From assembly GCA_965218975.1 (NCBI GenBank), contig OZ244717.1, positions 1,632,001 to 1,696,000 of the forward strand: DNA of 64,000 bases, given 5' to 3'. The position numbers and the translations under genes are program-made. The notes beneath the pieces are model-generated. The model saw only the letters and a list, made by a program, of their open reading frames with translations, had not been told where the DNA came from and did no database searches. Shown here piece by piece: positions 1 through 64,000 of the stretch. Position 1 is the stretch's first letter. The number at the start of each line of letters is the position of its first letter. This stretch comes from Candidatus Oxydemutatoraceae bacterium (lineage in GTDB: Bacteria > Pseudomonadota > Gammaproteobacteria > Poriferisulfidales > Oxydemutatoraceae).

Positions 1-478
1 GTCGGGTCGTTCGCCGCTGAAAACCGATTGGTTTTCCGGGCGCGTCTCACCCTGCTCGTCCATGACGAGACCTGGTTCTGTCAATGAGCACCAGCCCCGA
101 CGTCCTTGTCGGGTCGTTCGCCGCTGAAAACCGATTGGTTTTCCGGGCGCGTCTCACCCTGCTCATCCATGACGAGACTTGGTTCTGTCAATGAGCGCCA
201 GCCCCGACGTCCTTGTCGGGTCGTTTGCCGCTGAAAACCGATCGGTTTTCCAGGCGCGTCTCACCCTGCTCGTCCATGACGAGACTTGGTTCTGTTAATG
301 AACCCAGCCCCGACGTCCTTGTCGGGTCGTTCGCCACTGAAAACCAATCGGTTTTCCGGGCGCGTCTCACCCTGCTCGTCCATGACGAGACTTGGTTCTG
401 TCAATGAGCACCAGCCCCGACGTCCTTGTCGGGTCGTTCGCCGCTGAAAACCGATCGGTTTTCCGAGCGCGTCTCACC
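1..478. repeat. Tandem array of a ~107-bp palindromic unit (about 4.5 copies, runs off the left edge)
   Basis: GTCGGGTCGTT recurs at 1, 108, 215, 321 and 428. Each unit holds the hairpins CTCGTC-cat-GACGAG, CCCGAC-gtcctt-GTCGGG and GAAAACCG-at-CGGTTTTC. The same unit occurs at 45420-46374. Confidence 0.95.
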
Positions 479-586
479 CTGCACCGTTCTCATGCCGGTA
501 ACAGACAGAAAGCACCGATCCGAATGTTACTGCCGAATGCTTCCCCCGAAGCCCTTCAAAAATCCCATTTAGAGTGGCATCGTACA
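479..586 (+). mobile_element. Right end of an IS481-derived non-autonomous element (transposase C-terminal remnant plus terminal repeat ending ...GCATCGTACA)
   Basis: Translates LHRSHAGNRQKAPIRMLLPN, resembling the YNxxRPH tail of IS481/rve transposases. Near-identical to 46375-46482 and ends in ACA. Confidence 0.75.
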
Positions 587-591
587 AATCA

Positions 592-620
592 TTGACCGTT
601 CACAATCGTATCGTTAGAAT
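592..620 (+). promoter_or_regulatory. Sigma70-like promoter of tRNA-Asn
   Basis: TTGACC (592-597), 17-bp spacer, TAGAAT (615-620), 12 bp upstream of the tRNA. Confidence 0.65.
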
Positions 621-632
621 GCAATACCCTAT

Positions 633-708
633 TCCCCGGTAGCTCAGTCGGTAGAGCGGGTGACTGTTAATCACTAGGTCGGCGGTTCGAGCCCGTCCCG
701 GGGAGCCA
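633..708 (+). tRNA. tRNA-Asn (GTT)
   Basis: 76-nt cloverleaf with acceptor TCCCCGG/CCGGGGA, D arm AGCTCAGTCGGTAGAGC, anticodon loop CTGTTAA, T loop GGTTCGAGCCC and encoded CCA. Confidence 0.97.
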
Positions 709-959
709 GATTTAAAATTGGGAGAGGTCAGTCTCTTTGTCGTCTGCAATTCTCGGGAAACGTCAACAATAGCAAGCTGTTGCTTATCAGTAAATTCTTG
801 CAATCCCATCTCTTACGCGCCAAACGGCAAATCTTGCTTGTTGCTCTTGTCCATTGATTTTTTAATGTGAGGAAAATAAAAAGGGAATCTGCAAACGAAT
901 TTTTCTTGAAAAAGTAACGACCGAATATTTTGCTCTTTACTTAATCTTTACTTAATAAA

Positions 960-1952
960 TTAATAAACCCACACAATCTGCTTGAGGAGTTGATGTGCGG
1001 CAGCATACGGCAGAGTTCTACCATAGGAACGGGCTGGATGTACGGTGATTAGGGTCTCTGTGCCTCTATCGAGCAGATGTAATTGCATGAATTCCGCATC
1101 AGTATCTTCAAACTGAGCAATGCTATCGGTAGCATAGCGCACCATGTAAATGCCGCGGCTACGGTCGCTATCATAAACGTCTACTTCGGAACGCTCCAGT
1201 GCAACGCCGAGCTTGCGCCATACATCGCTATACGTGCTGCCAATAGTTAACACCGGCACTCCTTCCATATCAATAATCTCCAAAGGATGGGTGAGGTCTT
1301 CCAATTCGATCGCTGAGCCAGGCTCTGCTGTTGTTTGCAACTGAGCAAAGTAATCACGCAAGTCATACAACACATCCAACTCAGTTTCGATATCCGAAAA
1401 GCTCAATTGCCACTCTCCGTCACGGTATTGATTCCTACGATTCACGATATAAATATTTGTCAGTGCGTTCGCATCACGCTCAAGGCGTATACGAAACTTA
1501 TCCCGAATCTGCACACCATCCAACCGCTTGACAACACGCTCCAACCAATCTGTCTCCATCACTCCCGCCGCAGGATTCTGGCCGATAATTCTAAATCCGT
1601 ACCCTTCAAAGAAAGTGCGCACATATTCCCACACATCTGCCGGGCTTAAACCAATCAGCAGCCAAGCAGTATCACCCTCGCGAAATAATCGCATATCCAA
1701 TCGTTCAGGCAAGACGAAACTCGTCATCACTGCCGAACGCATGCTCATCTTAGAACCGGGAATAATATAGTCATCTTTCACTTTCGGAGTAACCAAACCG
1801 GGAGGAACCTCCAACTCCTCTCCTTCATCACCTTCACCTAAAATCGGCAATTCGAATTCTTCCAAAAAAGAATCACTGGTGGTTGTACAAGCAACCATTA
1901 GATATATTGCCATAACTGCAATTAAACATAACCGCCCAAACTTAATCATCAC
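960..1952 (-). CDS. bamC: Outer membrane protein assembly lipoprotein BamC (NlpB/DapX family)
   Basis: Lipobox-like LMVAC, LEVPPGL, GVMETDW and DRSRGIY motifs; overlaps the 3' end of dapA as in the conserved operon. Confidence 0.85.
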   Translation of the reverse strand: MMIKFGRLCLIAVMAIYLMVACTTTSDSFLEEFELPILGEGDEGEELEVPPGLVTPKVKDDYIIPGSKMSMRSAVMTSFVLPERLDMRLFREGDTAWLLIGLSPADVWEYVRTFFEGYGFRIIGQNPAAGVMETDWLERVVKRLDGVQIRDKFRIRLERDANALTNIYIVNRRNQYRDGEWQLSFSDIETELDVLYDLRDYFAQLQTTAEPGSAIELEDLTHPLEIIDMEGVPVLTIGSTYSDVWRKLGVALERSEVDVYDSDRSRGIYMVRYATDSIAQFEDTDAEFMQLHLLDRGTETLITVHPARSYGRTLPYAAAHQLLKQIVWVY

Positions 1953-2826
1953 AAATTACTCCGGCTTGTTTCATGGCTTGAGCGACTTTAGCATGATGGG
2001 AGTCGGACAGCGCTACCAGTGGCAAGCGCAAACCCGGAGGAATCTTACCCATTTGATATAGCGCCCATTTCACCGGAATGGGGTTGGACTCAATAAACAA
2101 CATTTCATGCAAACCGCACAGCTCTTTATCAATCCGCATCGTAGCAATGCGATCGCCCGCCAGCGCCGCAACCGTCATTTCATGCATCTTCTTCGGCGTA
2201 ATATTGCCGGTTACCGATATTACGCCCCTTCCGCCTCGCAAAATCATTTCTGCCGCGGCGGTATCCTCACCGCTGACCACAGCAAAGTCATCACCGCAAC
2301 GGCGCATAATCTCAAGACTACGTTGCAACGACCCGGTAGCTTCTTTTACGCCGATAATTTCCGGAATAACGCTTAATCGTTCAATTGTCTCCGGCAACAT
2401 ATCGCACGCAGTACGCCCCGGCACATTATATAAAATCTGTGGAATGGAAACTGCCTCGGCAATAGTTTTGTAGTGTTGGTACAAGCCTTCTTGCGGTGGC
2501 TTATTATAGTAAGGCGTGACTAATAAGCATGCGTCAGCACCTGCCTTAGCGGCATCACGCGTTAATTCTAATGCTTCCTGTGTTGAGTTAGCTCCCGTTC
2601 CGGCAATAACCGGAACGCGCCTCTTCACTTGTTTGACTACGAAACGCACCACATCGCAGTGCTCTTGAAAAGTCAACGTCGCCGACTCACCAGTTGTCCC
2701 GGCGGGTACAATCGCGTCACTACCCTCTTGAATATGAAACTCAATCAAGTCGGCGAACGTGTCGTAAGCAATTGAACCATCAATTTGCATCGGAGTCACA
2801 ATCGCAACCATACTGCCTTGAAACAT
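1942..2826 (-). CDS. dapA: 4-hydroxy-tetrahydrodipicolinate synthase
   Basis: GTTGES, PYYNKP, YNVPGRT, GVKEATG and ESNPIPVK motifs. Confidence 0.97.
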   Translation of the reverse strand: MFQGSMVAIVTPMQIDGSIAYDTFADLIEFHIQEGSDAIVPAGTTGESATLTFQEHCDVVRFVVKQVKRRVPVIAGTGANSTQEALELTRDAAKAGADACLLVTPYYNKPPQEGLYQHYKTIAEAVSIPQILYNVPGRTACDMLPETIERLSVIPEIIGVKEATGSLQRSLEIMRRCGDDFAVVSGEDTAAAEMILRGGRGVISVTGNITPKKMHEMTVAALAGDRIATMRIDKELCGLHEMLFIESNPIPVKWALYQMGKIPPGLRLPLVALSDSHHAKVAQAMKQAGVICDD

Positions 2827-2986
2827 TATTTCCCCTGTCGTGATAAATTCCTTAGACTAAAATAACTTGTCATACAGTTTTACACACTCGTTGACACACT
2901 AGGTTTTTGCGGTCGACAGAAACTGAATTTACGTTTCAGGGTCTAGCGCATATTGTAAGGTCTATCGGTCAGATACCACAAGTCTT

Positions 2987-3327
2987 TGTACGTGTCCAAT
3001 ACATACTGGATTCTTGGATCTCAATAAAAAGGTGACCGATATGCAATATCAGCACATCGGCCACCGCATCAAAGGTTTCTATAGAGTCCCTTTCAATTTC
3101 AAAAATGGAGGCGTATGAGCACAACAGTTCAGCAAAAATATGATTCGCTAGTATTTTGGGAGGGGTATAATTCCCGAAAGAATTCGGATGAATTCAACGA
3201 GCGTTTACGGTCATATTCGGGGTGGTACAATATGCGCCGACCGCATGCCGGTTTAGATCAACAGCCGCCATTCCGAATGTTGATCCCAAACAACCCAAAA
3301 AGATCCGGAATGTATTGGACACGCACA
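2987..3327 (+). mobile_element. 341-bp IS481-derived MITE (internally deleted)
   Basis: 25-bp terminal inverted repeats: TGTACGTGTCCAATACATACTGGAT versus the reverse complement TGTGCGTGTCCAATACATTCCGGAT. The interior fuses a transposase N-terminus (shared with 45134-45290) to the WYNMRRPHAGL C-terminus. Confidence 0.85.
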
Positions 3328-3398
3328 AACATTGTCATTTTCCCCCATTCTCTGTTAAAATATCAGCTAAAGTTTGGCTTTTATCAAAGGTGATTAAT

Positions 3399-4055
3399 AT
3401 GCAACAACGAACTTCAATAATTTCACAACCCATTCTGGCGACCAACAAGCTTATTCGCAATACTTATATGCTTTTGACGCTAACTTTGCTCACCAGCGCT
3501 ATTGCCGCAGGTGTCGCGATGATAAATCGAGTTGGTTTTGTCAATCCTATTTTGATGCTAGTTATTTTCATCGGGATGCCGTTTGTCATCCACCGCATTC
3601 GTAACAGCGCGTGGGCACTGCCGGTCACATTTTTATTCACTGCATTTATGGGCTATGTCCTTGGCCCCATCTTGAGCGCTTATCTCGGCTTGCCCAACGG
3701 GCCTCAAATTGTGATGGGTGCGTTCTCAACGACAGCAGCAATGTTCCTCGGATTGTCCGGTTACGCTTTAGTGACACGCCACAACTTTAGTTTCATGCGT
3801 GGATTTTTGATGGTTGGGCTAGTGGTAACGCTTGGCGCAATCATCGTTAATTTATTTATGCAACTTCCCGCACTTTCACTCACTATTTCCACAATTGCCG
3901 TAATACTGATGAGCGGGATGATTCTGTATGACACCAGTCGCATGGTGCATGGCGGTGAAAATAATTATATCATGATGACGGTTTCTCTCTACGCCAATAT
4001 TTACGTATTGTTCGTGCATCTGCTAAACCTGTTTTCTCTTACTAGCAGCGATTAA
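3399..4055 (+). CDS. yccA: Bax inhibitor-1/YccA family membrane protein
   Basis: RNTYMLL, FTAFMGY.LGPIL, ILYDTS and GGENNYI motifs; multi-TM. Start reassigned to ATG 3399 because the upstream extension lies in the MITE. Confidence 0.92.
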   Translation: MQQRTSIISQPILATNKLIRNTYMLLTLTLLTSAIAAGVAMINRVGFVNPILMLVIFIGMPFVIHRIRNSAWALPVTFLFTAFMGYVLGPILSAYLGLPNGPQIVMGAFSTTAAMFLGLSGYALVTRHNFSFMRGFLMVGLVVTLGAIIVNLFMQLPALSLTISTIAVILMSGMILYDTSRMVHGGENNYIMMTVSLYANIYVLFVHLLNLFSLTSSD

Positions 4056-4282
4056 TTGCTGACGTTGAATTATTAGTTGTATCGGAACCCGCCGGTTGCG
4101 CTTTGCCATTGAGTTAATGACACCGAATCGTTCATGCGGGTTCCTTTGATGCCGTCCTTGATTATAAGTACGCTATTATTTAGCAACGGTCTTAGCTTAT
4201 CCTCTACCTCTCCTAAAGTATTCTTTTCGTACCTCGGCCGGGCTACATTTGCCGTTGCCACGATTATCGATAGCCGGAATTC

Positions 4283-4618
4283 ATGACAAAAACTTCATTC
4301 TTATTACGAGCGTCGCAAGTAATCGAGTCGGTCTTTGATCAAATCAGCGAACAAGAATCCTTGGAAGACTTTGACGTTGACCGAGTTGGTGACGTGCTCA
4401 CGATGGATTTCGGCGATGGAAAAAAAATGATCTTAAACATTCAGGCTGCCGCCAACCAATTGTGGCTGGCATCACCCGAAGGCCCCGCTCATTTTAATTA
4501 CGATGAAACAGACGGACAATGGTGCAACGATAGAACCGGTGAGACGCTTGATGATGTAATCAGTCGTGTGCTCAGCGCCGAATCCGGTAAGAATATTATC
4601 ATTACTCCGGATGAATAA
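4283..4618 (+). CDS. cyaY: Iron donor protein CyaY (frataxin family)
   Basis: GDVLTMDF, ILNIQ...QLWLASPEGPAHF and W..DRTGE motifs; 111 aa, acidic. Confidence 0.9.
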   Translation: MTKTSFLLRASQVIESVFDQISEQESLEDFDVDRVGDVLTMDFGDGKKMILNIQAAANQLWLASPEGPAHFNYDETDGQWCNDRTGETLDDVISRVLSAESGKNIIITPDE

Positions 4619-5102
4619 CCGCACCGGTAGTCACAGCAGAACCGATAGTAACTTCACCACCCTCACATACAATTGCATTAATCCCTCCGTAACCGCGCAT
4701 TGCGTTATACCAACCCTCGCCTAGCGCTTCCGCCATACGCGCACAAGGATGACAATCTCCGCTACCTTGCAGAACCACGTTGTCGATTTGAAAATATCTG
4801 CCGATTAGCGCGCATAAGTTGATGCCGCTGACTACAAAGTTACGTCTTAAAGCGTCGGGAACAACTTGATCAATGCCTGCAAGTTTTGCGATCGTCGGTA
4901 AATTTTCCTGCTGTATCAGCGTCACCTGACGTTTCCCACCGCCTTTAACTGCCCGGTGGTCACCTTCAATACCGCGGCCCGCGATTAAACGCGCCGATTG
5001 CACAATAGTCATAGGCGCACGGTGTGCGGAACGAAAACCGATCCACTCAACTTTACCCGAAGCAGCAAAGCAATCTTTAATGTTACGAATCAATACATTC
5101 AT
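4602..5102 (-). CDS. MOSC domain protein
   Basis: GIEGD, RQVTLIQ, LRRNFVVSG, C.PCARM and GGINA motifs. Confidence 0.88.
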   Translation of the reverse strand: MNVLIRNIKDCFAASGKVEWIGFRSAHRAPMTIVQSARLIAGRGIEGDHRAVKGGGKRQVTLIQQENLPTIAKLAGIDQVVPDALRRNFVVSGINLCALIGRYFQIDNVVLQGSGDCHPCARMAEALGEGWYNAMRGYGGINAIVCEGGEVTIGSAVTTGAVIHPE

Positions 5103-6391
5103 TAAAAGCCTATTTTGTCAGCTTTAATCAAAGCCTTCCCTTCCATGTAAAGAAGCAACGCTTCCGGAATACGAATAGAACCGTCTTCGGTTTGATAATT
5201 TTCAAGCAATGCGGCCAACGTGCGTCCCGCCGCCAAACCCGACCCATTCAAAGTATGCACAAGCTTTGGCTTGGAAACGGAAGGATAACGCACGCGCGCC
5301 TGCATTCGGCGTGCTTGGAAATCTGTCATATTACTGCATGATGATACCTCAAAATATCTCTTCTGACCCGGCAACCATACTTCAATGTCGTATGTTTTTG
5401 CGGAGGAAAATCCTAAATCACGACTGCATAACTCAACGACCCGGTACGGCAATTCCAGTAGTTGTAAAATCTTTTCGGCGTGTCCGGTTAGCTCTTCTAG
5501 TGCCGCCGGTGAATCTTTTGCTTCGACAATTTGCACTAATTCAACTTTTTCAAACTGATGTTGCCGCAAGATTCCGCGAGTATCTTTACCGTAGCTCCCC
5601 GCCTCGGAGCGAAAACATGGCGTATGCGCGGCGAATTTTAGCGGTAAGTCATTGGCATCGATAATCTTATCTCGGCATATATTAGTCAACGGTACTTCTG
5701 CCGTCGGAATTAAATAGAAATCGCTGTTGCTAATTTCAAACAAATCTTTGCTAAATTTCGGTAATTGCCCGGTACCCCGCAAACTAACGTGATTGGCAAG
5801 ATAAGGCACATACACTTCGCGGTAGCCATGTTGCCGAACATGTGTATCAAGCATTAAACGGATTAACGCTCGATGCAACAAAGCCAAATCGTCAAAAAAA
5901 ACCGCGAATCTTGTACCGGCAAGTTTCGCCGCGATTGACGTACTCATCATCGCTAAACCTTCAGCCAAATCAACATGATCCTTTGCAATAAATTGAAAGT
6001 TAGGCGCTAAACTCCAACGACGAATTTCAATATTATCACTCTCATCTTTGCCGTCGGGTACGGAATCATCAGGAATGTTCGGCAATTCTAAAAGAATCGC
6101 TTCCAATTTTTCCCGCACCTCATGCAGTTTCTTCTCACATCCTTCAATTTGCTGCTTTATACCTGCCGCACGTTCTAATAAAACGCTGGCGCCATCCGCT
6201 TCGCGTTTGGCAGTCGCAATTTCTTTCGCCAATTTCTTGCTACTTGATTGCAATGTTTCAACTTCAATTTGCAAAGACTTGCGCTTGGTTTCCAATGTTT
6301 GATACTTTGCTTGATCAAACATGCTGCCGCGCCTATGTAATGCGGCAGCAATTGTTTCCGTTTCGTTGCGTAGTCGCTTAGGGTCAAGCAT
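5102..6391 (-). CDS. serS: Serine--tRNA ligase
   Basis: LIPTAEVP, FRSEAGSYGKDTRG, RQHQFEKVE and HTLNGSGLA motifs. Confidence 0.98.
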   Translation of the reverse strand: MLDPKRLRNETETIAAALHRRGSMFDQAKYQTLETKRKSLQIEVETLQSSSKKLAKEIATAKREADGASVLLERAAGIKQQIEGCEKKLHEVREKLEAILLELPNIPDDSVPDGKDESDNIEIRRWSLAPNFQFIAKDHVDLAEGLAMMSTSIAAKLAGTRFAVFFDDLALLHRALIRLMLDTHVRQHGYREVYVPYLANHVSLRGTGQLPKFSKDLFEISNSDFYLIPTAEVPLTNICRDKIIDANDLPLKFAAHTPCFRSEAGSYGKDTRGILRQHQFEKVELVQIVEAKDSPAALEELTGHAEKILQLLELPYRVVELCSRDLGFSSAKTYDIEVWLPGQKRYFEVSSCSNMTDFQARRMQARVRYPSVSKPKLVHTLNGSGLAAGRTLAALLENYQTEDGSIRIPEALLLYMEGKALIKADKIGF

Positions 6392-6608
6392 TAAGTTGCC
6401 GACCCGCTGAAATTAAACCCGATGCAACTGAAAATGCACACAACGCTAAGTAGAATATTAGTAAGTACGCCGAAAGCGATGAACTACCGATAATGGGAAT
6501 TAATGCCACATAAGGAGACTTGATCAGGAACAAAACACGAACACGCATGACGCTACAATGAAGCATAGCGCCGACACTGCTTCCCATCACGGCTGACAAT
6601 AATTTCAT
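6384..6608 (-). pseudogene. Probable decayed fluoride exporter crcB/fluC remnant
   Basis: 74-aa hydrophobic ORF starting MKLLSAVMGSSVGAMLH (compare CrcB ..GGAlGA.lR). It overlaps the serS start, where crcB often lies, and lacks the GxLTTFS motif. Confidence 0.45.
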
Positions 6609-6699
6609 AATCTATAAACAAAGCGGCTATTCTAGCAAATATTAGGCATACAAGCAGACAACGCTTCAGATGCTTTGGTTATAAGTTGGCGGACCTAAT

Positions 6700-6810
6700 T
6701 AAATGAGGTGCCCCATTGAGAGGCACCAAAGATTAGTCATAAAAGACGTATCCTGCTGATAATTTTGTTGTAAAAAACGAGCAGGCTCAGTTCAGGTACA
6801 ATCTGCAGTG
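6700..6810 (-). ncRNA. tracrRNA of the type II-C system
   Basis: 6767-6802 is a 36-nt anti-repeat whose differences from the repeat are mostly G:U-compatible on the minus strand. It is followed by the hairpin GGTGCCTC-tcaat-GGGGCACC (6707-6727) and has its own promoter. Confidence 0.85.
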
Positions 6811-6816
6811 CCTCTT

Positions 6817-6845
6817 AGTATAAAAGAAGCGAGCGGTTAATGCAA
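6817..6845 (-). promoter_or_regulatory. Sigma70-like promoter of the tracrRNA
   Basis: Minus strand TTGCAT (6845-6840), 17 bp, TATACT (6822-6817), just upstream of the anti-repeat. Confidence 0.75.
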
Positions 6846-6850
6846 ATCAA

Positions 6851-7047
6851 TGTATAGGTCTATAACATTTGGCACTCCGGGGGTGGTGAGTCAGGAGCGA
6901 TCAATGACCGGTTATGGGAGTATTTGGTGTGGTATAACCTGCATCGTCCTCATGCCGGCAAATAGACAGAAAGCACCGATTCGAATGTTACTGCCAAACA
7001 CTTCTCCTGAGGCTCGGCAAAAATTCCATTTAGGGTAGCATCGCACA
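6851..7047 (+). mobile_element. IS481-derived remnant/MITE
   Basis: NDRLWEYLVWYNLHRPHAG, then (frameshifted) NRQKAPIRMLLPN; ends ...GCATCGCACA like 586, 14011 and 46482. The left end TGTATAGGTC at 6851 is tentative. Confidence 0.7.
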
Positions 7048-7098
7048 GAAACTGTTTTAGTTATAGCATATAATCTGAAACAAACGTAGGAGGTAATT

Positions 7099-7390
7099 AT
7101 GAAAAAACATTATATCTGCGTAATAATTTTACTATTAGCGCCAACTATTTACGGACAATCATAACGAACAACCGTCAGTGCCGGAAAACCAATATCTGAC
7201 GTGGCCTTATGTTATTGTAGATTGCGGGCAGGTTCAGTTCAGGTACAATCAAGTTTACCAACTACACGACAAAGATCACTGGTCGCCATATGCGGCTTTA
7301 ATCGATTTGCGGTCGGAGGATGTAAATAGCCCGGCCGAATGGACTTTACAGATAATATTAGCACCTTTGCACGGACATGAAGAAGAATAA
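7099..7390 (+). pseudogene. Possible frameshifted small exported-protein gene spanning an orphan CRISPR repeat
   Basis: AGGAGG RBS, then MKKHYICVIILLLAPTIYGQS* (7099-7164). The +1 frame is open 7139-7390 and reads through the repeat as IVDCGQVQFRYN. Confidence 0.35.
7214..7249 (+). CRISPR. Isolated perfect CRISPR repeat
   Basis: ATTGTAGATTGCGGGCAGGTTCAGTTCAGGTACAAT, identical to the array consensus and 644 bp left of the array. Confidence 0.95.
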
Positions 7391-7415
7391 AATGGAACTA
7401 AGGAAGTAAAAAATT

Positions 7416-7706
7416 ATGATATCTAAAAAACTTAAACTACTGTTTGGCGTTGCAATTATCGGTGTCTCAACGATTGGTATTTGCGAGGAACCAATCATCG
7501 CAACGCAAACTAAAATCTTAGAGACATATGAAACCGGTGTAACTATCTTAGCTTACGATGGTTTATGCGAAGCTATAGGAGAATGCAAAGGTATTGAATT
7601 GGATGACGATATTATCATTCTACGTGCGGATAATTACTGTAGTCTTTTCGGCAAAATAGCTTATCTAGTGCAATCGGATTGTCTTGTGAGATACAAAGAC
7701 ATTTAG
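7416..7706 (+). CDS. Hypothetical 96-aa protein with signal-peptide-like N-terminus, located between two CRISPR repeats
   Basis: AAGGAAG upstream; MISKKLKLLFGVAIIGVSTIGIC; several Cys; no recognised family. Confidence 0.55.
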   Translation: MISKKLKLLFGVAIIGVSTIGICEEPIIATQTKILETYETGVTILAYDGLCEAIGECKGIELDDDIIILRADNYCSLFGKIAYLVQSDCLVRYKDI

Positions 7707-7893
7707 GTTTGTCATAAGAAAAAACTAATTTATGTTTGTGTGTATGAATAATGTTTGAATTCCTTACGAATGACTTTTATAGAGGGATCTTATGGATATT
7801 ACTTATATTCTTTGTGTTATGGCTGTGGGTGATAGCTGTTATGAAGAATTGGGACGAATAGATACACTATGAGTATAGTTATGGTTCTAATAA

Positions 7894-8326
7894 ATTGTAG
7901 ATTGCGGGCAGGTTCAGTTCAGGTACAATTGCTGCACTAAATAGGATAATCTTCGGACTATTGTAGATTGCGGGCAGGTTCAGTTCAGGTACAATCCTGA
8001 ATATGCTATATCTGATGACTATTCCATTGTAGATTGCGGGCAGGTTCAGTTCAGGTACAATAAAAAATATCAGATAGAAACAGGACCAGGAATTGTAGAT
8101 TGCGGGCAGGTTCAGTTCAGGTACAATTCGACTTCAGGTGAAACTTTACTAACCTATATTGTAGATTGCGGGCAGGTTCAGTTCAGGTACAATTGGTGGC
8201 TAATTCGCGTTGGCTCGTCAGTGCATTGTAGATTGCGGGCAGGTTCAGTTCAGGTACAATTGTGAAATACATAGACACTTGGGTGTGTCAATTGTAGATT
8301 GCGGGCAGGCTCAGTTCAGGTACAAT
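7894..8326 (+). CRISPR. Type II-C CRISPR array: 7 repeats (36 bp) and 6 spacers (30-31 bp)
   Basis: Repeats start at 7894, 7960, 8026, 8092, 8158, 8225 and 8291; the last has one T>C change. The repeat ends in a -10-like TACAAT. Orientation inferred from tracrRNA pairing. Confidence 0.98.
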
Positions 8327-8364
8327 CAATACTTGCCTAAGCAATTGATATAAAGCGCTTTAAT

Positions 8365-8712
8365 TCAGAGTATGGAGAGCTGTTTGGGTGCGCTTTCTGT
8401 TGGAATGCGTTTTGAACCATAGTAAACACGCATACGCTCAAATTGCTTCTCGGTTATTTTCAGGATACGCACTTCTCCTTTAGGGGGAAGTATTCGCATG
8501 ATTCGTTTACAGTGCACTTCGGCGCTTTCGTCGCTAGCGCAGTGTCGAGTGTAAACCGAATATTGCAACATCACGAAGCCATCTTTGATTAGTTTTTTAC
8601 GAAATTGCGTATATTGGCGGAGGTCGGTCTTAGTTTCTGTCGGCAGATCAAAAAGTACCATTGTCCACAAGCTGCGAAACCCCCCAAAAGTAATGTTTCT
8701 TTCATTCCTCAC
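8365..8712 (-). CDS. cas2: CRISPR-associated endonuclease Cas2
   Basis: VLFDLP, FRKKLIKDGFVMLQYSVY and ITEKQF motifs. GTG start at 8712 overlaps the cas1 stop (GTGA). Confidence 0.95.
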   Translation of the reverse strand: MRNERNITFGGFRSLWTMVLFDLPTETKTDLRQYTQFRKKLIKDGFVMLQYSVYTRHCASDESAEVHCKRIMRILPPKGEVRILKITEKQFERMRVYYGSKRIPTESAPKQLSIL

Positions 8713-9596
8713 GCAGAAACTGGAATGATGAGCTTGCCTTTGCGTGTTTCCAGTATTTCGCGCAGACTCGAACAATACGTTGCCAGTGCGCTCATAAGAG
8801 GCATTTTACGTTTTTTTACCAAAACCTGGGTGCTGAGTATTTCCAGTAAACTATTTTTTGCATTGCGGTCAAGCCCGTTAAATATCTCGGCTTGTAACAA
8901 TTCTGCAGCACATTGATCAACCAATGGCCGCAGGGGCTCCATAATGTCGTCCGCCAAGCAAAAAACATTGTATTGATTATGGTGGTGTACCCCAAAAGCG
9001 GGGTGCAGACCTGCTCCCATAAGCGCACGGGAACATGCAGTGCGAATTAAACTATAGCCATAGTTTAACAATACATTGATATCGCCTGAGCCATCTTGGT
9101 CGCATCTGAATCTTTTGCCGAAAAGCAACTTGAAATAGATACGGGTGGCTTGTGCCTCATGGTTGTTAATATCATTAGGCTGAACAGTTTTTGCCAGCCG
9201 CGCTAACGGGACGCTCTCTATACCGCGCATGAGCGCTAATGTCGTTGCCTGCGCATTGATTTTAGCCCGAATGATCTGTTGCCAAACGACATGCCGTGTT
9301 TCTTCCGGGGCGGAAGCCTGCATCCGCATAATTTTACCTTGGGTGCTATGGGCATCAAGCGCAAGCAACATGGAAGTCGGCAAATGACTCTCGTCGGTGA
9401 TAATGAGCGCGACATTCTGCTTTGCGCAATGTCGAAACACGCTTTGGCTGCAAGTAATTTGCGGATTATCCAGTATTAGAAAACCAATATCTTCAAAAGA
9501 AATACTATGCCTACCCTCGTTATTCTGAATGATCAGTTGGTTTAGGTTCACGCGAAGGCGTGCCGCAGAAGCAACCTCTATAATTCTACGAATCAT
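8709..9596 (-). CDS. cas1: Type II CRISPR-associated endonuclease Cas1
   Basis: WQQIIRAKI, NHEAQA..YF, LNYGYSLIR, G.HHHN.YN and LADDIMEPLRP motifs. Confidence 0.97.
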   Translation of the reverse strand: MIRRIIEVASAARLRVNLNQLIIQNNEGRHSISFEDIGFLILDNPQITCSQSVFRHCAKQNVALIITDESHLPTSMLLALDAHSTQGKIMRMQASAPEETRHVVWQQIIRAKINAQATTLALMRGIESVPLARLAKTVQPNDINNHEAQATRIYFKLLFGKRFRCDQDGSGDINVLLNYGYSLIRTACSRALMGAGLHPAFGVHHHNQYNVFCLADDIMEPLRPLVDQCAAELLQAEIFNGLDRNAKNSLLEILSTQVLVKKRKMPLMSALATYCSSLREILETRKGKLIIPVSA

Positions 9597-12500
9597 CCGG
9601 CAACCGACCTAAATTACCTAGTTGCGCTTTGCTAAAATTTATTTCGGACAATGATGATATGTTCCATAATCCCCAATCAGTATCGGTTCCGGAAACACTA
9701 TGGTGGCGCAGATAAAGCTTTAACTGATTTCCTGATTTGCTCATTTTTTGCACCCTGAAATAGGGGGTTGCTCTATGTTCGGGGGCAAAGTTATCCTTAT
9801 CCTTCTCAAAGGCGCCTGAGTCATCGCATCGCACCATGTCGTTATTGCACAGATGCAATTCGTAATACCATTCGCCTTCCCACTCTTCAGGTGGCATCTT
9901 ATTGATAATGGGCTGTCTGGTGCTTGCGCGTCTTACCGCCTCCAACATAGTGACCATGAGAAACTTTCTTTTTCTTTTCTTTCCTTCCTCACCGTTATGA
10001 AAAAGCGCAAAATGGTGGTTACTACCAGTCTGAACATAAGAATTCGCTATTTTTAGATAGGATTTCGTTTTGGTTTGAGCGCGACGCACACGTCGAATCG
10101 GTGTACTGAGCTCGCCTTTTTTGTTGATTACCCGTGGCGGTGTGTTGCTTAAAACTTTTTGTATTTCTCCAGATTTTTTTCCGACCAGATTATGCTCATC
10201 CAACCATTGATAAAGAACCTTGTGAATAGACTCTTCGGCAATCCATGTTTGCCCGGTGTGATTATGCCAGTCCCTGTCTTTAATTTTTTTCAGCAGCGCA
10301 CCATCTAATTCTTTGCGAGAAACCACCCATTCATTTCCATCACGTAATTTGACGCCGAATAGCGTCTCTTCGTGTAACGCGCCCCATATTTTTCGTTTTG
10401 TCATATGAGATACAACAGTCCTGTTCAGTCGGTCACGCAGAATATTGCGTACATCACCATCAGCTTGCCAGCTTTCGGGCAGTATAAGACGTCTTTCCTT
10501 AATCCATTCCTGTTTGGTTTTTCGACGCGACGGATTTTTATCATCTTGCTCTTGTTTATGCACTTCTATCATCGCTTTGAGCATGGCGCGATCGGTAATA
10601 GCGACAACAAAGGCATCCACCGCATGATGGCGGTGGTCCCGACGTGACTTTTCGGCTCGGATTGCCCTATATTGCAAGACCGTTTCACCGTCGTCATTAT
10701 CGCCATCTAACTGTTCGTATGCTCCGGAATCAGGTTGCTTAGGCAAAATATCATTCAGTCCCAACCGACGGCGTAATTCAGCAGTTGCCGCCCCAATGCC
10801 TATATCAACAGGCACGCCGTATTTTTCCAGCATCTTTTTGGAGGCAGTTGCGATATCATGTCCCTTCAATACATTCTCGTAAAATAGGATTTTTTGCATT
10901 CCTGAATTATCATCTTACCGGTAAGATACAATACTAACAGAGATCTGGGCACCATCGGTTGACCCAGCCATAGCCCCGCAAGGACCACTGCCATGACCCT
11001 CGCCCCCCTGCTCAACGCGGCCCAGCCCATCCCTCCCCACACCATCCTGGCCTTTGCCGCAGTCGTCGTCGGCGGCCTCCAGCTCCTAATGCCCAAGGGC
11101 ACCCGCAGGCACCTGCTGATGGGATACAGCTGGGTCGGTTTGCTGGCCTTTGTCGCCATCAGCGGCTTTTTCATTCATGAACTCAGGCTCTGGGGGCCAT
11201 TCAGCCCGGTCCACATCCTCAGTGCCTTCACCCTCTTGTCCATCTGGTGGGCAGTCTCGGCCGCGCGATCGGGCAACATCAGAAGGCATCAGCGCCTTAT
11301 GACGATTTTGTACGGCCTCGCGCTGATCCTGACCGGTGCCTTCACCTTCCTCCCCGGGCGCATCATGCATGAGGTCATAACAGGAACGGGTGCCATTTAA
11401 TTGACGTTCAACAAACTCGCCCTCACCCTCGGGGTTGTGTTGTGTTTTAAGGATATTTCGTTTTTTGGGCTGCAAAGGGCCTTTGTAATGCTCTTTAGCA
11501 AACTGTTATATGCTAAGCCAACGATCCTGATCATGACCCCACGCTTCATAAGAAGTACGTTGCCCCTTTTCCGCATTGCAGCTGTAACAGCTGACAACCG
11601 TATTCATATAGTTTTGACTGAATCCGGTATATGGCAAGATATGCTCTATTTCCGCGTTGCCGGAAAATAAGTCGTTAATACTGATCGGCTTACCGCAATA
11701 AAGGCATTTCTCTTCTTGTTCATTTTTCCACATTTTGTACTTGTTTCTATCGTCAGGATTGACGCGACGTACTCCGCTGCGCATCTCTTCCAAAGAAATG
11801 TTGGGGTTTCCTTCGTTATAAAACTTTAAGATTTCTTCTTCTGCGGTTTCATTCAGCTTTCTGTTTTCTCTTTGCCGGCTTGCTATTTTCTTGCGGTGTT
11901 CTTTGGAAGATTTCATTTCACGTGCCATCTCCACCCGGATAATGGCAGGCTTGCCGTAGCACCTAATAATGGAGTTAATTACGCGGCGTATCTCATATAA
12001 AGCCTTTTGCACAATGGGGTTGGCAATGTTAGGAACATCTTGAACACTTAATAAAAAGTCTTCTTCAGTTTCTTTGATAGGTTTGGTTATGCTTTCGCGT
12101 TGGCCTATTTCCTCCACCGCCCGGTAATAATCAAGACCTCTACGGAGATGCGGCAAAAGCGCGTTAATTGCCTTGAGGCTATGTTTCCCATAATCGCTTT
12201 CTATACCCTCGTTCATCGCAAGCCCCAAAGCGCCTTCCGTGAGGCTGCCTCCGGCTTGGTAGCACGGAAACTTCCAATGCCTAATCAGTCTGTCGTATAA
12301 GGCTTTTTTGTTATGCATGGTGATTAGATCTTCGACCAGCTCAGTTTGTTCTTTCTCACTCAACTGTTCCCATTCACTTGTACCGATGGAACGACTGATT
12401 GCCTGCATGGTTTTATTTCCCGGTACTCCGGTTTTGCCTCCGTCATCACTTTCTCGATTGTAATTTATAGCTTTTCGTTTCACGCCCAACGCATCGGCAA

Positions 12501-13650
12501 TTTTTTTCCAGGAAATGCGCCCGTGATTATTTAACTCATCAGGATTATTAGACAAATCCAAAAGCTGCTGTCGTTGTGCCGAATCGAGTCGGGTTCCGTC
12601 AATTCTAATATTATTAATCATCTGTAAAGTGCGGAATTCTTGAAACTCCAACCGCGCCATAGCTGCACGTTTTTTATGCGGGAAGATATTACAGTTACCG
12701 ACTTTGTTCTTTTGTAGTTGTAAGGGACGCTGGTCAAAAATCTTTTCTTTTACGGATCGCGCTTCTTCGTCCGACAACTTATAAAAAGTATTTTGTTTCT
12801 GCCAAATCGCATCAAATTCTTTTTCGTGCATTTCACGTTCAGCACGTAACTGTAACCGTTTACCTCCCGGTGCCTGTTCATCTTCCGGCACATCGAAAAG
12901 CGTGACGCGCTGGGGCGGCATCCGTCTGCGCTGAGATTCTTCCCAGATGAATTGTCCGATGGTTCTATTGCCTAATTTTTTTCTTAATTTTTTGATGCCC
13001 GACAATACCGGCGATACACGGCGTCTATCTTCCTTGTCTGCCATAGTGGACGTATCGTCTTTCAGGGTCGCAATATAAAATTCAGGCTTTGCAAAATTCA
13101 AGGATTTTATGAGATCGATATACTTTGCGCCGCGATTGCTGAAGTAGCCGCGTCTGCGCTGCAGATGTAGTAATAATCTCCCGAATTCATACGGTTCCAG
13201 TTTTTCCTCAAGAGAAAAATTGCGCATGGCGTACGAGGAGCAATAGAATTTTTCCGTCACAAGCCATTTATTAGACCACTTCTTTCCAAGCTTGCGTTCA
13301 GCGTACTTGCGGTCAATCTCATTGAGTATTTTTTCCGGATTCTGTGAATAATCATCAGGCAACAAACCTTTATTGACAAGTATTTCCAAAAGCTTTCTGC
13401 GTCTTCTTTTGTAATATGCGCGGCGATTACACGCACCGCGAGCCATGCGCCGTTTCTGGTTTTTAGGTACTTCGTTTTTTGCTTCGACCATCTCCAAAAA
13501 AATACGGGAATTCAAGGCACGTAAAGAGGTGGACTTGTACCCGGCATAAATTCCTTGATGCTCCCCTTGTTCTTTTTCACAATCCACCACGGCCCAACCG
13601 ATAGAGTTAGTACCGACGTCTAAACCTAAGATGTAAGGGTTGGAATTCAT
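9586..13650 (-). pseudogene. cas9: Type II-C cas9 interrupted by an in-frame TAA (11506-11508) and a 528-bp insertion (10857-11384)
   Basis: RuvC-I LGLDVGTNSIGWA, bridge helix, NPIVQKAL, IIRVEMARE, HNH EIEHILP...CNAEKG and RuvC-III DHRHHAVDA are all in one frame. No csn2 or cas4. Confidence 0.95.
10993..11400 (+). CDS. DUF2306-like membrane protein inserted antisense inside cas9
   Basis: PKGT..H..MGY.W, SGFFIHE, GPFSP.H.LS and GAFTFLPGRIMH motifs. GC-rich codon usage unlike the flanks. Last five codons and stop are borrowed from the cas9 antisense strand. Confidence 0.8.
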   Translation: MTLAPLLNAAQPIPPHTILAFAAVVVGGLQLLMPKGTRRHLLMGYSWVGLLAFVAISGFFIHELRLWGPFSPVHILSAFTLLSIWWAVSAARSGNIRRHQRLMTILYGLALILTGAFTFLPGRIMHEVITGTGAI

Positions 13651-13815
13651 ATACTCAAAAATAAGCTACGATCTGTTCGTTAATAATCAGCATTCACATT
13701 GCAAAGCCTGAATTTTATATAGTATATTACTAGATATATATAGTAGGACAAATATCGGATCGGCCACCTTTTTTATTGACAGCCAAGAGTCTGGTTTATT
13801 TCTAAACACGTATAG

Positions 13816-14011
13816 ATTGTATCAATCATAAAGAAAACCTATTATTCGCCGATATGGAAATATTCAATGATCGGGTATCAAGGTATTTAAAATGGGGTAT
13901 AAGCCGCACTGTCTTTATGCTGATAGCGAACAGAAAGCATTGATCCGAATCCTGCTGCCGAATACTTTCTCCGAAGCTTTTCAAAAATCTCATTTAAAGT
14001 GGCATCGTACA
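13816..14011 (+). mobile_element. Degenerate IS481-derived right-end remnant
   Basis: GATTGTATCAATCAT...TTCAATGATCGG matches 45968-46027; tail matches 479-586; ends GCATCGTACA. Confidence 0.75.
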
Positions 14012-14055
14012 TACACCGGCACCAATACAACACCGGGCTGCTTGACTAAATTGAT

Positions 14056-15234
14056 ATGCACGGCGATTTGACTTTTACAGTTTTCTTAATTTTTACCGGC
14101 GCCGCCATCGTTACGACGTTAGCGCTATACCTACGACAAATGATGATTGTCGCTTATATTGCCGTCGGTATACTGCTCGGTCCCGCAGGCTACGGAGTAG
14201 TCGAAGATACCGAGCGCATCAGCCAAATTTCGCATATAGGCATTACTTTTTTGCTGTTCCTACTCGGCACGGATATGTCACCGGTCAAACTATTGAAGCT
14301 ATTGCGCTCGACTACTTTGATCACCGGCATTAGTTCAGTGATATTCGGCACTGTTGGCTATACTTTCGGGCAAATTTTCGGATTAAATCAAATCGACAGT
14401 ATCATTTTAGGCGTTACTCTAATGTTCTCAAGCACGATCATCGGGCTAAAACTGCTGCCGACAACTGTGCTGCATCATAAATTGACCGGTGAAGTCATCA
14501 TCAGCATCCTCTTGCTCCAAGATATGTTGGCAATCATCACTTTGCTCTTGCTACAAACTTTCTCCGCCGAGCCTAAGATGGGACACAGCGTCATTTGGGC
14601 CGCAACGCTGACAATAGTTTACTTGCCGTTGTTAATATCGGTTGCTTGGTTGCTTCACCGTTTCGTCATCATAAAATTAATGATGCGTTTCGACCAATTG
14701 CGTGAATATATTTTCTTACTCGCCATCGGTTGGTGCCTTGGAATCGCAGAATTGGCGCGTTATTTGGGTCTTTCAAGTGAAATCGGCGCCTTCATTGCCG
14801 GAATTATTCTCGCAGCAAACCCGATCGCGCTTTATATTACCGAATCGCTCAAGCCGATTCGCGATTTTTTTCTAATCATCTTCTTTTTCTCTCTCGGCGC
14901 AAGCGTTGAATTGGATGCCCTGCAAGCAGCAATTGTTCCCGCAATGATTTTAGCGGCAATCATTCTGGCAACTAAGCCGTATACCTTGCACAAATTGGTG
15001 CGAATATTCGGTGCAGATAAAGAGCGATCAATGGAAGTCGGAGTTCGGCTCGGGCAAGGCAGCGAATTCTCTTTATTAATTGCGACACTTGCACTGCAGC
15101 TAGGAATTATTTCTGCATTCGCTTCTTACTTAATTCAAATCGTTACGCTATTGACATTTATCATATCGCCTTACTTTATCGTTTTGAAATATCCGAATCC
15201 ATTGGCGTTAAACGATCGGCTAAGACGCGACTAA
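14056..15234 (+). CDS. Cation:proton antiporter (CPA2/Kef-type, no KTN domain)
   Basis: AYI.VGILLGP, FLLFLLG, SSTIIGLKLL, LLLQD, GAFIAG and GQ.SEFSL motifs; multi-TM. Confidence 0.9.
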   Translation: MHGDLTFTVFLIFTGAAIVTTLALYLRQMMIVAYIAVGILLGPAGYGVVEDTERISQISHIGITFLLFLLGTDMSPVKLLKLLRSTTLITGISSVIFGTVGYTFGQIFGLNQIDSIILGVTLMFSSTIIGLKLLPTTVLHHKLTGEVIISILLLQDMLAIITLLLLQTFSAEPKMGHSVIWAATLTIVYLPLLISVAWLLHRFVIIKLMMRFDQLREYIFLLAIGWCLGIAELARYLGLSSEIGAFIAGIILAANPIALYITESLKPIRDFFLIIFFFSLGASVELDALQAAIVPAMILAAIILATKPYTLHKLVRIFGADKERSMEVGVRLGQGSEFSLLIATLALQLGIISAFASYLIQIVTLLTFIISPYFIVLKYPNPLALNDRLRRD

Positions 15235-15331
15235 AACAAGCGGAGTCATCGTTTTGATTTACTTCGGGACGGCGTAAACATCTGCCACCTCTCCTTTACA
15301 ATAAAAAAACCATAATGAAATGATGGCGCAT

Positions 15332-16741
15332 TCAATCTTTTTGTTTCATCTGAGGAAACAAGATAACATCGCGGATTGATTCTGCCCCTGTTATCAACAT
15401 CACCATACGATCAATCCCGATGCCGGCACCGGCAGTCGGTGGCATCCCATATTCCAGCGCAGCGATATAATCTTCATCGTAGTCCATCGCTTCCTCATCG
15501 CCTGCCGCTTTTTCTTGTATTTGTTGCTCAAAGCGTTTTTTTTGTTCTTCGGGATCATTCAGCTCAGAAAATCCGTTAGCAATCTCTTTGCCATCAACAA
15601 ACAATTCAAAGCGATCAACATAATTCGGGTTTTCATCATTACATCGCGCAAGCGGCGAGACCGAAACCGGATAATGTGTGATAAAAGTGGGACGCTTTAA
15701 TTGTTTTTCAACCGTTTTCTCGAAAATCTCTACCAGCAATTTTCCTGCGTCATCCTGAGCTTGAACCGTCATGCCTAATTTATTTTTAATATAATCGGCA
15801 AGCACGATTTGATCTTCCAAATCTTCTCCGCGCAAATCATCGCAGTGTTTAACGACGGCATCAACCATTCGCATTTTTTGAAACGGCGCGGAAAAACAGA
15901 TGGCAGATGATTTCGAATTATAAAATTTCCCGGCAATCTCTCGTAAAAATGTTTCAATGAACGACATTAAACCCACATAGTCGTTATACGCTTCATAAAA
16001 TTCCAGCATTGTAAACTCGGGATTATGCTGTGCCGAGATACCTTCATTACGGAAACTACGATTGATTTCGTATACTTTTTCAATGCCGCCGACAATTAAC
16101 CGTTTCAGATACAGCTCCGGAGCGACTCGCAAATATAAATCCATCGCAAGCGCATTGTGATATGTTTGAAATGGCTTGGCTCTTGCTCCCCCTGCCAGCG
16201 GATGCATCATCGGTGTTTCCACTTCGCAAAAACCATGATCATTAAAGTAACGGCGCGTATAGGCAATCATCTCGGAACGTTTATTAAAGACCGTACGTAC
16301 CGCTTTATTGGTAATCAAATCAAGATGGCGCTTACGATAACGCTGTTCAATGTCCCGCAAGCCGTGAAATTTTTCCGGTAAAACCCGTCGCACTTTCACT
16401 AACAAAGATATTTCATTGACTCGAACGCTAATCACACCGATTTTTGTCTTCATCAGCACCCCTTTGACGCCGATGATGTCCCCTCGCCGACATTGCTTAA
16501 ATTTAGCAAAAGCATGCTCACTGACACCGCCGCTTACCGTGCTATTCGCTACTCTGACAAGCAGTTGAATTGTGCCGCTCATATCCTGCAAGTCGGCAAA
16601 AATACTTTTACCCATATCATTAACTCGCATGATGCGGCCCGCAACTGAAATTTTCTCATGCTCAAACTCGGCAGCATGATTATTTAAGTCATAGGCGAAA
16701 TGTTGACGGCGGAAATGATTCGGATAACGCTGCTGAGTCAC
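15332..16741 (-). CDS. lysS: Lysine--tRNA ligase (class II)
   Basis: EVETPMM, LRVAPELYLKRL, FRNEG, HNPEF and GMPPTAG.GIGIDR motifs. Confidence 0.97.
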   Translation of the reverse strand: MTQQRYPNHFRRQHFAYDLNNHAAEFEHEKISVAGRIMRVNDMGKSIFADLQDMSGTIQLLVRVANSTVSGGVSEHAFAKFKQCRRGDIIGVKGVLMKTKIGVISVRVNEISLLVKVRRVLPEKFHGLRDIEQRYRKRHLDLITNKAVRTVFNKRSEMIAYTRRYFNDHGFCEVETPMMHPLAGGARAKPFQTYHNALAMDLYLRVAPELYLKRLIVGGIEKVYEINRSFRNEGISAQHNPEFTMLEFYEAYNDYVGLMSFIETFLREIAGKFYNSKSSAICFSAPFQKMRMVDAVVKHCDDLRGEDLEDQIVLADYIKNKLGMTVQAQDDAGKLLVEIFEKTVEKQLKRPTFITHYPVSVSPLARCNDENPNYVDRFELFVDGKEIANGFSELNDPEEQKKRFEQQIQEKAAGDEEAMDYDEDYIAALEYGMPPTAGAGIGIDRMVMLITGAESIRDVILFPQMKQKD

Positions 16742-16745
16742 GCTC

Positions 16746-17844
16746 TTAAAATCCTTGTTTTAAGCTTTCTTCAATAAAAGAATCTAGTTTGCCATCCAAT
16801 ATTGCCTGTACGTTGCCGGTTTCATATCGGGTACGTAAATCTTTAATCCGCGATTGGTCCAATACATACGACCGAATTTGACTCCCCCAGCCAATATCCG
16901 ACTTTGAATCTTCAATCTTCTTCTGCTCGCTCTGCCGTTTGCGCATTTCCATTTCATACAATTTTGCTTTCAGCTGTTTCATCGCCATATCACGATTTTT
17001 ATGCTGCGATCTTTCATTTTGGCACTGGGTGACAATATTGGTCGGTAAATGTGTCAATCGTACCGCGGATTCCGTTTTGTTCACGTGCTGACCGCCTGCT
17101 CCGCTCGCACGGTAAACATCTGTGCGGACATCCTCCGGCTTGATTTCAACTTCAATGCTGTCATCCACTTCGGGAGAAACAAATATCGCGGCAAAAGAAG
17201 TATGTCGGCGATTGCCGGAATCAAAAGGTGATTTTCTAACCAAGCGATGCACTCCGGTTTCGGTTCTTAACCAACCATAAGCAAACTCTCCGGACACTTT
17301 GACTGCCGCACTTTTAATACCGGCGACCTCGCCGGGAGACACTTCGATCATCTCGGTTGCAAAGTTATGACTTTCCGCCCAGCGCAAATACATTCGCAAT
17401 AGCATCTCCGCCCAATCTTGCGCTTCGGTGCCGCCTGAACCCGCATTGACATCCAAAAACGCATGATTGGCATCCATCTCTCCGGAGAACATACGTTGAA
17501 ATTCCAGTTGATCAACTTTCTCCGTCAATACATGCAGATCGTTGAATATCGACTCAACAGTTTCAACATCGCCTTCATCTTCCGCCAGCATGATTAACTC
17601 TGCGGTTGCTTTTAAATCCCTTTGCAGTTTATCCAGATTTTCAACAACACGCCCCACCGCCGCTTTTTCCCGACCCAATCTCAGCACTGCATCATGTTGC
17701 TTCCAGATCTCGGGGTTTTCTAACTCTTGAGTCAGCGCTCGATAGCGCACATATTTGGCATCATAGTCAAAGGTACCCCCTCAGCGCATCGGCGCGGATT
17801 TCAAGCTCTTTTTGGAGTTGTTTAACTAAACTAATTTCTGCCAT
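16746..17844 (-). CDS. prfB: Peptide chain release factor 2 with programmed +1 frameshift
   Basis: ATG at 17844, then AGGGGG-TAC-CTT-TGA-C (slip site 17772-17766). SPF and GGQ motifs lie in the downstream frame. Confidence 0.97.
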
Positions 17845-17851
17845 AACGATC

Positions 17852-19606
17852 CTATTCGTTAACAATTTCTATGTATTGAATATTTAAAATTACCGATTGT
17901 CGCCCATTGTACTCATCCGTATCTAACTGATAAACAATTCGCACTTTGGCGCAGTCTTTTTCAATATCGTAATCTCCACGCACTCCTATCTTATTACCAA
18001 CCGGATTATGGTAGTTAAACATGATTGCACGCAACGGCGATTCGGATTTCTGAACGTTACATAATAGCAGTTTTAAGTGTTTATCAGCGACAATTTTCTT
18101 TTCAATAATTACAAAAATGCCATCAAACAATGGTTGGGGGAAATCTTTGCCCCAAGGCGCTGCCATACGAATCTGCTCCGCCGTTCCATAACAAATATCA
18201 TCGGAGCGCAACGCACCGTCGCTGAGTAAGCGATGCTGTAAGATATTCTTCTTGAGGCAATGATTCACTTGTTCAAAAAACTTCTGCTTGAATCTCGCGA
18301 AATGCGCTTGTGATAAAACTAAGCCGGCAGCCATCGCATGACCACCGAATTGAACAATTAAGTTTCGTTCTGCAACGGCAATTTTTTCAATCAAGTCGCG
18401 GATATGCACTCCATCTATGGAACGCGCCGAACCTTTTAACAAACCGTTGCCGGATTTTGCGAAAATGATTGCCGGACGGTAAAAATAATCTTTTAGCCGC
18501 GATGCGACGATCCCAATTACACCCTCATGCCAAGACGGATGAAACAAGCAAATCCCGGATTGCATACCTAATTCAGTAAGCTCATCAAGAATCAACCATG
18601 CATCTTCCTGCATTTTTTGCTCAATTTTTTTACGCGAAATATTATATTGATTTAGCTGCGTTGCTAGCGCGTATGCTTCGCCATCGTCTTCCGTCAATAA
18701 GCAGGCGATCCCGGTCGCGGTATTTTCCAAACGCCCGGCAGCATTTAACCTTGGGCCCACTCCAAAAGCCAAATCGGCCGAGACTACTTTATTCGGATTA
18801 CGTTTGGCGATGCGTAAAATTGCTCGAATACCCACTGCACATTTCCCGCTGCGGATACGCCGCAAACCTTGTTCAACCAAAATGCGATTGTCTTTATCCA
18901 AAGCGACCATATCGGCAATCGTTCCGACTGCAACTAAATCAAGCAAATCACCCAAACATACTTGCGTCGTATCCACCAAGCCTTGTGCCGCAAGATGACG
19001 ACGTAGAGCAATCATCAAATAAAATGCCACTCCGACACCGGCAAGCGACTTACATGGAAATTTTGAGCCCTCCAAACACGGATTGACGATCGCATCGGCG
19101 ATCGGCAACTCCACACCGGGTAAGTGATGATCGGTAATAACAACATTTAGCCCAGCAGATTTTGCTGCCGCAACACCTTCCACGCTAGCAATTCCATTGT
19201 CCACTGTAATTAGTAAATCGGGAGATTTCTCGACAATTGCAGCTTCAACAATCGGCACGGATAATCCGTAACCGAAACGAAACCGATCAGGCACCATATA
19301 AGCAATATTTCGATAACCGAGCAGGCGTAAAGATTTCATCAAAACGGCAATGCCGGCAGTACCGTCGGCATCATAGTCACCGATAATCAGGATACGCGAT
19401 TGAATGCGGTGCGCTCGCTCAAGCACTGTCACTGCTTCTTTCGCCCCCGGCAACAATTCATCGAATGAAAGACGTCGCAAACTATAATCAACCTCCTCCA
19501 TCGAGTTAATCCCGCGCGCCTCATATAGCCGCCGCAAAATTGCCGGTAACGCAGCATCGTCGGGTAATCGTCCGCATGCTTTACGTTGCGCAATTTGTAT
19601 GCGCAT
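17852..19606 (-). CDS. recJ: Single-stranded-DNA exonuclease RecJ
   Basis: GDYDADG, ITVDNG, TDHH, PRLNAAGR, GSARS and GGHAMAAG motifs. Confidence 0.97.
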   Translation of the reverse strand: MRIQIAQRKACGRLPDDAALPAILRRLYEARGINSMEEVDYSLRRLSFDELLPGAKEAVTVLERAHRIQSRILIIGDYDADGTAGIAVLMKSLRLLGYRNIAYMVPDRFRFGYGLSVPIVEAAIVEKSPDLLITVDNGIASVEGVAAAKSAGLNVVITDHHLPGVELPIADAIVNPCLEGSKFPCKSLAGVGVAFYLMIALRRHLAAQGLVDTTQVCLGDLLDLVAVGTIADMVALDKDNRILVEQGLRRIRSGKCAVGIRAILRIAKRNPNKVVSADLAFGVGPRLNAAGRLENTATGIACLLTEDDGEAYALATQLNQYNISRKKIEQKMQEDAWLILDELTELGMQSGICLFHPSWHEGVIGIVASRLKDYFYRPAIIFAKSGNGLLKGSARSIDGVHIRDLIEKIAVAERNLIVQFGGHAMAAGLVLSQAHFARFKQKFFEQVNHCLKKNILQHRLLSDGALRSDDICYGTAEQIRMAAPWGKDFPQPLFDGIFVIIEKKIVADKHLKLLLCNVQKSESPLRAIMFNYHNPVGNKIGVRGDYDIEKDCAKVRIVYQLDTDEYNGRQSVILNIQYIEIVNE

Positions 19607-20127
19607 CAGAATACTCCCTGCAGAAGCATACTTGTCACCTCACGCCACTGCAACGGGTTGTGTAATCGGGTATCGCCCATTTCCATTACTTGAATTGTAT
19701 TGATTTGAAAATCCTTGGTAGATAAAACAATCTCCCCGATCATTTCGCGCTTACTCTTTTTGGGGAAATTTCCATATATCAAACTGATATGCGGCATATA
19801 ATGTGTCGCGGTCTGCGACAACAACTCGCAGGACAGATTATAAACTCCAGCCAAAGGTGATTGTAATTTAAGTTCAATGAATACACATTGGAAAAATTTC
19901 TTTCCTGATCTCAGTCGTTTGAACTTAGCCGAAAAAGGTGACGTTCGTTCGGCAATATCCCTTGCCGCATCACATACGACCGTTTCAATAGCGGATTTAC
20001 AACAATTTAAAGTAATATGCGGCGGAAAAACCGGTGTATCGTATCGTTCGGCGCAACGGATAATCCAAGCATTGATTTCGCGTCGCGTCTCCTTTGCCAG
20101 CCCTAGCCATAAGCAATAAGTATTCAT
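19606..20127 (-). CDS. 2H phosphoesterase superfamily protein (cyclic phosphodiesterase-like)
   Basis: Two HxT/S motifs (PHITL, PHISL) with FFQCVF between them, as in CPDase-type 2H enzymes. Confidence 0.8.
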   Translation of the reverse strand: MNTYCLWLGLAKETRREINAWIIRCAERYDTPVFPPHITLNCCKSAIETVVCDAARDIAERTSPFSAKFKRLRSGKKFFQCVFIELKLQSPLAGVYNLSCELLSQTATHYMPHISLIYGNFPKKSKREMIGEIVLSTKDFQINTIQVMEMGDTRLHNPLQWREVTSMLLQGVF

Positions 20128-20137
20128 TTAAAATCGC

Positions 20138-21535
20138 GTGTCCATGAACCAACATTTATTATTTCTAACCGGCAAACTTGCCAAACCTAGTTTGGAGAAA
20201 GTGCTTGCCGAATTAAAAACAGATTTTCAATACACTGTGCACGAACTGGGCTTAAGTGTCGCGGCGTTAATGACCACACAGATCATTATACGCCGTCTCA
20301 AAGAAACTTTCGGAGCGGACCGCATCATCTTACCGGGCAGATTTCGCGGTGATTTGGCGGTGCTGAGCGCACACTTCAATGTTCCTTTTGAACGAGGTCC
20401 CGAAGAGCTTAAGGATCTACCTGAATTTTTCGGCAAACAAAAAAAACAAATTGATTTAAGCAACTATGATCTTAAAATCTTCGGCGAAATTACCGAAGCG
20501 CCAAATATGACGCCCGAGCAAATTCTTACTCAAGCCCAAACATTTGCGGCGGACGGAGCGGATGTGATTGATCTCGGTTTTTTACCCGATACATCTTTTA
20601 ATCATCTGAAGGAAACAATTACGCTGTTAAAAGAACAAAATTTTCTGGTCAGCGTCGATACTCCCAATACCGATATACTTTTACAAGCGGGGCATTGGGG
20701 GGCGGATTATTTGTTGAGTCTCAACAGGCAAAATCTATGGATCGCCGATGAAGTGCCGGCAATTCCTATCTTAATTCCCGATTCGCCGGATAATAAATCG
20801 AGCTTATATCGCTGTATCGATCAATTATTGGAAAAACGACGCCCCTTTATTGCCGACCCCTTGCTCAGTCCGATACACCACGGTTTTACCGAGTCTATCG
20901 TCTCTTATCACCAACTCAGGCAACGCTATCCTGATATAGAAATGATGCTAGGCGTCGGCAACGTTACCGAGTTGACTCATGCCGACACCATAGGAATGAA
21001 CGCATTGTTACTTGGTATCGCTTCAGAAATCGGCATAAGGCATATCTTGACCACTCAAGTCAGCGAGCATTGCCGTAAAGCGATTAAAGAAGCTGATATT
21101 GCCAGACGGATTTTCTTTGCCGCCCGCCAAACCAATGCGACTCCCACCGGCATTGATAATCGCCTGATGGCAGTGCATGAAAGAAAGCCTTTTATTTATA
21201 GCGCCAAAGAAATCGCTTGTTTTGCCGAGCAAATTAAAGATCCCGGATTTCGTATCCAATTGAGCGCCAATGGAATCCATATTTACAATCGCGATATTCA
21301 TCAAGTCACAACCGACCCTTTTGACGCTTACCCTGATCTCGATGTATCCGCAGACGGCGGGCATGCTTTTTATTTAGGAGTTGAACTCGCGCGGGCGCAA
21401 ATTGCTTGGCAATTGGGTAAACGATATAATCAAGATGAAGAGCTGGCATGGGGATGCGCGCTAGAGAAAGAAGAAGAGGATATAACTCGCTTCAAAGAAG
21501 CAGGCACTACGCTTTTAGAAAAACGAAAAAGGTAA
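20138..21535 (+). CDS. Dihydropteroate synthase-like pterin-binding protein (H4MPT biosynthesis Orf20-like)
   Basis: LTGKLA, VAALMT, RGPEELKD, GADVIDLG, GNVTELT and HAFYLG.EL..A motifs; cluster context. Confidence 0.85.
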   Translation: MSMNQHLLFLTGKLAKPSLEKVLAELKTDFQYTVHELGLSVAALMTTQIIIRRLKETFGADRIILPGRFRGDLAVLSAHFNVPFERGPEELKDLPEFFGKQKKQIDLSNYDLKIFGEITEAPNMTPEQILTQAQTFAADGADVIDLGFLPDTSFNHLKETITLLKEQNFLVSVDTPNTDILLQAGHWGADYLLSLNRQNLWIADEVPAIPILIPDSPDNKSSLYRCIDQLLEKRRPFIADPLLSPIHHGFTESIVSYHQLRQRYPDIEMMLGVGNVTELTHADTIGMNALLLGIASEIGIRHILTTQVSEHCRKAIKEADIARRIFFAARQTNATPTGIDNRLMAVHERKPFIYSAKEIACFAEQIKDPGFRIQLSANGIHIYNRDIHQVTTDPFDAYPDLDVSADGGHAFYLGVELARAQIAWQLGKRYNQDEELAWGCALEKEEEDITRFKEAGTTLLEKRKR

Positions 21536-21589
21536 AAACAGTTTCATTAGAAAATAAATAGCAGCGAACGCGCATTATCTTCACAAGTT

Positions 21590-22150
21590 ATGATTCGGGA
21601 AACCATCGTTACCACACAAAATGAAAACGGCAGCACGCATATCGCTCCTATGGGCGTACATGTGCGCAAAGACAGTCTGATTCTCGCGCCTTTCAAACCT
21701 TCGACGACATTAAATAACCTTATACGCGAACGTGCCGCTGTAATCAATTACACCGCCGATGTACGTGTTTTTGCCGGATGTTTTACGGGTCGCCATCACT
21801 GGAAAATGATGCCGGCGAAAAAAATTTCCGGGGAACGGCTTGCTTCCACGCTCGCGCATAAAGAAGTCAACATCACATACATCGAACAAGATGAAATGCG
21901 CCCGCGCTTTCATTGTCAAACTATCCATAGCGAAATACACGCTCCTTTTGAAGGATTCAATCGCGCGCAAGCGGCAGTCATTGAACTCGCCATATTGGTC
22001 AGTCGATTAAATCGTCTGCCGCAAGAAAAAGTGGATCAAGAAATCGCTTATTTAAAGATTGCGCTTGATAAGACGGCCGGAGAAAATGAGCATACCGCAT
22101 GGCAATGGCTGATGAATAAAGTGGAACAATTCAAGCAATCAACGACATGA
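21590..22150 (+). CDS. DUF447 family protein (H4MPT-linked Orf19-like)
   Basis: IRETIVTT, HIAPMG, PFKPSTTL.N, FNRAQAAVIE and KTAG..E motifs. Confidence 0.85.
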   Translation: MIRETIVTTQNENGSTHIAPMGVHVRKDSLILAPFKPSTTLNNLIRERAAVINYTADVRVFAGCFTGRHHWKMMPAKKISGERLASTLAHKEVNITYIEQDEMRPRFHCQTIHSEIHAPFEGFNRAQAAVIELAILVSRLNRLPQEKVDQEIAYLKIALDKTAGENEHTAWQWLMNKVEQFKQSTT

Positions 22151-22851
22151 CTCATTTACTCGCTAGCGTTCGCGACGCGGAAGAAGCACGCATCGCGCTA
22201 AAAGCTTCCATCGGTTTGTTGGATTTGAAAAATCCGGAAAATGGCGCATTAGGAGCGGTTGATATTGAAATTGTGCGTGAATGCGTCCCATTGACAAAAG
22301 GTATTTGCCCTATCAGTGCCACTATTGGCGATCTACCGCTTAATCCGGCTATGGCATTAGAAAAAATCGCAGCATTGGCAAAATGCGGTGTAGATTATAT
22401 TAAAGTCGGAATGTTCAACCCTGAGTATTTAACGACCTACCCGGCGGCATGTAAAAACTGTGCGGACAAAACCGCTTTAGTCGCGGTCTTATTTGCGGAT
22501 CGTTTCCCGGTATTCGAAGGGCCGGTGCGCTTGCTCGCACGAGCAGGCTTTACTGGCGTAATGTTGGATACCGCAGACAAAAAATCCGGAACGTTGTGTG
22601 ATTGTGTCTCTATCGAGCAACTGCAAGCTTTCGTCGAGCAAACCCGGCAACTATCATTACTTTGCGGTCTTGCCGGCTCATTGCGACAAGAAGACATCTC
22701 CAAACTGACGGCGCTCAAACCCGACTACCTCGGTTTCAGAACGGCTTTATGTAAAAACGAACAGCGTAACGGTAAACTGTCATTAACGGCGCTACAAACG
22801 TTGCTTAACCTGATGCCATCGGCGACCTGCCCGATAAAAGCGGCGTCATAG
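22147..22851 (+). CDS. mfnB: (5-formylfuran-3-yl)methyl phosphate synthase (Orf22/MfnB family)
   Basis: LLASV...EA, D.KNP..GALGA, SATIGD, DYIKVG, MLDTA.K, GLAGSL and GFR.ALC motifs. Confidence 0.88.
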   Translation: MTHLLASVRDAEEARIALKASIGLLDLKNPENGALGAVDIEIVRECVPLTKGICPISATIGDLPLNPAMALEKIAALAKCGVDYIKVGMFNPEYLTTYPAACKNCADKTALVAVLFADRFPVFEGPVRLLARAGFTGVMLDTADKKSGTLCDCVSIEQLQAFVEQTRQLSLLCGLAGSLRQEDISKLTALKPDYLGFRTALCKNEQRNGKLSLTALQTLLNLMPSATCPIKAAS

Positions 22852-22869
22852 CAAAGCAACAATATTCAA

Positions 22870-24273
22870 TCACGCAACCCAATGTTTGTACGGAGCTGTA
22901 GATTGATGGTTTAATAATAGAAATAGGGACGAAACTTTATCTAACGTTTCCTGATATTCATCTAAACCGTCAGAATCTGCCACAATCCCACCGCCACCAT
23001 AAAAGCTAAACCGATCGCCCTGACGTACCGCGGTGCGGATTGCGACATTCAAATCCATATCTCCATGCCGACTTAAATAACCAATTGCGCCACAGTAAAC
23101 ATTGCGCCGGTCTGGTTCCAATTCTTCAATAATCTGCATCGCCCGCACTTTAGGCGCTCCGGTAATCGACCCGCCCGGAAAGCAACCTTCAAGTAAATCT
23201 AACGCATCCTTATCGGCACGTAAATCGCCTTCAATTGTGCTGACCAAATGATGCACATTAGCGAATGTTTCAACGTCAAAAAGATTGCTTACATGTACCG
23301 ATGAAAAACGACAATTTTTACTGATATCATTCCGAATCAAGTCGACAATCATCAGATTTTCGGCACGGTCTTTATGACTATTTTTTAATTCCACAATTTG
23401 TTGATAATCGGAGTCGAAGTTCTGTAAACGCGGACGCGTTCCTTTGATCGGTTTGGTAATGATATGCCCGGCTTTGATTTGTAAAAACCTTTCGGGAGAA
23501 ATACTCAACACCTGAAAATCATCGAAATTGATATAGGCTGAAAACGGCGCGGCATTCAGCTGTCGAAGGCGCCGATATGCTTGCCAAGAATCCCCTTCCA
23601 CCAGTACTGAAAACTTCTGAGCAAGATTTACTTGATAACAATCGCCGGCATATATGTAGTCGATCACTTGATTAAATTTGTCCAAATAAGCTTGCTTACT
23701 CATATTACAAACCGGTTTGCTTATCACTCGAAACGGATGCACGCTACGTTTAGTTCGATGATTAACAAGCATCTCATAAACGGCATTAAAATCTATATTT
23801 TTATCGTGCACGTCACGCAAGCCGATAAATGTGGTTTGTCGCGCGGCATGATCTACGATAACCGCCCAATCATAAATCCCTAATTGCATCTCCGGAAGTA
23901 AATCCCCACTATGCTTGCTATCAGGCAAGTCTTCAAATCGCCGCCCGAGATCATAGCCAAAATAGCCGATTGCACCGGTTAAAAACGGATAAGTTTCAAG
24001 AGTTTTCAGCGGCGTAAGATAAGCTCTAACCACATGTAAAGGGTTGCCTGTGTATCGTTCTTCCGAACCTGCCGCACCTCGTACTGTCGTCCTACCGTAT
24101 TGACTGCTAATAATTACCCGCGGCAATGCCGCCAAAATGTCGAACCGCCCGCAGCTGCCGCCCAAACAATTACTATCTAAAAAAACCGCTCCCGACAAAT
24201 TCGCGATACGATCAAACAGTTGAGCGCTATCTTGTTCATATCGCAATCGTTTGATGAATACTTTCTGTTCCAT
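22870..24273 (-). CDS. pabB: Aminodeoxychorismate synthase component I
   Basis: GDCYQVN, SPERFL, PIKGTRPR, AENLMIVDL.RND and FPGGSITGAPK motifs. Confidence 0.93.
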   Translation of the reverse strand: MEQKVFIKRLRYEQDSAQLFDRIANLSGAVFLDSNCLGGSCGRFDILAALPRVIISSQYGRTTVRGAAGSEERYTGNPLHVVRAYLTPLKTLETYPFLTGAIGYFGYDLGRRFEDLPDSKHSGDLLPEMQLGIYDWAVIVDHAARQTTFIGLRDVHDKNIDFNAVYEMLVNHRTKRSVHPFRVISKPVCNMSKQAYLDKFNQVIDYIYAGDCYQVNLAQKFSVLVEGDSWQAYRRLRQLNAAPFSAYINFDDFQVLSISPERFLQIKAGHIITKPIKGTRPRLQNFDSDYQQIVELKNSHKDRAENLMIVDLIRNDISKNCRFSSVHVSNLFDVETFANVHHLVSTIEGDLRADKDALDLLEGCFPGGSITGAPKVRAMQIIEELEPDRRNVYCGAIGYLSRHGDMDLNVAIRTAVRQGDRFSFYGGGGIVADSDGLDEYQETLDKVSSLFLLLNHQSTAPYKHWVA

Positions 24274-24391
24274 AGCCCTTATTTATCACCTATAACACTA
24301 TGATTAGTAACAATATATCATTACTTGCAGTCCGATTCTTATACTCTCTATCGTCATTTTTCTTCAAGGAAAAGTATTGACTGATGTATGC

Positions 24392-25459
24392 CTATAAGAT
24401 GCGTTTCAAACGATCATTGCAGTATTTCCGGTATAACATCCAAGCGAGTGCAAGCGCCGATGCATAGTCGGTCGCATGATGATCCTTTGCCGCATACAAC
24501 GTGGCAAAATCAAGATATGGCGCTGCCGAAATTGATGCAATTTCCTTGACTAAAAAATTACCGACGCCCGCGCCTACTAGCGTTGTATGATTTAAACGAT
24601 ATTTGGCGCATAGATCGCGATAAGCATGCACGATCTTTATTTGTTGTTGATTGGCAATATGCTCTGCCAAGCGCAACCATATATCCGGACTTCCTGAGAA
24701 ATCATCACCAAACATCCGCGCAAAGCGCGAGATACTTTCAGTGATATTCTTACCTTTTCCATCACAACTCGGATATTGATCCGCATCCGCGGGCAACTTT
24801 TTAAGCAAACGGTACATATCTGCGGCATTAGCAAAATGTTCGGCGACAATCGGAAACTGTCGTCCGTTGATTTCAGCAGCTGAAGCAATCGCCATAATCG
24901 GAGTGCGTACAACACCGGTATATACCAATGTGCCCGACATTAGCCTTGCTCTATCATTCCAATCTTTTGTGCTCGCCACCTCCAATACTTTGCCATCGGA
25001 AAACGGCGCAAGGTCGGTGGTAGTACTGCCGATATCAATCAAAACGCCTTGAGCAAGATATGCCGCGGCGCATGTTGCGGTCGCATGCCAATTACTTGAA
25101 GCAACCGCCATTGGCATTTTTCGCGCAACCACGTTATCCACTAGTCCTTGATTTCCGGCATATACCCAAAACGGTTGCTGCAACAAATTACCGATGATTG
25201 TTAGAATCTTTGTTACCCCTTCATAACGACTATCGAAACAATCTGCCATCTCTCCGGTCATTGTCACTGCATGATAAATTGTATGATTCGTCGGAACATT
25301 CATTGCAGTATATGCTTGAGGAAATGCGGTGATTAATTTATCTACTCCGCGCCAAAGAGGACATGGGCATTGAATGCTTGCGACCATTTTTCCCGCACCA
25401 TTCAAACATGCTGCTTTGAGGTGCGCGCCACCGATATCCCAACCGATATAATTGTTCAC
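24392..25459 (-). CDS. Hydantoinase/oxoprolinase-like H4MPT-linked C1 protein (Orf9/MfnF-like)
   Basis: GWDIGGAHLK, TMTGEMAD.F, ASSNW.A, DIGSTTTD and YTGVVRTP motifs. Confidence 0.88.
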   Translation of the reverse strand: MNNYIGWDIGGAHLKAACLNGAGKMVASIQCPCPLWRGVDKLITAFPQAYTAMNVPTNHTIYHAVTMTGEMADCFDSRYEGVTKILTIIGNLLQQPFWVYAGNQGLVDNVVARKMPMAVASSNWHATATCAAAYLAQGVLIDIGSTTTDLAPFSDGKVLEVASTKDWNDRARLMSGTLVYTGVVRTPIMAIASAAEINGRQFPIVAEHFANAADMYRLLKKLPADADQYPSCDGKGKNITESISRFARMFGDDFSGSPDIWLRLAEHIANQQQIKIVHAYRDLCAKYRLNHTTLVGAGVGNFLVKEIASISAAPYLDFATLYAAKDHHATDYASALALAWMLYRKYCNDRLKRIL

Positions 25460-26445
25460 GATGCCGGCGTTATTTGTTGAGCGAGCGAGAAAATTAACTT
25501 TGCCGGATTAATGTTAATTGCATCCGATAATCCGATATAGGACAACGTCAAACGTGGATTGATTTCTAAGACCGATAGTGACCCCCGATGCACCAAAAAA
25601 TCAATTCCAACATAACCTGCAAGCCCGGGAATTGCGTAACTAATGTCTTGGGAGAGTTGTTCAAGATACAACCCGTCCCGATCTAGTTCATTTGCTTTGC
25701 AGCCACGTAACAATATCGTGCTTTCTTTGCGCTCGATACATTGTATGTTCGCCGATAATAGATGCGCCTGCGATGGATGGTACACGACACTTAAGCTTGC
25801 CGCTTGTCCGGATAAATAAGGTTGTACAACATAACGTGCCATTCCTTGTGACGAATCGGACAACCACACTGAGCGATTATTTATTCTTTCTGCGGTCAAG
25901 CGCGCCAATTGCTGCGGCGTTTCAATGATATATTGCCCTTCACAACCGATTCCATCGTCCGGTTTCAATATGATTGGAAATGAAAAAGGAATATCTTCCG
26001 CGGACATTTCTTGCTCCCATAGCCGGGTTTCAACACAGCGAATTCCGGCTTGTTGCAAAGCTTTCACGGTTAGCAGCTTGCTTGAGGCAATTGAAACCGC
26101 ACTTGAACCGCTGCTCAGCAGAGTACAAGCTTTCCGTTCGGATAGCTGGCATAGACGTAGAAGCTCGCCATTCGTTTCCGGAGCGATAGGTATGAATGCA
26201 TCGCAACGCACCAACAATTCTTCTAATACCGAAAAATAATCATCCGTTTGTACCGGCACAACCGTTGCCGCAAAATCTACCGGCGCTAAGCGCCGATCGC
26301 GTATCAATATCAACTCTGCTTGCGGAATTTCCTGCAAATCTCTACCCAGCGCGTTCAGCATCCGATCTCCTTCTTTACGTAAACTAACGGGTGGTAGTAC
26401 TTCCGGCGCACTGCCGGTAAAATACTCAAATAACAGAATCTTCAT
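25456..26445 (-). CDS. ATP-grasp protein (MfnD/tyramine-glutamate ligase-like)
   Basis: EG..ML.AL, IAPET.G.L, KPDDG.GC, G..GYVGID and EINPRLT.SY.GL motifs. Confidence 0.85.
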   Translation of the reverse strand: MKILLFEYFTGSAPEVLPPVSLRKEGDRMLNALGRDLQEIPQAELILIRDRRLAPVDFAATVVPVQTDDYFSVLEELLVRCDAFIPIAPETNGELLRLCQLSERKACTLLSSGSSAVSIASSKLLTVKALQQAGIRCVETRLWEQEMSAEDIPFSFPIILKPDDGIGCEGQYIIETPQQLARLTAERINNRSVWLSDSSQGMARYVVQPYLSGQAASLSVVYHPSQAHLLSANIQCIERKESTILLRGCKANELDRDGLYLEQLSQDISYAIPGLAGYVGIDFLVHRGSLSVLEINPRLTLSYIGLSDAININPAKLIFSLAQQITPAS

Positions 26446-26456
26446 TTGAACGTTTT

Positions 26457-27152
26457 ATGCTAAAGCTAATACCTGCAATTGATCTTAAAAATGGTTGGGT
26501 CGTCCGCGCTAACGCCGGCGAGCGAAAAAGCTATCGCCCGTTAGCGACACCCCTGTTTCCTTCCGCTATTCCAAAAAAAGTATTGGAATTCTTATACCGG
26601 CGCTTGCAATTTCGCACATTTTATTTTGCTGACCTAGACGCCATTATGCAGACAGGAAACAATCAAAAAATCATACTTAAATTTCTCGAAACTCACACGG
26701 ATACTGTCTGTTGGGTAGATGCGGGGGTCCGCCGACAACACGACTACCTGCAATTAAAGAAATTGCATCCCAATATAATACCAATTATACCGACAGAAAC
26801 ATTGTGCGACATCGCTTTGTTAAAAACAGCTGCCGGCGACAATTATATTTTGTCACTTGATTTCAGAAATCATCGCTTACTAGGCATAAGAGAAATTTTA
26901 GAACAATACGATGATTGGCCAAAGACAGTTATCGCGCTATCACTAGATGCGATCGGCAGCAATACGCCTGACTTTACAGTACTCAATCAAGCACTCCGGC
27001 ATCAACGGCAAAACCGCCGCAAAAACGAGCTAAAACGGCAAGTATTTTTTGGCGGCGGAGTACGCAATGGCGAGGACTTGCGAACCATCCGCAAAGCAGG
27101 CGCTGCCGGCGTGCTAATTGCGGCTGCGTTGTACGACGGTGTACTGCCCTAA
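26457..27152 (+). CDS. HisA/HisF-like TIM-barrel protein (H4MPT-linked Orf17-like)
   Basis: IPAIDLKNG.VV.A..G.R..YRP, YFADLDAI, WVDAG and GGGVR motifs. Confidence 0.85.
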   Translation: MLKLIPAIDLKNGWVVRANAGERKSYRPLATPLFPSAIPKKVLEFLYRRLQFRTFYFADLDAIMQTGNNQKIILKFLETHTDTVCWVDAGVRRQHDYLQLKKLHPNIIPIIPTETLCDIALLKTAAGDNYILSLDFRNHRLLGIREILEQYDDWPKTVIALSLDAIGSNTPDFTVLNQALRHQRQNRRKNELKRQVFFGGGVRNGEDLRTIRKAGAAGVLIAAALYDGVLP

Positions 27153-27183
27153 AAGGTCGCCAATAAAGCAAAGCGGAGAGAAT

Positions 27184-28425
27184 TTACGAGCGCCGCTCGC
27201 CACCTCGCACGATGCGCAACGGCAGACTTTGCTCTCCTTGACGAATTTGCCGCCGCCATCGCGATTGGCCTAGCTGCCGATTCTGAAAGTGAGAAGGTTT
27301 AATTTTGTCACCACTCTCCTGTAGCTCGTCCAGTGACGGACCTGCGAAGCAACAATAGGATTGCGCGGTTTCATAAATCTGCAACTCATTCAGATTCGGC
27401 AAATAATGAATGAGCCGCTCCCAAATAAACAAACTAATGTGTTCCGTACTCGAACGCCATGCTAAGGACGGGTCTGCAAGATTTAGGCTCTGATGGTCCA
27501 ACTGTTTAATAACCTCTCGCTCCACCACTGATTTCAGATAGCCATAATCAACGACAAATCCGGTTTGCGGATCAATTCGATCATGTACTTTGACAATCAA
27601 ATCGTATCGCCCGCCATGTAGATTGGAACATTTGCCGGGGTGGTCGGTAATAAAGTGTGCGCAATCAAATGTCAACTGTTTCGCGACTGTTGCTTGCGGT
27701 TGAGGGGAATAATAACGCTCCGACACGCCCGGAATATCTTCAATCTGAGGCTTTAAAATATTCAATAGCGTCCTTGAATCATTACGCATCAAAGTCCGCA
27801 GTATATATTGCCTGCCTTGTCCGTTCAGCAACCGGAATCGGATACCGAAATACCGCTCGAAAATTTCTTGCAGACGCTCGGCAATAGTTTGATCATTGAC
27901 TGTGAAAAAAACATAACCGCCGTAAAAAGCGCTGCTTGCCGCAAGCAGAATTGCGCTAAAAAGCAACCATTCGCTCACACTCCAATCTTGAGTAATCGAT
28001 TCGCTCTCGGCTGTGGCATTTTGCCGCCTTGCTTTTAGATGGTTCAATGCAACGACTCGATGCGTCGTGCGATTGAATATGTATTCCTGCCGAAATTGAA
28101 ATCCGAACGGCTGCAAACGTTCCTTCAAATAGAGCAGTTGGTCCAATTGTCGAACTTCCCCCGCAATATAACAAAACAAATCATCGTGTTTCAATTTCCC
28201 GGCGAATTGTAAAGCGGTGAAAATAATCCTCGCCTCACGTGTGACGGCGCCACAGTGAGCATAACCGTCTATCGATTCCTGTTGGTTGATTAGTTCATGC
28301 GCAACAAGCACGTCAAGCGACAAACTATAACGCAACGCATATTCCTGCAGGGTCAAACCCGAACACCGAAGCAAATGTTTGTTGTCAAGCGGTTTCACCG
28401 ATTGACCGCATTCCAAACACTGCAT
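27184..28425 (-). CDS. Fusion protein: N-terminal Zn-finger-like, central LAGLIDADG-like and C-terminal QueD/6-pyruvoyl-tetrahydropterin synthase-like domains
   Basis: C-terminal FDCAH...CSNLHGG...GFVVDY...LDH..LN...E.I...IYET; N-terminal CLECG...HLL.C.GLTLQEYA; GGAGG RBS before ATG 28425. The PTPS-like domain is well supported; the other two are tentative. Confidence 0.75.
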   Translation of the reverse strand: MQCLECGQSVKPLDNKHLLRCSGLTLQEYALRYSLSLDVLVAHELINQQESIDGYAHCGAVTREARIIFTALQFAGKLKHDDLFCYIAGEVRQLDQLLYLKERLQPFGFQFRQEYIFNRTTHRVVALNHLKARRQNATAESESITQDWSVSEWLLFSAILLAASSAFYGGYVFFTVNDQTIAERLQEIFERYFGIRFRLLNGQGRQYILRTLMRNDSRTLLNILKPQIEDIPGVSERYYSPQPQATVAKQLTFDCAHFITDHPGKCSNLHGGRYDLIVKVHDRIDPQTGFVVDYGYLKSVVEREVIKQLDHQSLNLADPSLAWRSSTEHISLFIWERLIHYLPNLNELQIYETAQSYCCFAGPSLDELQESGDKIKPSHFQNRQLGQSRWRRQIRQGEQSLPLRIVRGGERRS

Positions 28426-28609
28426 AGAAACCTCCCAAAGTTCCGGCACAAGCTGCTATTTTACCGCATCCTGAGAAAAGCCAACCTCTATCATAGTCCC
28501 ACCGCAAGCAGAATTTACCCCATTGCGCTCTAAAGAACCTAACTGCCGAACACAAAATGCATCAAATCAAAAGATCCATGCTAAAGTATACCCATAAAGC
28601 ACTTTTAAC
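28112..28609. repeat. Left copy of a decayed long direct repeat (partner 30803-31159)
   Basis: Colinear blocks such as AAATCATCG.TTTCAATTTCCC, TTGATTAGTTCATG, GCAAGCAGAATTTACC and AACTGCCGAACA occur in both copies. Confidence 0.85.
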
Positions 28610-28705
28610 AAAGTGCTGCAACCGAACCGGAATACCGATGCGCCATGCTTCGGTGGAGCAACCGTGCCCACGGTTGCTTTTATCTTTGAGGCCAAACAAA
28701 TACAA

Positions 28706-29692
28706 ATGAAAAGATACCTTGTATATCATTCCACCATCCGACGGTCCAACGGTTTAGACCATGAAATCGCCAACTTAATGTGTTTTCTGAGAGAGGCATT
28801 TCTTTTAAATAGAATTCCTGTAATTACAAAACCAAACCTTCATAAAAGAAATAATCTTGACTATTCCACCGAACATATGGACTGGGATATGTTTATTGAT
28901 TTAGATTATGAAAAGAAAATAATTAAACTAAAACGCAAAGAAATGGAAATAATCGGATTAAAAGAATTCGGAGGACTAAAGTTTAAAAAAGAGCAAATAG
29001 CTAAAGTGGGACCTAAACAAAAAGTGCCCGAAGAAGTTAAAGATAAACCTTTAGTTATTCGTTATGTTAACACTTCGCTATGGAAAAAGTCTCAATACCG
29101 CAATCTGCACACCATTCAACTTGGCGATGCAGAGCCTTCTGCTTATGTTCAAAAAATTGGCAATACTGTGGTTGAAAATCTACCACAAGATTTTGTATAT
29201 CTGCATATAAGAAGAGAAGACCGGCTTTATAAGAATAACAAACCACATCTCAAAATTTTTACATCGCCCTTTTATGTCAAAATCTTCCTAAATTCATATA
29301 TCGGCAAAGGCCGGGATATATATTTAGGCACAGACGAAAAAGATCGCAACTTCTTTGATAATTTAAACAAGGATTATCAAATAATCACTTATAGAAATTA
29401 TCCTCAACTTAAAAAACTTATCAGCGCGGAAGATAATAATAAACCAAACAATTACTTGCTTTATACTATAGAAAGGTATATTGGTAAGAAGAGTTCCCTC
29501 AAAATAGAAACCACCAAAAAACTTGCAATCAAAAACGGCATTGAACTTGAACTTTGTCCCGAATACATGAGAAAAATATTTCCTTTCCTTCGAAACAACA
29601 GATTGGGGGAAATAATCATTGCAACCTTGGGTTATGTACACCTATTATTCCTTTTACTAAAATATCCATTTCGTCAAAAACCTAAAGTTTGA
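28706..29692 (+). CDS. O-fucosyltransferase-like (GT-B) protein, AT-rich
   Basis: YLHIRREDR and IYLGTDE resemble the H.RR.D and Y.ATDE motifs of GDP-fucose transferases; C-terminal hydrophobic segment. Start reassigned to ATG 28706. Confidence 0.6.
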   Translation: MKRYLVYHSTIRRSNGLDHEIANLMCFLREAFLLNRIPVITKPNLHKRNNLDYSTEHMDWDMFIDLDYEKKIIKLKRKEMEIIGLKEFGGLKFKKEQIAKVGPKQKVPEEVKDKPLVIRYVNTSLWKKSQYRNLHTIQLGDAEPSAYVQKIGNTVVENLPQDFVYLHIRREDRLYKNNKPHLKIFTSPFYVKIFLNSYIGKGRDIYLGTDEKDRNFFDNLNKDYQIITYRNYPQLKKLISAEDNNKPNNYLLYTIERYIGKKSSLKIETTKKLAIKNGIELELCPEYMRKIFPFLRNNRLGEIIIATLGYVHLLFLLLKYPFRQKPKV

Positions 29693-29767
29693 CATCCTTT
29701 ACCGGAAATTGCCATCACAATGCAGCCATTAGAAAAACTGTAACTTTTTAATCAATCCCAACTTCTC

Positions 29768-30733
29768 TTATATATTCATCCTTCTCAAAATAGACTCCAA
29801 TATGCCCCTGCCCCCTTTTTTCTTCAGAATGCTAGCCAGCCTCCTCCTCCTTGTAAGGTATCTTATAAATTTAAATTTTATTTTTAATATAACTCTTAAT
29901 GTAGAAAAAACCTCTAAACCTTTCCCTTTGATTAAAATTTTACTCAATAAGAAAACAGTTTCGGTTAAAACAAACTTCTTCTTCCTGGTGTGGTTTAAGA
30001 ATATCTTACTTTCTTTATCAAAAAACAGGCCATACCATTTCTTAATGGTCGTAACTTTATTGGATACTTTTATATATGTATAAATCCTATTCTCATAACT
30101 TTTTATTTGGTGTTTTTTAGTTAAAAGACTAAATATACTTTGGTCGTGTCTATTCGCAACAAACCCTGGATAATTAGGTAATCCGCATTGGTTTGGGTTG
30201 TCTGTTATTATTCTTTCGTCTTGAGAGTAGTACAACCATTCTTCAGCCAAGTTTATAGTTTTTTTCGACTTCCTTAAAACAAAAGAAGCTGCGTATACCT
30301 GAGGAGAATCCGTATATTCGTAAGAATCAACATCCATCAATATAAAAGCATCTCTTTTGGTCCAAACTTTTTCTCGATCACGACGACGACGTGAAGCCGA
30401 CCAACAAAAAACATCGCTATTATCACGTTTCATCGTTCTGATAACACTCTCAACGTCTTTGACAAAGTAAGCGCCCGAATCACAGTAGAACAGATAATCT
30501 TCACTGCCTATCTCCAATAACGTGTTTCTGACTATGTAAGACTTCCAAAGCCAGTATCCTCCGCCTTTTATATATTCCAGAATATGTTTATTCTTATTGT
30601 AAAACTCTGAATCAATATTTTCCGGCGAAAAAGAAATGACTTTATCAAAGCCTCCGATCAGCAGGCCCATCTTACTATTTAAGATTTGCCTTTGTTTGAA
30701 TACATTATTAGAGTAATTTATTAGTATCTTCAT
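29768..30733 (-). CDS. Glycosyltransferase-like conserved hypothetical protein, AT-rich
   Basis: GYWLWK.YI, YCDSG, WTKRD and RHDQSIFSLL motifs (DUF1647-like/GT-A-like from recall). Confidence 0.55.
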   Translation of the reverse strand: MKILINYSNNVFKQRQILNSKMGLLIGGFDKVISFSPENIDSEFYNKNKHILEYIKGGGYWLWKSYIVRNTLLEIGSEDYLFYCDSGAYFVKDVESVIRTMKRDNSDVFCWSASRRRRDREKVWTKRDAFILMDVDSYEYTDSPQVYAASFVLRKSKKTINLAEEWLYYSQDERIITDNPNQCGLPNYPGFVANRHDQSIFSLLTKKHQIKSYENRIYTYIKVSNKVTTIKKWYGLFFDKESKIFLNHTRKKKFVLTETVFLLSKILIKGKGLEVFSTLRVILKIKFKFIRYLTRRRRLASILKKKGGRGILESILRRMNI

Positions 30734-30802
30734 AATGCTTTATACTTTAATTAGTCGGAACTAACCAGTCTGAACCCACTCGCCAACAACAATTTTCATC
30801 AT

Positions 30803-31159
30803 TGTAAACGTCTCTCTAAACGGAGCAGTCTGTCGAACTTCACCTTCAACATGACAAGATAAATCATCGTATTTCAATTTCCCAGCAAATTATAAAGCGG
30901 TAAAAATAATTTTCCACGTACGATGACGCCACAGTTAAGCATAACTGCCTGTTAGTTTCCGTTGATTGATTAGTTCATGTGTAACCAGCACATCAAGCGA
31001 TAAACCATGGCATAACGCATATTCCCCGCGGACCGAACCCCACCTCATAGTCTCATCGCAAGCAGAATTTACCTCATTACACTCCAAAGAAATTTAACTG
31101 CCGAACATAAAATGCGTAAAAAACCTATAATAAACTATGCCCATAAATAATTTTAAACT
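30803..31159. pseudogene. Degenerate duplicate of the 5' part and upstream region of the 27184-28425 gene
   Basis: Aligns to 28112-28609 with substitutions and an internal deletion. Confidence 0.8.
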
Positions 31160-31161
31160 AC

Positions 31162-31968
31162 ATGGAACTTTTTATAAATTTTCTTGCTTTCGCTTTGTAT
31201 TTAACCGTTGCAGCGCTTGTCCGATCATACAGCGGAACCGATACCAAAAAAGTATCCCTTATTGTTATTAAGACCGTTTGGTTCGGCGCATTAGTCAGCC
31301 ACTCTATGGCAATCGCACCGTTCATTTTCATTGACGGACGGTGGAACTTAACCTTTTTTAATGCTGCTTCCGTAACCGCCTTATTGATTGCAACGACGCT
31401 CTTTTTTAGCTGTCTAAGGCAAAGACTTGAAATATTGGCAATATTCATTTTACCGTTCGTTGCCTTCATCTTGCTATTTGGTTTTTTCACAAGCGAGAAA
31501 ATTGCTTTGACCAGTCCCAATCTTAACTTTGGTGTGCAAACACATATCATTACCTCCTTGATTGCTTATGGCGTGTTGATCCTGACTGCTGCAACCGCTA
31601 CTCTACTGCGCATACAAGACACATATCTACATCGGGGAGATACTCATAGACTGCTTACAACATTACCTTCGTTGGAACGCAGTGAAATTTTTTTGTTTCA
31701 CCTTCTTAGCCTTGGGCTCAGCCTGCTAACCTTAAGCTTGATTAGCGGTTGGATTTATTTAGAAGATTTATTTGCCCAGCACATGGTTCATAAAACGATA
31801 TTATCCGTTGTCGCTTGGTTCATATTAATTAGTTTGCTTGTCGGTCATCTATTATTCGGTTGGCGAGGTAATAAATTTCTAAGATTTCTGCTCAGTGGTA
31901 CCGGGCTTTTGATCATCGCTTACTTCGGTAGTAAAGTTGTTCTTGAATTCATTCTACACCGCGCATAA
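31162..31968 (+). CDS. Cytochrome c assembly family inner membrane protein (CcsA/YpjD-like)
   Basis: HII.SL.AY, LPSLE..E, LFAQHMVHKTILS and GWRG motifs; precedes a HlyC/CorC gene as in ypjD-yfjD. Confidence 0.88.
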   Translation: MELFINFLAFALYLTVAALVRSYSGTDTKKVSLIVIKTVWFGALVSHSMAIAPFIFIDGRWNLTFFNAASVTALLIATTLFFSCLRQRLEILAIFILPFVAFILLFGFFTSEKIALTSPNLNFGVQTHIITSLIAYGVLILTAATATLLRIQDTYLHRGDTHRLLTTLPSLERSEIFLFHLLSLGLSLLTLSLISGWIYLEDLFAQHMVHKTILSVVAWFILISLLVGHLLFGWRGNKFLRFLLSGTGLLIIAYFGSKVVLEFILHRA

Positions 31969-31987
31969 GTAATCGGCGCGACCTTAC

Positions 31988-33274
31988 ATGCTTGAAAATA
32001 TCCCTCTCTATACGCTATTCATTATTTTAATCGTGCTGTTCTTTCTGTCCGCTTTTTTTTCCGGATCAGAAACCGCTTTCATGAGCGTCAATCGTTACCA
32101 AATCGCACATTTAGCAGCCAATGGAAACAAGGCGGCGCAACGTGTACTAAAATTACTTGGCCGCCCGGACCGTTTTATCAGTCTGATCTTGCTTGGAAAT
32201 AACTTTGTAAATATCGTCATCGCCCAGCTTGCAACATACGTCGGGTACCGCTTGTACGGGAATATCGGGGTTGCGATTGCGACCGGCGCTTTGACTTTTC
32301 TGATTTTAGTGTTTGCCGAGCTGACGCCGAAAATTCTAGCGACACGTTATTCACAAAAAATTTCCATGTTCACTTCTTGGATTTATCTACCTCTAATGGC
32401 ATCGGCGTATCCTCTAATATCGCTGACCAACTTCTTTTCTAATACATTGTTAGCAGCTTGCGGGGCCTCCGACAATCATAAAACGATCAATCCTTTAAAT
32501 CGCGGCGAACTGCGTACTTTGCTATCCCGTTCAGAGCAAAGCATTTCTACTGAATATCAAAAAATGTTGCTCGGTATCCTAGACCTTGAACGACGCACTG
32601 TCGAGGACATTATGATTCCGCGTAATGAAATACAGGGGGTGGATTTATCTAAAAGCATTGAGCGGATTAAGCAACAACTTACCGGTGCAATTCACACGCG
32701 AATGCCACTCTATAATGGCGATATCAATCATATCACCGGCATCCTACATTTGCGTGAGGCGTTAACAATGATTGACAATGAAGAACTCACGCCGGAACGT
32801 ATGGTTAAACTTGCACACGACCCTTACTACATTCCGGAACACACAAACCTATATATGGCATTGATTAATTTCAAGTTGCACAAACAAGTGAACGGTTTGA
32901 TCGTTGATGAATACGGCGACATTCAAGGTTTGATTACATTGGAGGATTTACTTGAGGAAATCGTCGGTGAGTTTACTAATAATCCCACCGTTTACGATCA
33001 GGAAATTAAACCACAACCCGATGGCAGTGTTATTGTTGACGGCAGTTGTCATGTGCGCGAGTTCAATCGAACAATGCAATGGGAACTTAATGAACAGGGA
33101 CCTAAAACCATTAGCGGTTTAATTATTGAACACCTCGAAACAATTCCTGAAGTCGGCACCGGATTATTAATACAAAATTATCCTTTTGAAGTAATTAAAA
33201 CCGGAAAAAATACTATCCGCACAGTTAAAATCGGTAAGCGGCTCAAACAACACGATCCGGAAGCAACTTCATGA
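31988..33274 (+). CDS. CNNM/HlyC-CorC family transporter (CBS domains)
   Basis: SAFFSGSETA, LGNNFVN, AE..PK, VEDIMIPR and VDEYGDIQGLITLEDLLEEIVG motifs. Confidence 0.93.
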   Translation: MLENIPLYTLFIILIVLFFLSAFFSGSETAFMSVNRYQIAHLAANGNKAAQRVLKLLGRPDRFISLILLGNNFVNIVIAQLATYVGYRLYGNIGVAIATGALTFLILVFAELTPKILATRYSQKISMFTSWIYLPLMASAYPLISLTNFFSNTLLAACGASDNHKTINPLNRGELRTLLSRSEQSISTEYQKMLLGILDLERRTVEDIMIPRNEIQGVDLSKSIERIKQQLTGAIHTRMPLYNGDINHITGILHLREALTMIDNEELTPERMVKLAHDPYYIPEHTNLYMALINFKLHKQVNGLIVDEYGDIQGLITLEDLLEEIVGEFTNNPTVYDQEIKPQPDGSVIVDGSCHVREFNRTMQWELNEQGPKTISGLIIEHLETIPEVGTGLLIQNYPFEVIKTGKNTIRTVKIGKRLKQHDPEATS

Positions 33275-35808
33275 ATATATTACGGAAATTATATACAAAC
33301 CTGATTCTCCGACACCCGTTACTTACACTCATTGTCGTTAGTTTACTGATCGGCGGAATATCCGTCCATGTGCCGAAAATCAAGCTTGACGCATCAGCTG
33401 ACTCGCTGGTGTTGGAAAACGACGACGACCTGAAGTATTTCCGAGAAATTAATTCACGCTATGAAACAAAAAGATTCTTAGTTATCACCTACCGCCCCGA
33501 CAAAAATATTTTTGCCGACGATGCTTTGACTGCAATCGGAGCATTACAAAAAGACTTGGAGCTGCTAGATGGAATTTCAGAAGTGATTTCTATACTGAAT
33601 GTACCACTGTTAAACAGTCCGTCCATTCCTCTCGAGCAGTTGACAAAAACTATCCGTACTCTCGACACACCCAACATTGATAGGAAGCTGGCGCAACAGG
33701 AATTTTCAGAAAGTCCCTTATACCGCGAGCTCTTGTTAAGCGCCGACCGCAATGTGACCGCACTAATCGCATATCTTAAGGAAGATCCGGTTTATAAAGA
33801 TCTATATCAACAACGTCGCACCCTACGTGAAATGAAATACGCCGGGAAGGCCGATGACGAACACATGATGGAATTAGCAATTATCGAAAAGGAGTTCCGT
33901 GATTATCAAGCGAAGCATGATGCACACGAACGTCAGCAGATCGCCAAAGTGCGAGAAATTATCGACCGGCATCGAGGCAATAATGAAATATTCCTTGGCG
34001 GTGTTCCGATGATTGTCGCCGACATGATTAATTTTATTAAAACCGACCTGATAACATTTGGCAGTGCGATTTTTCTATTCCTTATCATCACGCTGACAAT
34101 CATATTCCGGCAATTACGCTGGGTTTTACTACCAATGCTATGCTGTAGTCTTCCGACCGTCGCCACAATCGGGTTACTCGGTATGCTTGATTGGCGAATT
34201 ACCGTTATCTCATCAAATTTTATCGCTCTATTATTGATTATTACGATGTCTATGACAATTCACTTAATTGTTCGCTACCGTGAAATGCAAGCAAATGATG
34301 CGGCACAACCAATAAAAGAGCGAGTTACAGAAACAATTAATTTCATGCTGAAACCTTGCTTTTACGCCGCACTGACTACTGTGACCGCTTTCATGTCACT
34401 ATTAATTAGCGGCATCCGACCGGTAATTGATTTTGGCTACATGATGACTATCGGTGTCGGGTTCGCTTTTGTTCTGACTTTTATGATATTTCCCAGTGTT
34501 TTGCTATTAATGCCTAAAGGACACAGCTCGCAAGAAAAAGATTTTACTTCACGTCTAACAGCAAATTTCGCACACATTACTTGCAAGCACCATCGCATTA
34601 TTTTGATGATCGCAAGCGCGATTGCAGTGGCAAGTATCATCGGTATTTCTCAACTGAGAGTGGAAAATCGTTTTATTGATTACTTCAAAGAACATACCGA
34701 AATCTATCAAGGTATGCTAACCATTGATCGCAAGTTAGGCGGCACAACGCCTTTGGATTTCATCCTTCGCGCTCCGCCGAGCTTCCCAAACGATCATTCG
34801 GCTGCCGGAGATTCGGCGGAAGATGATTTACTCGACGGTTACTTTACTCAAATCAATACGGAAACGCCGGAAAAATCGAACTATTGGTTGACTCCATTGC
34901 ATTTTAGAGAAATAAAGAAAATTCATGATTATTTTGAAGCGCGACCGGAAATTGGCAAAGTATTGTCTCTGGCAACGCTAGTAAAACTTGCCGAACAACT
35001 CAACGACAACCAAGCTCTGCTTGACTTTGAGACGGCTTTATTGCCGAAACTTTTGCCTAAAGAAATCAGCAATATTCTGCTTAATCCCTTTTATTCGGAA
35101 TCAAACAATGAACTACGTTTTACGATGCGTATTATTGATTCGGATAAAAATCTGCAGCGTAATGAATTATTACGGCAGATTAGCCAAGACATCAAAGCGA
35201 TGGGCTATCCTACCGATCGCTTCCGTCTAACCAACATGCTAGTACTCTACAACAACATGCTGCAAAGCCTTTATCAGTCGCAAATTCTGACGCTCACTGC
35301 GGTGTTCCTTGCGATTACCCTTATGTTTGTCGTGCTATTTCGCTCACTAACGCTTGCAATTCTTGCGATTATTCCGAATTTACTTGCAGCCGGCTTAATA
35401 CTCGGCTTTATGGGATGGATGAACATCCCTTTGGATATGATGACGATTACAATTGCCGCGATCAGCATCGGTATCGCAGTCGATAATACGATCCACTACA
35501 TCATCCGATTCAAACGTGAATTTCTTAAAGACTATGATTATTTTGCGGCAGTCAGTCGCTGTCACGGTAGTATTGGTAAAGCAATGTACTATACATCGAC
35601 TGTTATTATCGTCGGCTTTTCAATTCTGGCGCTATCTAACTTTATTCCTAGCGTTCACTTTGGTTTGCTAACCGGTTTGGCAATGATCGCAGCTTTTATT
35701 GCGGCGTTGACCCTTCTGCCTTCTCTATTGATCATATTCCGGCCCTTGGAAAAGGGTTCCGCCTTATCCTCGACAAGTCAAGAAAACAAATTAAATTCTG
35801 CAATTTGA
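33271..35808 (+). CDS. MMPL/RND family transporter
   Basis: Two TM repeats with large periplasmic loops; GGVPMIVADM and GIAVD.TIHY motifs. Confidence 0.9.
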   Translation: MNILRKLYTNLILRHPLLTLIVVSLLIGGISVHVPKIKLDASADSLVLENDDDLKYFREINSRYETKRFLVITYRPDKNIFADDALTAIGALQKDLELLDGISEVISILNVPLLNSPSIPLEQLTKTIRTLDTPNIDRKLAQQEFSESPLYRELLLSADRNVTALIAYLKEDPVYKDLYQQRRTLREMKYAGKADDEHMMELAIIEKEFRDYQAKHDAHERQQIAKVREIIDRHRGNNEIFLGGVPMIVADMINFIKTDLITFGSAIFLFLIITLTIIFRQLRWVLLPMLCCSLPTVATIGLLGMLDWRITVISSNFIALLLIITMSMTIHLIVRYREMQANDAAQPIKERVTETINFMLKPCFYAALTTVTAFMSLLISGIRPVIDFGYMMTIGVGFAFVLTFMIFPSVLLLMPKGHSSQEKDFTSRLTANFAHITCKHHRIILMIASAIAVASIIGISQLRVENRFIDYFKEHTEIYQGMLTIDRKLGGTTPLDFILRAPPSFPNDHSAAGDSAEDDLLDGYFTQINTETPEKSNYWLTPLHFREIKKIHDYFEARPEIGKVLSLATLVKLAEQLNDNQALLDFETALLPKLLPKEISNILLNPFYSESNNELRFTMRIIDSDKNLQRNELLRQISQDIKAMGYPTDRFRLTNMLVLYNNMLQSLYQSQILTLTAVFLAITLMFVVLFRSLTLAILAIIPNLLAAGLILGFMGWMNIPLDMMTITIAAISIGIAVDNTIHYIIRFKREFLKDYDYFAAVSRCHGSIGKAMYYTSTVIIVGFSILALSNFIPSVHFGLLTGLAMIAAFIAALTLLPSLLIIFRPLEKGSALSSTSQENKLNSAI

Positions 35809-35813
35809 CAACC

Positions 35814-36656
35814 ATGGCTAAAGTAAAAATACAGATGACGCATAACCGATTGAAACCCACTTATGCGGTCGAAATTCGCGATCAATTCAACCAAACGCAA
35901 AAGACTCGAATTTCAGGGGAGTCCTCACTCACATTAATCGTCAACGGCAAAGAACTAGTGACTCTAATGACATTAGGCACATATCCGGAGGAACTCGCGC
36001 TTGGTTATTTATATAATCAACGGCTGATCGATAACATTAATGATATTCAATCCATCCAAGTCGATTGGGAACGCGAGCGCGCAGACATCCAATTACATCC
36101 GGGAAAAGAAATCAGTCAATGGGAAGAAAAAATTTCCAAAAGAATTGTTACTAGCGGATGCGGACAAGGCACTATCTTTAGCTGCACATTAGATAAGTTA
36201 TACGAGCAACCTCTGCCTGAACTAAAAATTAAACAATCGACTATCTACGCTCTGCTAAAGCATGTTACGCAACTAAACGAGATTTATAAAACCGCAGGTG
36301 CAGTCCATGGCTGTGCACTGTGCCATAGCGATGAGATTTTATTTTCGATCGAGGATGTGGGACGACATAACGCCGCAGATGCAATTGCCGGAATGATGTG
36401 CTTAGAAGGCATTTCCGGTAACGATAAAATTTTCTACACAACCGGACGACTCACATCAGAGATTGTAATGAAAAGCGCCTGCATGGGAATCCCGGTACTG
36501 CTGTCACGTTCCGGCGTAACCAATATGGGACTAACTTTGGCAGAAGATTTAAATATAACTATGATTGCGCGGGCAAAAGGTAAAGCGTTCCGGGTTTACC
36601 ATAACGCGCAAAATATCATCTATGATGCGATTCCGATAACGCTAAAGTCGACATAG
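35814..36656 (+). CDS. fdhD: Formate dehydrogenase accessory sulfurtransferase
   Basis: SGCGQG, GAVHGCAL, EDVGRHNA.D and TGRLTSE motifs. Confidence 0.93.
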   Translation: MAKVKIQMTHNRLKPTYAVEIRDQFNQTQKTRISGESSLTLIVNGKELVTLMTLGTYPEELALGYLYNQRLIDNINDIQSIQVDWERERADIQLHPGKEISQWEEKISKRIVTSGCGQGTIFSCTLDKLYEQPLPELKIKQSTIYALLKHVTQLNEIYKTAGAVHGCALCHSDEILFSIEDVGRHNAADAIAGMMCLEGISGNDKIFYTTGRLTSEIVMKSACMGIPVLLSRSGVTNMGLTLAEDLNITMIARAKGKAFRVYHNAQNIIYDAIPITLKST

Positions 36657-36878
36657 CAACTTACTCACATATACTTGCACTTTCTCCCGTCCCACGTACG
36701 GTAACTGAACGCATATAGATTTCTGCCTATACTTTGCGGGAACATCAATCTAGTCCTTACTCAACATCACTATTATGCATAACGATAACGTTACAGGTGC
36801 CTCACAATCGCATTTGAATTGTAGCGTATAATGCGCAATTGAGGGTATGAACTACGCAGAAACAGCCACTATAAACCG

Positions 36879-37142
36879 ATGCCGAGAAAAAGTTCCGCTA
36901 AATTAATTAGTTTCGAACAATCAATGAATGAGCTTGAACAAACTATTGAATCGCTTGAAAGAGGAGATTTGACTCTTGAAGAATCCATTGAGCGGTTTGA
37001 ACACGGTGTCAAACTAATCAAAACATGCCAAACCACCCTGAATCAAGCGGAAAAGAAAGTGCGCATCTTGGTCGAAAAAAACAGCTCTTTGCAACTAAAA
37101 GATTTCTCCGAAGAGGGGTCCAACGATGAGGAAAATTACTAG
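36879..37142 (+). CDS. xseB: Exodeoxyribonuclease VII small subunit
   Basis: SFEQSM.ELE..I..LE.G.L.LEES...FE.G motif. Confidence 0.95.
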   Translation: MPRKSSAKLISFEQSMNELEQTIESLERGDLTLEESIERFEHGVKLIKTCQTTLNQAEKKVRILVEKNSSLQLKDFSEEGSNDEENY

Positions 37143-37144
37143 GA

Positions 37145-38020
37145 ATGGATTTTTCGAACACTCGGGCATTCCTTTCAATTTGTTCTGAAAAAACAGAAAG
37201 CAATTTAGAGCGCTATTACAAAAACTACTCCGGTCCTCCGCAGTTAATCGAAGCAATTCGTTACGCTAGTCTCGGCGGTGGCAAAAAGATTCGCCCCGCA
37301 CTCATCTACGCGTCTGCCGAAACGTATCAGCTGAATGAAACCTTAGTGCATGACATTGCTTGTGCCACTGAATTGATACATGCCTACTCGCTTATTCACG
37401 ACGATTTACCTTCTATGGACAATGATGATTTTCGTCGAGGGAAACCGACGGTGCATAAAAAATTCGGTGAAGCGATAGCAATCCTGGCAGGGGATGCAAT
37501 GCACGCATTAGCATTTGAAATACTTGCGAAATCCACCGCGCTGAAAGCCGATCATAAAGTACAAATTATCGCTTTACTTGCACACACCACCGGTATCGCG
37601 GGGATGTGCGGAGGACAAGTTATTGACATTCGACCTAATCCCCAAAAAGGCATCAGTACGGTCATAGAAATACATCGACTAAAAACCGGCACTTTGATTG
37701 CATCTTGCATTGAAACGCCTTGGATCTGTGCAAACGGTGTTTTGAATGCGAAAGAACGAACTCTGTTAAAAGATTTTTCCCGCGATATTGGCCTATGCTT
37801 TCAAATTCGCGATGACATCTTGGACTATGAATCCGATAGCCAAAACAAACAGGCTAATTCACCCAGAAAGCTTACCTATCCTCTAGTAATAGGGCTCGAA
37901 CAAAGCAAATTAAAACTGCGCGAACTTGAACAACAATGCTTAAGACGCTTAACGCAACTGAACCATCCGATCGACAGACTCATCGAACTGACGCATTACA
38001 TCAGCCAACGACCCAATTGA
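37145..38020 (+). CDS. ispA: Farnesyl diphosphate synthase
   Basis: GGKKIRP, DDLPSMDNDD.RRG and FQIRDDILD motifs. Confidence 0.93.
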   Translation: MDFSNTRAFLSICSEKTESNLERYYKNYSGPPQLIEAIRYASLGGGKKIRPALIYASAETYQLNETLVHDIACATELIHAYSLIHDDLPSMDNDDFRRGKPTVHKKFGEAIAILAGDAMHALAFEILAKSTALKADHKVQIIALLAHTTGIAGMCGGQVIDIRPNPQKGISTVIEIHRLKTGTLIASCIETPWICANGVLNAKERTLLKDFSRDIGLCFQIRDDILDYESDSQNKQANSPRKLTYPLVIGLEQSKLKLRELEQQCLRRLTQLNHPIDRLIELTHYISQRPN

Positions 38021-38030
38021 GATAGACACT

Positions 38031-39923
38031 ATGACAGATTCGGATAGCTCTAAGTATTCGCTACTTGATCAGATCAATGATCCGTCTGATTTACGTCGCT
38101 TGCCCGCAAAAGATTTACCAAAACTTTGCAACGAGGTGCGTAATTATTTAATCGCAACTATTTCCGAATGCGGCGGGCATTTTGCTGCAGGTCTCGGTGC
38201 CGTAGAAATTACCATTGCTTTACACTATATATTAGACACTCCGCGCGATCGCCTAATCTGGGATGTCGGTCACCAAACGTATCCGCATAAAATTCTCACC
38301 GGACGTAAAGAACGATTGGCAACGATACGAAAAATAGGCGGTTTGGCCCCGTTCCCTAAACGTAATGAAAGCGAATATGATGTCTTCGGCACGGGTCATT
38401 CAAGCACTGCTATTAGCGCTGCGACCGGCATTTCACTCGCACTTAGGCAACAAAACAAAAAACACAAAGTCGTTGCGGTAGTCGGAGACGGTGGAATAAC
38501 CGCCGGCATGGCATACGAAGCAATGAATCATTTGGGCGCCGTCAAAACCGATATGTTGATCATTCTCAATGACAACGAAATGTCAATCTCTCCTAATGTC
38601 GGTGCAATGACAAATTACCTGACACGAATTATCTCCAGTAGATTTTACACTTCAGTAATGAAAGGCGGCAGGCGTCTTCTCGAACCAATGCCTCCGGTTC
38701 ACAAAATTTTTCATCGCGCCAAGCTACATTTAAAAGGAATGATGATTCCGGATACTTTATTTGAGGAATTGGGGATTCATTATTACGGACCGGTTGACGG
38801 ACATAACATAAATTTATTGGTAAAAACACTCAGCAGCCTAAAAAACATGGACACCCCTCGTCTGTTACATATCGTAACACGTAAAGGCAAAGGCTATAAG
38901 CAAGCAGAGCAAGATCCTGTCAAATACCATGCGGTCGGCAGATTTAACCCCAGTGTAGGCATTCGGCAAACCGGCAAACCTTCCAAAATTCCAACTTACA
39001 GTGAAGTCTTTAGCCGTTGGGTCTGCGATATGGCGGCACAGGACTCACGTCTGATTGCGATTACACCGGCAATGCGCGAGGGTTCAGGTTTAATTGAATT
39101 TGAAAAACGCTTCCCCGAACGTTACTTTGATGTCGGCATTGCCGAACAACATGCTGTTACTTTAGCGGCGGGATTCGCTTGTGAAGGAATAAAACCGGTG
39201 GTCGCCATCTATTCAACATTTCTGCAACGCTCTTACGATCAACTAATCCACGATATTGCAATTCAAAATTTACCGGTGCTATTTGCTGTCGATCGTGCCG
39301 GTTTGGTCGGCCCCGATGGGCAAACTCACGCCGGAAGTTTTGATTTAACCTATCTGCGCTGTATTCCCAACCTATTAATCATGGCGCCGAATAACGCCGA
39401 TGAATGCCGCAAAATGCTTTCAACCGGATTTCTACACTCGGGACCTAGCGCAGTACGCTACCCGCGCGGAAATGCGCCTGCCGCTGCAACTGAAGATGCT
39501 TTGGACCCAATACCGATCGGTAAAGCTATCAAGCGGCGTACGGGGCATAGAATCGCACTACTCAGCTTCGGTGCGACCACCGCGCTCGTTGCGGCAGAAA
39601 CTCTGGACGCAACTGTTTTTGATATGCGCTTCGTTAAACCATTGGATACGGCGACAATTGAAATGGCGGTAAATTCGCACGAATATTTAGTAACCGTAGA
39701 AGATAATGCCCGCGCCGGCGGCGTCGGTTCTAGCGTCAATGAATACCTCGCCGCGCAGAAAATCAATATACCCGTATTAAACCTTGGTTTACCGGATTAC
39801 TTCCAAAATCACGCTAGCCGAAATGAATTGTTAAAAGAAGCCGGACTTGATGCGGCAGGCATTGAAAACAGTGTGCAAAAATTTGTCCGCGAAACTATCC
39901 CGGCCCATGTTTCCAAAACCTAA
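38031..39923 (+). CDS. dxs: 1-deoxy-D-xylulose-5-phosphate synthase
   Basis: WDVGHQ.YPHK, GDG...G.AYEA, NDNEMSIS, IAEQHA and DRAGLVG.DG motifs. Confidence 0.98.
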   Translation: MTDSDSSKYSLLDQINDPSDLRRLPAKDLPKLCNEVRNYLIATISECGGHFAAGLGAVEITIALHYILDTPRDRLIWDVGHQTYPHKILTGRKERLATIRKIGGLAPFPKRNESEYDVFGTGHSSTAISAATGISLALRQQNKKHKVVAVVGDGGITAGMAYEAMNHLGAVKTDMLIILNDNEMSISPNVGAMTNYLTRIISSRFYTSVMKGGRRLLEPMPPVHKIFHRAKLHLKGMMIPDTLFEELGIHYYGPVDGHNINLLVKTLSSLKNMDTPRLLHIVTRKGKGYKQAEQDPVKYHAVGRFNPSVGIRQTGKPSKIPTYSEVFSRWVCDMAAQDSRLIAITPAMREGSGLIEFEKRFPERYFDVGIAEQHAVTLAAGFACEGIKPVVAIYSTFLQRSYDQLIHDIAIQNLPVLFAVDRAGLVGPDGQTHAGSFDLTYLRCIPNLLIMAPNNADECRKMLSTGFLHSGPSAVRYPRGNAPAAATEDALDPIPIGKAIKRRTGHRIALLSFGATTALVAAETLDATVFDMRFVKPLDTATIEMAVNSHEYLVTVEDNARAGGVGSSVNEYLAAQKINIPVLNLGLPDYFQNHASRNELLKEAGLDAAGIENSVQKFVRETIPAHVSKT

Positions 39924-40396
39924 GTAAGACAAGCGCAAAATTGCTTCGCACGCTTAGATAATGGTTTTCAAATATTCTTTTAACTTACTGCCTATTTCCG
40001 AGTGGCGCAAACCCATTTCAATATTAGCATGCATATAGCCCCATTTATTTCCGCAGTCGTAACGTTTCCCGGAAAATTTATAAGCAAAAATGTCCTTTGT
40101 TTTCAACACTTCAACTAATGCGTCGGTTAATTGAACCTCGCCTTGCACCCCTGCCAAATGCTTGCTTAATTGCTCAAGCACGTCTGATGTTAGTATATAT
40201 CGTCCGATGATGGCGAGATTCCCCGACGCTTCCCCAATTGCAGGTTTTTCAACTAAACTTGAAACCCGCAGAACATGGTCGGAAATCGGATCACCGCTCA
40301 CTATGCCGTAGCGACTCACTTCTGACGGCGTCACCTCCTCAACCGCAACTACACTGCATTGATGCTTTTGGTATACTTCAATTAGCTGTTGCAGCA
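39779..40396. repeat. 618-bp direct repeat, left copy (dxs 3' end plus truncated galU 3' half)
   Basis: Appears identical to 42308-42925 and abuts the IS terminal repeat. Confidence 0.95.
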
Positions 40397-42307
40397 CTTG
40401 ACTTCGTAGGTTTTGTCTCGTAAGTGATTGATATTATTGCCTTCAGGATTCTCAAGGGCACTACATTACGGTGTTGTTTGTAGCCCTCCGCGCTCAGCTT
40501 CCCCCAGGGCGTGACTTGTCGGGAAGCGGGAACGGAGCTTCGTTCCATTTCAGGCCGACACTACGGTAGATCCTGTTGGCGTCCGCACTCGCGCGGCTCG
40601 GCATCGCATACCGCTTCTGTGTGTCGGTACATACCAAGATGCTCAACTGCAAGGTGTCGAGCTCGCGCCGGATCCGTTCCGCGCTCATCGGGAAGCCCAG
40701 TGCCTTAAGCCGCCGGCGCAGCTGCTGCAAGCAGCAGAAGGCCATGTAGCAGATCGCAATGTGTGCCTGGATACGCCGCGGCTTCCAGTGAAAGATCGGG
40801 CGGATGCAAAGGTCATGCTTGTTGGTGCGAAAGCAATGTTCTACTTCCCACAACCGACGGTACTGCGACAGCAATTCCTTTGGCGCCATCTCCTCGTTGC
40901 CGTGTGCGATGATTGCGCGCAGGCCGTCCCAACGCGCCGCATCGGCCACCTTGGCCGCATCAATCTTAACCCGGCCCTTTGCGGGGAAGCTTAAGTAACA
41001 GGCATAGCCGCGCGCCACGAAACCTGCCGGGCGCTCGCTGCGTTGATACTTCCGGCGCAACTGTGACAATATGCGCTCCCGAACTTCTTGATCCTTGCGC
41101 GCGCGCCGGCGTGAATAGGTGACTATGATCCGCCGGCCTTCGTGGCGAATCATCCGGTAACGCAGGTCCTGCGTTTTGAGCCAGCCTTGATCGTCTGCTG
41201 CACTGAGGGCCTGCAGCTTGATCTTGGCCGGGGCCGACTTGAGACGATAGCCGAGCACATAGGCCAAGCCCTGCTCCTGCAGGAATGTCTGGTTCTCACG
41301 GCTCAGCATCGCCGCATCGGCCACTACTGTAAATACAGCACCCGGATGTCTCTATTGCAGACTTGTCACTGCCTGCATCAAGGTTTTGCCCTCAAAGGTG
41401 TTGCCCGGCAACAGTGCGTAGTCCACCGGCAGACCGTCGCAGGTCGTCATCAGTGCCAGTAACACCTGGCAGCGGTGCGGCTTGCCGTCCTTACTATAAC
41501 CTTTCGCGCGCAACGGGTCCTCTTGCTCGCTCTCGAAGTACAGGGTCGTGCAATCAAAGAAGAACACCTTGAGGGGCTGATCATACAACTTCTGTGCCGC
41601 CTGATGAGACTGTTCCCGGATGCGTGCAATCACCGCCTCCTCAAGGTGATCCATAGTCTGGTAAACCCGGTCGAGATTGAGCGAAACGCCGCTTCGTTCG
41701 AGCTCGCACACCGTGGCACGCTTGCTCTGCGGCTGCGCGATACGCGCCAGCACCAGCTCGCGCAGAATGCGGTTGGCTGCCGTACGCCGTGCACCCAACA
41801 CCTGGTTCCAACCCAGGTGCGAATAAATCTGCGTGAACGCCTCGCGCACCCCAAGCATCAGCCGCATCTCCTCACGGCATTCGGCAAGATCTACCCCGAA
41901 GCGCGCCAGACGTGGTGCCAGCCGCGCCTCAGCTGCGAGATCCGCGTACTGCTTCGGTGTGAACAGCGATTGCTGTGCTGTACCGGCTTGGCGCAGCTCT
42001 TCCAAGGTGACCTCGCCGAGCTTGCGCAAAGATGCAAGCTGCTCGGGACTGTCGGCAGTGCCGATATGCCGCACCACACGCTGACGGGGACCATCGGCAG
42101 TGCGCACGGAACGTACAATCTGCAAGCGAGTGCGGCCACGTTCGGGGTCATATTTTTCACGCAAGTACATAGACCCGAATGATAACCCAAAATCCAAGTG
42201 AAAACAAGCCTGGGGGCACTACAATGGATTTTTCGGCGGCGCCCGGATAACCCTATGATAATAAAAGATTTATTTTTTGCCCAAAGGTCAAAACCTACGA
42301 AGTCAAG
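40397..42307 (-). mobile_element. IS1634-family insertion sequence (1911 bp)
   Basis: Terminal inverted repeats CTTGACTTCGTAGGTTTTG / CAAAACCTACGAAGTCAAG; GC-rich relative to host; long flanking direct repeat. Confidence 0.92.
40494..42170 (-). pseudogene. IS1634-family transposase with a premature TAG at 41352-41354
   Basis: FFDCTTLYFE, GYSKDGK, VADAAM, Y..LWEVEHCFR..K.DL.IRP.FH and HIAIC motifs; both ORFs are in the same frame. Confidence 0.9.
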
Positions 42308-42925
42308 AAACCTTGGTTTACCGGATTACTTCCAAAATCACGCTAGCCGAAATGAATTGTTAAAAGAAGCCGGACTTGATGCGGCAGGCATTGAAAACAG
42401 TGTGCAAAAATTTGTCCGCGAAACTATCCCGGCCCATGTTTCCAAAACCTAAGTAAGACAAGCGCAAAATTGCTTCGCACGCTTAGATAATGGTTTTCAA
42501 ATATTCTTTTAACTTACTGCCTATTTCCGAGTGGCGCAAACCCATTTCAATATTAGCATGCATATAGCCCCATTTATTTCCGCAGTCGTAACGTTTCCCG
42601 GAAAATTTATAAGCAAAAATGTCCTTTGTTTTCAACACTTCAACTAATGCGTCGGTTAATTGAACCTCGCCTTGCACCCCTGCCAAATGCTTGCTTAATT
42701 GCTCAAGCACGTCTGATGTTAGTATATATCGTCCGATGATGGCGAGATTCCCCGACGCTTCCCCAATTGCAGGTTTTTCAACTAAACTTGAAACCCGCAG
42801 AACATGGTCGGAAATCGGATCACCGCTCACTATGCCGTAGCGACTCACTTCTGACGGCGTCACCTCCTCAACCGCAACTACACTGCATTGATGCTTTTGG
42901 TATACTTCAATTAGCTGTTGCAGCA
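42308..42925. repeat. 618-bp direct repeat, right copy (dxs fragment plus 3' half of intact galU)
   Basis: Appears identical to 39779-40396. Confidence 0.95.
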
Positions 42926-43352
42926 CATTATTGTCGCCATTGCTGTCAACCAAATCATCTGCCAAGATAACTGCGAATGCCTCACCGTCAATGACGGGAG
43001 CCGCACATGAAATCGCATGCCCCAAACCTAACGGATCAAATTGTCTGAGATAAACACAAGCGACATTAGACGGAATAATACTATCTAACTGGGTTAATTT
43101 TTCCTGATCACCTTTCCCTTTCAACCGATCTTCAAGTTCAACATCACGATCAAAGTAGTCCTCGATTGCCCGCTTGTTTTTGCCATTGACAAAAATCAAA
43201 GTCTTCATGTTTGCTACCAACGCTTCATTCACCGCGTACTGAATCAAAGGCTTATCAACGATCGGCAGCATTTCCTTAGGAATACTTTTAGTCGCAGGTA
43301 AAAAACGTGTACCTAGTCCCGCAACCGGAAACACAACTTTGGTGATGCACAT
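42483..43352 (-). CDS. galU: UTP--glucose-1-phosphate uridylyltransferase
   Basis: VAGLGTRFLPATK..PKEMLP, LGLGHA, VEKP and QLTDA motifs. Confidence 0.97.
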   Translation of the reverse strand: MCITKVVFPVAGLGTRFLPATKSIPKEMLPIVDKPLIQYAVNEALVANMKTLIFVNGKNKRAIEDYFDRDVELEDRLKGKGDQEKLTQLDSIIPSNVACVYLRQFDPLGLGHAISCAAPVIDGEAFAVILADDLVDSNGDNNVLQQLIEVYQKHQCSVVAVEEVTPSEVSRYGIVSGDPISDHVLRVSSLVEKPAIGEASGNLAIIGRYILTSDVLEQLSKHLAGVQGEVQLTDALVEVLKTKDIFAYKFSGKRYDCGNKWGYMHANIEMGLRHSEIGSKLKEYLKTII

Positions 43353-43439
43353 AGTAGTTATAATTAAAGTGTAAATGATATTTTTTGACTATAATACTAT
43401 CGTATCAGTCATAATCAAAATTAGTGATCCCCTAACGAT

Positions 43440-44567
43440 ATGATATCCAACAAATTATTGCGTCGGAAGTATGAAGCCTACCTTGCTGCCGCCGATATAA
43501 AGATCAATGGAGACCGCCTGTGGGACATACAAGTCTATGATTCTCGTCTCTATCGACGAGTTTTCCTGTACGGGTCATTAGGTTTCGGTGAAGCGTATAT
43601 GGATAGTTGGTGGGAATGCGATAGCCTTGATCAGATGTTTGCTCGCTTGTTGCGTCATCAAAAACAGACTAGAAAATCCATTATGACGATAGCTGATATC
43701 TTTCATTCTATCCGCTTTTTGTTGTTCAATTTACAAAAAATCACCTCGACTAAAAAAGTCGGAAAAAAACATTATGATATCGGCAATGATCTATTTTCGA
43801 GAATGCTGGACAGCCACATGAACTACAGTTGCGGGTACTGGAAAAATGCCGACTCTCTTGAAACTGCTCAACAGGCAAAAATGGACTTAATCTGCCGAAA
43901 ATTACATTTGAAAAAAGGAATGCGTGTGCTTGATATCGGTTGCGGTTGGGGCGGTATAGCAAAATATATGGCGAACCACTATGATGTCTCGGTTGTCGGA
44001 GTGACAATTTCTAAGCAACAAGCCAATTACGCACAACTGAATTGTAAAGGTCTGCCGGTTAAGATTCTCCTGCAAGACTACCGTTTGGTGAGCGAGCAGT
44101 TTGATCGTATTTATTCAGTGGGTATGTTTGAGCACGTCGGAGTGAAAAATTATGCGACTTATATGGAAAAAACCAAGCAATTGCTTAACGACAGCGGATT
44201 GTTTTTGTTACACACTATTGGGCGCCTATCCTCATCGTTCAAAACGGATCCCTGGATAGAAAAGTACATATTCCCGAATTCAATGCTCCCTTCGTGTAAA
44301 CAAATTAGCAAGTCCATTGAAAATAGATTTGTAATGGAAGACTGGCAAAATTTTGGCAATGATTATGCGCGCACTCTGATGGCTTGGTTAGAAAATTTCA
44401 AGGCAACGTGGAAGGATCTATCTGCCGACTACGACGAACGTTTCTATCGAATGTGGACATATTATTTGACGCTTTGCGCCGGTTCTTTTCAAGCAAGGGA
44501 CAACCAGCTATGGCAAGTCGTACTATCTCCGACAGGTATTGCCGACCGCTACTATGCACCGCGCTAA
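43440..44567 (+). CDS. cfa: Cyclopropane fatty acyl phospholipid synthase
   Basis: GEAYMD.WW, HYDIGNDLF, LDIGCGWG, GMFEHVG and WI.KYIFP motifs. Confidence 0.95.
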   Translation: MISNKLLRRKYEAYLAAADIKINGDRLWDIQVYDSRLYRRVFLYGSLGFGEAYMDSWWECDSLDQMFARLLRHQKQTRKSIMTIADIFHSIRFLLFNLQKITSTKKVGKKHYDIGNDLFSRMLDSHMNYSCGYWKNADSLETAQQAKMDLICRKLHLKKGMRVLDIGCGWGGIAKYMANHYDVSVVGVTISKQQANYAQLNCKGLPVKILLQDYRLVSEQFDRIYSVGMFEHVGVKNYATYMEKTKQLLNDSGLFLLHTIGRLSSSFKTDPWIEKYIFPNSMLPSCKQISKSIENRFVMEDWQNFGNDYARTLMAWLENFKATWKDLSADYDERFYRMWTYYLTLCAGSFQARDNQLWQVVLSPTGIADRYYAPR

Positions 44568-44659
44568 AAAAACGACGGAGTAAATCTGACTTTCATAGGA
44601 GGAATGAAGAATCAAACTCACCCCATCGCAATAAGTGTATGCTTGCGTAAAGCTAAAAT

Positions 44660-44959
44660 TTAATGACTAGATTTTAAATCGGACTTCTCAGGCGAGGCTT
44701 TACCCATCACCGAAAGTACATTACGGTTCATCTCTATGGTTGATCTCCCGATCCCTTTAACCAGCTCAAGATCATCAATCGACTTAAAATCGCCATGCGC
44801 CTCGCGATATTCCACGATTGCATTAGCTTTACTATAGCCTACGTTCTTTAGTTTTTCGCTGAGTTCCTGCACGCTTGCGGTATTAATATTGACTTCCGCA
44901 AACACGGGAATTGCAACAAATGCCGCCAACAAGCAACAAGCAAATATAAATTTATGCAT
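44660..44959 (-). CDS. comEA: ComEA-like helix-hairpin-helix DNA-binding protein
   Basis: Signal peptide, then VNINTAS..EL, KA.AIVEYR..HG.F and VKGIG; GGAG RBS before ATG 44959. Confidence 0.9.
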   Translation of the reverse strand: MHKFIFACCLLAAFVAIPVFAEVNINTASVQELSEKLKNVGYSKANAIVEYREAHGDFKSIDDLELVKGIGRSTIEMNRNVLSVMGKASPEKSDLKSSH

Positions 44960-45093
44960 ATATGATTTCTCCCATAAAGTTAAGAAGAATGTAAGCATGC
45001 ATGAAAAATCACCGGGAAAAACAACTATCGGACGAATGGAGCGGATTTAAGGTCAAGCGGTTAGAAAACCGCTCAGAGCACGAAATAATCTAT

Positions 45094-46482
45094 TGTACAG
45101 CGCCAGATACATGTGGGATTCACGGCACGACTCAAAAAGGTAACCGATATGCAATATCAGCACATCGGCCACCGCATCAAAGGTTTCTATATGAGCCAAT
45201 TTTGCTTCAAAAATAGAGGCTATAATGAACACAACGGCTCAACAGAAATATGATGCCCTATTATTTTGGGAGGGTTGTAACTCCCGAACGCATTCAAGAT
45301 CGGTCGCAGTACTTTGTACCGCTGCCGTCGGCGTTATCGCCGCACTGGCCTCAGCGCCTTACATGATCGCGGCAAAGCGCCGCGTAAGAGGCGCCAGGGG
45401 ATTGTCAGCAAAGTACTTGTCGTCCATAACGAGACTTGGTTCTGTCAATGAGCGCCAGCCCCGACGTCCTTGTCGAGTCGTTCGCCGCTGAAAACCGATC
45501 GGTTTTCCGGGCGCATCTCACCCTGCGCCAGGCTTATCCGAATCTCGGCAGCAGTAAAATCTTTGAGCTGATGAAATCGTTTTGTGTTTGTTGCCGGATT
45601 GTCGGCAAAGTGCCTGTCGTCCATGACGAGACTTGGTTCTGCGAATGAACGCCAGCCCCGACATCCTTGCCGGGTCGTTCGCCACTGAAAACCGATCGGT
45701 TTTCCGGGCGCGTCTCACCCTGCTCGTCCATGACGAGACTTGGTTCTGCGAATGAACGTCAGCCCCGACGTCCTTGTCGGGTCGTTCGCCACTGAAAACC
45801 GATCGGTTTTCCGGGCGCGTCTCACCTTGACGGACGGCGGTAGTGAGTTTCAAGAACAGTTTGCCCGGCTCATCCGGGAATCACCCGCGATTGAGCAGTG
45901 ACTGACCTATCCCAAGTGTCCGAAAATGAACGCGCACATTGAGCGTTTCAACCGCACCGTCCAGGAGGATTGTATCAATCATGCGGAAAACCTGCTACTT
46001 ACCGATACGGAAGCATTCAATGATCGGTTATGAAACCGTTTTGTATTTGTTGGTGAATGCTCAGCAAAGTGCCTGTCATCCATGACGAGACTTGGTTCTG
46101 CGAATAAACGCCAGCCCCGACGTCCTTGTCGGGTCGTTCGCCGCTGAAAACCGATCGGTTTTCCGGGCGCGTCTCACCCTGCGCCAGGCTTATCCGAATC
46201 TCGGCAGCAGTAAAATCTTTGAGCTGATAAAACCGTTTTGTGTTTGTTGGTGAATGCTCAGCAAAGTGCCTGTCGTCCATGACGAGACTTGGTTCTGTCA
46301 ATGAACGCCAGCCCCGACGTCCTTGTCGGGTCGTTCGCCACTGAAAACCATCGGTTTTCCGAGCGCGTCTCACCCTGCACCGCCCTCATGCCGACAACGG
46401 ACAGAAAGCACCGATCCGAATGTTACTGCCGAACGCTTCCCCCGAAGCCCTTCAAGAATCCCATTTAGGGTGGCATCGTACA
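45094..46482 (+). mobile_element. IS481-derived non-autonomous element carrying five copies of the 107-bp repeat
   Basis: Imperfect TGTAC...GTACA termini and a TCTAT duplication on both sides. Transposase fragments: RSTLYR, LRQAYPNLG, LTDGGSEF, PKMNAHIERFNRT and HRPH. Confidence 0.88.
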
Positions 46483-46489
46483 TCTATTT

Positions 46490-47671
46490 CTAATATACGA
46501 GCCGAGTTGATATAATATCGCAAGGCATAATCATATCCCAACGGGCGCAACTCGGGCACAGCCAGTGATTTTCGCTACTTTGGAAACCACAGTTTGAGCA
46601 TTGATACTTATAACCTGCACTATCGCTGCCTTCTAGACTGGTGATAATTTCCTTAATCAAGTGCTTGTCGTTTACTTCGTTTAGCTTAAGTTTGTGCTGC
46701 AAAATAATTTTTAAGATTGGAATCGGCACATTACCCCCTTGATTTAAGTGTTCAAAAAACTTTCCGACTTCCTGTTTTAGACCGGCATGCAAAAGCGACA
46801 AAATACATGCCTTAAGATACGAAACACTCACGATCGAGGGCCTCAGGTTTCGCATATAATCCGAAATTTCTGTCGGTGAAAAATTCTCCAAAGTTTTTTG
46901 TATTCTGGGCAACAATAAAATTGCAAAATCCGGATGCTTGCCAAAAGCGCGCTTATAATGGCGTAAAGCTTTATCAAAATCATCTTTCTGCACATAAATA
47001 TCACCGCGTAAAATGTCAAGACGCAACAGCGCTTCATCCAACGCTTCTGCTTTAGTCAAATACTTTAAAGCCGTGCGGTGATTTTTATTCCCTAAAGCCA
47101 TCTCGGCAAGCTCGCAATAATAATGCGCAGTACTGGTACTGTAATTATTGTTAGGATTTAATTTTTGCAGCTTTTGAGCAACTAGAATTGCTTCATCCCA
47201 GTTTTTTTCAACTTCGTATAAAGTCTTCAGGCGTTGATATGCTTCAACCTCCGTAGCACTGATCCCAAAGGAAAGAACTTCTTTGAAGAATTTTTCGGAA
47301 CGATCAAGCAAACCGGCATCAAAATAATCCCGCCCCAATTCCAGCAAAGCACCTGCACGATGAGCGCTAGTCAAATTTTGTTTTGCGATTAAATTCTGAT
47401 GAATACTAATCGCTTTTTCAATCTCACCTCGTTGACGATATAGATTGCCTAAAATAATATGTGCTTCAACCGTATCCGGATTGACTTGAAATATCTCAAC
47501 AAATGTGTCAACTGCCTTTCCATGTTGTTGATCAAGCAACAAATTTAACCCTTTGACATAAGCGAGCGGTAACCTAGATTCGGTTTTCTTTTGAACTCTG
47601 CCACGTATTGCAGTCAACCATCCGCTAGCAGCCGCAACCGGAAGCAATAGCCAAAACCATTCAAATATCAT
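46490..47671 (-). CDS. lapB: Lipopolysaccharide assembly protein B
   Basis: N-terminal TM WLLLPVAAASGW, TPR repeats and C-terminal CxxC...CPSC rubredoxin. Confidence 0.93.
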   Translation of the reverse strand: MIFEWFWLLLPVAAASGWLTAIRGRVQKKTESRLPLAYVKGLNLLLDQQHGKAVDTFVEIFQVNPDTVEAHIILGNLYRQRGEIEKAISIHQNLIAKQNLTSAHRAGALLELGRDYFDAGLLDRSEKFFKEVLSFGISATEVEAYQRLKTLYEVEKNWDEAILVAQKLQKLNPNNNYSTSTAHYYCELAEMALGNKNHRTALKYLTKAEALDEALLRLDILRGDIYVQKDDFDKALRHYKRAFGKHPDFAILLLPRIQKTLENFSPTEISDYMRNLRPSIVSVSYLKACILSLLHAGLKQEVGKFFEHLNQGGNVPIPILKIILQHKLKLNEVNDKHLIKEIITSLEGSDSAGYKYQCSNCGFQSSENHWLCPSCARWDMIMPCDIISTRLVY

Positions 47672-47741
47672 AAAACCTTCCGCCTAAATTAGAGTGCCGG
47701 ATAATCGTAACTCATCTGCAAACGAGTCGGTAATTTATAAT

Positions 47742-48155
47742 TCAAGCCTCGTTGTCACCTCCTTCCGAACTGCCCTTGGCAAAAGAACCTTGAAGGGACT
47801 GCTGCGAAGAAGAAGAAAGGGGGTACAAAGGCATTATAGAAGAAGAAACGGTAGAGTTGGCATGATTACTTACGGAATTTCCATTCACTCTATTGCGCAG
47901 TTTTTTCCCTGGTCTGAAATATGGCACACTGCGACTTGGAAGTTGAAACTGTTCACCGGTTTTAGGATTTCTTGCAATTCGAGGGGTACGATGCCGTAGG
48001 CAAAAACTGCCAAATCCCCTAATCTCGATTCTTCCGCCGTGACTCAAAGTATCGCACATATAATCAAAGATTTTCTGTGCCGTTTCCTGTACATCGTTCG
48101 GTAACAGATTCGGACGTAAAACAATTAACCGCGAGATAAACTCGGATTTAGTCAT
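47742..48155 (-). CDS. ihfB: Integration host factor beta subunit with Ser-rich C-terminal extension
   Basis: MTKSE, RIEIRGFGSF, RNPKTG and PYFRPGK motifs; follows rpsA. Confidence 0.92.
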   Translation of the reverse strand: MTKSEFISRLIVLRPNLLPNDVQETAQKIFDYMCDTLSHGGRIEIRGFGSFCLRHRTPRIARNPKTGEQFQLPSRSVPYFRPGKKLRNRVNGNSVSNHANSTVSSSIMPLYPLSSSSQQSLQGSFAKGSSEGGDNEA

Positions 48156-48177
48156 GGTCGGATATTTTCTCTTACCG

Positions 48178-49848
48178 TTATGATTCATGATCCTGGTTGA
48201 TTTTATCTTGCATAAAATCACCGATTGCCGCAGAAGCAAAACCGTCGCCCGCAGAATATTCTTCAATTATTTTGCTTTCTTCCTCATGGAGTATCTCTTT
48301 CACTGACAGATTTAAAGTATTAGTCTTTTTATTATAAGAAATTAGCTTAGCGGTTATTTCGTCATTAATTTTATACGCGCTAATATCTTCATTTTTACCA
48401 CATTCCGCAAATGATAGGCTGCCGGTCACGGACTCGGCAAGTCTGATAATAAAATGATTCTCCCGAACTTCTTCAATATGTCCGGTAACAACGGTACCTT
48501 TATAGTGCTTATCCAAATATTCGCAAATTGGTTTGCTTTCAAGTTGTTTGATACCTAATGCTATCCGCCCGCGTTCAATGTCTATCGCCAATATAACCGC
48601 CGTAATCTCAACTCCTTTTTTATAACTCTGCAACTTTTCAGCATTGGATTCTTCCCAAGAAAGATCACTGACATGCACCAACCCGTCTATACCATATTCT
48701 TCAATACCGACAAAAATACCAAAATCGGTGACGGATTTAACTTTACCGGTAATCTTATCGCCTTTTTTATGACGACCGGAAAATTCCTCCCAGGGATTGG
48801 GCCGGCATTGTTTAATACCCAAAGACATTCGGCGCCGCTCGTTATCAATCCCCAATACCATTACTTCAAGCTCATCTCCCATTGAAGTTATCTTTTCCGG
48901 ATGCACGTTCTTATTTCTCCAATCCATTTCAGAAACATGCACCAAACCCTCAATCCCATCTTCAATCTCAACAAAGCAACCGTAATCCGTAATATTCGTC
49001 ACTCTCCCACGTACTCGGACACCTATCGGATAACGTTTTTCAACGTCTAGCCACGGGTCGCTGTCCAATTGTTTCAACCCCAGTGAAACCCGCGTCTTTT
49101 CCTCATCATACTCAAGCACCATAACGTCAATCTTATCCCCAACAGAAACGACTTCCGACGGATGTTGCACCCGACGCCACGACATATCAGTAATGTGTAA
49201 CAGCCCATCCACTCCGCCCAAGTCAAGGAAAGCCCCATAATCGGTTAAATTCTTCACTATTCCACTAACAACAACACCTTTCTTTAATCGTTTTATTAAC
49301 TCTTGCCGCTCGGCGGTATATTCCAATTCCATCACCGAGCGCCGAGATACGACTACATTGCTTCGCCGCTGATCAAGTTTGATGACTTTAAACTCAAGTT
49401 CTTTGCCTTCAAGATAAGCGATATCATGGATTGGACGCATATCCACCAAAGAACCGGGAAGAAAAGCCGAAAGACCTTCAAGATCAACAATAAATCCGCC
49501 TTTGACTTTGCCGGTAATCACACCTTTGACAATAGAAGATTCCGCATGTGCCTTCTCCAACTCTTTCCAAACGCGTATGCGCTTCGCTTTCTCACGGGAA
49601 AGATGTGTTTCTCCATGACCATTTTCTATCGCGTCAAGAAACACCTCGACCATATCACCTTCGGCAACTTCAAGCTTACCTTCGCTATTATAGAATTGTT
49701 CGATTGGGATAATGCCTTCAGACTTTAAACCGACGTTAACAATGACAGCATTATTTCTAATCCGGACAATCTGTCCTTCCAAAATACTGTTTGATCTTAT
49801 TTGAGAATGCTGTTCTTTTTCAAATATTTCTGCAAAGCTTTCAGACAT
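48178..49848 (-). CDS. rpsA: 30S ribosomal protein S1
   Basis: MSESFAE and repeated S1 domains (YGAF.DLGG.DGLLH). Confidence 0.98.
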   Translation of the reverse strand: MSESFAEIFEKEQHSQIRSNSILEGQIVRIRNNAVIVNVGLKSEGIIPIEQFYNSEGKLEVAEGDMVEVFLDAIENGHGETHLSREKAKRIRVWKELEKAHAESSIVKGVITGKVKGGFIVDLEGLSAFLPGSLVDMRPIHDIAYLEGKELEFKVIKLDQRRSNVVVSRRSVMELEYTAERQELIKRLKKGVVVSGIVKNLTDYGAFLDLGGVDGLLHITDMSWRRVQHPSEVVSVGDKIDVMVLEYDEEKTRVSLGLKQLDSDPWLDVEKRYPIGVRVRGRVTNITDYGCFVEIEDGIEGLVHVSEMDWRNKNVHPEKITSMGDELEVMVLGIDNERRRMSLGIKQCRPNPWEEFSGRHKKGDKITGKVKSVTDFGIFVGIEEYGIDGLVHVSDLSWEESNAEKLQSYKKGVEITAVILAIDIERGRIALGIKQLESKPICEYLDKHYKGTVVTGHIEEVRENHFIIRLAESVTGSLSFAECGKNEDISAYKINDEITAKLISYNKKTNTLNLSVKEILHEEESKIIEEYSAGDGFASAAIGDFMQDKINQDHES

Positions 49849-49866
49849 AATTAAGTTAAATTCAAG

Positions 49867-50532
49867 TTAATTAAATAGCAATGCGATAATTTCTTCAACG
49901 ACTGTATCCACCGAACTGTTAGTCGTATCAATCACCACTGCGTCTTGTGCAACAACTAATGGAGCGACCTGACGTTCGGCGTCACGCTTATCGCGCACTC
50001 TCAGCTGCTGTTTTACTTCTCTAAGGCTACCACCAAAATCATTATAATTCAACTGCCTGCATCTGCGCAGCGCACGTTCTTCCGGTGCGGCAGTTAGAAA
50101 AATTTTCAAATCCGCATCGGGAAAAACAACTGTCGACATATCACGACCATCAGCAACCAACCCCGGGAATTGTCTGAAATTACGCTGATAATCCAGCAAG
50201 GATTGGCGCACCTCATGAATTTCAGCTAATTGCGAAGCCCGATTCCCGCATGATTCTTCAATCAAAAATCGATTAATATTCCGATTTCCGAAATAGACTT
50301 CAACTGTCTCGTTATTCACTCGAAAATCAACTTGGCATTGCATCGTCAATTGCACTAACCCATTGATGTTGTTCGCGCTAATTCCCTTGATCAATGAGAG
50401 CCACGCAATTACCCTATATAGGGAACCACTTACTAGAATATGATAATTCAGCCGTTTAGATAGCAAACAACTCACCGTGCTTTTACCGACGCCGGCAGGG
50501 CCATCAATGGTAATCACCGGCACACTCGTCAT
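49867..50532 (-). CDS. cmk: Cytidylate kinase
   Basis: ITIDGPAGVGKST, GLVADGRDM and KIFLTA motifs; ATGA overlap with aroA. Confidence 0.95.
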   Translation of the reverse strand: MTSVPVITIDGPAGVGKSTVSCLLSKRLNYHILVSGSLYRVIAWLSLIKGISANNINGLVQLTMQCQVDFRVNNETVEVYFGNRNINRFLIEESCGNRASQLAEIHEVRQSLLDYQRNFRQFPGLVADGRDMSTVVFPDADLKIFLTAAPEERALRRCRQLNYNDFGGSLREVKQQLRVRDKRDAERQVAPLVVAQDAVVIDTTNSSVDTVVEEIIALLFN

Positions 50533-51827
50533 ATTCGTTCCAAACAAAAACCGACATGCATTGCGGTTGATATAAAATCGGGAAATGAGGTGTCAATGTT
50601 GGCACAGTCTCGAATGGTAATCTCCTGTTGCGCCACTAAACCCGCGACTGCGAATGCCATTGCGATGCGATGATCACCATGACTGTCTACTCGCCCTCCG
50701 GATAGTTCACTCGCGCCTCGAATCACCATACCATCCGGCTTTGTTTGCACATCAACTCCGCAGGTATGTAACCCTCGCGCCATTGCTTCAATTCTATCGC
50801 TTTCTTTGTAACGCAATTCTTGTGCGTCAAAAAACTCAGTTTCACCCTGTGCACAAGCTGCCGCGACGGATAAAACGGGGAATTCATCAATCGCGTTTGA
50901 TACCAATGAAGAGGGGATTCGGATTCCCTTTAAACGGGATGCTCGAACGCGAATATCCGCGATACATTCTCGCCCCAGGAACTTTTCCCGGCTTATTTCA
51001 ATATTGGCGCCCATTCGCCGCAAAATTTGTAACACGCCATCTCGAGTCGAGTTAATCCCAACTTGTTTAATTAAAACATCCGAATTTTTGACGATGCACG
51101 CAGCAACGATCACAAAAGCTGCCGATGATAAATCGCCCGGAATACTTAATTCGGTCGCACATAACGACATCCCTCCGCTTAGTTCGATTTTTTCGCGGGT
51201 AATCTTCGGTGGACAAGCAAAAGCTGTCAGCATACGCTCAGTATGATCGCGCGTGTGTATGGCGCCCGTTAAGACGGTGTTCCCTTGCGCATAGAGCCCG
51301 GCTAATAATAAACAAGATTTTAGTTGAGCGCTGGCAATCGGCAGATGGTATTTAATAGCATGTAAAGCGCCCGCCGGATGCAGCTGTATCGGCGGGGTTC
51401 CATTGGCAGAAAGATCAATTCTAACGCCCATTCGTCTCAGTGGTTCGGCTATACGCATCATTGGCCGGCGGCATAAAGAGTTATCGCCAGTCAAAATGCT
51501 GCCGAATATTTGCCCGCATAGCAGACCGGTTAATAAACGTATTGCGGTTCCGGAATTTCCGCAATCTAATGGTTTCCGGGACGGATTTAGCCCGTGCAGC
51601 CCCATTCCGACCACTGTCAACTGTCGATCATCATGTTGAACTGCTACACCGAGTTCCGTTAGTGCGTGCAGCGTTGCAAGACAATCCGCGCTCGGTAAAA
51701 ATCCCGAAACTCTAGTGGTGCCTTCCGCAATCGAACCGAGCATCAAGGCGCGATGTGAAATTGATTTGTCCCCGGGAACTTGACAGGTTCCTGTCAAACT
51801 CTGTACACGTTGTGATATCAGGTCCAC
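50529..51827 (-). CDS. aroA: 3-phosphoshikimate 1-carboxyvinyltransferase
   Basis: PGDKSISHRA, GNSGT, RDHTER, KESDR and GDHRIAM motifs. Confidence 0.97.
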   Translation of the reverse strand: MDLISQRVQSLTGTCQVPGDKSISHRALMLGSIAEGTTRVSGFLPSADCLATLHALTELGVAVQHDDRQLTVVGMGLHGLNPSRKPLDCGNSGTAIRLLTGLLCGQIFGSILTGDNSLCRRPMMRIAEPLRRMGVRIDLSANGTPPIQLHPAGALHAIKYHLPIASAQLKSCLLLAGLYAQGNTVLTGAIHTRDHTERMLTAFACPPKITREKIELSGGMSLCATELSIPGDLSSAAFVIVAACIVKNSDVLIKQVGINSTRDGVLQILRRMGANIEISREKFLGRECIADIRVRASRLKGIRIPSSLVSNAIDEFPVLSVAAACAQGETEFFDAQELRYKESDRIEAMARGLHTCGVDVQTKPDGMVIRGASELSGGRVDSHGDHRIAMAFAVAGLVAQQEITIRDCANIDTSFPDFISTAMHVGFCLERI

Positions 51828-51836
51828 ACCGCATCT

Positions 51837-52682
51837 CTACCGGCCAAATTGTTTTTTATATTGACAAGCATGTTTGAAAAATTGCCGCATTTGCTCATCA
51901 TCACCATCTTTCAATTGCTTATACAAATCTTGTAGACTTGCCTGAAATCCTTCAATTGACGTTAAAATATACTCACGATTACCGACACAAATATCACGCC
52001 ACATATTCGGACTGCTTGCGGCAACTCGCGTGAAGTCCTGAAACCCGCCGGCCGAATAGCGCAATAAATCATCGCGGCGCTCGGTGTTACATAAATAGTG
52101 CATCAAAGAATAAACTAACGCATGAGGCAAATGACTGGTTAATGCAAGCACTTGATCGTGCGTGACGCAATCCATCACTGTAACCTCAGCGTTTGCCTCC
52201 TGCCAAAGCGATTGAATTTTCGCGACCGCTTTTGAGTCAGTGACAGGCAGGGGACTTAAAATAACTTTCTGATTGACAAATAAGTCCGCTTTAGCAAACT
52301 CCGCACCGCTATTCTCACTTCCAGCAATCGGATGACCCGGAACGAAGCATGGCAGCATATCGCCAAACACTGTACGTACAATTTCGACCACCGTTTGCTT
52401 TACGCTACTCACATCAGTGATAATTTTATTTGACAAACCAACAGCCTTCAGCTGAATAAATACATCGTTCAAGCTACTAATCGGTGTGGCAATGATAATA
52501 ATTTCAGACTCGGCAACAAGCTGTGCAATCGAATCGGTCAAACGTATCCCGCGAATTAATTTATCGAATTGTAAACACTGGTCGGAATCGTAGCCGATCA
52601 CTGTGTTACCATTACGAATCAGAGCTGCCCCTATTGAACCGCCGATCATGCCGACACCGATAATTCCGATCGTTTGCTCCAT
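51837..52682 (-). CDS. tyrA: Prephenate/arogenate dehydrogenase
   Basis: G.G.IGGS, TDVSSVK, HPIAGSE, SHLPH and DFTR.A motifs. Confidence 0.92.
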   Translation of the reverse strand: MEQTIGIIGVGMIGGSIGAALIRNGNTVIGYDSDQCLQFDKLIRGIRLTDSIAQLVAESEIIIIATPISSLNDVFIQLKAVGLSNKIITDVSSVKQTVVEIVRTVFGDMLPCFVPGHPIAGSENSGAEFAKADLFVNQKVILSPLPVTDSKAVAKIQSLWQEANAEVTVMDCVTHDQVLALTSHLPHALVYSLMHYLCNTERRDDLLRYSAGGFQDFTRVAASSPNMWRDICVGNREYILTSIEGFQASLQDLYKQLKDGDDEQMRQFFKHACQYKKQFGR

Positions 52683-53812
52683 TAAACAACCTCGGCGAGC
52701 GCTTCTTGCAACATAGTTAGAAAATGTTGATTGTGTTCGGGCAGACCGACCGTAACACGTAAATACTCCGGCAAATCGTAGTTCTCAACCGGCCGTACAA
52801 TAACTCCTCGTTTTAACAGAAATCGATATACTTCACTGCTCCTCTGCCCAATTTTTATGCATAAAAAATTGGTTCGGCTAGGCAAAACTTTCAGTCCCAT
52901 CGCAGTACATGCCACAGTAACTTCGGCAATGCCGGCATTGTTGACCGCAACGCTACGCACCAAGTGCTCTTCATCCGCCAACGCCGCAAGCGCCGCTTTT
53001 TGCGCTAGTAGATTTACATTGAACGGCTGGCGTATCCGATTCAACAGTTCGGTAATTGCTTTCCCTGCCACCGCATAACCGATACGTAATCCGGCCAAAC
53101 CGAATACTTTAGAAAAAGTCTGCGTTACAATCAGATTCGGAAATTTCTCCAACCATCGGATCGCATTGGGACAGTCATTCGCATATTCAATATAAGCCTG
53201 ATCAATCACCACTACACAAGATAATGGTACTTTTCGTAAAAAAATCTCAATCGCATCATAGTCAAGCCAGGTTCCGGTCGGGTTATTAGGATTCGCAATA
53301 AATACCATGCGTGTTTTCGGAGTAATCTGCGCCGCCATCGTAGTTAAATCATGTCCGTATGGCATTGTCGCATCAGCCGATTGCGCTGCAGCAGTTTTCG
53401 CATTCGCACCGCAAATGGCTGTCGTTAACGAGTACACAGCGAACGCGTGTTCAGCATACACTGCCTCGTCTTCCGGATGTAAAAAGCAGCGCCCGGCCAG
53501 TTCCAATATCTCATTGGAACCGTTCCCCAAAGTAATATGCTCTGCGGTAGTATGCAAACGTTCGGCAATTGCTTGACGCAATTCTAAATCGCTGCCTTCA
53601 GGATAAAACATCACCTGGTCGGCATATTGACGAATTGCCCGTATCGCCATAGGCGAGGGGCCAAACAAGTTTTCATTGGAGGCAAGCTTCACAATCCGAT
53701 CGGGAGGCAATTGATATTCGCGGCCGAATTCAGTCAACGATTTACCGGGAATATAAGGCCGGACCGCTGCGAGCTCCGCACGGCAATAATCTTGCGGATT
53801 ATATTGTTTCAT
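52682..53812 (-). CDS. hisC: Histidinol-phosphate/aromatic aminotransferase
   Basis: KLASNEN, GNGS.E, NPNNPTG and TFSK.FGLAGLRIG motifs. Confidence 0.93.
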   Translation of the reverse strand: MKQYNPQDYCRAELAAVRPYIPGKSLTEFGREYQLPPDRIVKLASNENLFGPSPMAIRAIRQYADQVMFYPEGSDLELRQAIAERLHTTAEHITLGNGSNEILELAGRCFLHPEDEAVYAEHAFAVYSLTTAICGANAKTAAAQSADATMPYGHDLTTMAAQITPKTRMVFIANPNNPTGTWLDYDAIEIFLRKVPLSCVVVIDQAYIEYANDCPNAIRWLEKFPNLIVTQTFSKVFGLAGLRIGYAVAGKAITELLNRIRQPFNVNLLAQKAALAALADEEHLVRSVAVNNAGIAEVTVACTAMGLKVLPSRTNFLCIKIGQRSSEVYRFLLKRGVIVRPVENYDLPEYLRVTVGLPEHNQHFLTMLQEALAEVV

Positions 53813-54911
53813 TGCCTATTTTCGGACTCAAATCACTGCGCGGATAAGAGCCCAATAATTTAAATAAGTTTGCGCTTTTTCCTAATTGTTTTAATGCCGA
53901 TTGCAGCGGAACGCATTCGGCATGCCCTTCAACATCAATGAAAAAAACATATTCCCAATTGGCTGTTCTCGTCGGACGCGATTCAATGCGAGTCATACTG
54001 ATATCGTGGTCGGCAAATATCTTTAATAGGCGCGCCAGCGCACCGGGGCGATTTTTCGTTGATACTAATACACTCGTTTTGTCATATCCGGACGGCGGCA
54101 CTACGTGACAACCGATTACCAAAAACCGTGTCACATTATCTGCATGGTCTTCTATATTCTTGTACAAAGCATGCAGTCCATAATACTCAATTGCGTTTTT
54201 ACTAGCGATTGCGGCACTTTTAGAGGTTTTTTGTGTCAATAATGCTGCGGCAGCGGTACTAGACACTTCAACTTGTTTGCAATGCGGACAATAATCCTGC
54301 AACCATTGGCGGCATTGCGCAAAAGACTGCCTATGCGAATAAATCGTCTCTACTTGCGCCAACATCTCTTCCTTGCTAACCAAATAATGATGGATATATA
54401 ACTGCACTTCGCCCACAATTTTTAGCGGCGAACAAATAAACTGATCTAAGGTGTGGCTTACGATGCCTTCGGTTGAGTTTTCTACCGGCACCACGCCATA
54501 TTCAATCGTCCCTCTTTCGATCTGCCTAAAAACCTCTTCAATGCTGTCATAACTTTGCGCTCGCACCGAATGTCCAAAGTGCTTTAATGTTGCTTGTTGA
54601 GTAAATGTTGCCTCCGGACCTAAGAACCCGACTAGCATTTTCTTTTCAAGCGCCAAACATGCCGACATAATTTCCTGAAACAAACGGCTGACTTCTTCAT
54701 CGCTTAATGGCCCCGGGTTTGCCGCACGAATTCGTCTTAAAATTACCGCCTCACGTTCAGAACGATAAAATGATGCCTTAAGGGATTCGTTTTGTTTTTC
54801 CCGAGCGATATCGGAAGCATACTGGGCACGCATATTGAGAATGCGCAGCAACTCATCGTCCAATGCATCAATTTTGGTGCGCAATGCTGAAATTGTCTTT
54901 TGCTTTGACAT
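53799..54911 (-). CDS. pheA: Chorismate mutase/prephenate dehydratase
   Basis: LR.KID.LD, PVENSTEG, N.TRF and IESRP motifs. Confidence 0.96.
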   Translation of the reverse strand: MSKQKTISALRTKIDALDDELLRILNMRAQYASDIAREKQNESLKASFYRSEREAVILRRIRAANPGPLSDEEVSRLFQEIMSACLALEKKMLVGFLGPEATFTQQATLKHFGHSVRAQSYDSIEEVFRQIERGTIEYGVVPVENSTEGIVSHTLDQFICSPLKIVGEVQLYIHHYLVSKEEMLAQVETIYSHRQSFAQCRQWLQDYCPHCKQVEVSSTAAAALLTQKTSKSAAIASKNAIEYYGLHALYKNIEDHADNVTRFLVIGCHVVPPSGYDKTSVLVSTKNRPGALARLLKIFADHDISMTRIESRPTRTANWEYVFFIDVEGHAECVPLQSALKQLGKSANLFKLLGSYPRSDLSPKIGNETI

Positions 54912-54917
54912 ATTCCC

Positions 54918-56000
54918 TTAAACGGCGCGTTCAAATTCACGCATAAATTCAACTAATGTTTCCGCCCCCTCTATCGGCAGGGCATTATATAAACTTGCGC
55001 GAATTCCACCAACCACCCGATGCCCGCGCAGACCTAACAGACCTTGCGCTTCACTCTGTTCAACAAACTTTTTCTCTAAATTAGCCGGCTTTATTCGAAA
55101 GTGTACATTACATCCGGAACGGAACGGTTTTGCAACCGAGTTCATATAGATTGAAGAGTTATCGATGCAGTTGTATACAAGCGCTGCCCGCTTCCGGTAA
55201 CGGCGAGCCATCTCTTTAATGCCGCCTTGTCGTACGCTCCATGCCAGCATCAAACCGCATACATACCAAGCAAAAATTGGCGGTGTGTTGTAACGTGAAC
55301 CAGCGGTTGCTTGCGTTGTATAATTCTCCCATGCGGGCAAGTGCTGATGACTGTGCCCTAATAAATCGTTACGTAAAATAACAATTGTAATACCCGCGAT
55401 CCCGGCATTTTTTTGCGCACCTGCATACGCCACACCAAACTTTTTCCAGTCAATTTTCCGTGTCAGAAAATTAGAGGTCATATCGCTAACCAAAGGACTA
55501 TCGGAACAAAAGTATTTTTCCGGCAGCTCAAACCCGGTCAGAGTTTCATTGCTTACAAAATGGCAATATGCCGCCGACTCGGAATATTGCCAATCGGTGG
55601 GAGGATCCAACCAAAGAGAACCTTCGCGCTGCTTGACGGACGCAATAACATTTACGGACCCATAAGCATGCGCTTGTTCAATAGCGCGCTTTGACCAATA
55701 CCCGGTATCGACATAATCCATCACCGTGCCGCTCGGCCATAGGTTCATAGGCACCATAGCATATTGCGCCGTCGCACCTCCCGCAAGAAATAAAACGCTA
55801 TAATCGGAGGGAACATCCAACAAATAACGTAAATCTTGCTCTGCCTGTTCCGCTATGCAACAAAATTCGGGAGTACGGTGCCTTAATTCAAGTAACGGCA
55901 CTTGCGCAGGACTATGGTCCAAAGCATCGCGAACCTGCTGATGAACTTCCGGCGGAAGAATTGCCGGTCCGGGACTATAATTGTATAAGCAAGCGCACAT
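54918..56000 (-). CDS. serC: Phosphoserine aminotransferase
   Basis: N.S.GPA.LP, AGAQKN.G, NTPP and GHR.VGG.RAS.YNA motifs. Confidence 0.96.
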   Translation of the reverse strand: MCACLYNYSPGPAILPPEVHQQVRDALDHSPAQVPLLELRHRTPEFCCIAEQAEQDLRYLLDVPSDYSVLFLAGGATAQYAMVPMNLWPSGTVMDYVDTGYWSKRAIEQAHAYGSVNVIASVKQREGSLWLDPPTDWQYSESAAYCHFVSNETLTGFELPEKYFCSDSPLVSDMTSNFLTRKIDWKKFGVAYAGAQKNAGIAGITIVILRNDLLGHSHQHLPAWENYTTQATAGSRYNTPPIFAWYVCGLMLAWSVRQGGIKEMARRYRKRAALVYNCIDNSSIYMNSVAKPFRSGCNVHFRIKPANLEKKFVEQSEAQGLLGLRGHRVVGGIRASLYNALPIEGAETLVEFMREFERAV

Positions 56001-56070
56001 GATGTTAGTGTCGGTAAACCGGCAGTTCCATACGATTGAGCAAACCCTACTCTTACTGCGATAAAAATAT

Positions 56071-58707
56071 TTAGTCGGCGCTTGTCATGCCGTTTGTCGA
56101 GTTGTTTTCTCCGGTTATCTCTTCACTCATTTCCTCTACAATGTTGGGAACTTTTTCCGCTTCGACCAATCGCTCATTAGTAACCGAATTTAAGCGGATC
56201 AGTCGCACTCCTTGTGTATTGCGGCTTACGCATGAGATATCTTTAACTTTGGTGCGTACCAAAGTTCCATTGGTCGTAATCAACATGATTTCATCATCAT
56301 TATCGACCAGGATCGCGTTTACGGCAATGCCATTGCGCTCACTTGTTTTGATCGCGATAACGCCGGCGGTATTGCGGTTGTGCGAAGAAAATTCGCTGAG
56401 ATTAGTGCGTTTGCCATAACCGTTGGCGCAAGCGATCAATATATCACTTGCGGATTCTTTCGAATCAAAGCAGATTAGCGAAATGACTTCGGCGCCGGAT
56501 TTAAGCTTGATGCCGCGATTCCCTTTTGCATTCCGTCCCATCGGACGTAATTTTGATTCATGAAACCTCACCGCTTTGCCATTGTCACTAAATAACATGA
56601 CTTCATGATTGCCGTCGGTCAATGCGACGGCAACTAATTGATCCTCGGGCTCCAATCTAATAGCTAATTTTCCTTTGGATCTTTGGATCACAAAAGCGGA
56701 TAATGGTATTTTCTTGACAATCCCCTGTTGTGTCGCCATTAAAACAAAACGATCCTGCGCAAAATTCTTGACCGGCAATACCGCACTGATCCTTTCCTTT
56801 TCAGACAGATGCAATAAATTAACAATCGGCTTGCCGCGAGCGGCACGGCTGGCTTGAGGCAGACAATGCACTTTCAGCCAATAAACTCTGCCTAAAGTAG
56901 AAAAACATAATAAGGTATCGTGAGTGCCGGCAATAAAAAGACTTTCGATAAAATCTTCCTCTTTCATCGCTGTTGCCGTTTTACCTTTGCCACCACGTTT
57001 CTGCGCCCGGTAATTACTCATATCTTGACGTTTCACATATCCCTGACGTGAAAAAGTTACGACCGTATCTTCCTCAGTGATTAAATCTTCAATGGACAAA
57101 TCACCCGTATAATCAAGAATTTCCGTACGCCGGGAATCACCGTACTTTTCTTTTAGCTCGGATAATTCGCTACGAATCACTTGCATCAACGTATCCGGAT
57201 CAGATAAAGTTTTCAACAGCGTTTTGATTTCTTCAATTAAAATTTTATAATCAGAAACAATCTTATCTTGTTCCAACGCAGTCAATCGGTGCAAGCGCAG
57301 ATCAAGGATCGCCTGTGCCTGCACATCAGACAGATAATATTTGCCGTCGCGCAATCCGAAATTTGAACTTAAATCCTCGGGGCGAGTCATCGCCGCGCTA
57401 ATAGCATGATCGTCTTCACTCGTCTGCCCCCGTTCAAGCATGCCAATTACTTCGCCGGGCTTCCAAGCTTTTTTGACGAGCTCTTGCTTCGCTATTGGCG
57501 GAGATTGAGACGCTTTAATCAATGCAATCACTTTATCAATATTGGCCAATGCAACTGCCTGAGCTTCCAAGATGTGTAACCGATTACGCGCTTTTTGCAA
57601 TTCAAATATGGAGCGGCGGGTAACAACATCACGCCGATGCCGGACAAACGCTGAAATTACTTGCTTCAGATTCGCCAATACAGGCTGACCATTATCAAGC
57701 ACCACCATGTTAACATTGAAAGAGTTTTGTAGCGCCGTATGCCGGTACAAATTGTTTAATATGACGCCGCTAATTTCACCGCGTTTGAGTTCAATGACAA
57801 CGCGGATTCCTTCCTTGTTGGACTCATCGCGTAATTCAGAAATTCCCTCAATCCGTTTACTTTTAACCAGTTCGGCAATCTTCTCGAGCAAGCGTGCTTT
57901 ATTGACTATATACGGCAATTCGGTAACGACGATTCTTTCACTACTGCCATTTTTGGCGCTCTCAGTATGGCACCGCGCACGCATCACAATGCGTCCGCGC
58001 CCAGTTCGGTAGGCTTCATAGATTCCTTGCCGATTACAAATCAATCCGGCCGTTGGAAAGTCAGGACCAGGCAATGACTGCATTAAAGCATCAATGTCAA
58101 TTTCAGGGTTGTCAATCAATGCCAGCGTCGTATCAATCACTTCATTTAAATTATGCGGCGGAATATTTGTTGCCATTCCAACAGCGATACCGGATGAACC
58201 GTTAACCAAAAGATTGGGAATCTTCGTCGGGAGTACTGTCGGCTCTTGCTCGGAGTTGTCATAATTGGGAATGGAATCAACTGTGTTTTTATTAATATCG
58301 ACAAGCAAGTCATGAGCAATTTTTGCCATACGAACTTCGGTGTAACGCATCGCTGCCGGCGCATCACCGTCAATTGAACCGAAGTTCCCCTGCCCGTCAA
58401 CCAACATATAGCGCATCGAAAAAGTCTGTGCCATGCGCACGATGGTATCGTACACCGCCGCATCGCCGTGCGGATGGTATTTTCCAATGACATCGCCGAC
58501 CACACGGGCGGATTTTTTGTACGGTTTGTTCCATTCGTTACCCAACTCATGCATCGCGTATAAAGCGCGACGATGTACCGGCTTTAATCCGTCTCTGACA
58601 TCGGGTAATGCACGCCCGATAATCACGCTCATCGCATAATCTAAATAAGAGCGGCGTAACTCATCAACCAGATTAACCGGAATGATTTCTTCGGCAAACT
58701 CTTCCAT
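56071..58707 (-). CDS. gyrA: DNA gyrase subunit A
   Basis: [26 protein letters not shown] and GyrA-box QKRGGKG. Confidence 0.99.
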
Positions 58708-59158
58708 AGTGCGTTTCTATTGCAGAACCCTTGGTGATGTAAAACAAGCCTATTAATTAGGAATATTTTATTGTTCATATTTTATCACGAAACACTTCTT
58801 ACCGAACGAAAATTTGCACTCAAAATTTGATGACACCCAGCTATTTTCATCCGCAAACGACAACGAAAGTGATAACCATTACTTCACTTGGCAGCCTTTC
58901 CCATTAGTAACAAGAAAAATCCATTGATCGCACAAAAGTGCTTTCTCCGCACGATCTATGAATATTCAACAATTGTTGGAGACTAAATGGCCCTCCTAGA
59001 ATTAAACAAGTGAAGATTCACAACATTGAAGAGCGACTTCCAGGCCGCTTTTCCATTTTTATGGTTCCTCTAAATCTTTAGGCTATTGATTCTTCGCTTT
59101 CTAAAATTTTGAATCTGTGACAAGAAAGTACTTTGAACGAATCCGGTATAATACTCTT

Positions 59159-59875
59159 ATGATGGTCATTCGCTCCGCAAACAGTTTAGACTCCGACGAA
59201 GTTAGAAAATTTGAGCAAATTGCCGCAGATTGGTGGAACCCAAGCGGAGCATTTAAGCCGCTTCATCAAATCAATCCCCTGCGTATGCAATATATTCGAG
59301 AACATGCCTCTTTAAGCAGAAAGCATGTGCTGGATGTCGGTTGCGGCGGCGGATTACTGTGTGAAGCAATGGCACGGGATGGTGCAGACGTCACCGGCAT
59401 TGATGCCGGCGCCAACACTATTGCCGCGGCAAAACTGCACTTGCAAGAATCAAAGCTGAATATATACTATCAACGACAAACTGCAGAGCAGCTGGCAGAA
59501 ACTTCGACGGCGAGCTACGACATTGTTACTTGCTTTGAATTACTCGAGCATGTCACCGACCCGACGATTGTCATTGCTGCTTGCGCACATTTAGTGAAGC
59601 CCGCAGGCCATGTATTTTTCTCAACGATCAATCGTAATTTAAAGTCATTCTTAGGCGCTATTGTTGCCGGCGAATATATTTTTCGCTTGCTGCCAAAAGG
59701 AACTCACAATTATCACAAATTAATCAAACCTTCCGAATTAACCGATGCCGCACGCAAAGCCGGTTTGCACGCAACAGATTATACGGGTATCGGTTATAAC
59801 CCGTTGCTGCGCAATTATCATATGACTTCCAACATAGATATTAATTATTTAGTGCATTTTGTAAAGCCGAGATGA
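59159..59875 (+). CDS. ubiG: Ubiquinone biosynthesis O-methyltransferase
   Basis: WW...G.FKPLH.INP.R, LDVGCGGG, STINR and LPKGTH motifs. Confidence 0.95.
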   Translation: MMVIRSANSLDSDEVRKFEQIAADWWNPSGAFKPLHQINPLRMQYIREHASLSRKHVLDVGCGGGLLCEAMARDGADVTGIDAGANTIAAAKLHLQESKLNIYYQRQTAEQLAETSTASYDIVTCFELLEHVTDPTIVIAACAHLVKPAGHVFFSTINRNLKSFLGAIVAGEYIFRLLPKGTHNYHKLIKPSELTDAARKAGLHATDYTGIGYNPLLRNYHMTSNIDINYLVHFVKPR

Positions 59876-60540
59876 GTGCAAGAGCGGTTTTGTTTGATTT
59901 GGACGGCACGCTTGCCGACACCGCGCGTGACATGGCTGTTGTGCTAAACCGCTTGATAGACGAGGAAGACGGGCAAAAAATAACCTACGAAGAATTCTGC
60001 CGCCATCTGTCGCAAGGAGCCCGCGGCATAGTGCGATTTGCCTTTGGTGGTCAAGCGGATAAAACCAAAGAGCAACGGCTGCTTGCGCGTTTTTTAGAGC
60101 TATATGCTGCAAACTTGTGCGTCAATACTTGTTTGTTTCCTGAAGTTAAAACGACGCTGCGCGAATTAACGCGCTGCGGAACCATCTGGGGCGTAGTAAC
60201 CAACAAAAATCAGGTATACGCCGAACCGTTACTCGCGCAACTCGGTATTAGCCCGTATGCGGCATGCCAAGTATATGGGGATACAACTCCTAACAAAAAG
60301 CCTAGTCCCGACCCTTTGATTTACGCGGCAAAAGAAATCCGCCATAAGCCTGAAACCTGCTTTTACGTCGGTGACAGTGCGCATGACGTCCAAGCGGCAT
60401 CCACAGCGGGAATGCAACCCGTTTTTGCTACCTACGGCTATGGCCGCAAGTCGTTCGATGAAAATAACTCACCGGATTGCCGACTATTACATCACTTCGG
60501 TGAATTGCCGCAACTACTTTCGAGTTGGGAACAAAATTAA
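59872..60540 (+). CDS. gph: HAD phosphatase (phosphoglycolate phosphatase/MupP-like)
   Basis: FDLDGTL.DT, VVTNK, KP.PDP and YVGD motifs; follows ubiG. Confidence 0.8.
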   Translation: MSARAVLFDLDGTLADTARDMAVVLNRLIDEEDGQKITYEEFCRHLSQGARGIVRFAFGGQADKTKEQRLLARFLELYAANLCVNTCLFPEVKTTLRELTRCGTIWGVVTNKNQVYAEPLLAQLGISPYAACQVYGDTTPNKKPSPDPLIYAAKEIRHKPETCFYVGDSAHDVQAASTAGMQPVFATYGYGRKSFDENNSPDCRLLHHFGELPQLLSSWEQN

Positions 60541-60541
60541 C

Positions 60542-61759
60542 ATGGACGTACCGACTATCGTCATTGTCGCTGTAGCGGGTGTAACCATCGGTGCAGGTGC
60601 CATCGGATTGATTGCACGTTACTTGCTAAAGAAGCAGGCTACAATGCAGCAAAATTTGCCGCAGGAACTGCAAAATGTATTCAAAGCATTATCCGGCGAT
60701 GCTTTGGAAAATAATAACAGGATTTTTCTAGCGCTGGCCGAACAAAATTTAAAAACCCTGCATAGTAAAGCCGATGCAAGCCTGCAGCAACGCGAGCAGT
60801 CGGTGCAGAATTTAGTCCGACCGATCCGAGAGGCGCTTGAAAAAACAGAACAGCAAATTCGAGAAATAGAAAAAGAACGGAAAGGCGCATTCGGTTCAAT
60901 TGCCAAGCAACTGGAGTTGACCGCAGACGCGCAAAACAAGCTACGCGAAGAAACCCAGCACTTGACTCAAGCATTAAAACAACCTCAGGTGCGCGGTCGC
61001 TGGGGAGAGCTCACTCTACATCGCCTTGCCGAGCTTGCCGGCATGGTTGAATATTGTGATTTTGATGAGCAAGTACATATTAGCACCGACGATGGTCATT
61101 CATTGCGCCCCGACGTCATCGTGCACATGCCGAATAAACGCATTGTGGTCATTGATGCAAAAACACCCCTCAGCGCATATCTTGAAGCTTTTGAAACTCA
61201 ACAAGAAGACGAACAAAAAACCCTGCTGAAAAAACATGCCCAAAATATCTATGCGCGAGTAAAGGATTTATCGGCAAAATCTTATGCGCAGCAATTCCAG
61301 CATGCTTTAGATTTCATTGTGCTATTCCTGCCCGCCGATCAATTTTTATCCGCCGCACTAAAATACGAGCCGGACTTGATTGATCAGGCATTGCAAAAAG
61401 AGGTCATACTGGCAACTCCCGCCAGTTTAATCGCATTATTGCGGGTTATTGCATTCGGATGGCGCGAGAAATCATTGGCGGAAAACGCACAGGAAATCCA
61501 GAGACTAAGCGAGGAATTATGCGACCGTTTCAGAGTTTTCTCCGAACACTTGGAAGCAGTGGGGAAAGGAATTAACAATAGCGTTCAAAACTATAATAAT
61601 GCGGTACGCTCGTTTGAAAGCCGGTTGATGCCAAGCGCGCGCAAGTTGAATGAACTGGGCATAGACAAAGCGAAAGACATCAAAGGTTTGCACCAAATTG
61701 AAACACAAGCCGCCAATCCGTCGCTGCCGGATGATCGCCCGGATGACCACTATGGCTGA
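60542..61759 (+). CDS. rmuC: DNA recombination protein RmuC
   Basis: RG.WGE..L, LRPD.IV..P, IDAK.P and L..K.Y motifs; start reassigned to ATG 60542. Confidence 0.93.
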   Translation: MDVPTIVIVAVAGVTIGAGAIGLIARYLLKKQATMQQNLPQELQNVFKALSGDALENNNRIFLALAEQNLKTLHSKADASLQQREQSVQNLVRPIREALEKTEQQIREIEKERKGAFGSIAKQLELTADAQNKLREETQHLTQALKQPQVRGRWGELTLHRLAELAGMVEYCDFDEQVHISTDDGHSLRPDVIVHMPNKRIVVIDAKTPLSAYLEAFETQQEDEQKTLLKKHAQNIYARVKDLSAKSYAQQFQHALDFIVLFLPADQFLSAALKYEPDLIDQALQKEVILATPASLIALLRVIAFGWREKSLAENAQEIQRLSEELCDRFRVFSEHLEAVGKGINNSVQNYNNAVRSFESRLMPSARKLNELGIDKAKDIKGLHQIETQAANPSLPDDRPDDHYG

Positions 61760-61947
61760 GAATAAATAAAAGGTAACCACTACACCGACATCGGCCTCGT
61801 CAGCGCATCGTTCAGACGGTTTGATTTACTTAATCGGCTGGTGTCGTCATGCTAACGATCCCTATCAACCGCCGCTGCATACGCGGTTTAGAAATCCATA
61901 CAGATTAAAAAACCTTCGGTTGCCTTTACTTAATTGAGAAAAATAAA

Positions 61948-63060
61948 TCAACCGACGCCACTGAAAACAGCAGGCACAAACAACTTATGCATTAACGCTG
62001 CACGATTCCTCACGCCCATTTTCCCGAAAATGCTGGCGACTTGATTATTTAAGGTAGCTGTGCTCTTGCAGCGCTTATCGGCAATCTCCTTAATTGACAA
62101 CCCCTGCACCAAATCAAGGCAAAGGCTTGCCTCAATCTTGGTCAAACCATACAACTTTATCAACGGCTCGGGTGATTGCGCCTTAAACCCGCGCGGATCT
62201 AATATTAATACAGCAACACTTGCTTGAACATACATTAAATTGTCATGTTGTATATTGAGCGGGAAAACCTGAACGTCAAGCGTCTCGGTTTCCGACTGCA
62301 ATTTGACTGCGCCCATCCTGGGATTGGCGCCTTTGGCATGGTGGATTAATTTTTGCAGCTGCTGAGTCTGCTCTGAGTTCGCGGCTGTCAAACCTGCGCC
62401 ACTGATACGCAGCAGCGGGTAACGCTTTAATATGTCATTTGCCGTATTGTTAACCAACAAGGGATGACCTTCGGAAGTCAACAGAATGACCCCCACTCCC
62501 AAAGACTCAAAACCGGATGATAAAACCTTGGTAACCGCGCTTTGTTCGGACAATTTGCTGTGTAAAAGCATTGCCTGTCTCACATGCGGGGCGATTCTCT
62601 TCAAAAACATCATCGCTGAATCACTAAACGGCTTGTTTTTGCCTAATTGAACGGCAAACGTAACGATGTTTTGATCATTGATCTTGAAAGAAAAAGCGGC
62701 TCTGGTATAAATACTATAGGGGCCAATAAAATCTTCTTCGTATTCTTTGCAATACAGCGATTGGTCCATACGTATCAATTCATCGCTCTGAGCTATCATA
62801 TTTAATGTTTTATGGCTAGTCTTTGCCAGCACGTCTAAGTTTCTGTAGTATCTTTCATACTCTCGTAACGCTTCCGGATTCGGATTATGCGATGCTACTA
62901 CGTCAATTTTTCCTGTGGGTATGTGGTTGACTATCAATCCTGCCGACATCGCGTTCATGCTGGAAACCGCTGCGTTAAGCACCGACGAAAGAGGTTCCGG
63001 ACTAGCGATTGAGGTATAAATATTCTCAATCGTTTTAATCAGATCAGACTCACGCCACAT
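61948..63060 (-). CDS. LuxR-type HTH transcriptional regulator with N-terminal sensory (GAF/PAS-like) region
   Basis: C-terminal YGLT..EA.L...LVQG.S.KEIA......T...Q...IF.K.GV; central PHVRQA. Confidence 0.85.
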   Translation of the reverse strand: MWRESDLIKTIENIYTSIASPEPLSSVLNAAVSSMNAMSAGLIVNHIPTGKIDVVASHNPNPEALREYERYYRNLDVLAKTSHKTLNMIAQSDELIRMDQSLYCKEYEEDFIGPYSIYTRAAFSFKINDQNIVTFAVQLGKNKPFSDSAMMFLKRIAPHVRQAMLLHSKLSEQSAVTKVLSSGFESLGVGVILLTSEGHPLLVNNTANDILKRYPLLRISGAGLTAANSEQTQQLQKLIHHAKGANPRMGAVKLQSETETLDVQVFPLNIQHDNLMYVQASVAVLILDPRGFKAQSPEPLIKLYGLTKIEASLCLDLVQGLSIKEIADKRCKSTATLNNQVASIFGKMGVRNRAALMHKLFVPAVFSGVG

Positions 63061-63131
63061 GTGAGAAATTGTATCGGAATATTCGTTAACAAAATTGGTT
63101 TATCTGAAGTAATTTAGCTTCCTCCTCCCCA

Positions 63132-64000
63132 TTAAATTCTTATTGAGCCTCCATCAAAAAGAGGAACGGTCATCGAGAAATTCTCACGATAAGTTAATTT
63201 CTGCTCCTCCAAAATACCGATGGCGATCTGTTCACCCATGCGCAATGACTCGATGTAATCCGAGAAGTAATGCACCCCGGCCCAATTGCGCCCGATGGAA
63301 ATATTGGATGCCAGCTTGTTGAGCTCGCCTTCAACGGTAAGCGGGTCCGGGCCCACGGGAACAGCCGCTAACGTTTTACCGTTATCTTTGGGATTAGATA
63401 CAAAAGCCAAGCCATTACCTGCCATTGTCAACGGATGCTTGTGATCAAAAAACGCTTTGAGTATCGTCACGCAGGCGCCGGCCACCGTCGCATGACCGGC
63501 GCCATAGGAGGGATGCATCGGCGACCCTTCGGGAAAAGCCATCGGCAAAAGATAATTTCTGTTCGGCAACATATTGAGTATCTTCTTAAGGGTCTTCACC
63601 ATATCGCTAACTTCCTTCACATCCAGATCTTCATGTTTCTGTAGCCTTGCCGCAAGTGCTTCAGGCCGCAAACGACGATGTACGTTAAATTTCTGGTACC
63701 TGACCGCTTTCAGCGCACGAGTTGCGACTTCAGTCACCAAGGTAAGAATATGCGGTCCGCCAAAAAGAGCAAATCCTTGCTGGTGATCTTTATCATCGCA
63801 AAGTTGAAAAGGAATACCCGAATCAAACGGCACTTTCTCCGCCAACAAAATGAGACAAGCATTCAGATAGGCTTCATACAAAGCGTCGTAATGCACATAA
63901 GTGGCAAGGTCGCGCGGTGTGGTGATAAATCGCCGGGGGGGATCACTGTTATACGCTTCTTGATAGCGTAGGTCGGCGCCTTCTTGCACGTCGAACCATT
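63132..64000 (-). CDS. Vanadium-dependent haloperoxidase (C-terminal part; 5' end beyond the window)
   Basis: Vanadate-site motifs QKFNVHRRLRPE, HPSYGAGHA and GRNWAGVHY; frame open to the window edge. Confidence 0.92.
   Translation of the reverse strand, partial: WFDVQEGADLRYQEAYNSDPPRRFITTPRDLATYVHYDALYEAYLNACLILLAEKVPFDSGIPFQLCDDKDHQQGFALFGGPHILTLVTEVATRALKAVRYQKFNVHRRLRPEALAARLQKHEDLDVKEVSDMVKTLKKILNMLPNRNYLLPMAFPEGSPMHPSYGAGHATVAGACVTILKAFFDHKHPLTMAGNGLAFVSNPKDNGKTLAAVPVGPDPLTVEGELNKLASNISIGRNWAGVHYFSDYIESLRMGEQIAIGILEEQKLTYRENFSMTVPLFDGGSIRI

Follow-up and report, generated by a model that had tools for sequence, protein, structure and literature searches.

The set of zinc ligands in Ros ends in a histidine, and WhiA, a transcription factor of sporulation and cell division, joins a dead LAGLIDADG domain to an HTH. 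The catalytic zinc of known PTPS enzymes is coordinated by the HGH pair (PMC9894224), and Cx3HGH is described as the catalytic and zinc motif of QueD, or PTPS-I (PMC9894224, PMC5041015). QueD2 of A. baumannii, the low-zinc paralogue, carries Cx4HGH, extensions and an unorthodox metal site, its zinc being bound by a catalytic-triad histidine of another protomer (PMC9894224). PTPS-III and PTPS-I/III, with the motifs ExxHGH and CExxHGH, are further members of the family linked to pterin supply. The gene examined here encodes a zinc finger, a LAGLIDADG fold and a PTPS domain in one protein, an architecture for which our literature search found no describing paper, and it lies in an island of tetrahydromethanopterin (H4MPT) and methylofuran genes.

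The fusion gene occupies 27184..28425 on the minus strand of the 64,000-nucleotide stretch of DNA analysed as a whole (the window). Its stop codon is at 27184-27186 and its ATG start at position 28425, preceded at a distance of 5 nt by the Shine-Dalgarno sequence GGGAGG (28431..28436, minus strand, read from the sequence). Initiation at the GTG of position 28449 instead is unlikely, the N-termini of homologues having the form MxC. Translation gives 413 aa plus stop, the length reported in the initial annotation, and 521 homologues were found at E ≤ 0.001. The AF2 model has a pLDDT of 86.8 and a pTM of 0.83. The protein has three parts: a Ros/MucR-type CCHC finger, a nuclease-dead LAGLIDADG fold and a PTPS/QueD T-fold.

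The finger comprises residues 1-46 (28288..28425, minus strand) as delimited by Pfam and homologue alignment. Residues 2-46 match Pfam ROS_MUCR (PF05443) with 28.0 bits against a cut-off of 25.4, over profile positions 66-110, so that the likeness to Ros/MucR regulators is limited to the finger part of the profile. The zinc ligands C3, C6, H17 and C21, spaced C-x2-C-x10-H-x3-C in the homologue alignment, are invariant in the 33 aligned homologues, and the CCHC pattern recurs in 119 of the 120 homologues listed; unlike in Ros, the last ligand is a cysteine rather than a histidine. The finger cysteines are gone in both copies that were read from genomes of about 1 Mb, in which the LAGLIDADG-like and HGG parts are kept, directly after fae. 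Among distant relatives of the same architecture, the finger is replaced by a Myb-like domain in P0155 and by a GcrA-like domain, as a weak match (E 0.0054), in P0158.

Structure prediction, structure matching and profile alignment place the LAGLIDADG fold at residues 60-230 (27736..28248, minus strand), which are predicted in the AF2 model to form two alpha-beta-beta-alpha-beta-beta halves. This region matches I-DmoI (Z 11.5, 153 residues, model residues 61-227), I-SceI (Z 10.2) and WhiA (Z 9.5-9.7), the likeness to the two endonucleases extending over 153-174 residues. Foldseek matches of the model to LAGLIDADG folds range from E 2e-5 to 6e-4, and the best ESM Atlas score for the N-terminal 246 residues (0.83), a lead only, is to a LAGLIDADG_3 cluster. 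Pfam detected no LAGLIDADG family in the fusion protein itself at E ≤ 1. Homology to the LAGLIDADG_2 family is traced through distant relatives of the same architecture that match LAGLIDADG_2 (PF03161) with intact motifs, at E values down to 1.5e-34; profile-profile alignment to these relatives, spanning 372 columns, gave a probability of 100% with E 2e-79. In this alignment F74/A75 and A163/S164 fall on the catalytic aspartates of the relatives' LLGD and MDDG motifs, so that both catalytic positions are non-acidic; judged by these substitutions, the catalytic acids have been lost and the domain is predicted to be nuclease-dead. The domain also differs from LAGLIDADG_2 endonucleases in being joined to an enzyme domain and in being near neutral rather than basic: mean net charge across the 33 aligned members is −1.3 versus +3.6 in the intact-motif relatives. 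The finger is acidic, with a mean net charge of −3.2 versus +1.2 in the same comparison. Conserved polar or basic residues (Q113, H122, R123, N128 and R210) lie on predicted beta-strands. Like the fusion, WhiA is a non-nuclease protein with a degenerate LAGLIDADG domain on a single chain, but no sequence kinship between the two was found, and in the fusion the domain is partnered by a zinc finger and by a T-fold, the C-terminal part being PTPS with no C-terminal HTH found.

The PTPS/QueD T-fold covers residues 244-362 (27340..27696, minus strand) by Pfam and structure matching. Residues 247-360 match Pfam PTPS (PF01242) at E 1.3e-27, with 96.6 bits against a cut-off of 22.4. The modelled domain aligns with E. 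coli QueD (4ntm/4ntk) at Z 15.7-15.8, rmsd 2.1 Å and 27-28% identity (for 4ntm, Z 15.8 over 116 residues), and has equivalents of its His16, Cys27, His31, Asp70/His71 and Glu110. In the 33 aligned homologues, H257, C266, H270, D310, H311 and E352 are invariant. The motif C266-S-N-L-H270-G-G272-R-Y274 (27604..27630, minus strand) replaces the Cx3HGH of QueD by Cx3HGG, G272 aligning with His33 of the E. coli enzyme. All 120 listed homologues have Cx3HGG and none has Cx3HGH; the DH motif is likewise present in all 120. The residue after Cys266 is variable (S, A, T, E or K), and the fusion therefore differs from PTPS-III and PTPS-I/III in lacking the conserved Glu after Cys as well as HGH. Compared here with PTPS-I, PTPS-III, PTPS-I/III and QueD2, the Cx3HGG family may still correspond to an already named subfamily, such as PTPS-IV, V or VI. 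Relative to E. coli QueD, the fusion adds about 245 N-terminal residues and a 50-residue tail; the tail, residues 363-413 (27187..27339, minus strand), is modelled by AF2 at lower confidence and has the conserved pattern GPSL...F....LG.S..R. The match to QueD2 (7v0f) is weaker, at Z 10.0, and the motif differs (Cx4HGH versus Cx3HGG). Proteins of SSN cluster 10 in the QueD2 comparison have an N-terminal domain of unknown function of about 180 aa and a length of 275-300 aa versus 413 aa here, as compared by their description.

The domain calls of the initial annotation stand: the Ros/MucR finger is found above the Pfam cut-off with all four ligands conserved, the LAGLIDADG-like fold and the PTPS T-fold are each recovered in the AF2 model and its structure matches, and the replacement of LHGH by LHGG is a property of the family. 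Its remark that intein splice motifs are absent likewise agrees with Pfam, which gave no Intein_splicing or Hint match in the fusion protein, and the endonuclease domain lies N-terminal to the PTPS domain and is not inserted in it.

The 33 aligned homologues are 44-69% identical to the query and share 63 invariant positions over all three domains, and the window subfamily is a clade in the tree with 100/99 support. With HGG in all 120 listed homologues, the three-domain fusion is a conserved family and not an accident. Mean pairwise identity is highest in the PTPS domain (0.68) and almost as high in the finger (0.61), the two LAGLIDADG halves reaching 0.47 and 0.33. Some of the distant intact-motif relatives keep HGH, and two HGH-type fusions are on phage contigs, near QueE-like radical-SAM genes. 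The family thus forms a graded series, from intact-motif endonuclease-QueD fusions (some on phage contigs), through forms with HGG and intact nuclease motifs (P0131-P0139), to forms with HGG and dead nuclease motifs, the last stage being fixed in the cofactor island. The family-wide HGG, the intact-motif and HGH relatives and the phage-contig fusions, together with the profile alignment and structure matches, indicate that the protein is a domesticated homing-endonuclease-QueD fusion, in agreement with the proposal that a domesticated homing-endonuclease module had been joined to PTPS. The ancestor was a phage-type fusion of a zinc-finger LAGLIDADG homing endonuclease with QueD which, in a gammaproteobacterial lineage, lost the catalytic acids of the nuclease, changed its metal motif from HGH to HGG and settled between fae and orf17 of the island.

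Judged by matched query range, a metagenome scan for intact-motif HGG forms reached the PTPS part at 3 of 80 loci, the rest being endonuclease-only matches; among 401 Pseudomonadota genomes, G000 gave the sole match extending beyond the PTPS part; and a tblastn search of 50,697 records of cultured phages with P0135 as query returned only a plain QueD, from Bacillus phage BCD7. PADLOC gave no defence-system match for the fusion protein or its two low-GC neighbours.

We used a survey of gene neighbourhoods to examine the setting of the fusion at 80 related loci. At least one island gene was present at 76 of them; fae lay directly upstream of the fusion at 64 and orf17, convergent, directly downstream at 64, the typical order being fae > fusion > < orf17. 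The link to the adjacent cluster drawn in the initial annotation is thereby borne out. One homologue is that of Sedimenticola thiotaurini, a genus with a cultured strain. In the window, the HisA-like orf17 homologue (Pfam His_biosynth) is at 26457..27152 on the plus strand, with 31 bp between the two stop codons. In M. extorquens, orf17 is needed for methylofuran (PMC8141765). The rest of the island arm (20138..26445), assigned by Pfam and synteny counts, contains DUF6513/pterin-binding, DUF447, MfnB and PabB genes and further genes for hydantoinase-A-like and ATP-grasp proteins. All 24 fusion-bearing relatives have an Mch match. Of the 41 relatives surveyed, 39 have Mch and 17 lack the fusion, and in one genome, G005, it is cleanly missing from an otherwise identical fae-orf17 junction. 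By eye, many of 42 fae-fusion spacers have a hairpin and T-run after fae, several have a TATAAT-like box before the fusion gene, and no site is common to all.

The database name of the homologues is 6-carboxytetrahydropterin synthase, and the reading that the fusion is simply the QueD of the cell, carrying an inert endonuclease relic, has several points in its favour. No other PTPS-family match occurs in the 2.08-Mb, 99.4%-complete single-contig genome, which has queE, queC, queF and tgt; the closest solved structures are QueD/PTPS; and the HGH-type relatives on phage contigs lie beside QueE-like genes. Against this reading, the fusion and queE/queC each occur without the other: queE and queC are present but any PTPS-family gene is lacking in 14 of 41 relatives, and three (G018, G025 and G037; 85, 97 and 93% complete) carry the fusion but lack queE/queC. 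In all five larger genomes the fusion is accompanied by other PTPS genes: four have a short one of canonical size located elsewhere, the fifth a two-repeat PTPS. Cx3HGH is absent, the score on the NCBIfam QueD equivalog TIGR03367 (71.3 bits) is below its cut-off of 89.25, and the gene is in the H4MPT island and not beside que genes. The initial annotation had named a sole, normally active QueD of described architecture as the finding that would count against it, and had called for a search for a separate queD. The outcome is mixed: the fusion is the sole PTPS gene of this genome, with no separate queD, but the phyletic patterns, the separate short PTPS in four of five larger genomes and the literature search for the architecture go the other way. 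We therefore consider a dedicated QueD quite unlikely; the role of the protein is probably to handle or sense a pterin, and not to make queuosine.

Our preferred reading, to which we give a probability of roughly 40%, is that the fusion protein serves the H4MPT/methylofuran island in an accessory role, as a pterin enzyme or pterin binder. Several observations support it: the invariant catalytic and pterin residues in the most conserved domain, the QueD match at Z 15.8, the retention of the gene in ~1-Mb genomes even where the finger cysteines are lost, the island setting at 76 of 80 loci, Mch in all 24 fusion-bearing relatives, and the precedent for metal-site plasticity in QueD2, where zinc takes a ligand from a neighbouring protomer (PMC9894224). 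The protein would work through the T-fold pocket, its PTPS domain presumably assembling like other T-folds, with Glu352 anchoring a 6-substituted pterin and Cys266 and Asp310/His311 acting on the pterin side chain. The altered metal site might consist of His257 and His270, perhaps completed, as in QueD2, by a histidine (His311) from a second subunit; alternatively, no metal may be needed. The dead LAGLIDADG domain would pack against the enzyme as a scaffold, with the finger as an optional extra. An enzyme is favoured by the invariant catalytic residues, although the PTPS domain may bind without catalysing since the equivalent of His33 is Gly in all listed members. Against an accessory pterin role, the gene is dispensable, no pathway step is known to need it, and FolB was found in all 41 relatives; against the finger as a mere appendage, it is almost as conserved as the PTPS domain. 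A role of the fusion as a FolB bypass was also considered and rejected, no bypass being needed where FolB is present. A literature search for work tying H4MPT biosynthesis to 6-pyruvoyl enzymes returned nothing beyond a PTPS paralogue review.

Alternatively, in line with the pterin-sensing regulator suggested in the initial annotation, the fusion may be a ligand-gated transcription factor or 'trigger enzyme'. Its finger and dead LAGLIDADG saddle would recognise a site on the DNA and its T-fold would sense an H4MPT-branch pterin, a change of oligomer or conformation tuning the expression of island genes. We regard this as somewhat unlikely. Two of the conserved domains, among them the finger with its invariant CCHC, are of types with DNA-binding roles elsewhere; the Myb-like and GcrA-like replacements suggest that the N-terminus is selected for DNA binding; the polar or basic residues listed above on the predicted strands are conserved; and WhiA provides a structural precedent. 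The hairpin and T-run after fae, the TATAAT-like boxes and the convergent orf17 make the gene its own unit, and its absence from 17 of 41 relatives is as often seen for regulators. However, net charge is negative for the finger and close to zero for the LAGLIDADG domain, both of which are basic in the intact-motif relatives, the finger cysteines are missing in two genomes that keep the other parts, and a pure sensor has no need of an invariant catalytic Cys and Asp-His. In a weak test for a shared operator, no 8-, 9- or 10-mer exceeded shuffled controls in the intergenic regions within ±7 kb at 16 loci, one per fusion-protein cluster at 62% identity. The alternative to such a regulator, PTPS chemistry with an altered or absent zinc site, would be equally new. 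That the gene is instead a decaying selfish element, eroding between fae and orf17 with no host function, seems very improbable. Its variable presence at a single junction while the rest of the cluster is the same, its homing-endonuclease ancestry and the DNA methylases and NotI-type restriction enzyme near a few loci are consistent with such an origin, but the reading frames run uninterrupted for about 410 aa, the invariant positions span three domains at 44-69% identity, the subfamily is a well-supported clade and the gene is retained in ~1-Mb genomes.

The name 6-carboxytetrahydropterin synthase is probably wrong for the HGG fusion family, and mis-annotation of COG0720 paralogues has been warned of (PMC5041015). 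The graded series offers a clean case for studying a selfish nuclease turned to host use. If the protein acts on or senses H4MPT or methylofuran pterins, a pathway with genes still unassigned, such as orf17, whose role is unclear (PMC8141765), would gain one more uncharacterised component. If it is a regulator, the fusion would follow WhiA as the second, independent case of a homing endonuclease recruited to regulation, here from a phage endonuclease-QueD fusion and with a combination of parts that has not been seen in a transcription factor. The survey also exposes a gap, many related genomes having queE and queC without a recognisable QueD. At 16 of the 80 loci, a short PTPS paralogue with CENLHGH lies no more than 7 kb from the fusion, and in one genus of small genomes (g8, 0.9-1.2 Mb) a long-frame PTPS gene is present in eight of nine genomes.

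The open reading frame at 27184..28425 on the minus strand of the window translates to 413 residues and a stop, the size given in the initial annotation, which had read the product as a fusion of a Ros/MucR-like zinc finger, a LAGLIDADG-like middle and a PTPS (QueD) domain with LHGG in place of LHGH. Translation is likely to begin at the ATG rather than at the GTG at 28449, because a GGGAGG box lies 5 nt ahead of the ATG and homologs share its MxC start in alignment. The proposed domains were recovered. Pfam places a ROS_MUCR finger at residues 2-46 (28.0 bits, cut-off 25.4) and PTPS at residues 247-360 (E = 1.3e-27), and NCBIfam puts the protein in its 6PTHBS/QueD group at scores under both curated cut-offs (QueD equivalog score 71.3 versus 89.25). 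In an AlphaFold2 model built from 33 homologs (mean pLDDT 86.8, pTM 0.83), two alpha-beta-beta-alpha-beta-beta halves lie between the finger and the T-fold, and Foldseek matches the model to WhiA (E = 2e-5), I-SceI (2e-4) and I-DmoI (3e-4). VIA-align Z-scores were 11.5 for I-DmoI (153 residues, model positions 61-227), 10.8 for PI-PfuI, 10.2 for I-SceI and 9.5-9.7 for WhiA. The C-terminal domain matches E. coli QueD (Z 15.8, rmsd 2.1 Å, 116 residues); residue by residue, H257, C266, H270 and D310-H311 pair with His16, Cys27, His31 and Asp70-His71, whose roles are taken from PMC9894224, whereas His33 is paired with G272.

The HGG fusion is a family with fixed features. A word-indexed search returned 521 proteins at E ≤ 0.001, and the 120 homologs listed are 393-463 aa long and 44-69% identical to the fusion over 94-100% of its length. 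Cx3HGG is present in all 120 and Cx3HGH in none; the [LF]DH..[LIV]N motif is likewise kept in 120/120, and C-x2-C-x(8-12)-H-x3-C near the N-terminus in 119, the sole exception (P0018) being a sequence that starts past the finger. Positions that never vary in an alignment of 33 of these homologs include, in the finger, C3, C6, H17 and C21; in the LAGLIDADG-like domain, Q113, H122, R123 and R210; and in the T-fold, H257, C266, H270, G271, G272, R273, Y274, D310, H311 and E352. By domain, mean pairwise identity reaches 0.68 in the PTPS part and 0.61 in the finger, whereas the LAGLIDADG halves (0.47 and 0.33) and the tail (0.37) vary more.

The relatives of this family suggest how it arose. When representatives clustered at 50% identity were searched exhaustively, 29 proteins matched at E ≤ 1e-30, rising to 318 at E ≤ 1e-10. 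Among the 23 listed representatives scanned with Pfam, 18 have LAGLIDADG_2 (E between 5.5e-4 and 1.5e-34) ahead of PTPS; nine of these 18 have a weak ROS_MUCR match, and two have other N-termini (Myb-like in P0155, weakly GcrA-like in P0158). Relatives carry the canonical motifs LLGDG/A and WYMDDG where the window protein aligns with LQFAG and LLAASS, and a profile-profile alignment of the window subfamily with motif-intact relatives spans 372 columns (100% probability, E = 2e-79). Cx3HGH is kept in relatives P0142, P0150, P0155, P0157, P0159, P0169, P0186, P0210 and P0229, and HGG occurs alongside intact nuclease motifs in P0131-P0139. In a maximum-likelihood PTPS-domain tree (46 rows), all HGG rows but the unresolved P0164 (22 of 23) group in a single clade (support 94/85), which is nested within HGH-type fusions given a midpoint root only and a bootstrap that had not converged; the window subfamily (11 rows) has support of 100/99. 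Two of the 78 loci returned from IMG/VR are full fusions: L090 (449 aa, CCHH finger, intact nuclease motifs, CSTNHGH) and L091 (440 aa). Both lie close to radical-SAM (QueE-like) genes, and PHROGs divides proteins of their type between ‘homing endonuclease with LAGLIDADG motif’ and ‘QueD-like’. The L090 fusion also adjoins an intein-containing ribonucleotide reductase and another PTPS gene, all three being neighbors at 2667-7836 of a phage contig; this other PTPS, immediately after the fusion, has an unusual Cx6HGH spacing. From the domain scans, motifs, PTPS tree and IMG/VR fusions, we infer that an endonuclease-QueD fusion would have come first, followed by the change from HGH to HGG and then by loss of the nuclease residues.

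The link to an adjacent cluster made in the initial annotation holds across genomes. The fusion and a HisA-like gene (26457-27152) converge, and past the latter lie genes for ATP-grasp, hydantoinase-A-like, PabB, MfnB, DUF447 and DUF6513/pterin-binding proteins, part of an island of H4MPT/methylofuran cofactor genes. In PMC8141765 the HisA-like family is orf17, which methylofuran requires, and MyfA and MyfB are the ATP-grasp products of orfY and orf5. Scanning genomes gave 80 fusion loci from sulfur-oxidising and related Gammaproteobacteria (among them Candidatus Thiodiazotropha, Sedimenticola, Ca. Oxydemutatoraceae, Ca. Porisulfidus and Chromatiales) and two Betaproteobacteria MAGs. At least one island gene is present at 76 loci and fae at 70; fae lies directly upstream on the same strand (65-340 bp) at 64, and the HisA-like gene is convergent and directly downstream at 64. 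Four loci (L018, L023, L025 and L029) have no island gene; neighbors there and at some island-poor loci include MerR, RecJ, HflX, MoaE/MoeA, a NotI-type enzyme and DNA methylases. The order in Ca. Thiodiazotropha endolucinida is mptG-like, mtdB, ATP-grasp, mch, RimK-like, CitG-like, fae, fusion, then orf17 (convergent), ATP-grasp, HydA-like, pabB, amino-acid kinase, DUF6647 and short PTPS. Read by eye, many of 42 fae-fusion spacers have a hairpin and T-run after fae, and several a TATAAT-like box ahead of the fusion. In the window's genome the island is split, with fae and mch about 320 kb from the fusion. Upstream of the fusion, a low-GC stretch at 28613-30733 (0.378 versus ~0.45 around) holds two unassigned ORFs of 359 and 321 aa with no Pfam or PADLOC match; because they occupy the position of fae in other genomes, this stretch is probably an insertion splitting the island. 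Outside the window, mch, fae and the queuosine gene tgt lie within 6 kb (contig C1, 1333694-1339636), so that tgt stands beside the other half of the island.

That the protein is a plain QueD appears improbable. The window's genome (single contig, 2.08 Mb, 99.4% complete) encodes queE, queC, queF, tgt and folB, and a check for a separate canonical queD found the fusion as its only PTPS gene. Across this genome and 40 relatives, which as kin are not independent and whose counts carry no statistical claim, a long-frame fusion (381-449 aa) is found in 24/41, a short ExxHGH-type PTPS in two (G026 and G040) and no PTPS match in 15, while QueE and a strong QueC match are each found in 37, Mch in 39 and FolB in all 41. 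QueE and strong QueC are absent from the same four genomes (G018, G021, G025 and G037), so 14 genomes keep intact queE and queC with no PTPS-family gene detected (G001, G005, G006, G009, G010, G013, G014, G022, G030, G032, G033, G034, G036 and G038; mostly 95-100% complete, G014 85% and G033 87%). This leaves two options: the order has a 6-carboxytetrahydropterin synthase that goes unrecognised, or the pathway is fed by another route. Conversely, G018 (only 85% complete), G025 (97%) and G037 (93%) have the fusion without queE/queC. All 24 carriers have an Mch match (a fragment only in G018). In G005, which lacks the fusion, orf17 directly follows fae across a 107-bp gap, where its relative G004 has fae-fusion-orf17. 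All five larger genomes reached through loci have further PTPS genes, of canonical short size elsewhere in four (106-139 bits) and a two-repeat form in the fifth. Each of the five also has another short PTPS at a distance of 7-12 kb from the fusion, and the one in L086 reads CENLHGH. From the phyletic counts, the G005/G004 junction and the extra PTPS genes, we conclude that the fusion is an accessory island member whose fate is uncoupled from queE/queC.

A short divergent PTPS paralog with CENLHGH, a PTPS-I/III type motif as described in PMC5041015, occurs no more than 7 kb from the fusion at 16/80 loci (e.g. L086, 14462-14974) and is absent from the window's genome. The short PTPS genes of G026 and G040 (L271, 1224-1787, minus strand; L272, 1022-1654, plus strand) adjoin a short-chain dehydrogenase, in genomes that have no fusion, and encode ERLHGH (ExxHGH, PTPS-III type) without the catalytic Cys.

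We tentatively favor an accessory pterin enzyme or binder, at a probability of roughly 0.4. Catalytic and pterin-anchoring residues are invariant in the alignment, conservation is highest in the T-fold, and the gene is retained in 8/9 genomes of a ~1-Mb genus; in the two copies read from G023 and G025, the finger cysteines are gone and all else is kept. That the gene is a decaying relic is highly improbable. Against an enzyme, an equivalent of the zinc ligand His33 is absent from every member, and no pathway step is known to require the protein. HGG need not mean an inactive domain, however, because in the QueD2 structure (PMC9894224) the metal site can be rebuilt with a histidine of another protomer.

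A pterin-responsive DNA-binding regulator or trigger enzyme is possible but doubtful. Two DNA-binding-type modules are conserved, distant kin swap the N-terminal domain for other DNA-binding domains, and the gene is dispensable and stands by itself, with a terminator on one side and a convergent neighbor on the other. Mean net charge across 33 members, however, is −3.2 for the finger and −1.3 for the LAGLIDADG domain, compared with +1.2 and +3.6 in motif-intact kin, with the window protein itself milder (−1 and +4), and a search of the intergenic regions of 16 representative loci, a weak test, found no common k-mer in excess of shuffled controls. The remaining probability is assigned to no reading.

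The component parts of the fusion are already known. Our literature search did not find a description of how they are combined here, of the HGG signature or of the setting in the island; an existing subfamily name may apply.

Just upstream of full mch, G012 has three tandem copies of its first ~43 codons (contig C1, 2055735-2056371). The window also holds a CRISPR locus (8709-13650, minus strand) with Cas1 at 8709-9596. Its Cas9 apparently falls in two ORFs (9586-10899, RuvC_III; 11506-13650, alpha-helical lobe and HNH), so with ~600 bp between them, either the gene has been interrupted or its frame is wrongly called. The composition profile has a GC spike at 40001-42000 (0.565 versus ~0.45).

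Follow-up and report, generated by a model that had tools for sequence, protein, structure and literature searches.

An IS481-family element in pieces: a candidate case of polar, microhomology-mediated rearrangement around a hairpin-rich repeat

The window, by which we mean the whole 64,000-nt stretch of DNA analysed here, holds a decayed element of the IS481 family at 45094-46482, with TGTAC/GTACA ends lying inside a 5-bp TCTAT duplication. The terminal inverted repeats (TGTACAGCGCC... and ...CATCGTACA) have TCTAT on either side, so that with a slash marking the boundary the left end reads TCTAT/TGTACAGCGCC at 45089-45099 and the right end CATCGTACA/TCTAT at 46474-46487, and in both respects an earlier note on this DNA, made from the letters alone, had read the ends correctly. 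Between them, from 5' to 3', come an HTH fragment, a copy of a 107-nt repeat that we call the unit, the codons for LRQAYPNLG, two units, LTDGGSEF..ERFNRT, a further unit, LRQAYPNLG again, one more unit and the HRPH tail (Table 1), which is the order that the note had given and that our own map reproduces. A second copy of the element runs across the start of the window; it contains seven units in all and ends 46 nt before a tRNA-Asn gene.

Table 1. Features of the IS481-family element and of its neighbour at the window start (window positions; genome positions where so marked)
Feature	Position	Strand	Remarks
Target-site duplication TCTAT, left copy	45089..45093	.	perfect 5 bp
IS left end (L): terminal inverted repeat TGTACAGCGCC..., leader, N-terminal HTH of transposase, frameshifted	45094..45393	+	92 genome blastn hits
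Unit copy 1, short 5' extension GGATTGTCAGCAAAG..., CTCACC end at 45522	45394..45522	+	
S1+X: native transposase codons LRQAYPNLGSSKIFELMKSFC, then non-native unit lead-in GTTTGTTGCCGGATTGTCGGCAAAGTGC	45523..45612	+	
Unit copy 2, 107-nt reference; three hairpins including 18-bp perfect palindrome GAAAACCGATCGGTTTTC	45613..45719	+	321-328 genome hits
Unit copy 3, tandem to copy 2, junction CTCACC/CTGCTCGTCC, period 107	45720..45826	+	
S2: DDE-core fragment LTDGGSEF...PKMNAHIERFNRT...FNDRL, in-frame TGA stop	45827..46031	+	
X lead-in (starts ATGAAACCGTTTTG, copied from S1 context) and unit copy 4, CTCACC end at 46178	46032..46178	+	
Second S1+X copy (LRQAYPNLG again), out of gene order	46179..46268	+	
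Unit copy 5, palindrome with 1-nt deletion, CTCACC end at 46374	46269..46374	+	
IS right end (R): C-terminal codons LHRPH..., inverted repeat ...GGGTGGCATCGTACA	46375..46482	+	97 genome hits
Target-site duplication TCTAT, right copy	46483..46487	.	
Second element copy, 3' part: tandem 107-nt units across window start, then R tail	1..586	+	whole = genome 1631361-1632586

Several of these parts can be placed against intact IS481 proteins or against other copies in the genome. The L segment aligns with the N-terminal region of the intact proteins and is joined to the first unit through a CGGAT-type microhomology, in a junction class (L/X73) that occurs 15 times in the genome, while the alignment of S1+X to the same proteins diverges directly after a conserved Cys. 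The tandem junction CTCACC/CTGCTCGTCC is found 30+4 times genome-wide and the S2/ATGAAACCG class 18 times. Upstream of S2 about 130 codons with the first two catalytic Asp are missing, the middle part of the gene being present in two other copies (L006 and L019), and a direct repeat of 289 nt (45405-45693 and 46061-46349) is 92% identical between its halves. The native upstream context of R, TGGTATAAG/CTGCACCG, is seen in unit-free copies. To describe the transposase as chopped by the repeat, as the earlier note did, is fair in that units do separate the fragments, but it understates the damage, since pieces have been both deleted and duplicated and LRQAYPNLG recurs after ERFNRT.

The family assignment rests on fragments of a DDE (rve) transposase that match the IS481 model. 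For example, one fragment (P0001, from L006) matches NF033577 with E=5e-21 and rve with E=3.4e-5, falling short of the cut-offs for whole proteins since only fragments of the gene are left, and the S2 piece of the window copy matches NF033577 model positions 190-258 (genome 1677818-1678027). The genome is a single contig, 99.4% complete, and a profile search of all of it with NF033577 returned 118 fragments, all below the cut-off of 224 (top score 90 bits), and no intact IS481 transposase gene. The element in the window is one among about 90-137 decayed, enzyme-less copies of the family. With their many copies, IS ends and target duplication and no working transposase, they have the character of MITEs or other non-autonomous derivatives, although MITEs usually measure a few hundred bp and the copies here are longer (1389 bp in the window and 378-2012 bp across the genome). 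They are also extremely varied, the 32 complete copies displaying 30 different architectures with anything from 0 to 12 units each, a difference in unit number between loci of the kind that defines a VNTR or tandem duplication. Four of the 32 complete copies genome-wide have kept a perfect 5-bp duplication, and the target duplications TCTAT, CCCTT, ACTTA and GCGCC show no preference for CTGC. In a library of 1.8 billion proteins we found no intact parent, the closest protein being about 51% identical, and with nothing closer an alignment to the parent at the DNA level is impossible. Contigs from three public runs (X1-X3, perhaps the source sample itself) match both flanks with 0 differences and continue for 29-32 nt into the ends of the IS, which shows that those runs have the insertion; every contig compared with the locus (X1, X2, X3 and X5) breaks inside the IS.

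What, then, is the unit? It is not an ancestral part of the transposase gene. The window copy diverges from intact homologues after the conserved Cys, and L019, which is unit-free at this main site, reads ..NLGSNKVFELMKPFCHRHQLLCPSVRTIARL.. there and aligns gap-free to intact transposases (e.g. P0013, ..NLGKEKCFALLLPFCQSEHLPCPSVSTIGRI..), so the unit must be an insert. Unit copies elsewhere all carry 5' sequence derived from the main site inside the IS, native IS coding sequence forming the 5' extension of the longer ones, and the orientation of the unit relative to the IS is constant. When the reference unit is folded as DNA, its 3' hairpin domain has its foot at ACCC(T)G, a coincidence with the junction zone that was fitted after the fact and to one copy. 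The bottom-strand fold beats 199 of 200 shuffles (z=-3.4), and neither the top-strand DNA fold (z=-1.3) nor the sense RNA fold (z=-0.6) does better than shuffles. In 62 of the 239 distinct units the palindrome is preserved by a compensatory change from G-C to A-T, with 15 intermediates.

A tRNA-like reading of the unit, with a closing stem GAGAC/GTCTC and an ACC tail, was tried and dropped, the stem being without covariation and having C-T at one pair in 69 of the 239 units. ARAGORN reported tRNA-Asn only, RNAalifold drew no sensible consensus structure from the 239 units, and Rfam gave no match at its gathering threshold, the sole hit (narK, E=5.6) being at chance level. The unit occurs in 0 of 40 related genomes, an exact search with a 29-mer from it returned 0 matches in genome_contigs and 0 in metagenome_contigs, and searches of the literature on IS481 elements with internal repeats or microhomology turned up no account of the element.

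The 3' end of the unit is fixed. A 33-nt motif from this end is present in 9 places in the window and in none of 100 shuffles, and CTCACC ends lie at 45522, 45719, 45826, 46178, 46374 and also 478 of the window, the positions given in the earlier note; TTG comes next at 45827 and CTG after the other five. Across the genome CTCACC closes 272 of 306 units. CTG follows in 165 cases, CAT, which marks the 99-nt tandem junction, in 92 and TTG in 5; both flanks named in the earlier note therefore occur, but TTG is the rare form, found at 1 of 27 junctions with the TDGGSEF segment, where CTG is usual. Copy counts are inflated by inheritance, and the number of independent events is accordingly about 23 (39 raw clusters of partner sequence), not hundreds. 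These partners include other IS segments, positions inside the unit, a second IS481 subfamily and unique DNA, and 12 of the 23 begin with CTG or TTG. Among the units inspected a single one was truly 3'-truncated, and its truncation is accounted for by a 7-nt CGCCGCT microhomology. At the 5' side about ten discrete start positions are in use, and the 5' junctions fall into a few microhomology types (ATG, TGAAA, CGGAT, CCGCAACC) with no one element terminus among them. The contrast between a fixed 3' end and variable 5' ends, which the earlier note had drawn from this locus, thus holds genome-wide. The note had also said what would tell against its reading, namely 3' junctions that are random across the genome or a unit belonging to the parental IS, and since the polarity is real and the unit non-ancestral, neither is the case. 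A fixed 3' end, a variable 5' end and microhomology at the junctions are features of the retroelement type, and it was on this likeness that the note's idea was based.

The junctions themselves show short homologies. Native partner sites share 2-6 nt with the 3' flank of the unit (CAC-CCTGC-C), with runs of 4-6 nt in general and of 2-3 nt where the partner lacks CTG; the native contexts are ACGC/CTGCGCC, ATATC/CTGACGG, TATAAG/CTGCACC, ACTC/CTGCCGAC, GTCC/CTGCGCGAG and GCC/CTGC[A/G]GCTG, to be compared with CACC/CTGCCCG at the unit. The unit is flanked by direct microhomology, with GTGC-CCTG-TCGTCC on its 5' side and CAC-CCTG-CCCG on its 3' side, and the S1-X-unit block is bounded by CCTGC. The five CCTG(C) sites of the IS could give 20 non-native junctions; all four of the types with the unit end on the left are seen (in 34, 34, 26 and 56 copies) and 0 of the other 16. 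The partners are also local. For those inferred inside the IS the distance is up to about 1 kb, and we found no unit joined to DNA beyond IS481-type elements and their immediate flanks, despite 3518 CCTGC/GCAGG sites outside. In one copy (L020) the partner of the unit end is a CCTGC that lies in ordinary DNA, 228 nt upstream, and the outcome is a 302-nt sequence present three times in tandem. Since the repeated stretch takes in those 228 nt of ordinary DNA, it arose by tandem duplication, not by insertion. Other events look like patches, with both flanks native and 8-34 nt replaced; they lie before S1, S2 and R in the main subfamily (IS-A) and at genome 1543000-1543252 in IS-B, and L019 has patches at two sites with its main site empty. 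The unit is present in the second IS481 subfamily as well, which cannot be aligned with the first at the DNA level. Relative to replication the loci divide 78 to 59, which is not significant, and the GC-skew origin is uncertain in this rearranged genome.

On balance, and with somewhat better than even confidence, we read the element as a dead IS481 copy that has been scrambled by local, polar, microhomology-mediated duplication and deletion from the 3' foot of the unit, followed by unequal exchange between units. The history would begin with a foreign, hairpin-rich piece of about 135 nt, made up of a G/T-rich lead-in and the 107-nt unit, that came to lie in the transposase gene just past the Pro-Phe-Cys codons. 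The 3' foot of the unit (the CAC-C-CTGC zone at the base of the last hairpin domain) would then have acted as a one-sided recombination hot spot, a strand ending there rejoining nearby sequence with which it shares 2-6 nt, mostly CCTG or CCTGC. A partner upstream would leave a tandem duplication whose repeat measures 99, 107, about 150, 197, 302 or 352 nt; a partner downstream would cost the element the intervening transposase sequence; and unequal exchange among the many units may since have shuffled and multiplied the modules. The process could be replication slippage, template switching or break repair, and the end might be fixed by the hairpin foot through strand snap-back, or by a pause or a nick at that point. 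On this view the unit is a case of unusual repeat instability and probably no new mobile element, and the arrays are most likely functionless.

This reading has its difficulties. The sequence offers no cause for an end that is fixed within about 4-6 nt, and to our knowledge neither ordinary slippage nor microhomology-mediated duplication is so one-sided. In addition, patches that look like single steps would need two events each, or exchange between copies, and the move into the second IS481 subfamily would call for physical adjacency or for template switching between copies. That about half of the partner types start with CTG(C) could equally reflect the target preference of an enzyme, and it is here that the other explanations enter.

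The one-ended insertion proposed in the earlier note would make the unit's 3' end the origin or terminus of an HUH or RT process, copying leftward for a variable distance and pasting the product at (C)CTGC-like targets with small deletions, the whole being a parasite of IS481 whose enzyme has been lost or is unrecognised. The polarity on which this was founded is real, and indeed stronger than the single locus could reveal. Starts that vary and sometimes take along upstream IS sequence (‘transduction’) suit it, as do the partners beginning CTG or TTG, the patches at four IS-A sites and in IS-B, the units at two sites of L019 with none at the main one, and a perfect palindrome 15 nt inside the end, which is the geometry of IS200/IS605 ends and of relaxase nic sites. 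The agent is another matter. RVT_1 (PF00078) gave 0 matches and 0 candidates in the genome, with a control that responded in 3 of 14 genomes, Y1_Tnp (PF01797) gave 0 matches with a control responding in 6 of 14, and TnpB gave none, so that the HUH, TnpB or RT gene which the note had thought might lie beside the unit did not appear; Y2_Tnp/IS91 (PF04986, NF033538) also gave 0 matches in the genome, but its controls were silent everywhere. No constant 5' terminus or single short target of the HUH kind exists either, the 5' boundary differing from site to site and half of the partner types lacking CTG and sharing runs of 2-6 nt, as microhomology would and a fixed target would not. Add the confinement of units to IS481-type DNA and its margins, the tandem duplication at L020 and the lack of replication bias, and we regard one-ended copying as unlikely. 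A different possibility, to which we would also give little credence, is that the 3' end of the unit is broken by a nuclease, with a nick or a cut, and that local microhomology repair follows, a scheme which departs from our preferred reading only in the cause of the polarity. The left breakpoints do all fall within GTCTCA-CCCT, and the break might be made by a Type IIS enzyme with GTCTC as its site, which stands 1-5 nt ahead of the junction zone, by a nuclease that recognises structure at the foot of the hairpin, or by the IS481 transposase with the unit end as a pseudo-end. A GTCTC(1/5) enzyme cuts with a 4-nt stagger, which fits GTCTCA-CCCT, and the start of the 99-nt unit corresponds to the outward cut of an inverted GAGAC. 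The Type IIS idea nevertheless finds no support, because the genome does not avoid GTCTC/GAGAC (1921 observed, 2029 expected, a ratio of 0.95, rank 120 of 512) and because conservation of the 5' GAGAC is lacking, with GCGAC instead in about 40% of 99-nt units; moreover, the chance that some known Type IIS site would fit post hoc is estimated at about 0.2. Were the transposase the nuclease, the association with IS481-type DNA would follow, and the unit end matches the IS right inverted repeat at 11 of 20 positions by eye. That likeness is weak, and we set the pseudo-end aside as well: ends of the IS481/IS3 type finish ...CA-3' where the unit ends ...CACC, the target duplications are without the CTGC preference, and no intact transposase is left.

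The most novel possibility is a 3' foot that is a dedicated initiation or cleavage site, with the unit as an IS481 hyperparasite that would copy itself one-endedly into nearby CCTGC-like sites of IS481 DNA and wreck transposase genes, its enzyme lost or of no recognised family, or, just as new, a natural, sequence-encoded and strictly polar fragile site; we think this quite unlikely. Far less probable still is a functional RNA array, in which units would serve as scaffolds and their flanks as guides or decoys, with small RNAs directed against IS481 transcripts or DNA, a scaffold-plus-guide arrangement that the earlier note had itself ranked second. The conserved hairpins, with one compensatory pair, and the constant orientation relative to the IS would be expected of such an array. 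The ‘spacers’, on the other hand, are only the same one or two IS fragments or nothing at all, unlike those of a CRISPR-like guide array; no effector gene came out of the RVT_1, Y1_Tnp and TnpB searches; and the lack of an Rfam match at the gathering threshold, a sense RNA fold within the range of shuffles and a unit missing from 40 related genomes and two public collections all speak against it. None of our tests favoured it.

If our preferred reading is true, some two dozen independent rearrangements, all begun at one hairpin foot of a few bases, are naturally recorded in this genome, which would be a ready test case for DNA secondary structure directing microhomology-mediated duplication and deletion. 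It would also show insertion sequence decay in a host-associated bacterium and carry a warning for annotators, namely that mosaics of ‘IS fragment plus repeat’ can form in place, with no second mobile element involved. Should the hyperparasite reading prove true, the unit would be the first known example of a repeat that preys on one IS family in particular.

How does all this compare with known systems? With the IS481 family proper (NF033577; rve) the element shares the models that its fragments match, the TGTAC...GTACA terminal inverted repeats and the 5-bp duplication. Its parts also follow the order found in intact homologues, HTH, LRxxxPNLG, CPSxxTIxR, DDE core, ERFNRT and YNxxRPH. Here, however, no copy retains an intact gene, and the gene is broken and rearranged by a repeat that those homologues, the nearest intact one being the 51% relative, lack. 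IS91/ISCR and IS200/IS605 elements have one fixed end beside a short preferred target, another that is variable and can carry adjacent DNA, and a subterminal hairpin, and the unit resembles them in its one fixed end beside a short preferred sequence, its variable other end with adjacent DNA and its hairpin near the fixed end. It differs from them in that no HUH transposase was found in the genome (with the Y2/IS91 controls silent), units do not spread to ordinary genomic targets, half of the junction types are without CTG and the tandem duplications take flanking DNA. The arrested fork at terB in E. coli, studied by Bierne, Ehrlich and Michel in 1991, is reportedly a deletion hot spot with one end fixed and the other at short homologies nearby, a disposition also seen here; in our case, by contrast, we know of no fork barrier protein or Ter-like site, and synthesis would pass the hairpins before it came to the fixed end, an arrangement that a simple barrier does not explain. 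Similar in scale are the hairpin-bearing repeats VNTR-105 and VNTR-141 of the endosymbiont Wolbachia, which have periods of about 100-140 nt, variable copy number and low divergence, and for which palindrome-triggered slipped-strand mispairing and concerted evolution have been invoked (PMC3287509). Those repeats occupy one or two intergenic loci, whereas ours sits in about a hundred IS copies and deletes or duplicates neighbouring non-repeat DNA in a polar manner, always from the unit's 3' foot. A parallel in process is microhomology-mediated tandem duplication, where segments between short GC-rich arms duplicate in tandem and expand (bioRxiv 10.64898/2026.02.28.708716; see also PMC13167724), and the unit with CCTG on both sides and the S1-X-unit block within CCTGC resemble such segments. 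That process is described as symmetrical between the arms (bioRxiv 10.64898/2026.02.28.708716), whereas here a single arm, the CCTGC at the 3' end of the unit, takes part in all four of the observed pairs out of 20 possible and in many further junctions of 2-3 nt.

The element at issue stands out from its surroundings in composition (G+C 0.52-0.59 against ~0.38-0.45 around it), is bounded by TGTACAGCGCC... on the left and ...CATCGTACA on the right with TCTAT flanking both sides. Its ends, its target duplication and the protein fragments it encodes place it in the IS481 family, although it is not autonomous. Within it, pieces of transposase alternate with a 107-nt hairpin-rich repeat unit, and the LRQAYPNLG codons (S1) recur after the LTDGGSEF...ERFNRT fragment (S2). 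All five units end in CTCACC, followed by CTG in four cases and TTG in one, and a sixth such end closes a tandem array of the unit that is already under way at the window start and forms part of a second copy of the element. The earlier note had described the order of parts and the CTCACC ends before CTG or TTG correctly, and we confirmed the positions and all six ends.

Features of the window and of other loci in the same genome
Feature	Position	Remark
Sixth CTCACC end	window 478	second element copy
tRNA-Asn (GTT)	window 633-708	46 nt downstream of right end of second element copy
CRISPR-like array	window 7894-8329	36-nt repeat ATTGTAGATTGCGGGCAGGTTCAGTTCAGGTACAAT x7, period 66 nt, differing ~30-nt spacers
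Decayed IS481-family element	window 45094-46482	
N-terminal transposase fragment, HTH-type	window 45094-45393	
First unit	window, end at 45522	
Codons LRQAYPNLGSSKIFELMKSFC	window	between unit ending 45522 and tandem pair
Two units in tandem	window, ends at 45719, 45826	
LTDGGSEF...PKMNAHIERFNRT...FNDRL, in-frame stop	window	after unit ending 45826
Unit after FNDRL fragment	window, end at 46178	
LRQAYPNLG, second occurrence	window	between units ending 46178 and 46374
Last unit	window, end at 46374	then LHRPH tail
L019, element copy	genome 210298-211471	no unit at main site
Truncated host gene	genome 405150-405560	lead-in plus unit
~24-nt hairpin	genome 405428, 405487, 416816, 476844, 712705	CCTG[TC]CTGTG...CAGACAGG
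Second IS481 subfamily	genome 588880-590170	
L020, tandem structure	genome 1034770-1035700	
L021, second IS481 subfamily	genome 1204300-1205900	

The genome is a single contig of 2.081 Mb with 47.7% G+C (the window being G000:C1:1632001-1696000), and a blastn parse of it yields 137 loci with pieces of the IS481 element, 32 of which hold both ends, a perfect target duplication being kept in only four of these complete copies. A better-preserved copy encodes a fragment of 183 residues (P0001) that matches the IS481 model NF033577 at E=5e-21 and rve at 3.4e-5; all told, 118 fragments match NF033577, none above its cut-off (top score 90 bits against 224). Intact IS481 transposases of 320-360 residues do exist elsewhere: 1.8 billion proteins searched without a profile yielded them, the closest being only ~51% identical. 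In the present genome the family is dead, and no intact parent close to it is available. Contigs from three public runs of one study cover both flanks of the window copy with no differences and reach ~30 nt into the IS ends, all breaking inside the IS, so the insertion is present there; the sample may be the one from which the assembly was made. As a separate observation, the 5-mers most depleted in the whole genome outside IS loci are GATCC and CCAGG (observed/expected 0.72 and 0.73), which may reflect restriction-modification or very-short-patch repair.

Copy L019 has no unit at the main site, the insert point after a conserved Cys codon; it reads ...NLGSNKVFELMKPFCHRHQLLCPSVRTIARLTADAPDKMR... 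there and can be aligned gap-free with intact homologues, P0013 (...NLGKEKCFALLLPFCQSEHLPCPSVSTIGRIIASQPNK...) among them. Up to that Cys the window copy tracks the same alignment, and then it diverges into a lead-in rich in G and T that bears GGATTGTC-type repeats, followed by the unit, so that ~135 nt replaced 18 nt of coding sequence; as read from these alignments, the ancestral gene had no unit. Across the genome blastn returns 321-328 hits for the unit, nearly always in the orientation of the IS and often in tandem with a period of 107 or 99 nt. Its hairpins comprise a short CTCGTC-CAT-GACGAG, a second CCCGAC...GTCGGG and a perfect 18-bp palindrome (GAAAACCGATCGGTTTTC), whose central pair is G-C in 158 of 239 distinct units, A-T in 62 and intermediate in only 15. 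The unit matched no Rfam family, a search of 40 genomes from the same family and order did not recover it, and a 29-mer from it had no exact match in genome and metagenome collections. The tiny hairpin of ~24 nt is confined to units, where it sits in the loops of their own hairpins, and looks like a repeat nested within a repeat.

The earlier note's claim of a fixed 3' end with varying 5' ends holds genome-wide: a fuzzy search with the unit's final 22 nt located 306 ends, 272 of them CTCACC, while unit homology sets in at about ten positions across 150 nt. Among the units inspected, those that seem truncated at 3' are split by the small nested hairpin, apart from one secondary deletion at a 7-nt CGCCGCT match. 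When the next 16 nt were clustered, 39 clusters emerged and were reduced to ~23 partner sites, of which 12 begin with CTG or TTG and nearly all with C.

Partners of the unit end, with native contexts from copies lacking the unit at the given site (^, junction)
Partner	After CTCACC	Copies	Native context
99-nt tandem junction	CATGACGAG	88	
R (right end) tail	CTGCACCG	50	TATAA(G/C/T)^CTGCACC (before R)
S1	CTGCGCC	39	ACGC^CTGCGCC
107-nt tandem junction	CTGCTCGTCC	34	
S2	CTGACGGACGG	30	ATATC^CTGACGG
Mid-transposase	CTGCCCGAGTGT	17	
Lead-in	CGTTTTGTG	12	
Within R, five further points		1-10 each	
Within unit, two further points		2-3 each	
Another IS-like context	CTGCACCGGG	2	
Second IS481 subfamily, three places			ACTC^CTGCCGAC (left end); GCC^CTGC(A/G)GCTG (DDE core)
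Unique DNA, three places			GTCC^CTGCGCGAG

Five CCTG(C) sites of the IS (before S1, before the unit, after the unit, before S2 and before R) allow polarity to be assessed, and we searched the genome for every combination of left and right context. The native pairs occur in 4, 157, 16, 4 and 3 copies; four of the 20 possible non-native pairs exist, all with the unit end on the left (34, 34, 26 and 56 copies), and none of the remaining 16 occurs, an outcome that four events distributed randomly over the 20 types would produce about once in 4845. Since the unit end takes the left side in every non-native pair that occurs, it is a one-sided donor, and it is this behaviour that makes the finding real and unusual at its core.

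Donation also appears local, unlike that of a free element, on three grounds. CCTGC/GCAGG occurs 3518 times outside IS loci; every locus holding the unit is an IS481-type element, a remnant or the immediate flank of one. At L020 the partner of the unit end is a CCTGC lying 228 nt upstream in ordinary AT-rich DNA, giving a 302-nt period three times in tandem (the 228 nt plus a partial unit, with CCTGC as microhomology); such a structure is no insertion but a tandem duplication. Longer unit copies, including those inside the second IS481 subfamily, carry a 5' extension of native codons (MKPFC, even part of S1), so every copy derives from the main site within the IS and has no 5' terminus of its own. 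At the main site CTGCCCGAG comes directly after the unit, whose foot therefore reads CAC-CCTGC-C, and the run shared across the junction is 4-6 nt at the sites with a listed native context and 2-3 nt at partners without CTG; the 5' junctions match over ATG (S2 to lead-in), TGAAA and CGGAT (left end to lead-in) and CCGCAACC elsewhere. Microhomology of variable length on both sides is typical of joining by polymerases or repair, and a recombinase that recognises one set target would not leave it.

What might hold the end constant? When the reference unit is folded as DNA, the palindrome forms the tip of the last hairpin domain, beneath which lie two stems, CGCC/GGCG on the inside and GGGT/ACCC on the outside; the base of the domain is at ACCC(T)G, where the junctions fall. 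The bottom strand's fold surpasses those of 199 of 200 shuffles (z=-3.4), and the top strand shows no such advantage (z=-1.3). We propose that a strand newly made through the unit would snap back, or that a pause or nick would arise at the unit's foot, and that the released 3' end, with a few free bases, would pair with the nearest CCTG(C). The earlier note favoured one-ended insertion of HUH or RT type; the polarity agrees with it, but RVT_1, Y1_Tnp and TnpB domains have no match in the genome, the controls for these searches being positive (Y2_Tnp and IS91 also gave none, but there the controls were silent). One-ended copying by an enzyme since lost is unlikely in our view, and we keep it as a rival because several observations that weigh against our own reading need fewer steps under it: events resembling single-step patches (8-34 nt replaced, both flanks native), patches at two sites of L019 with the main site empty, passage of the unit into the second subfamily, and CTG(C) common to half of the partner types. 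A nuclease-made break at the unit end seems to us just as improbable. Three other candidate causes were tested and set aside: a GTCTC(1/5) Type IIS cut, whose geometry fits but which found no support in the genome, a tRNA-like end and a transposase pseudo-end.

Once junctions had formed, modules of the form unit, partner, lead-in, unit were rearranged, and S1-lead-in-unit (197 nt) and S2-lead-in-unit (352 nt) modules commonly recur. The 32 complete copies show 30 different architectures with 0-12 units, and this variety, the placing of S1 after S2 in the window copy and the few perfect target duplications suggest frequent exchange between copies. The second subfamily (ends TGCATAAGCTCAG... and ...GGACTTATACA), also dead, bears unit arrays copied from the first, including part of its S1 codons, joined at CTCACC followed by CGCCGCTACGTG, with the first catalytic region lost there; its copies often abut or nest with those of the first. 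The truncated host gene resembles the N-terminus of a type I restriction R subunit (...FADVDANDWLAVNRYV) with an internal stop, cut off by lead-in plus unit, whose other side joins the left end of the second subfamily at CCTGC, and this looks like an adjacent deletion into the gene.

Our literature search found no description of such an element. The unit resembles in behaviour the hairpin-bearing VNTRs of endosymbionts (PMC3287509), and where it stands in tandem it is consistent with microhomology-mediated tandem duplication (bioRxiv 10.64898/2026.02.28.708716); unlike either, it acts with strict polarity and consumes neighbouring DNA.
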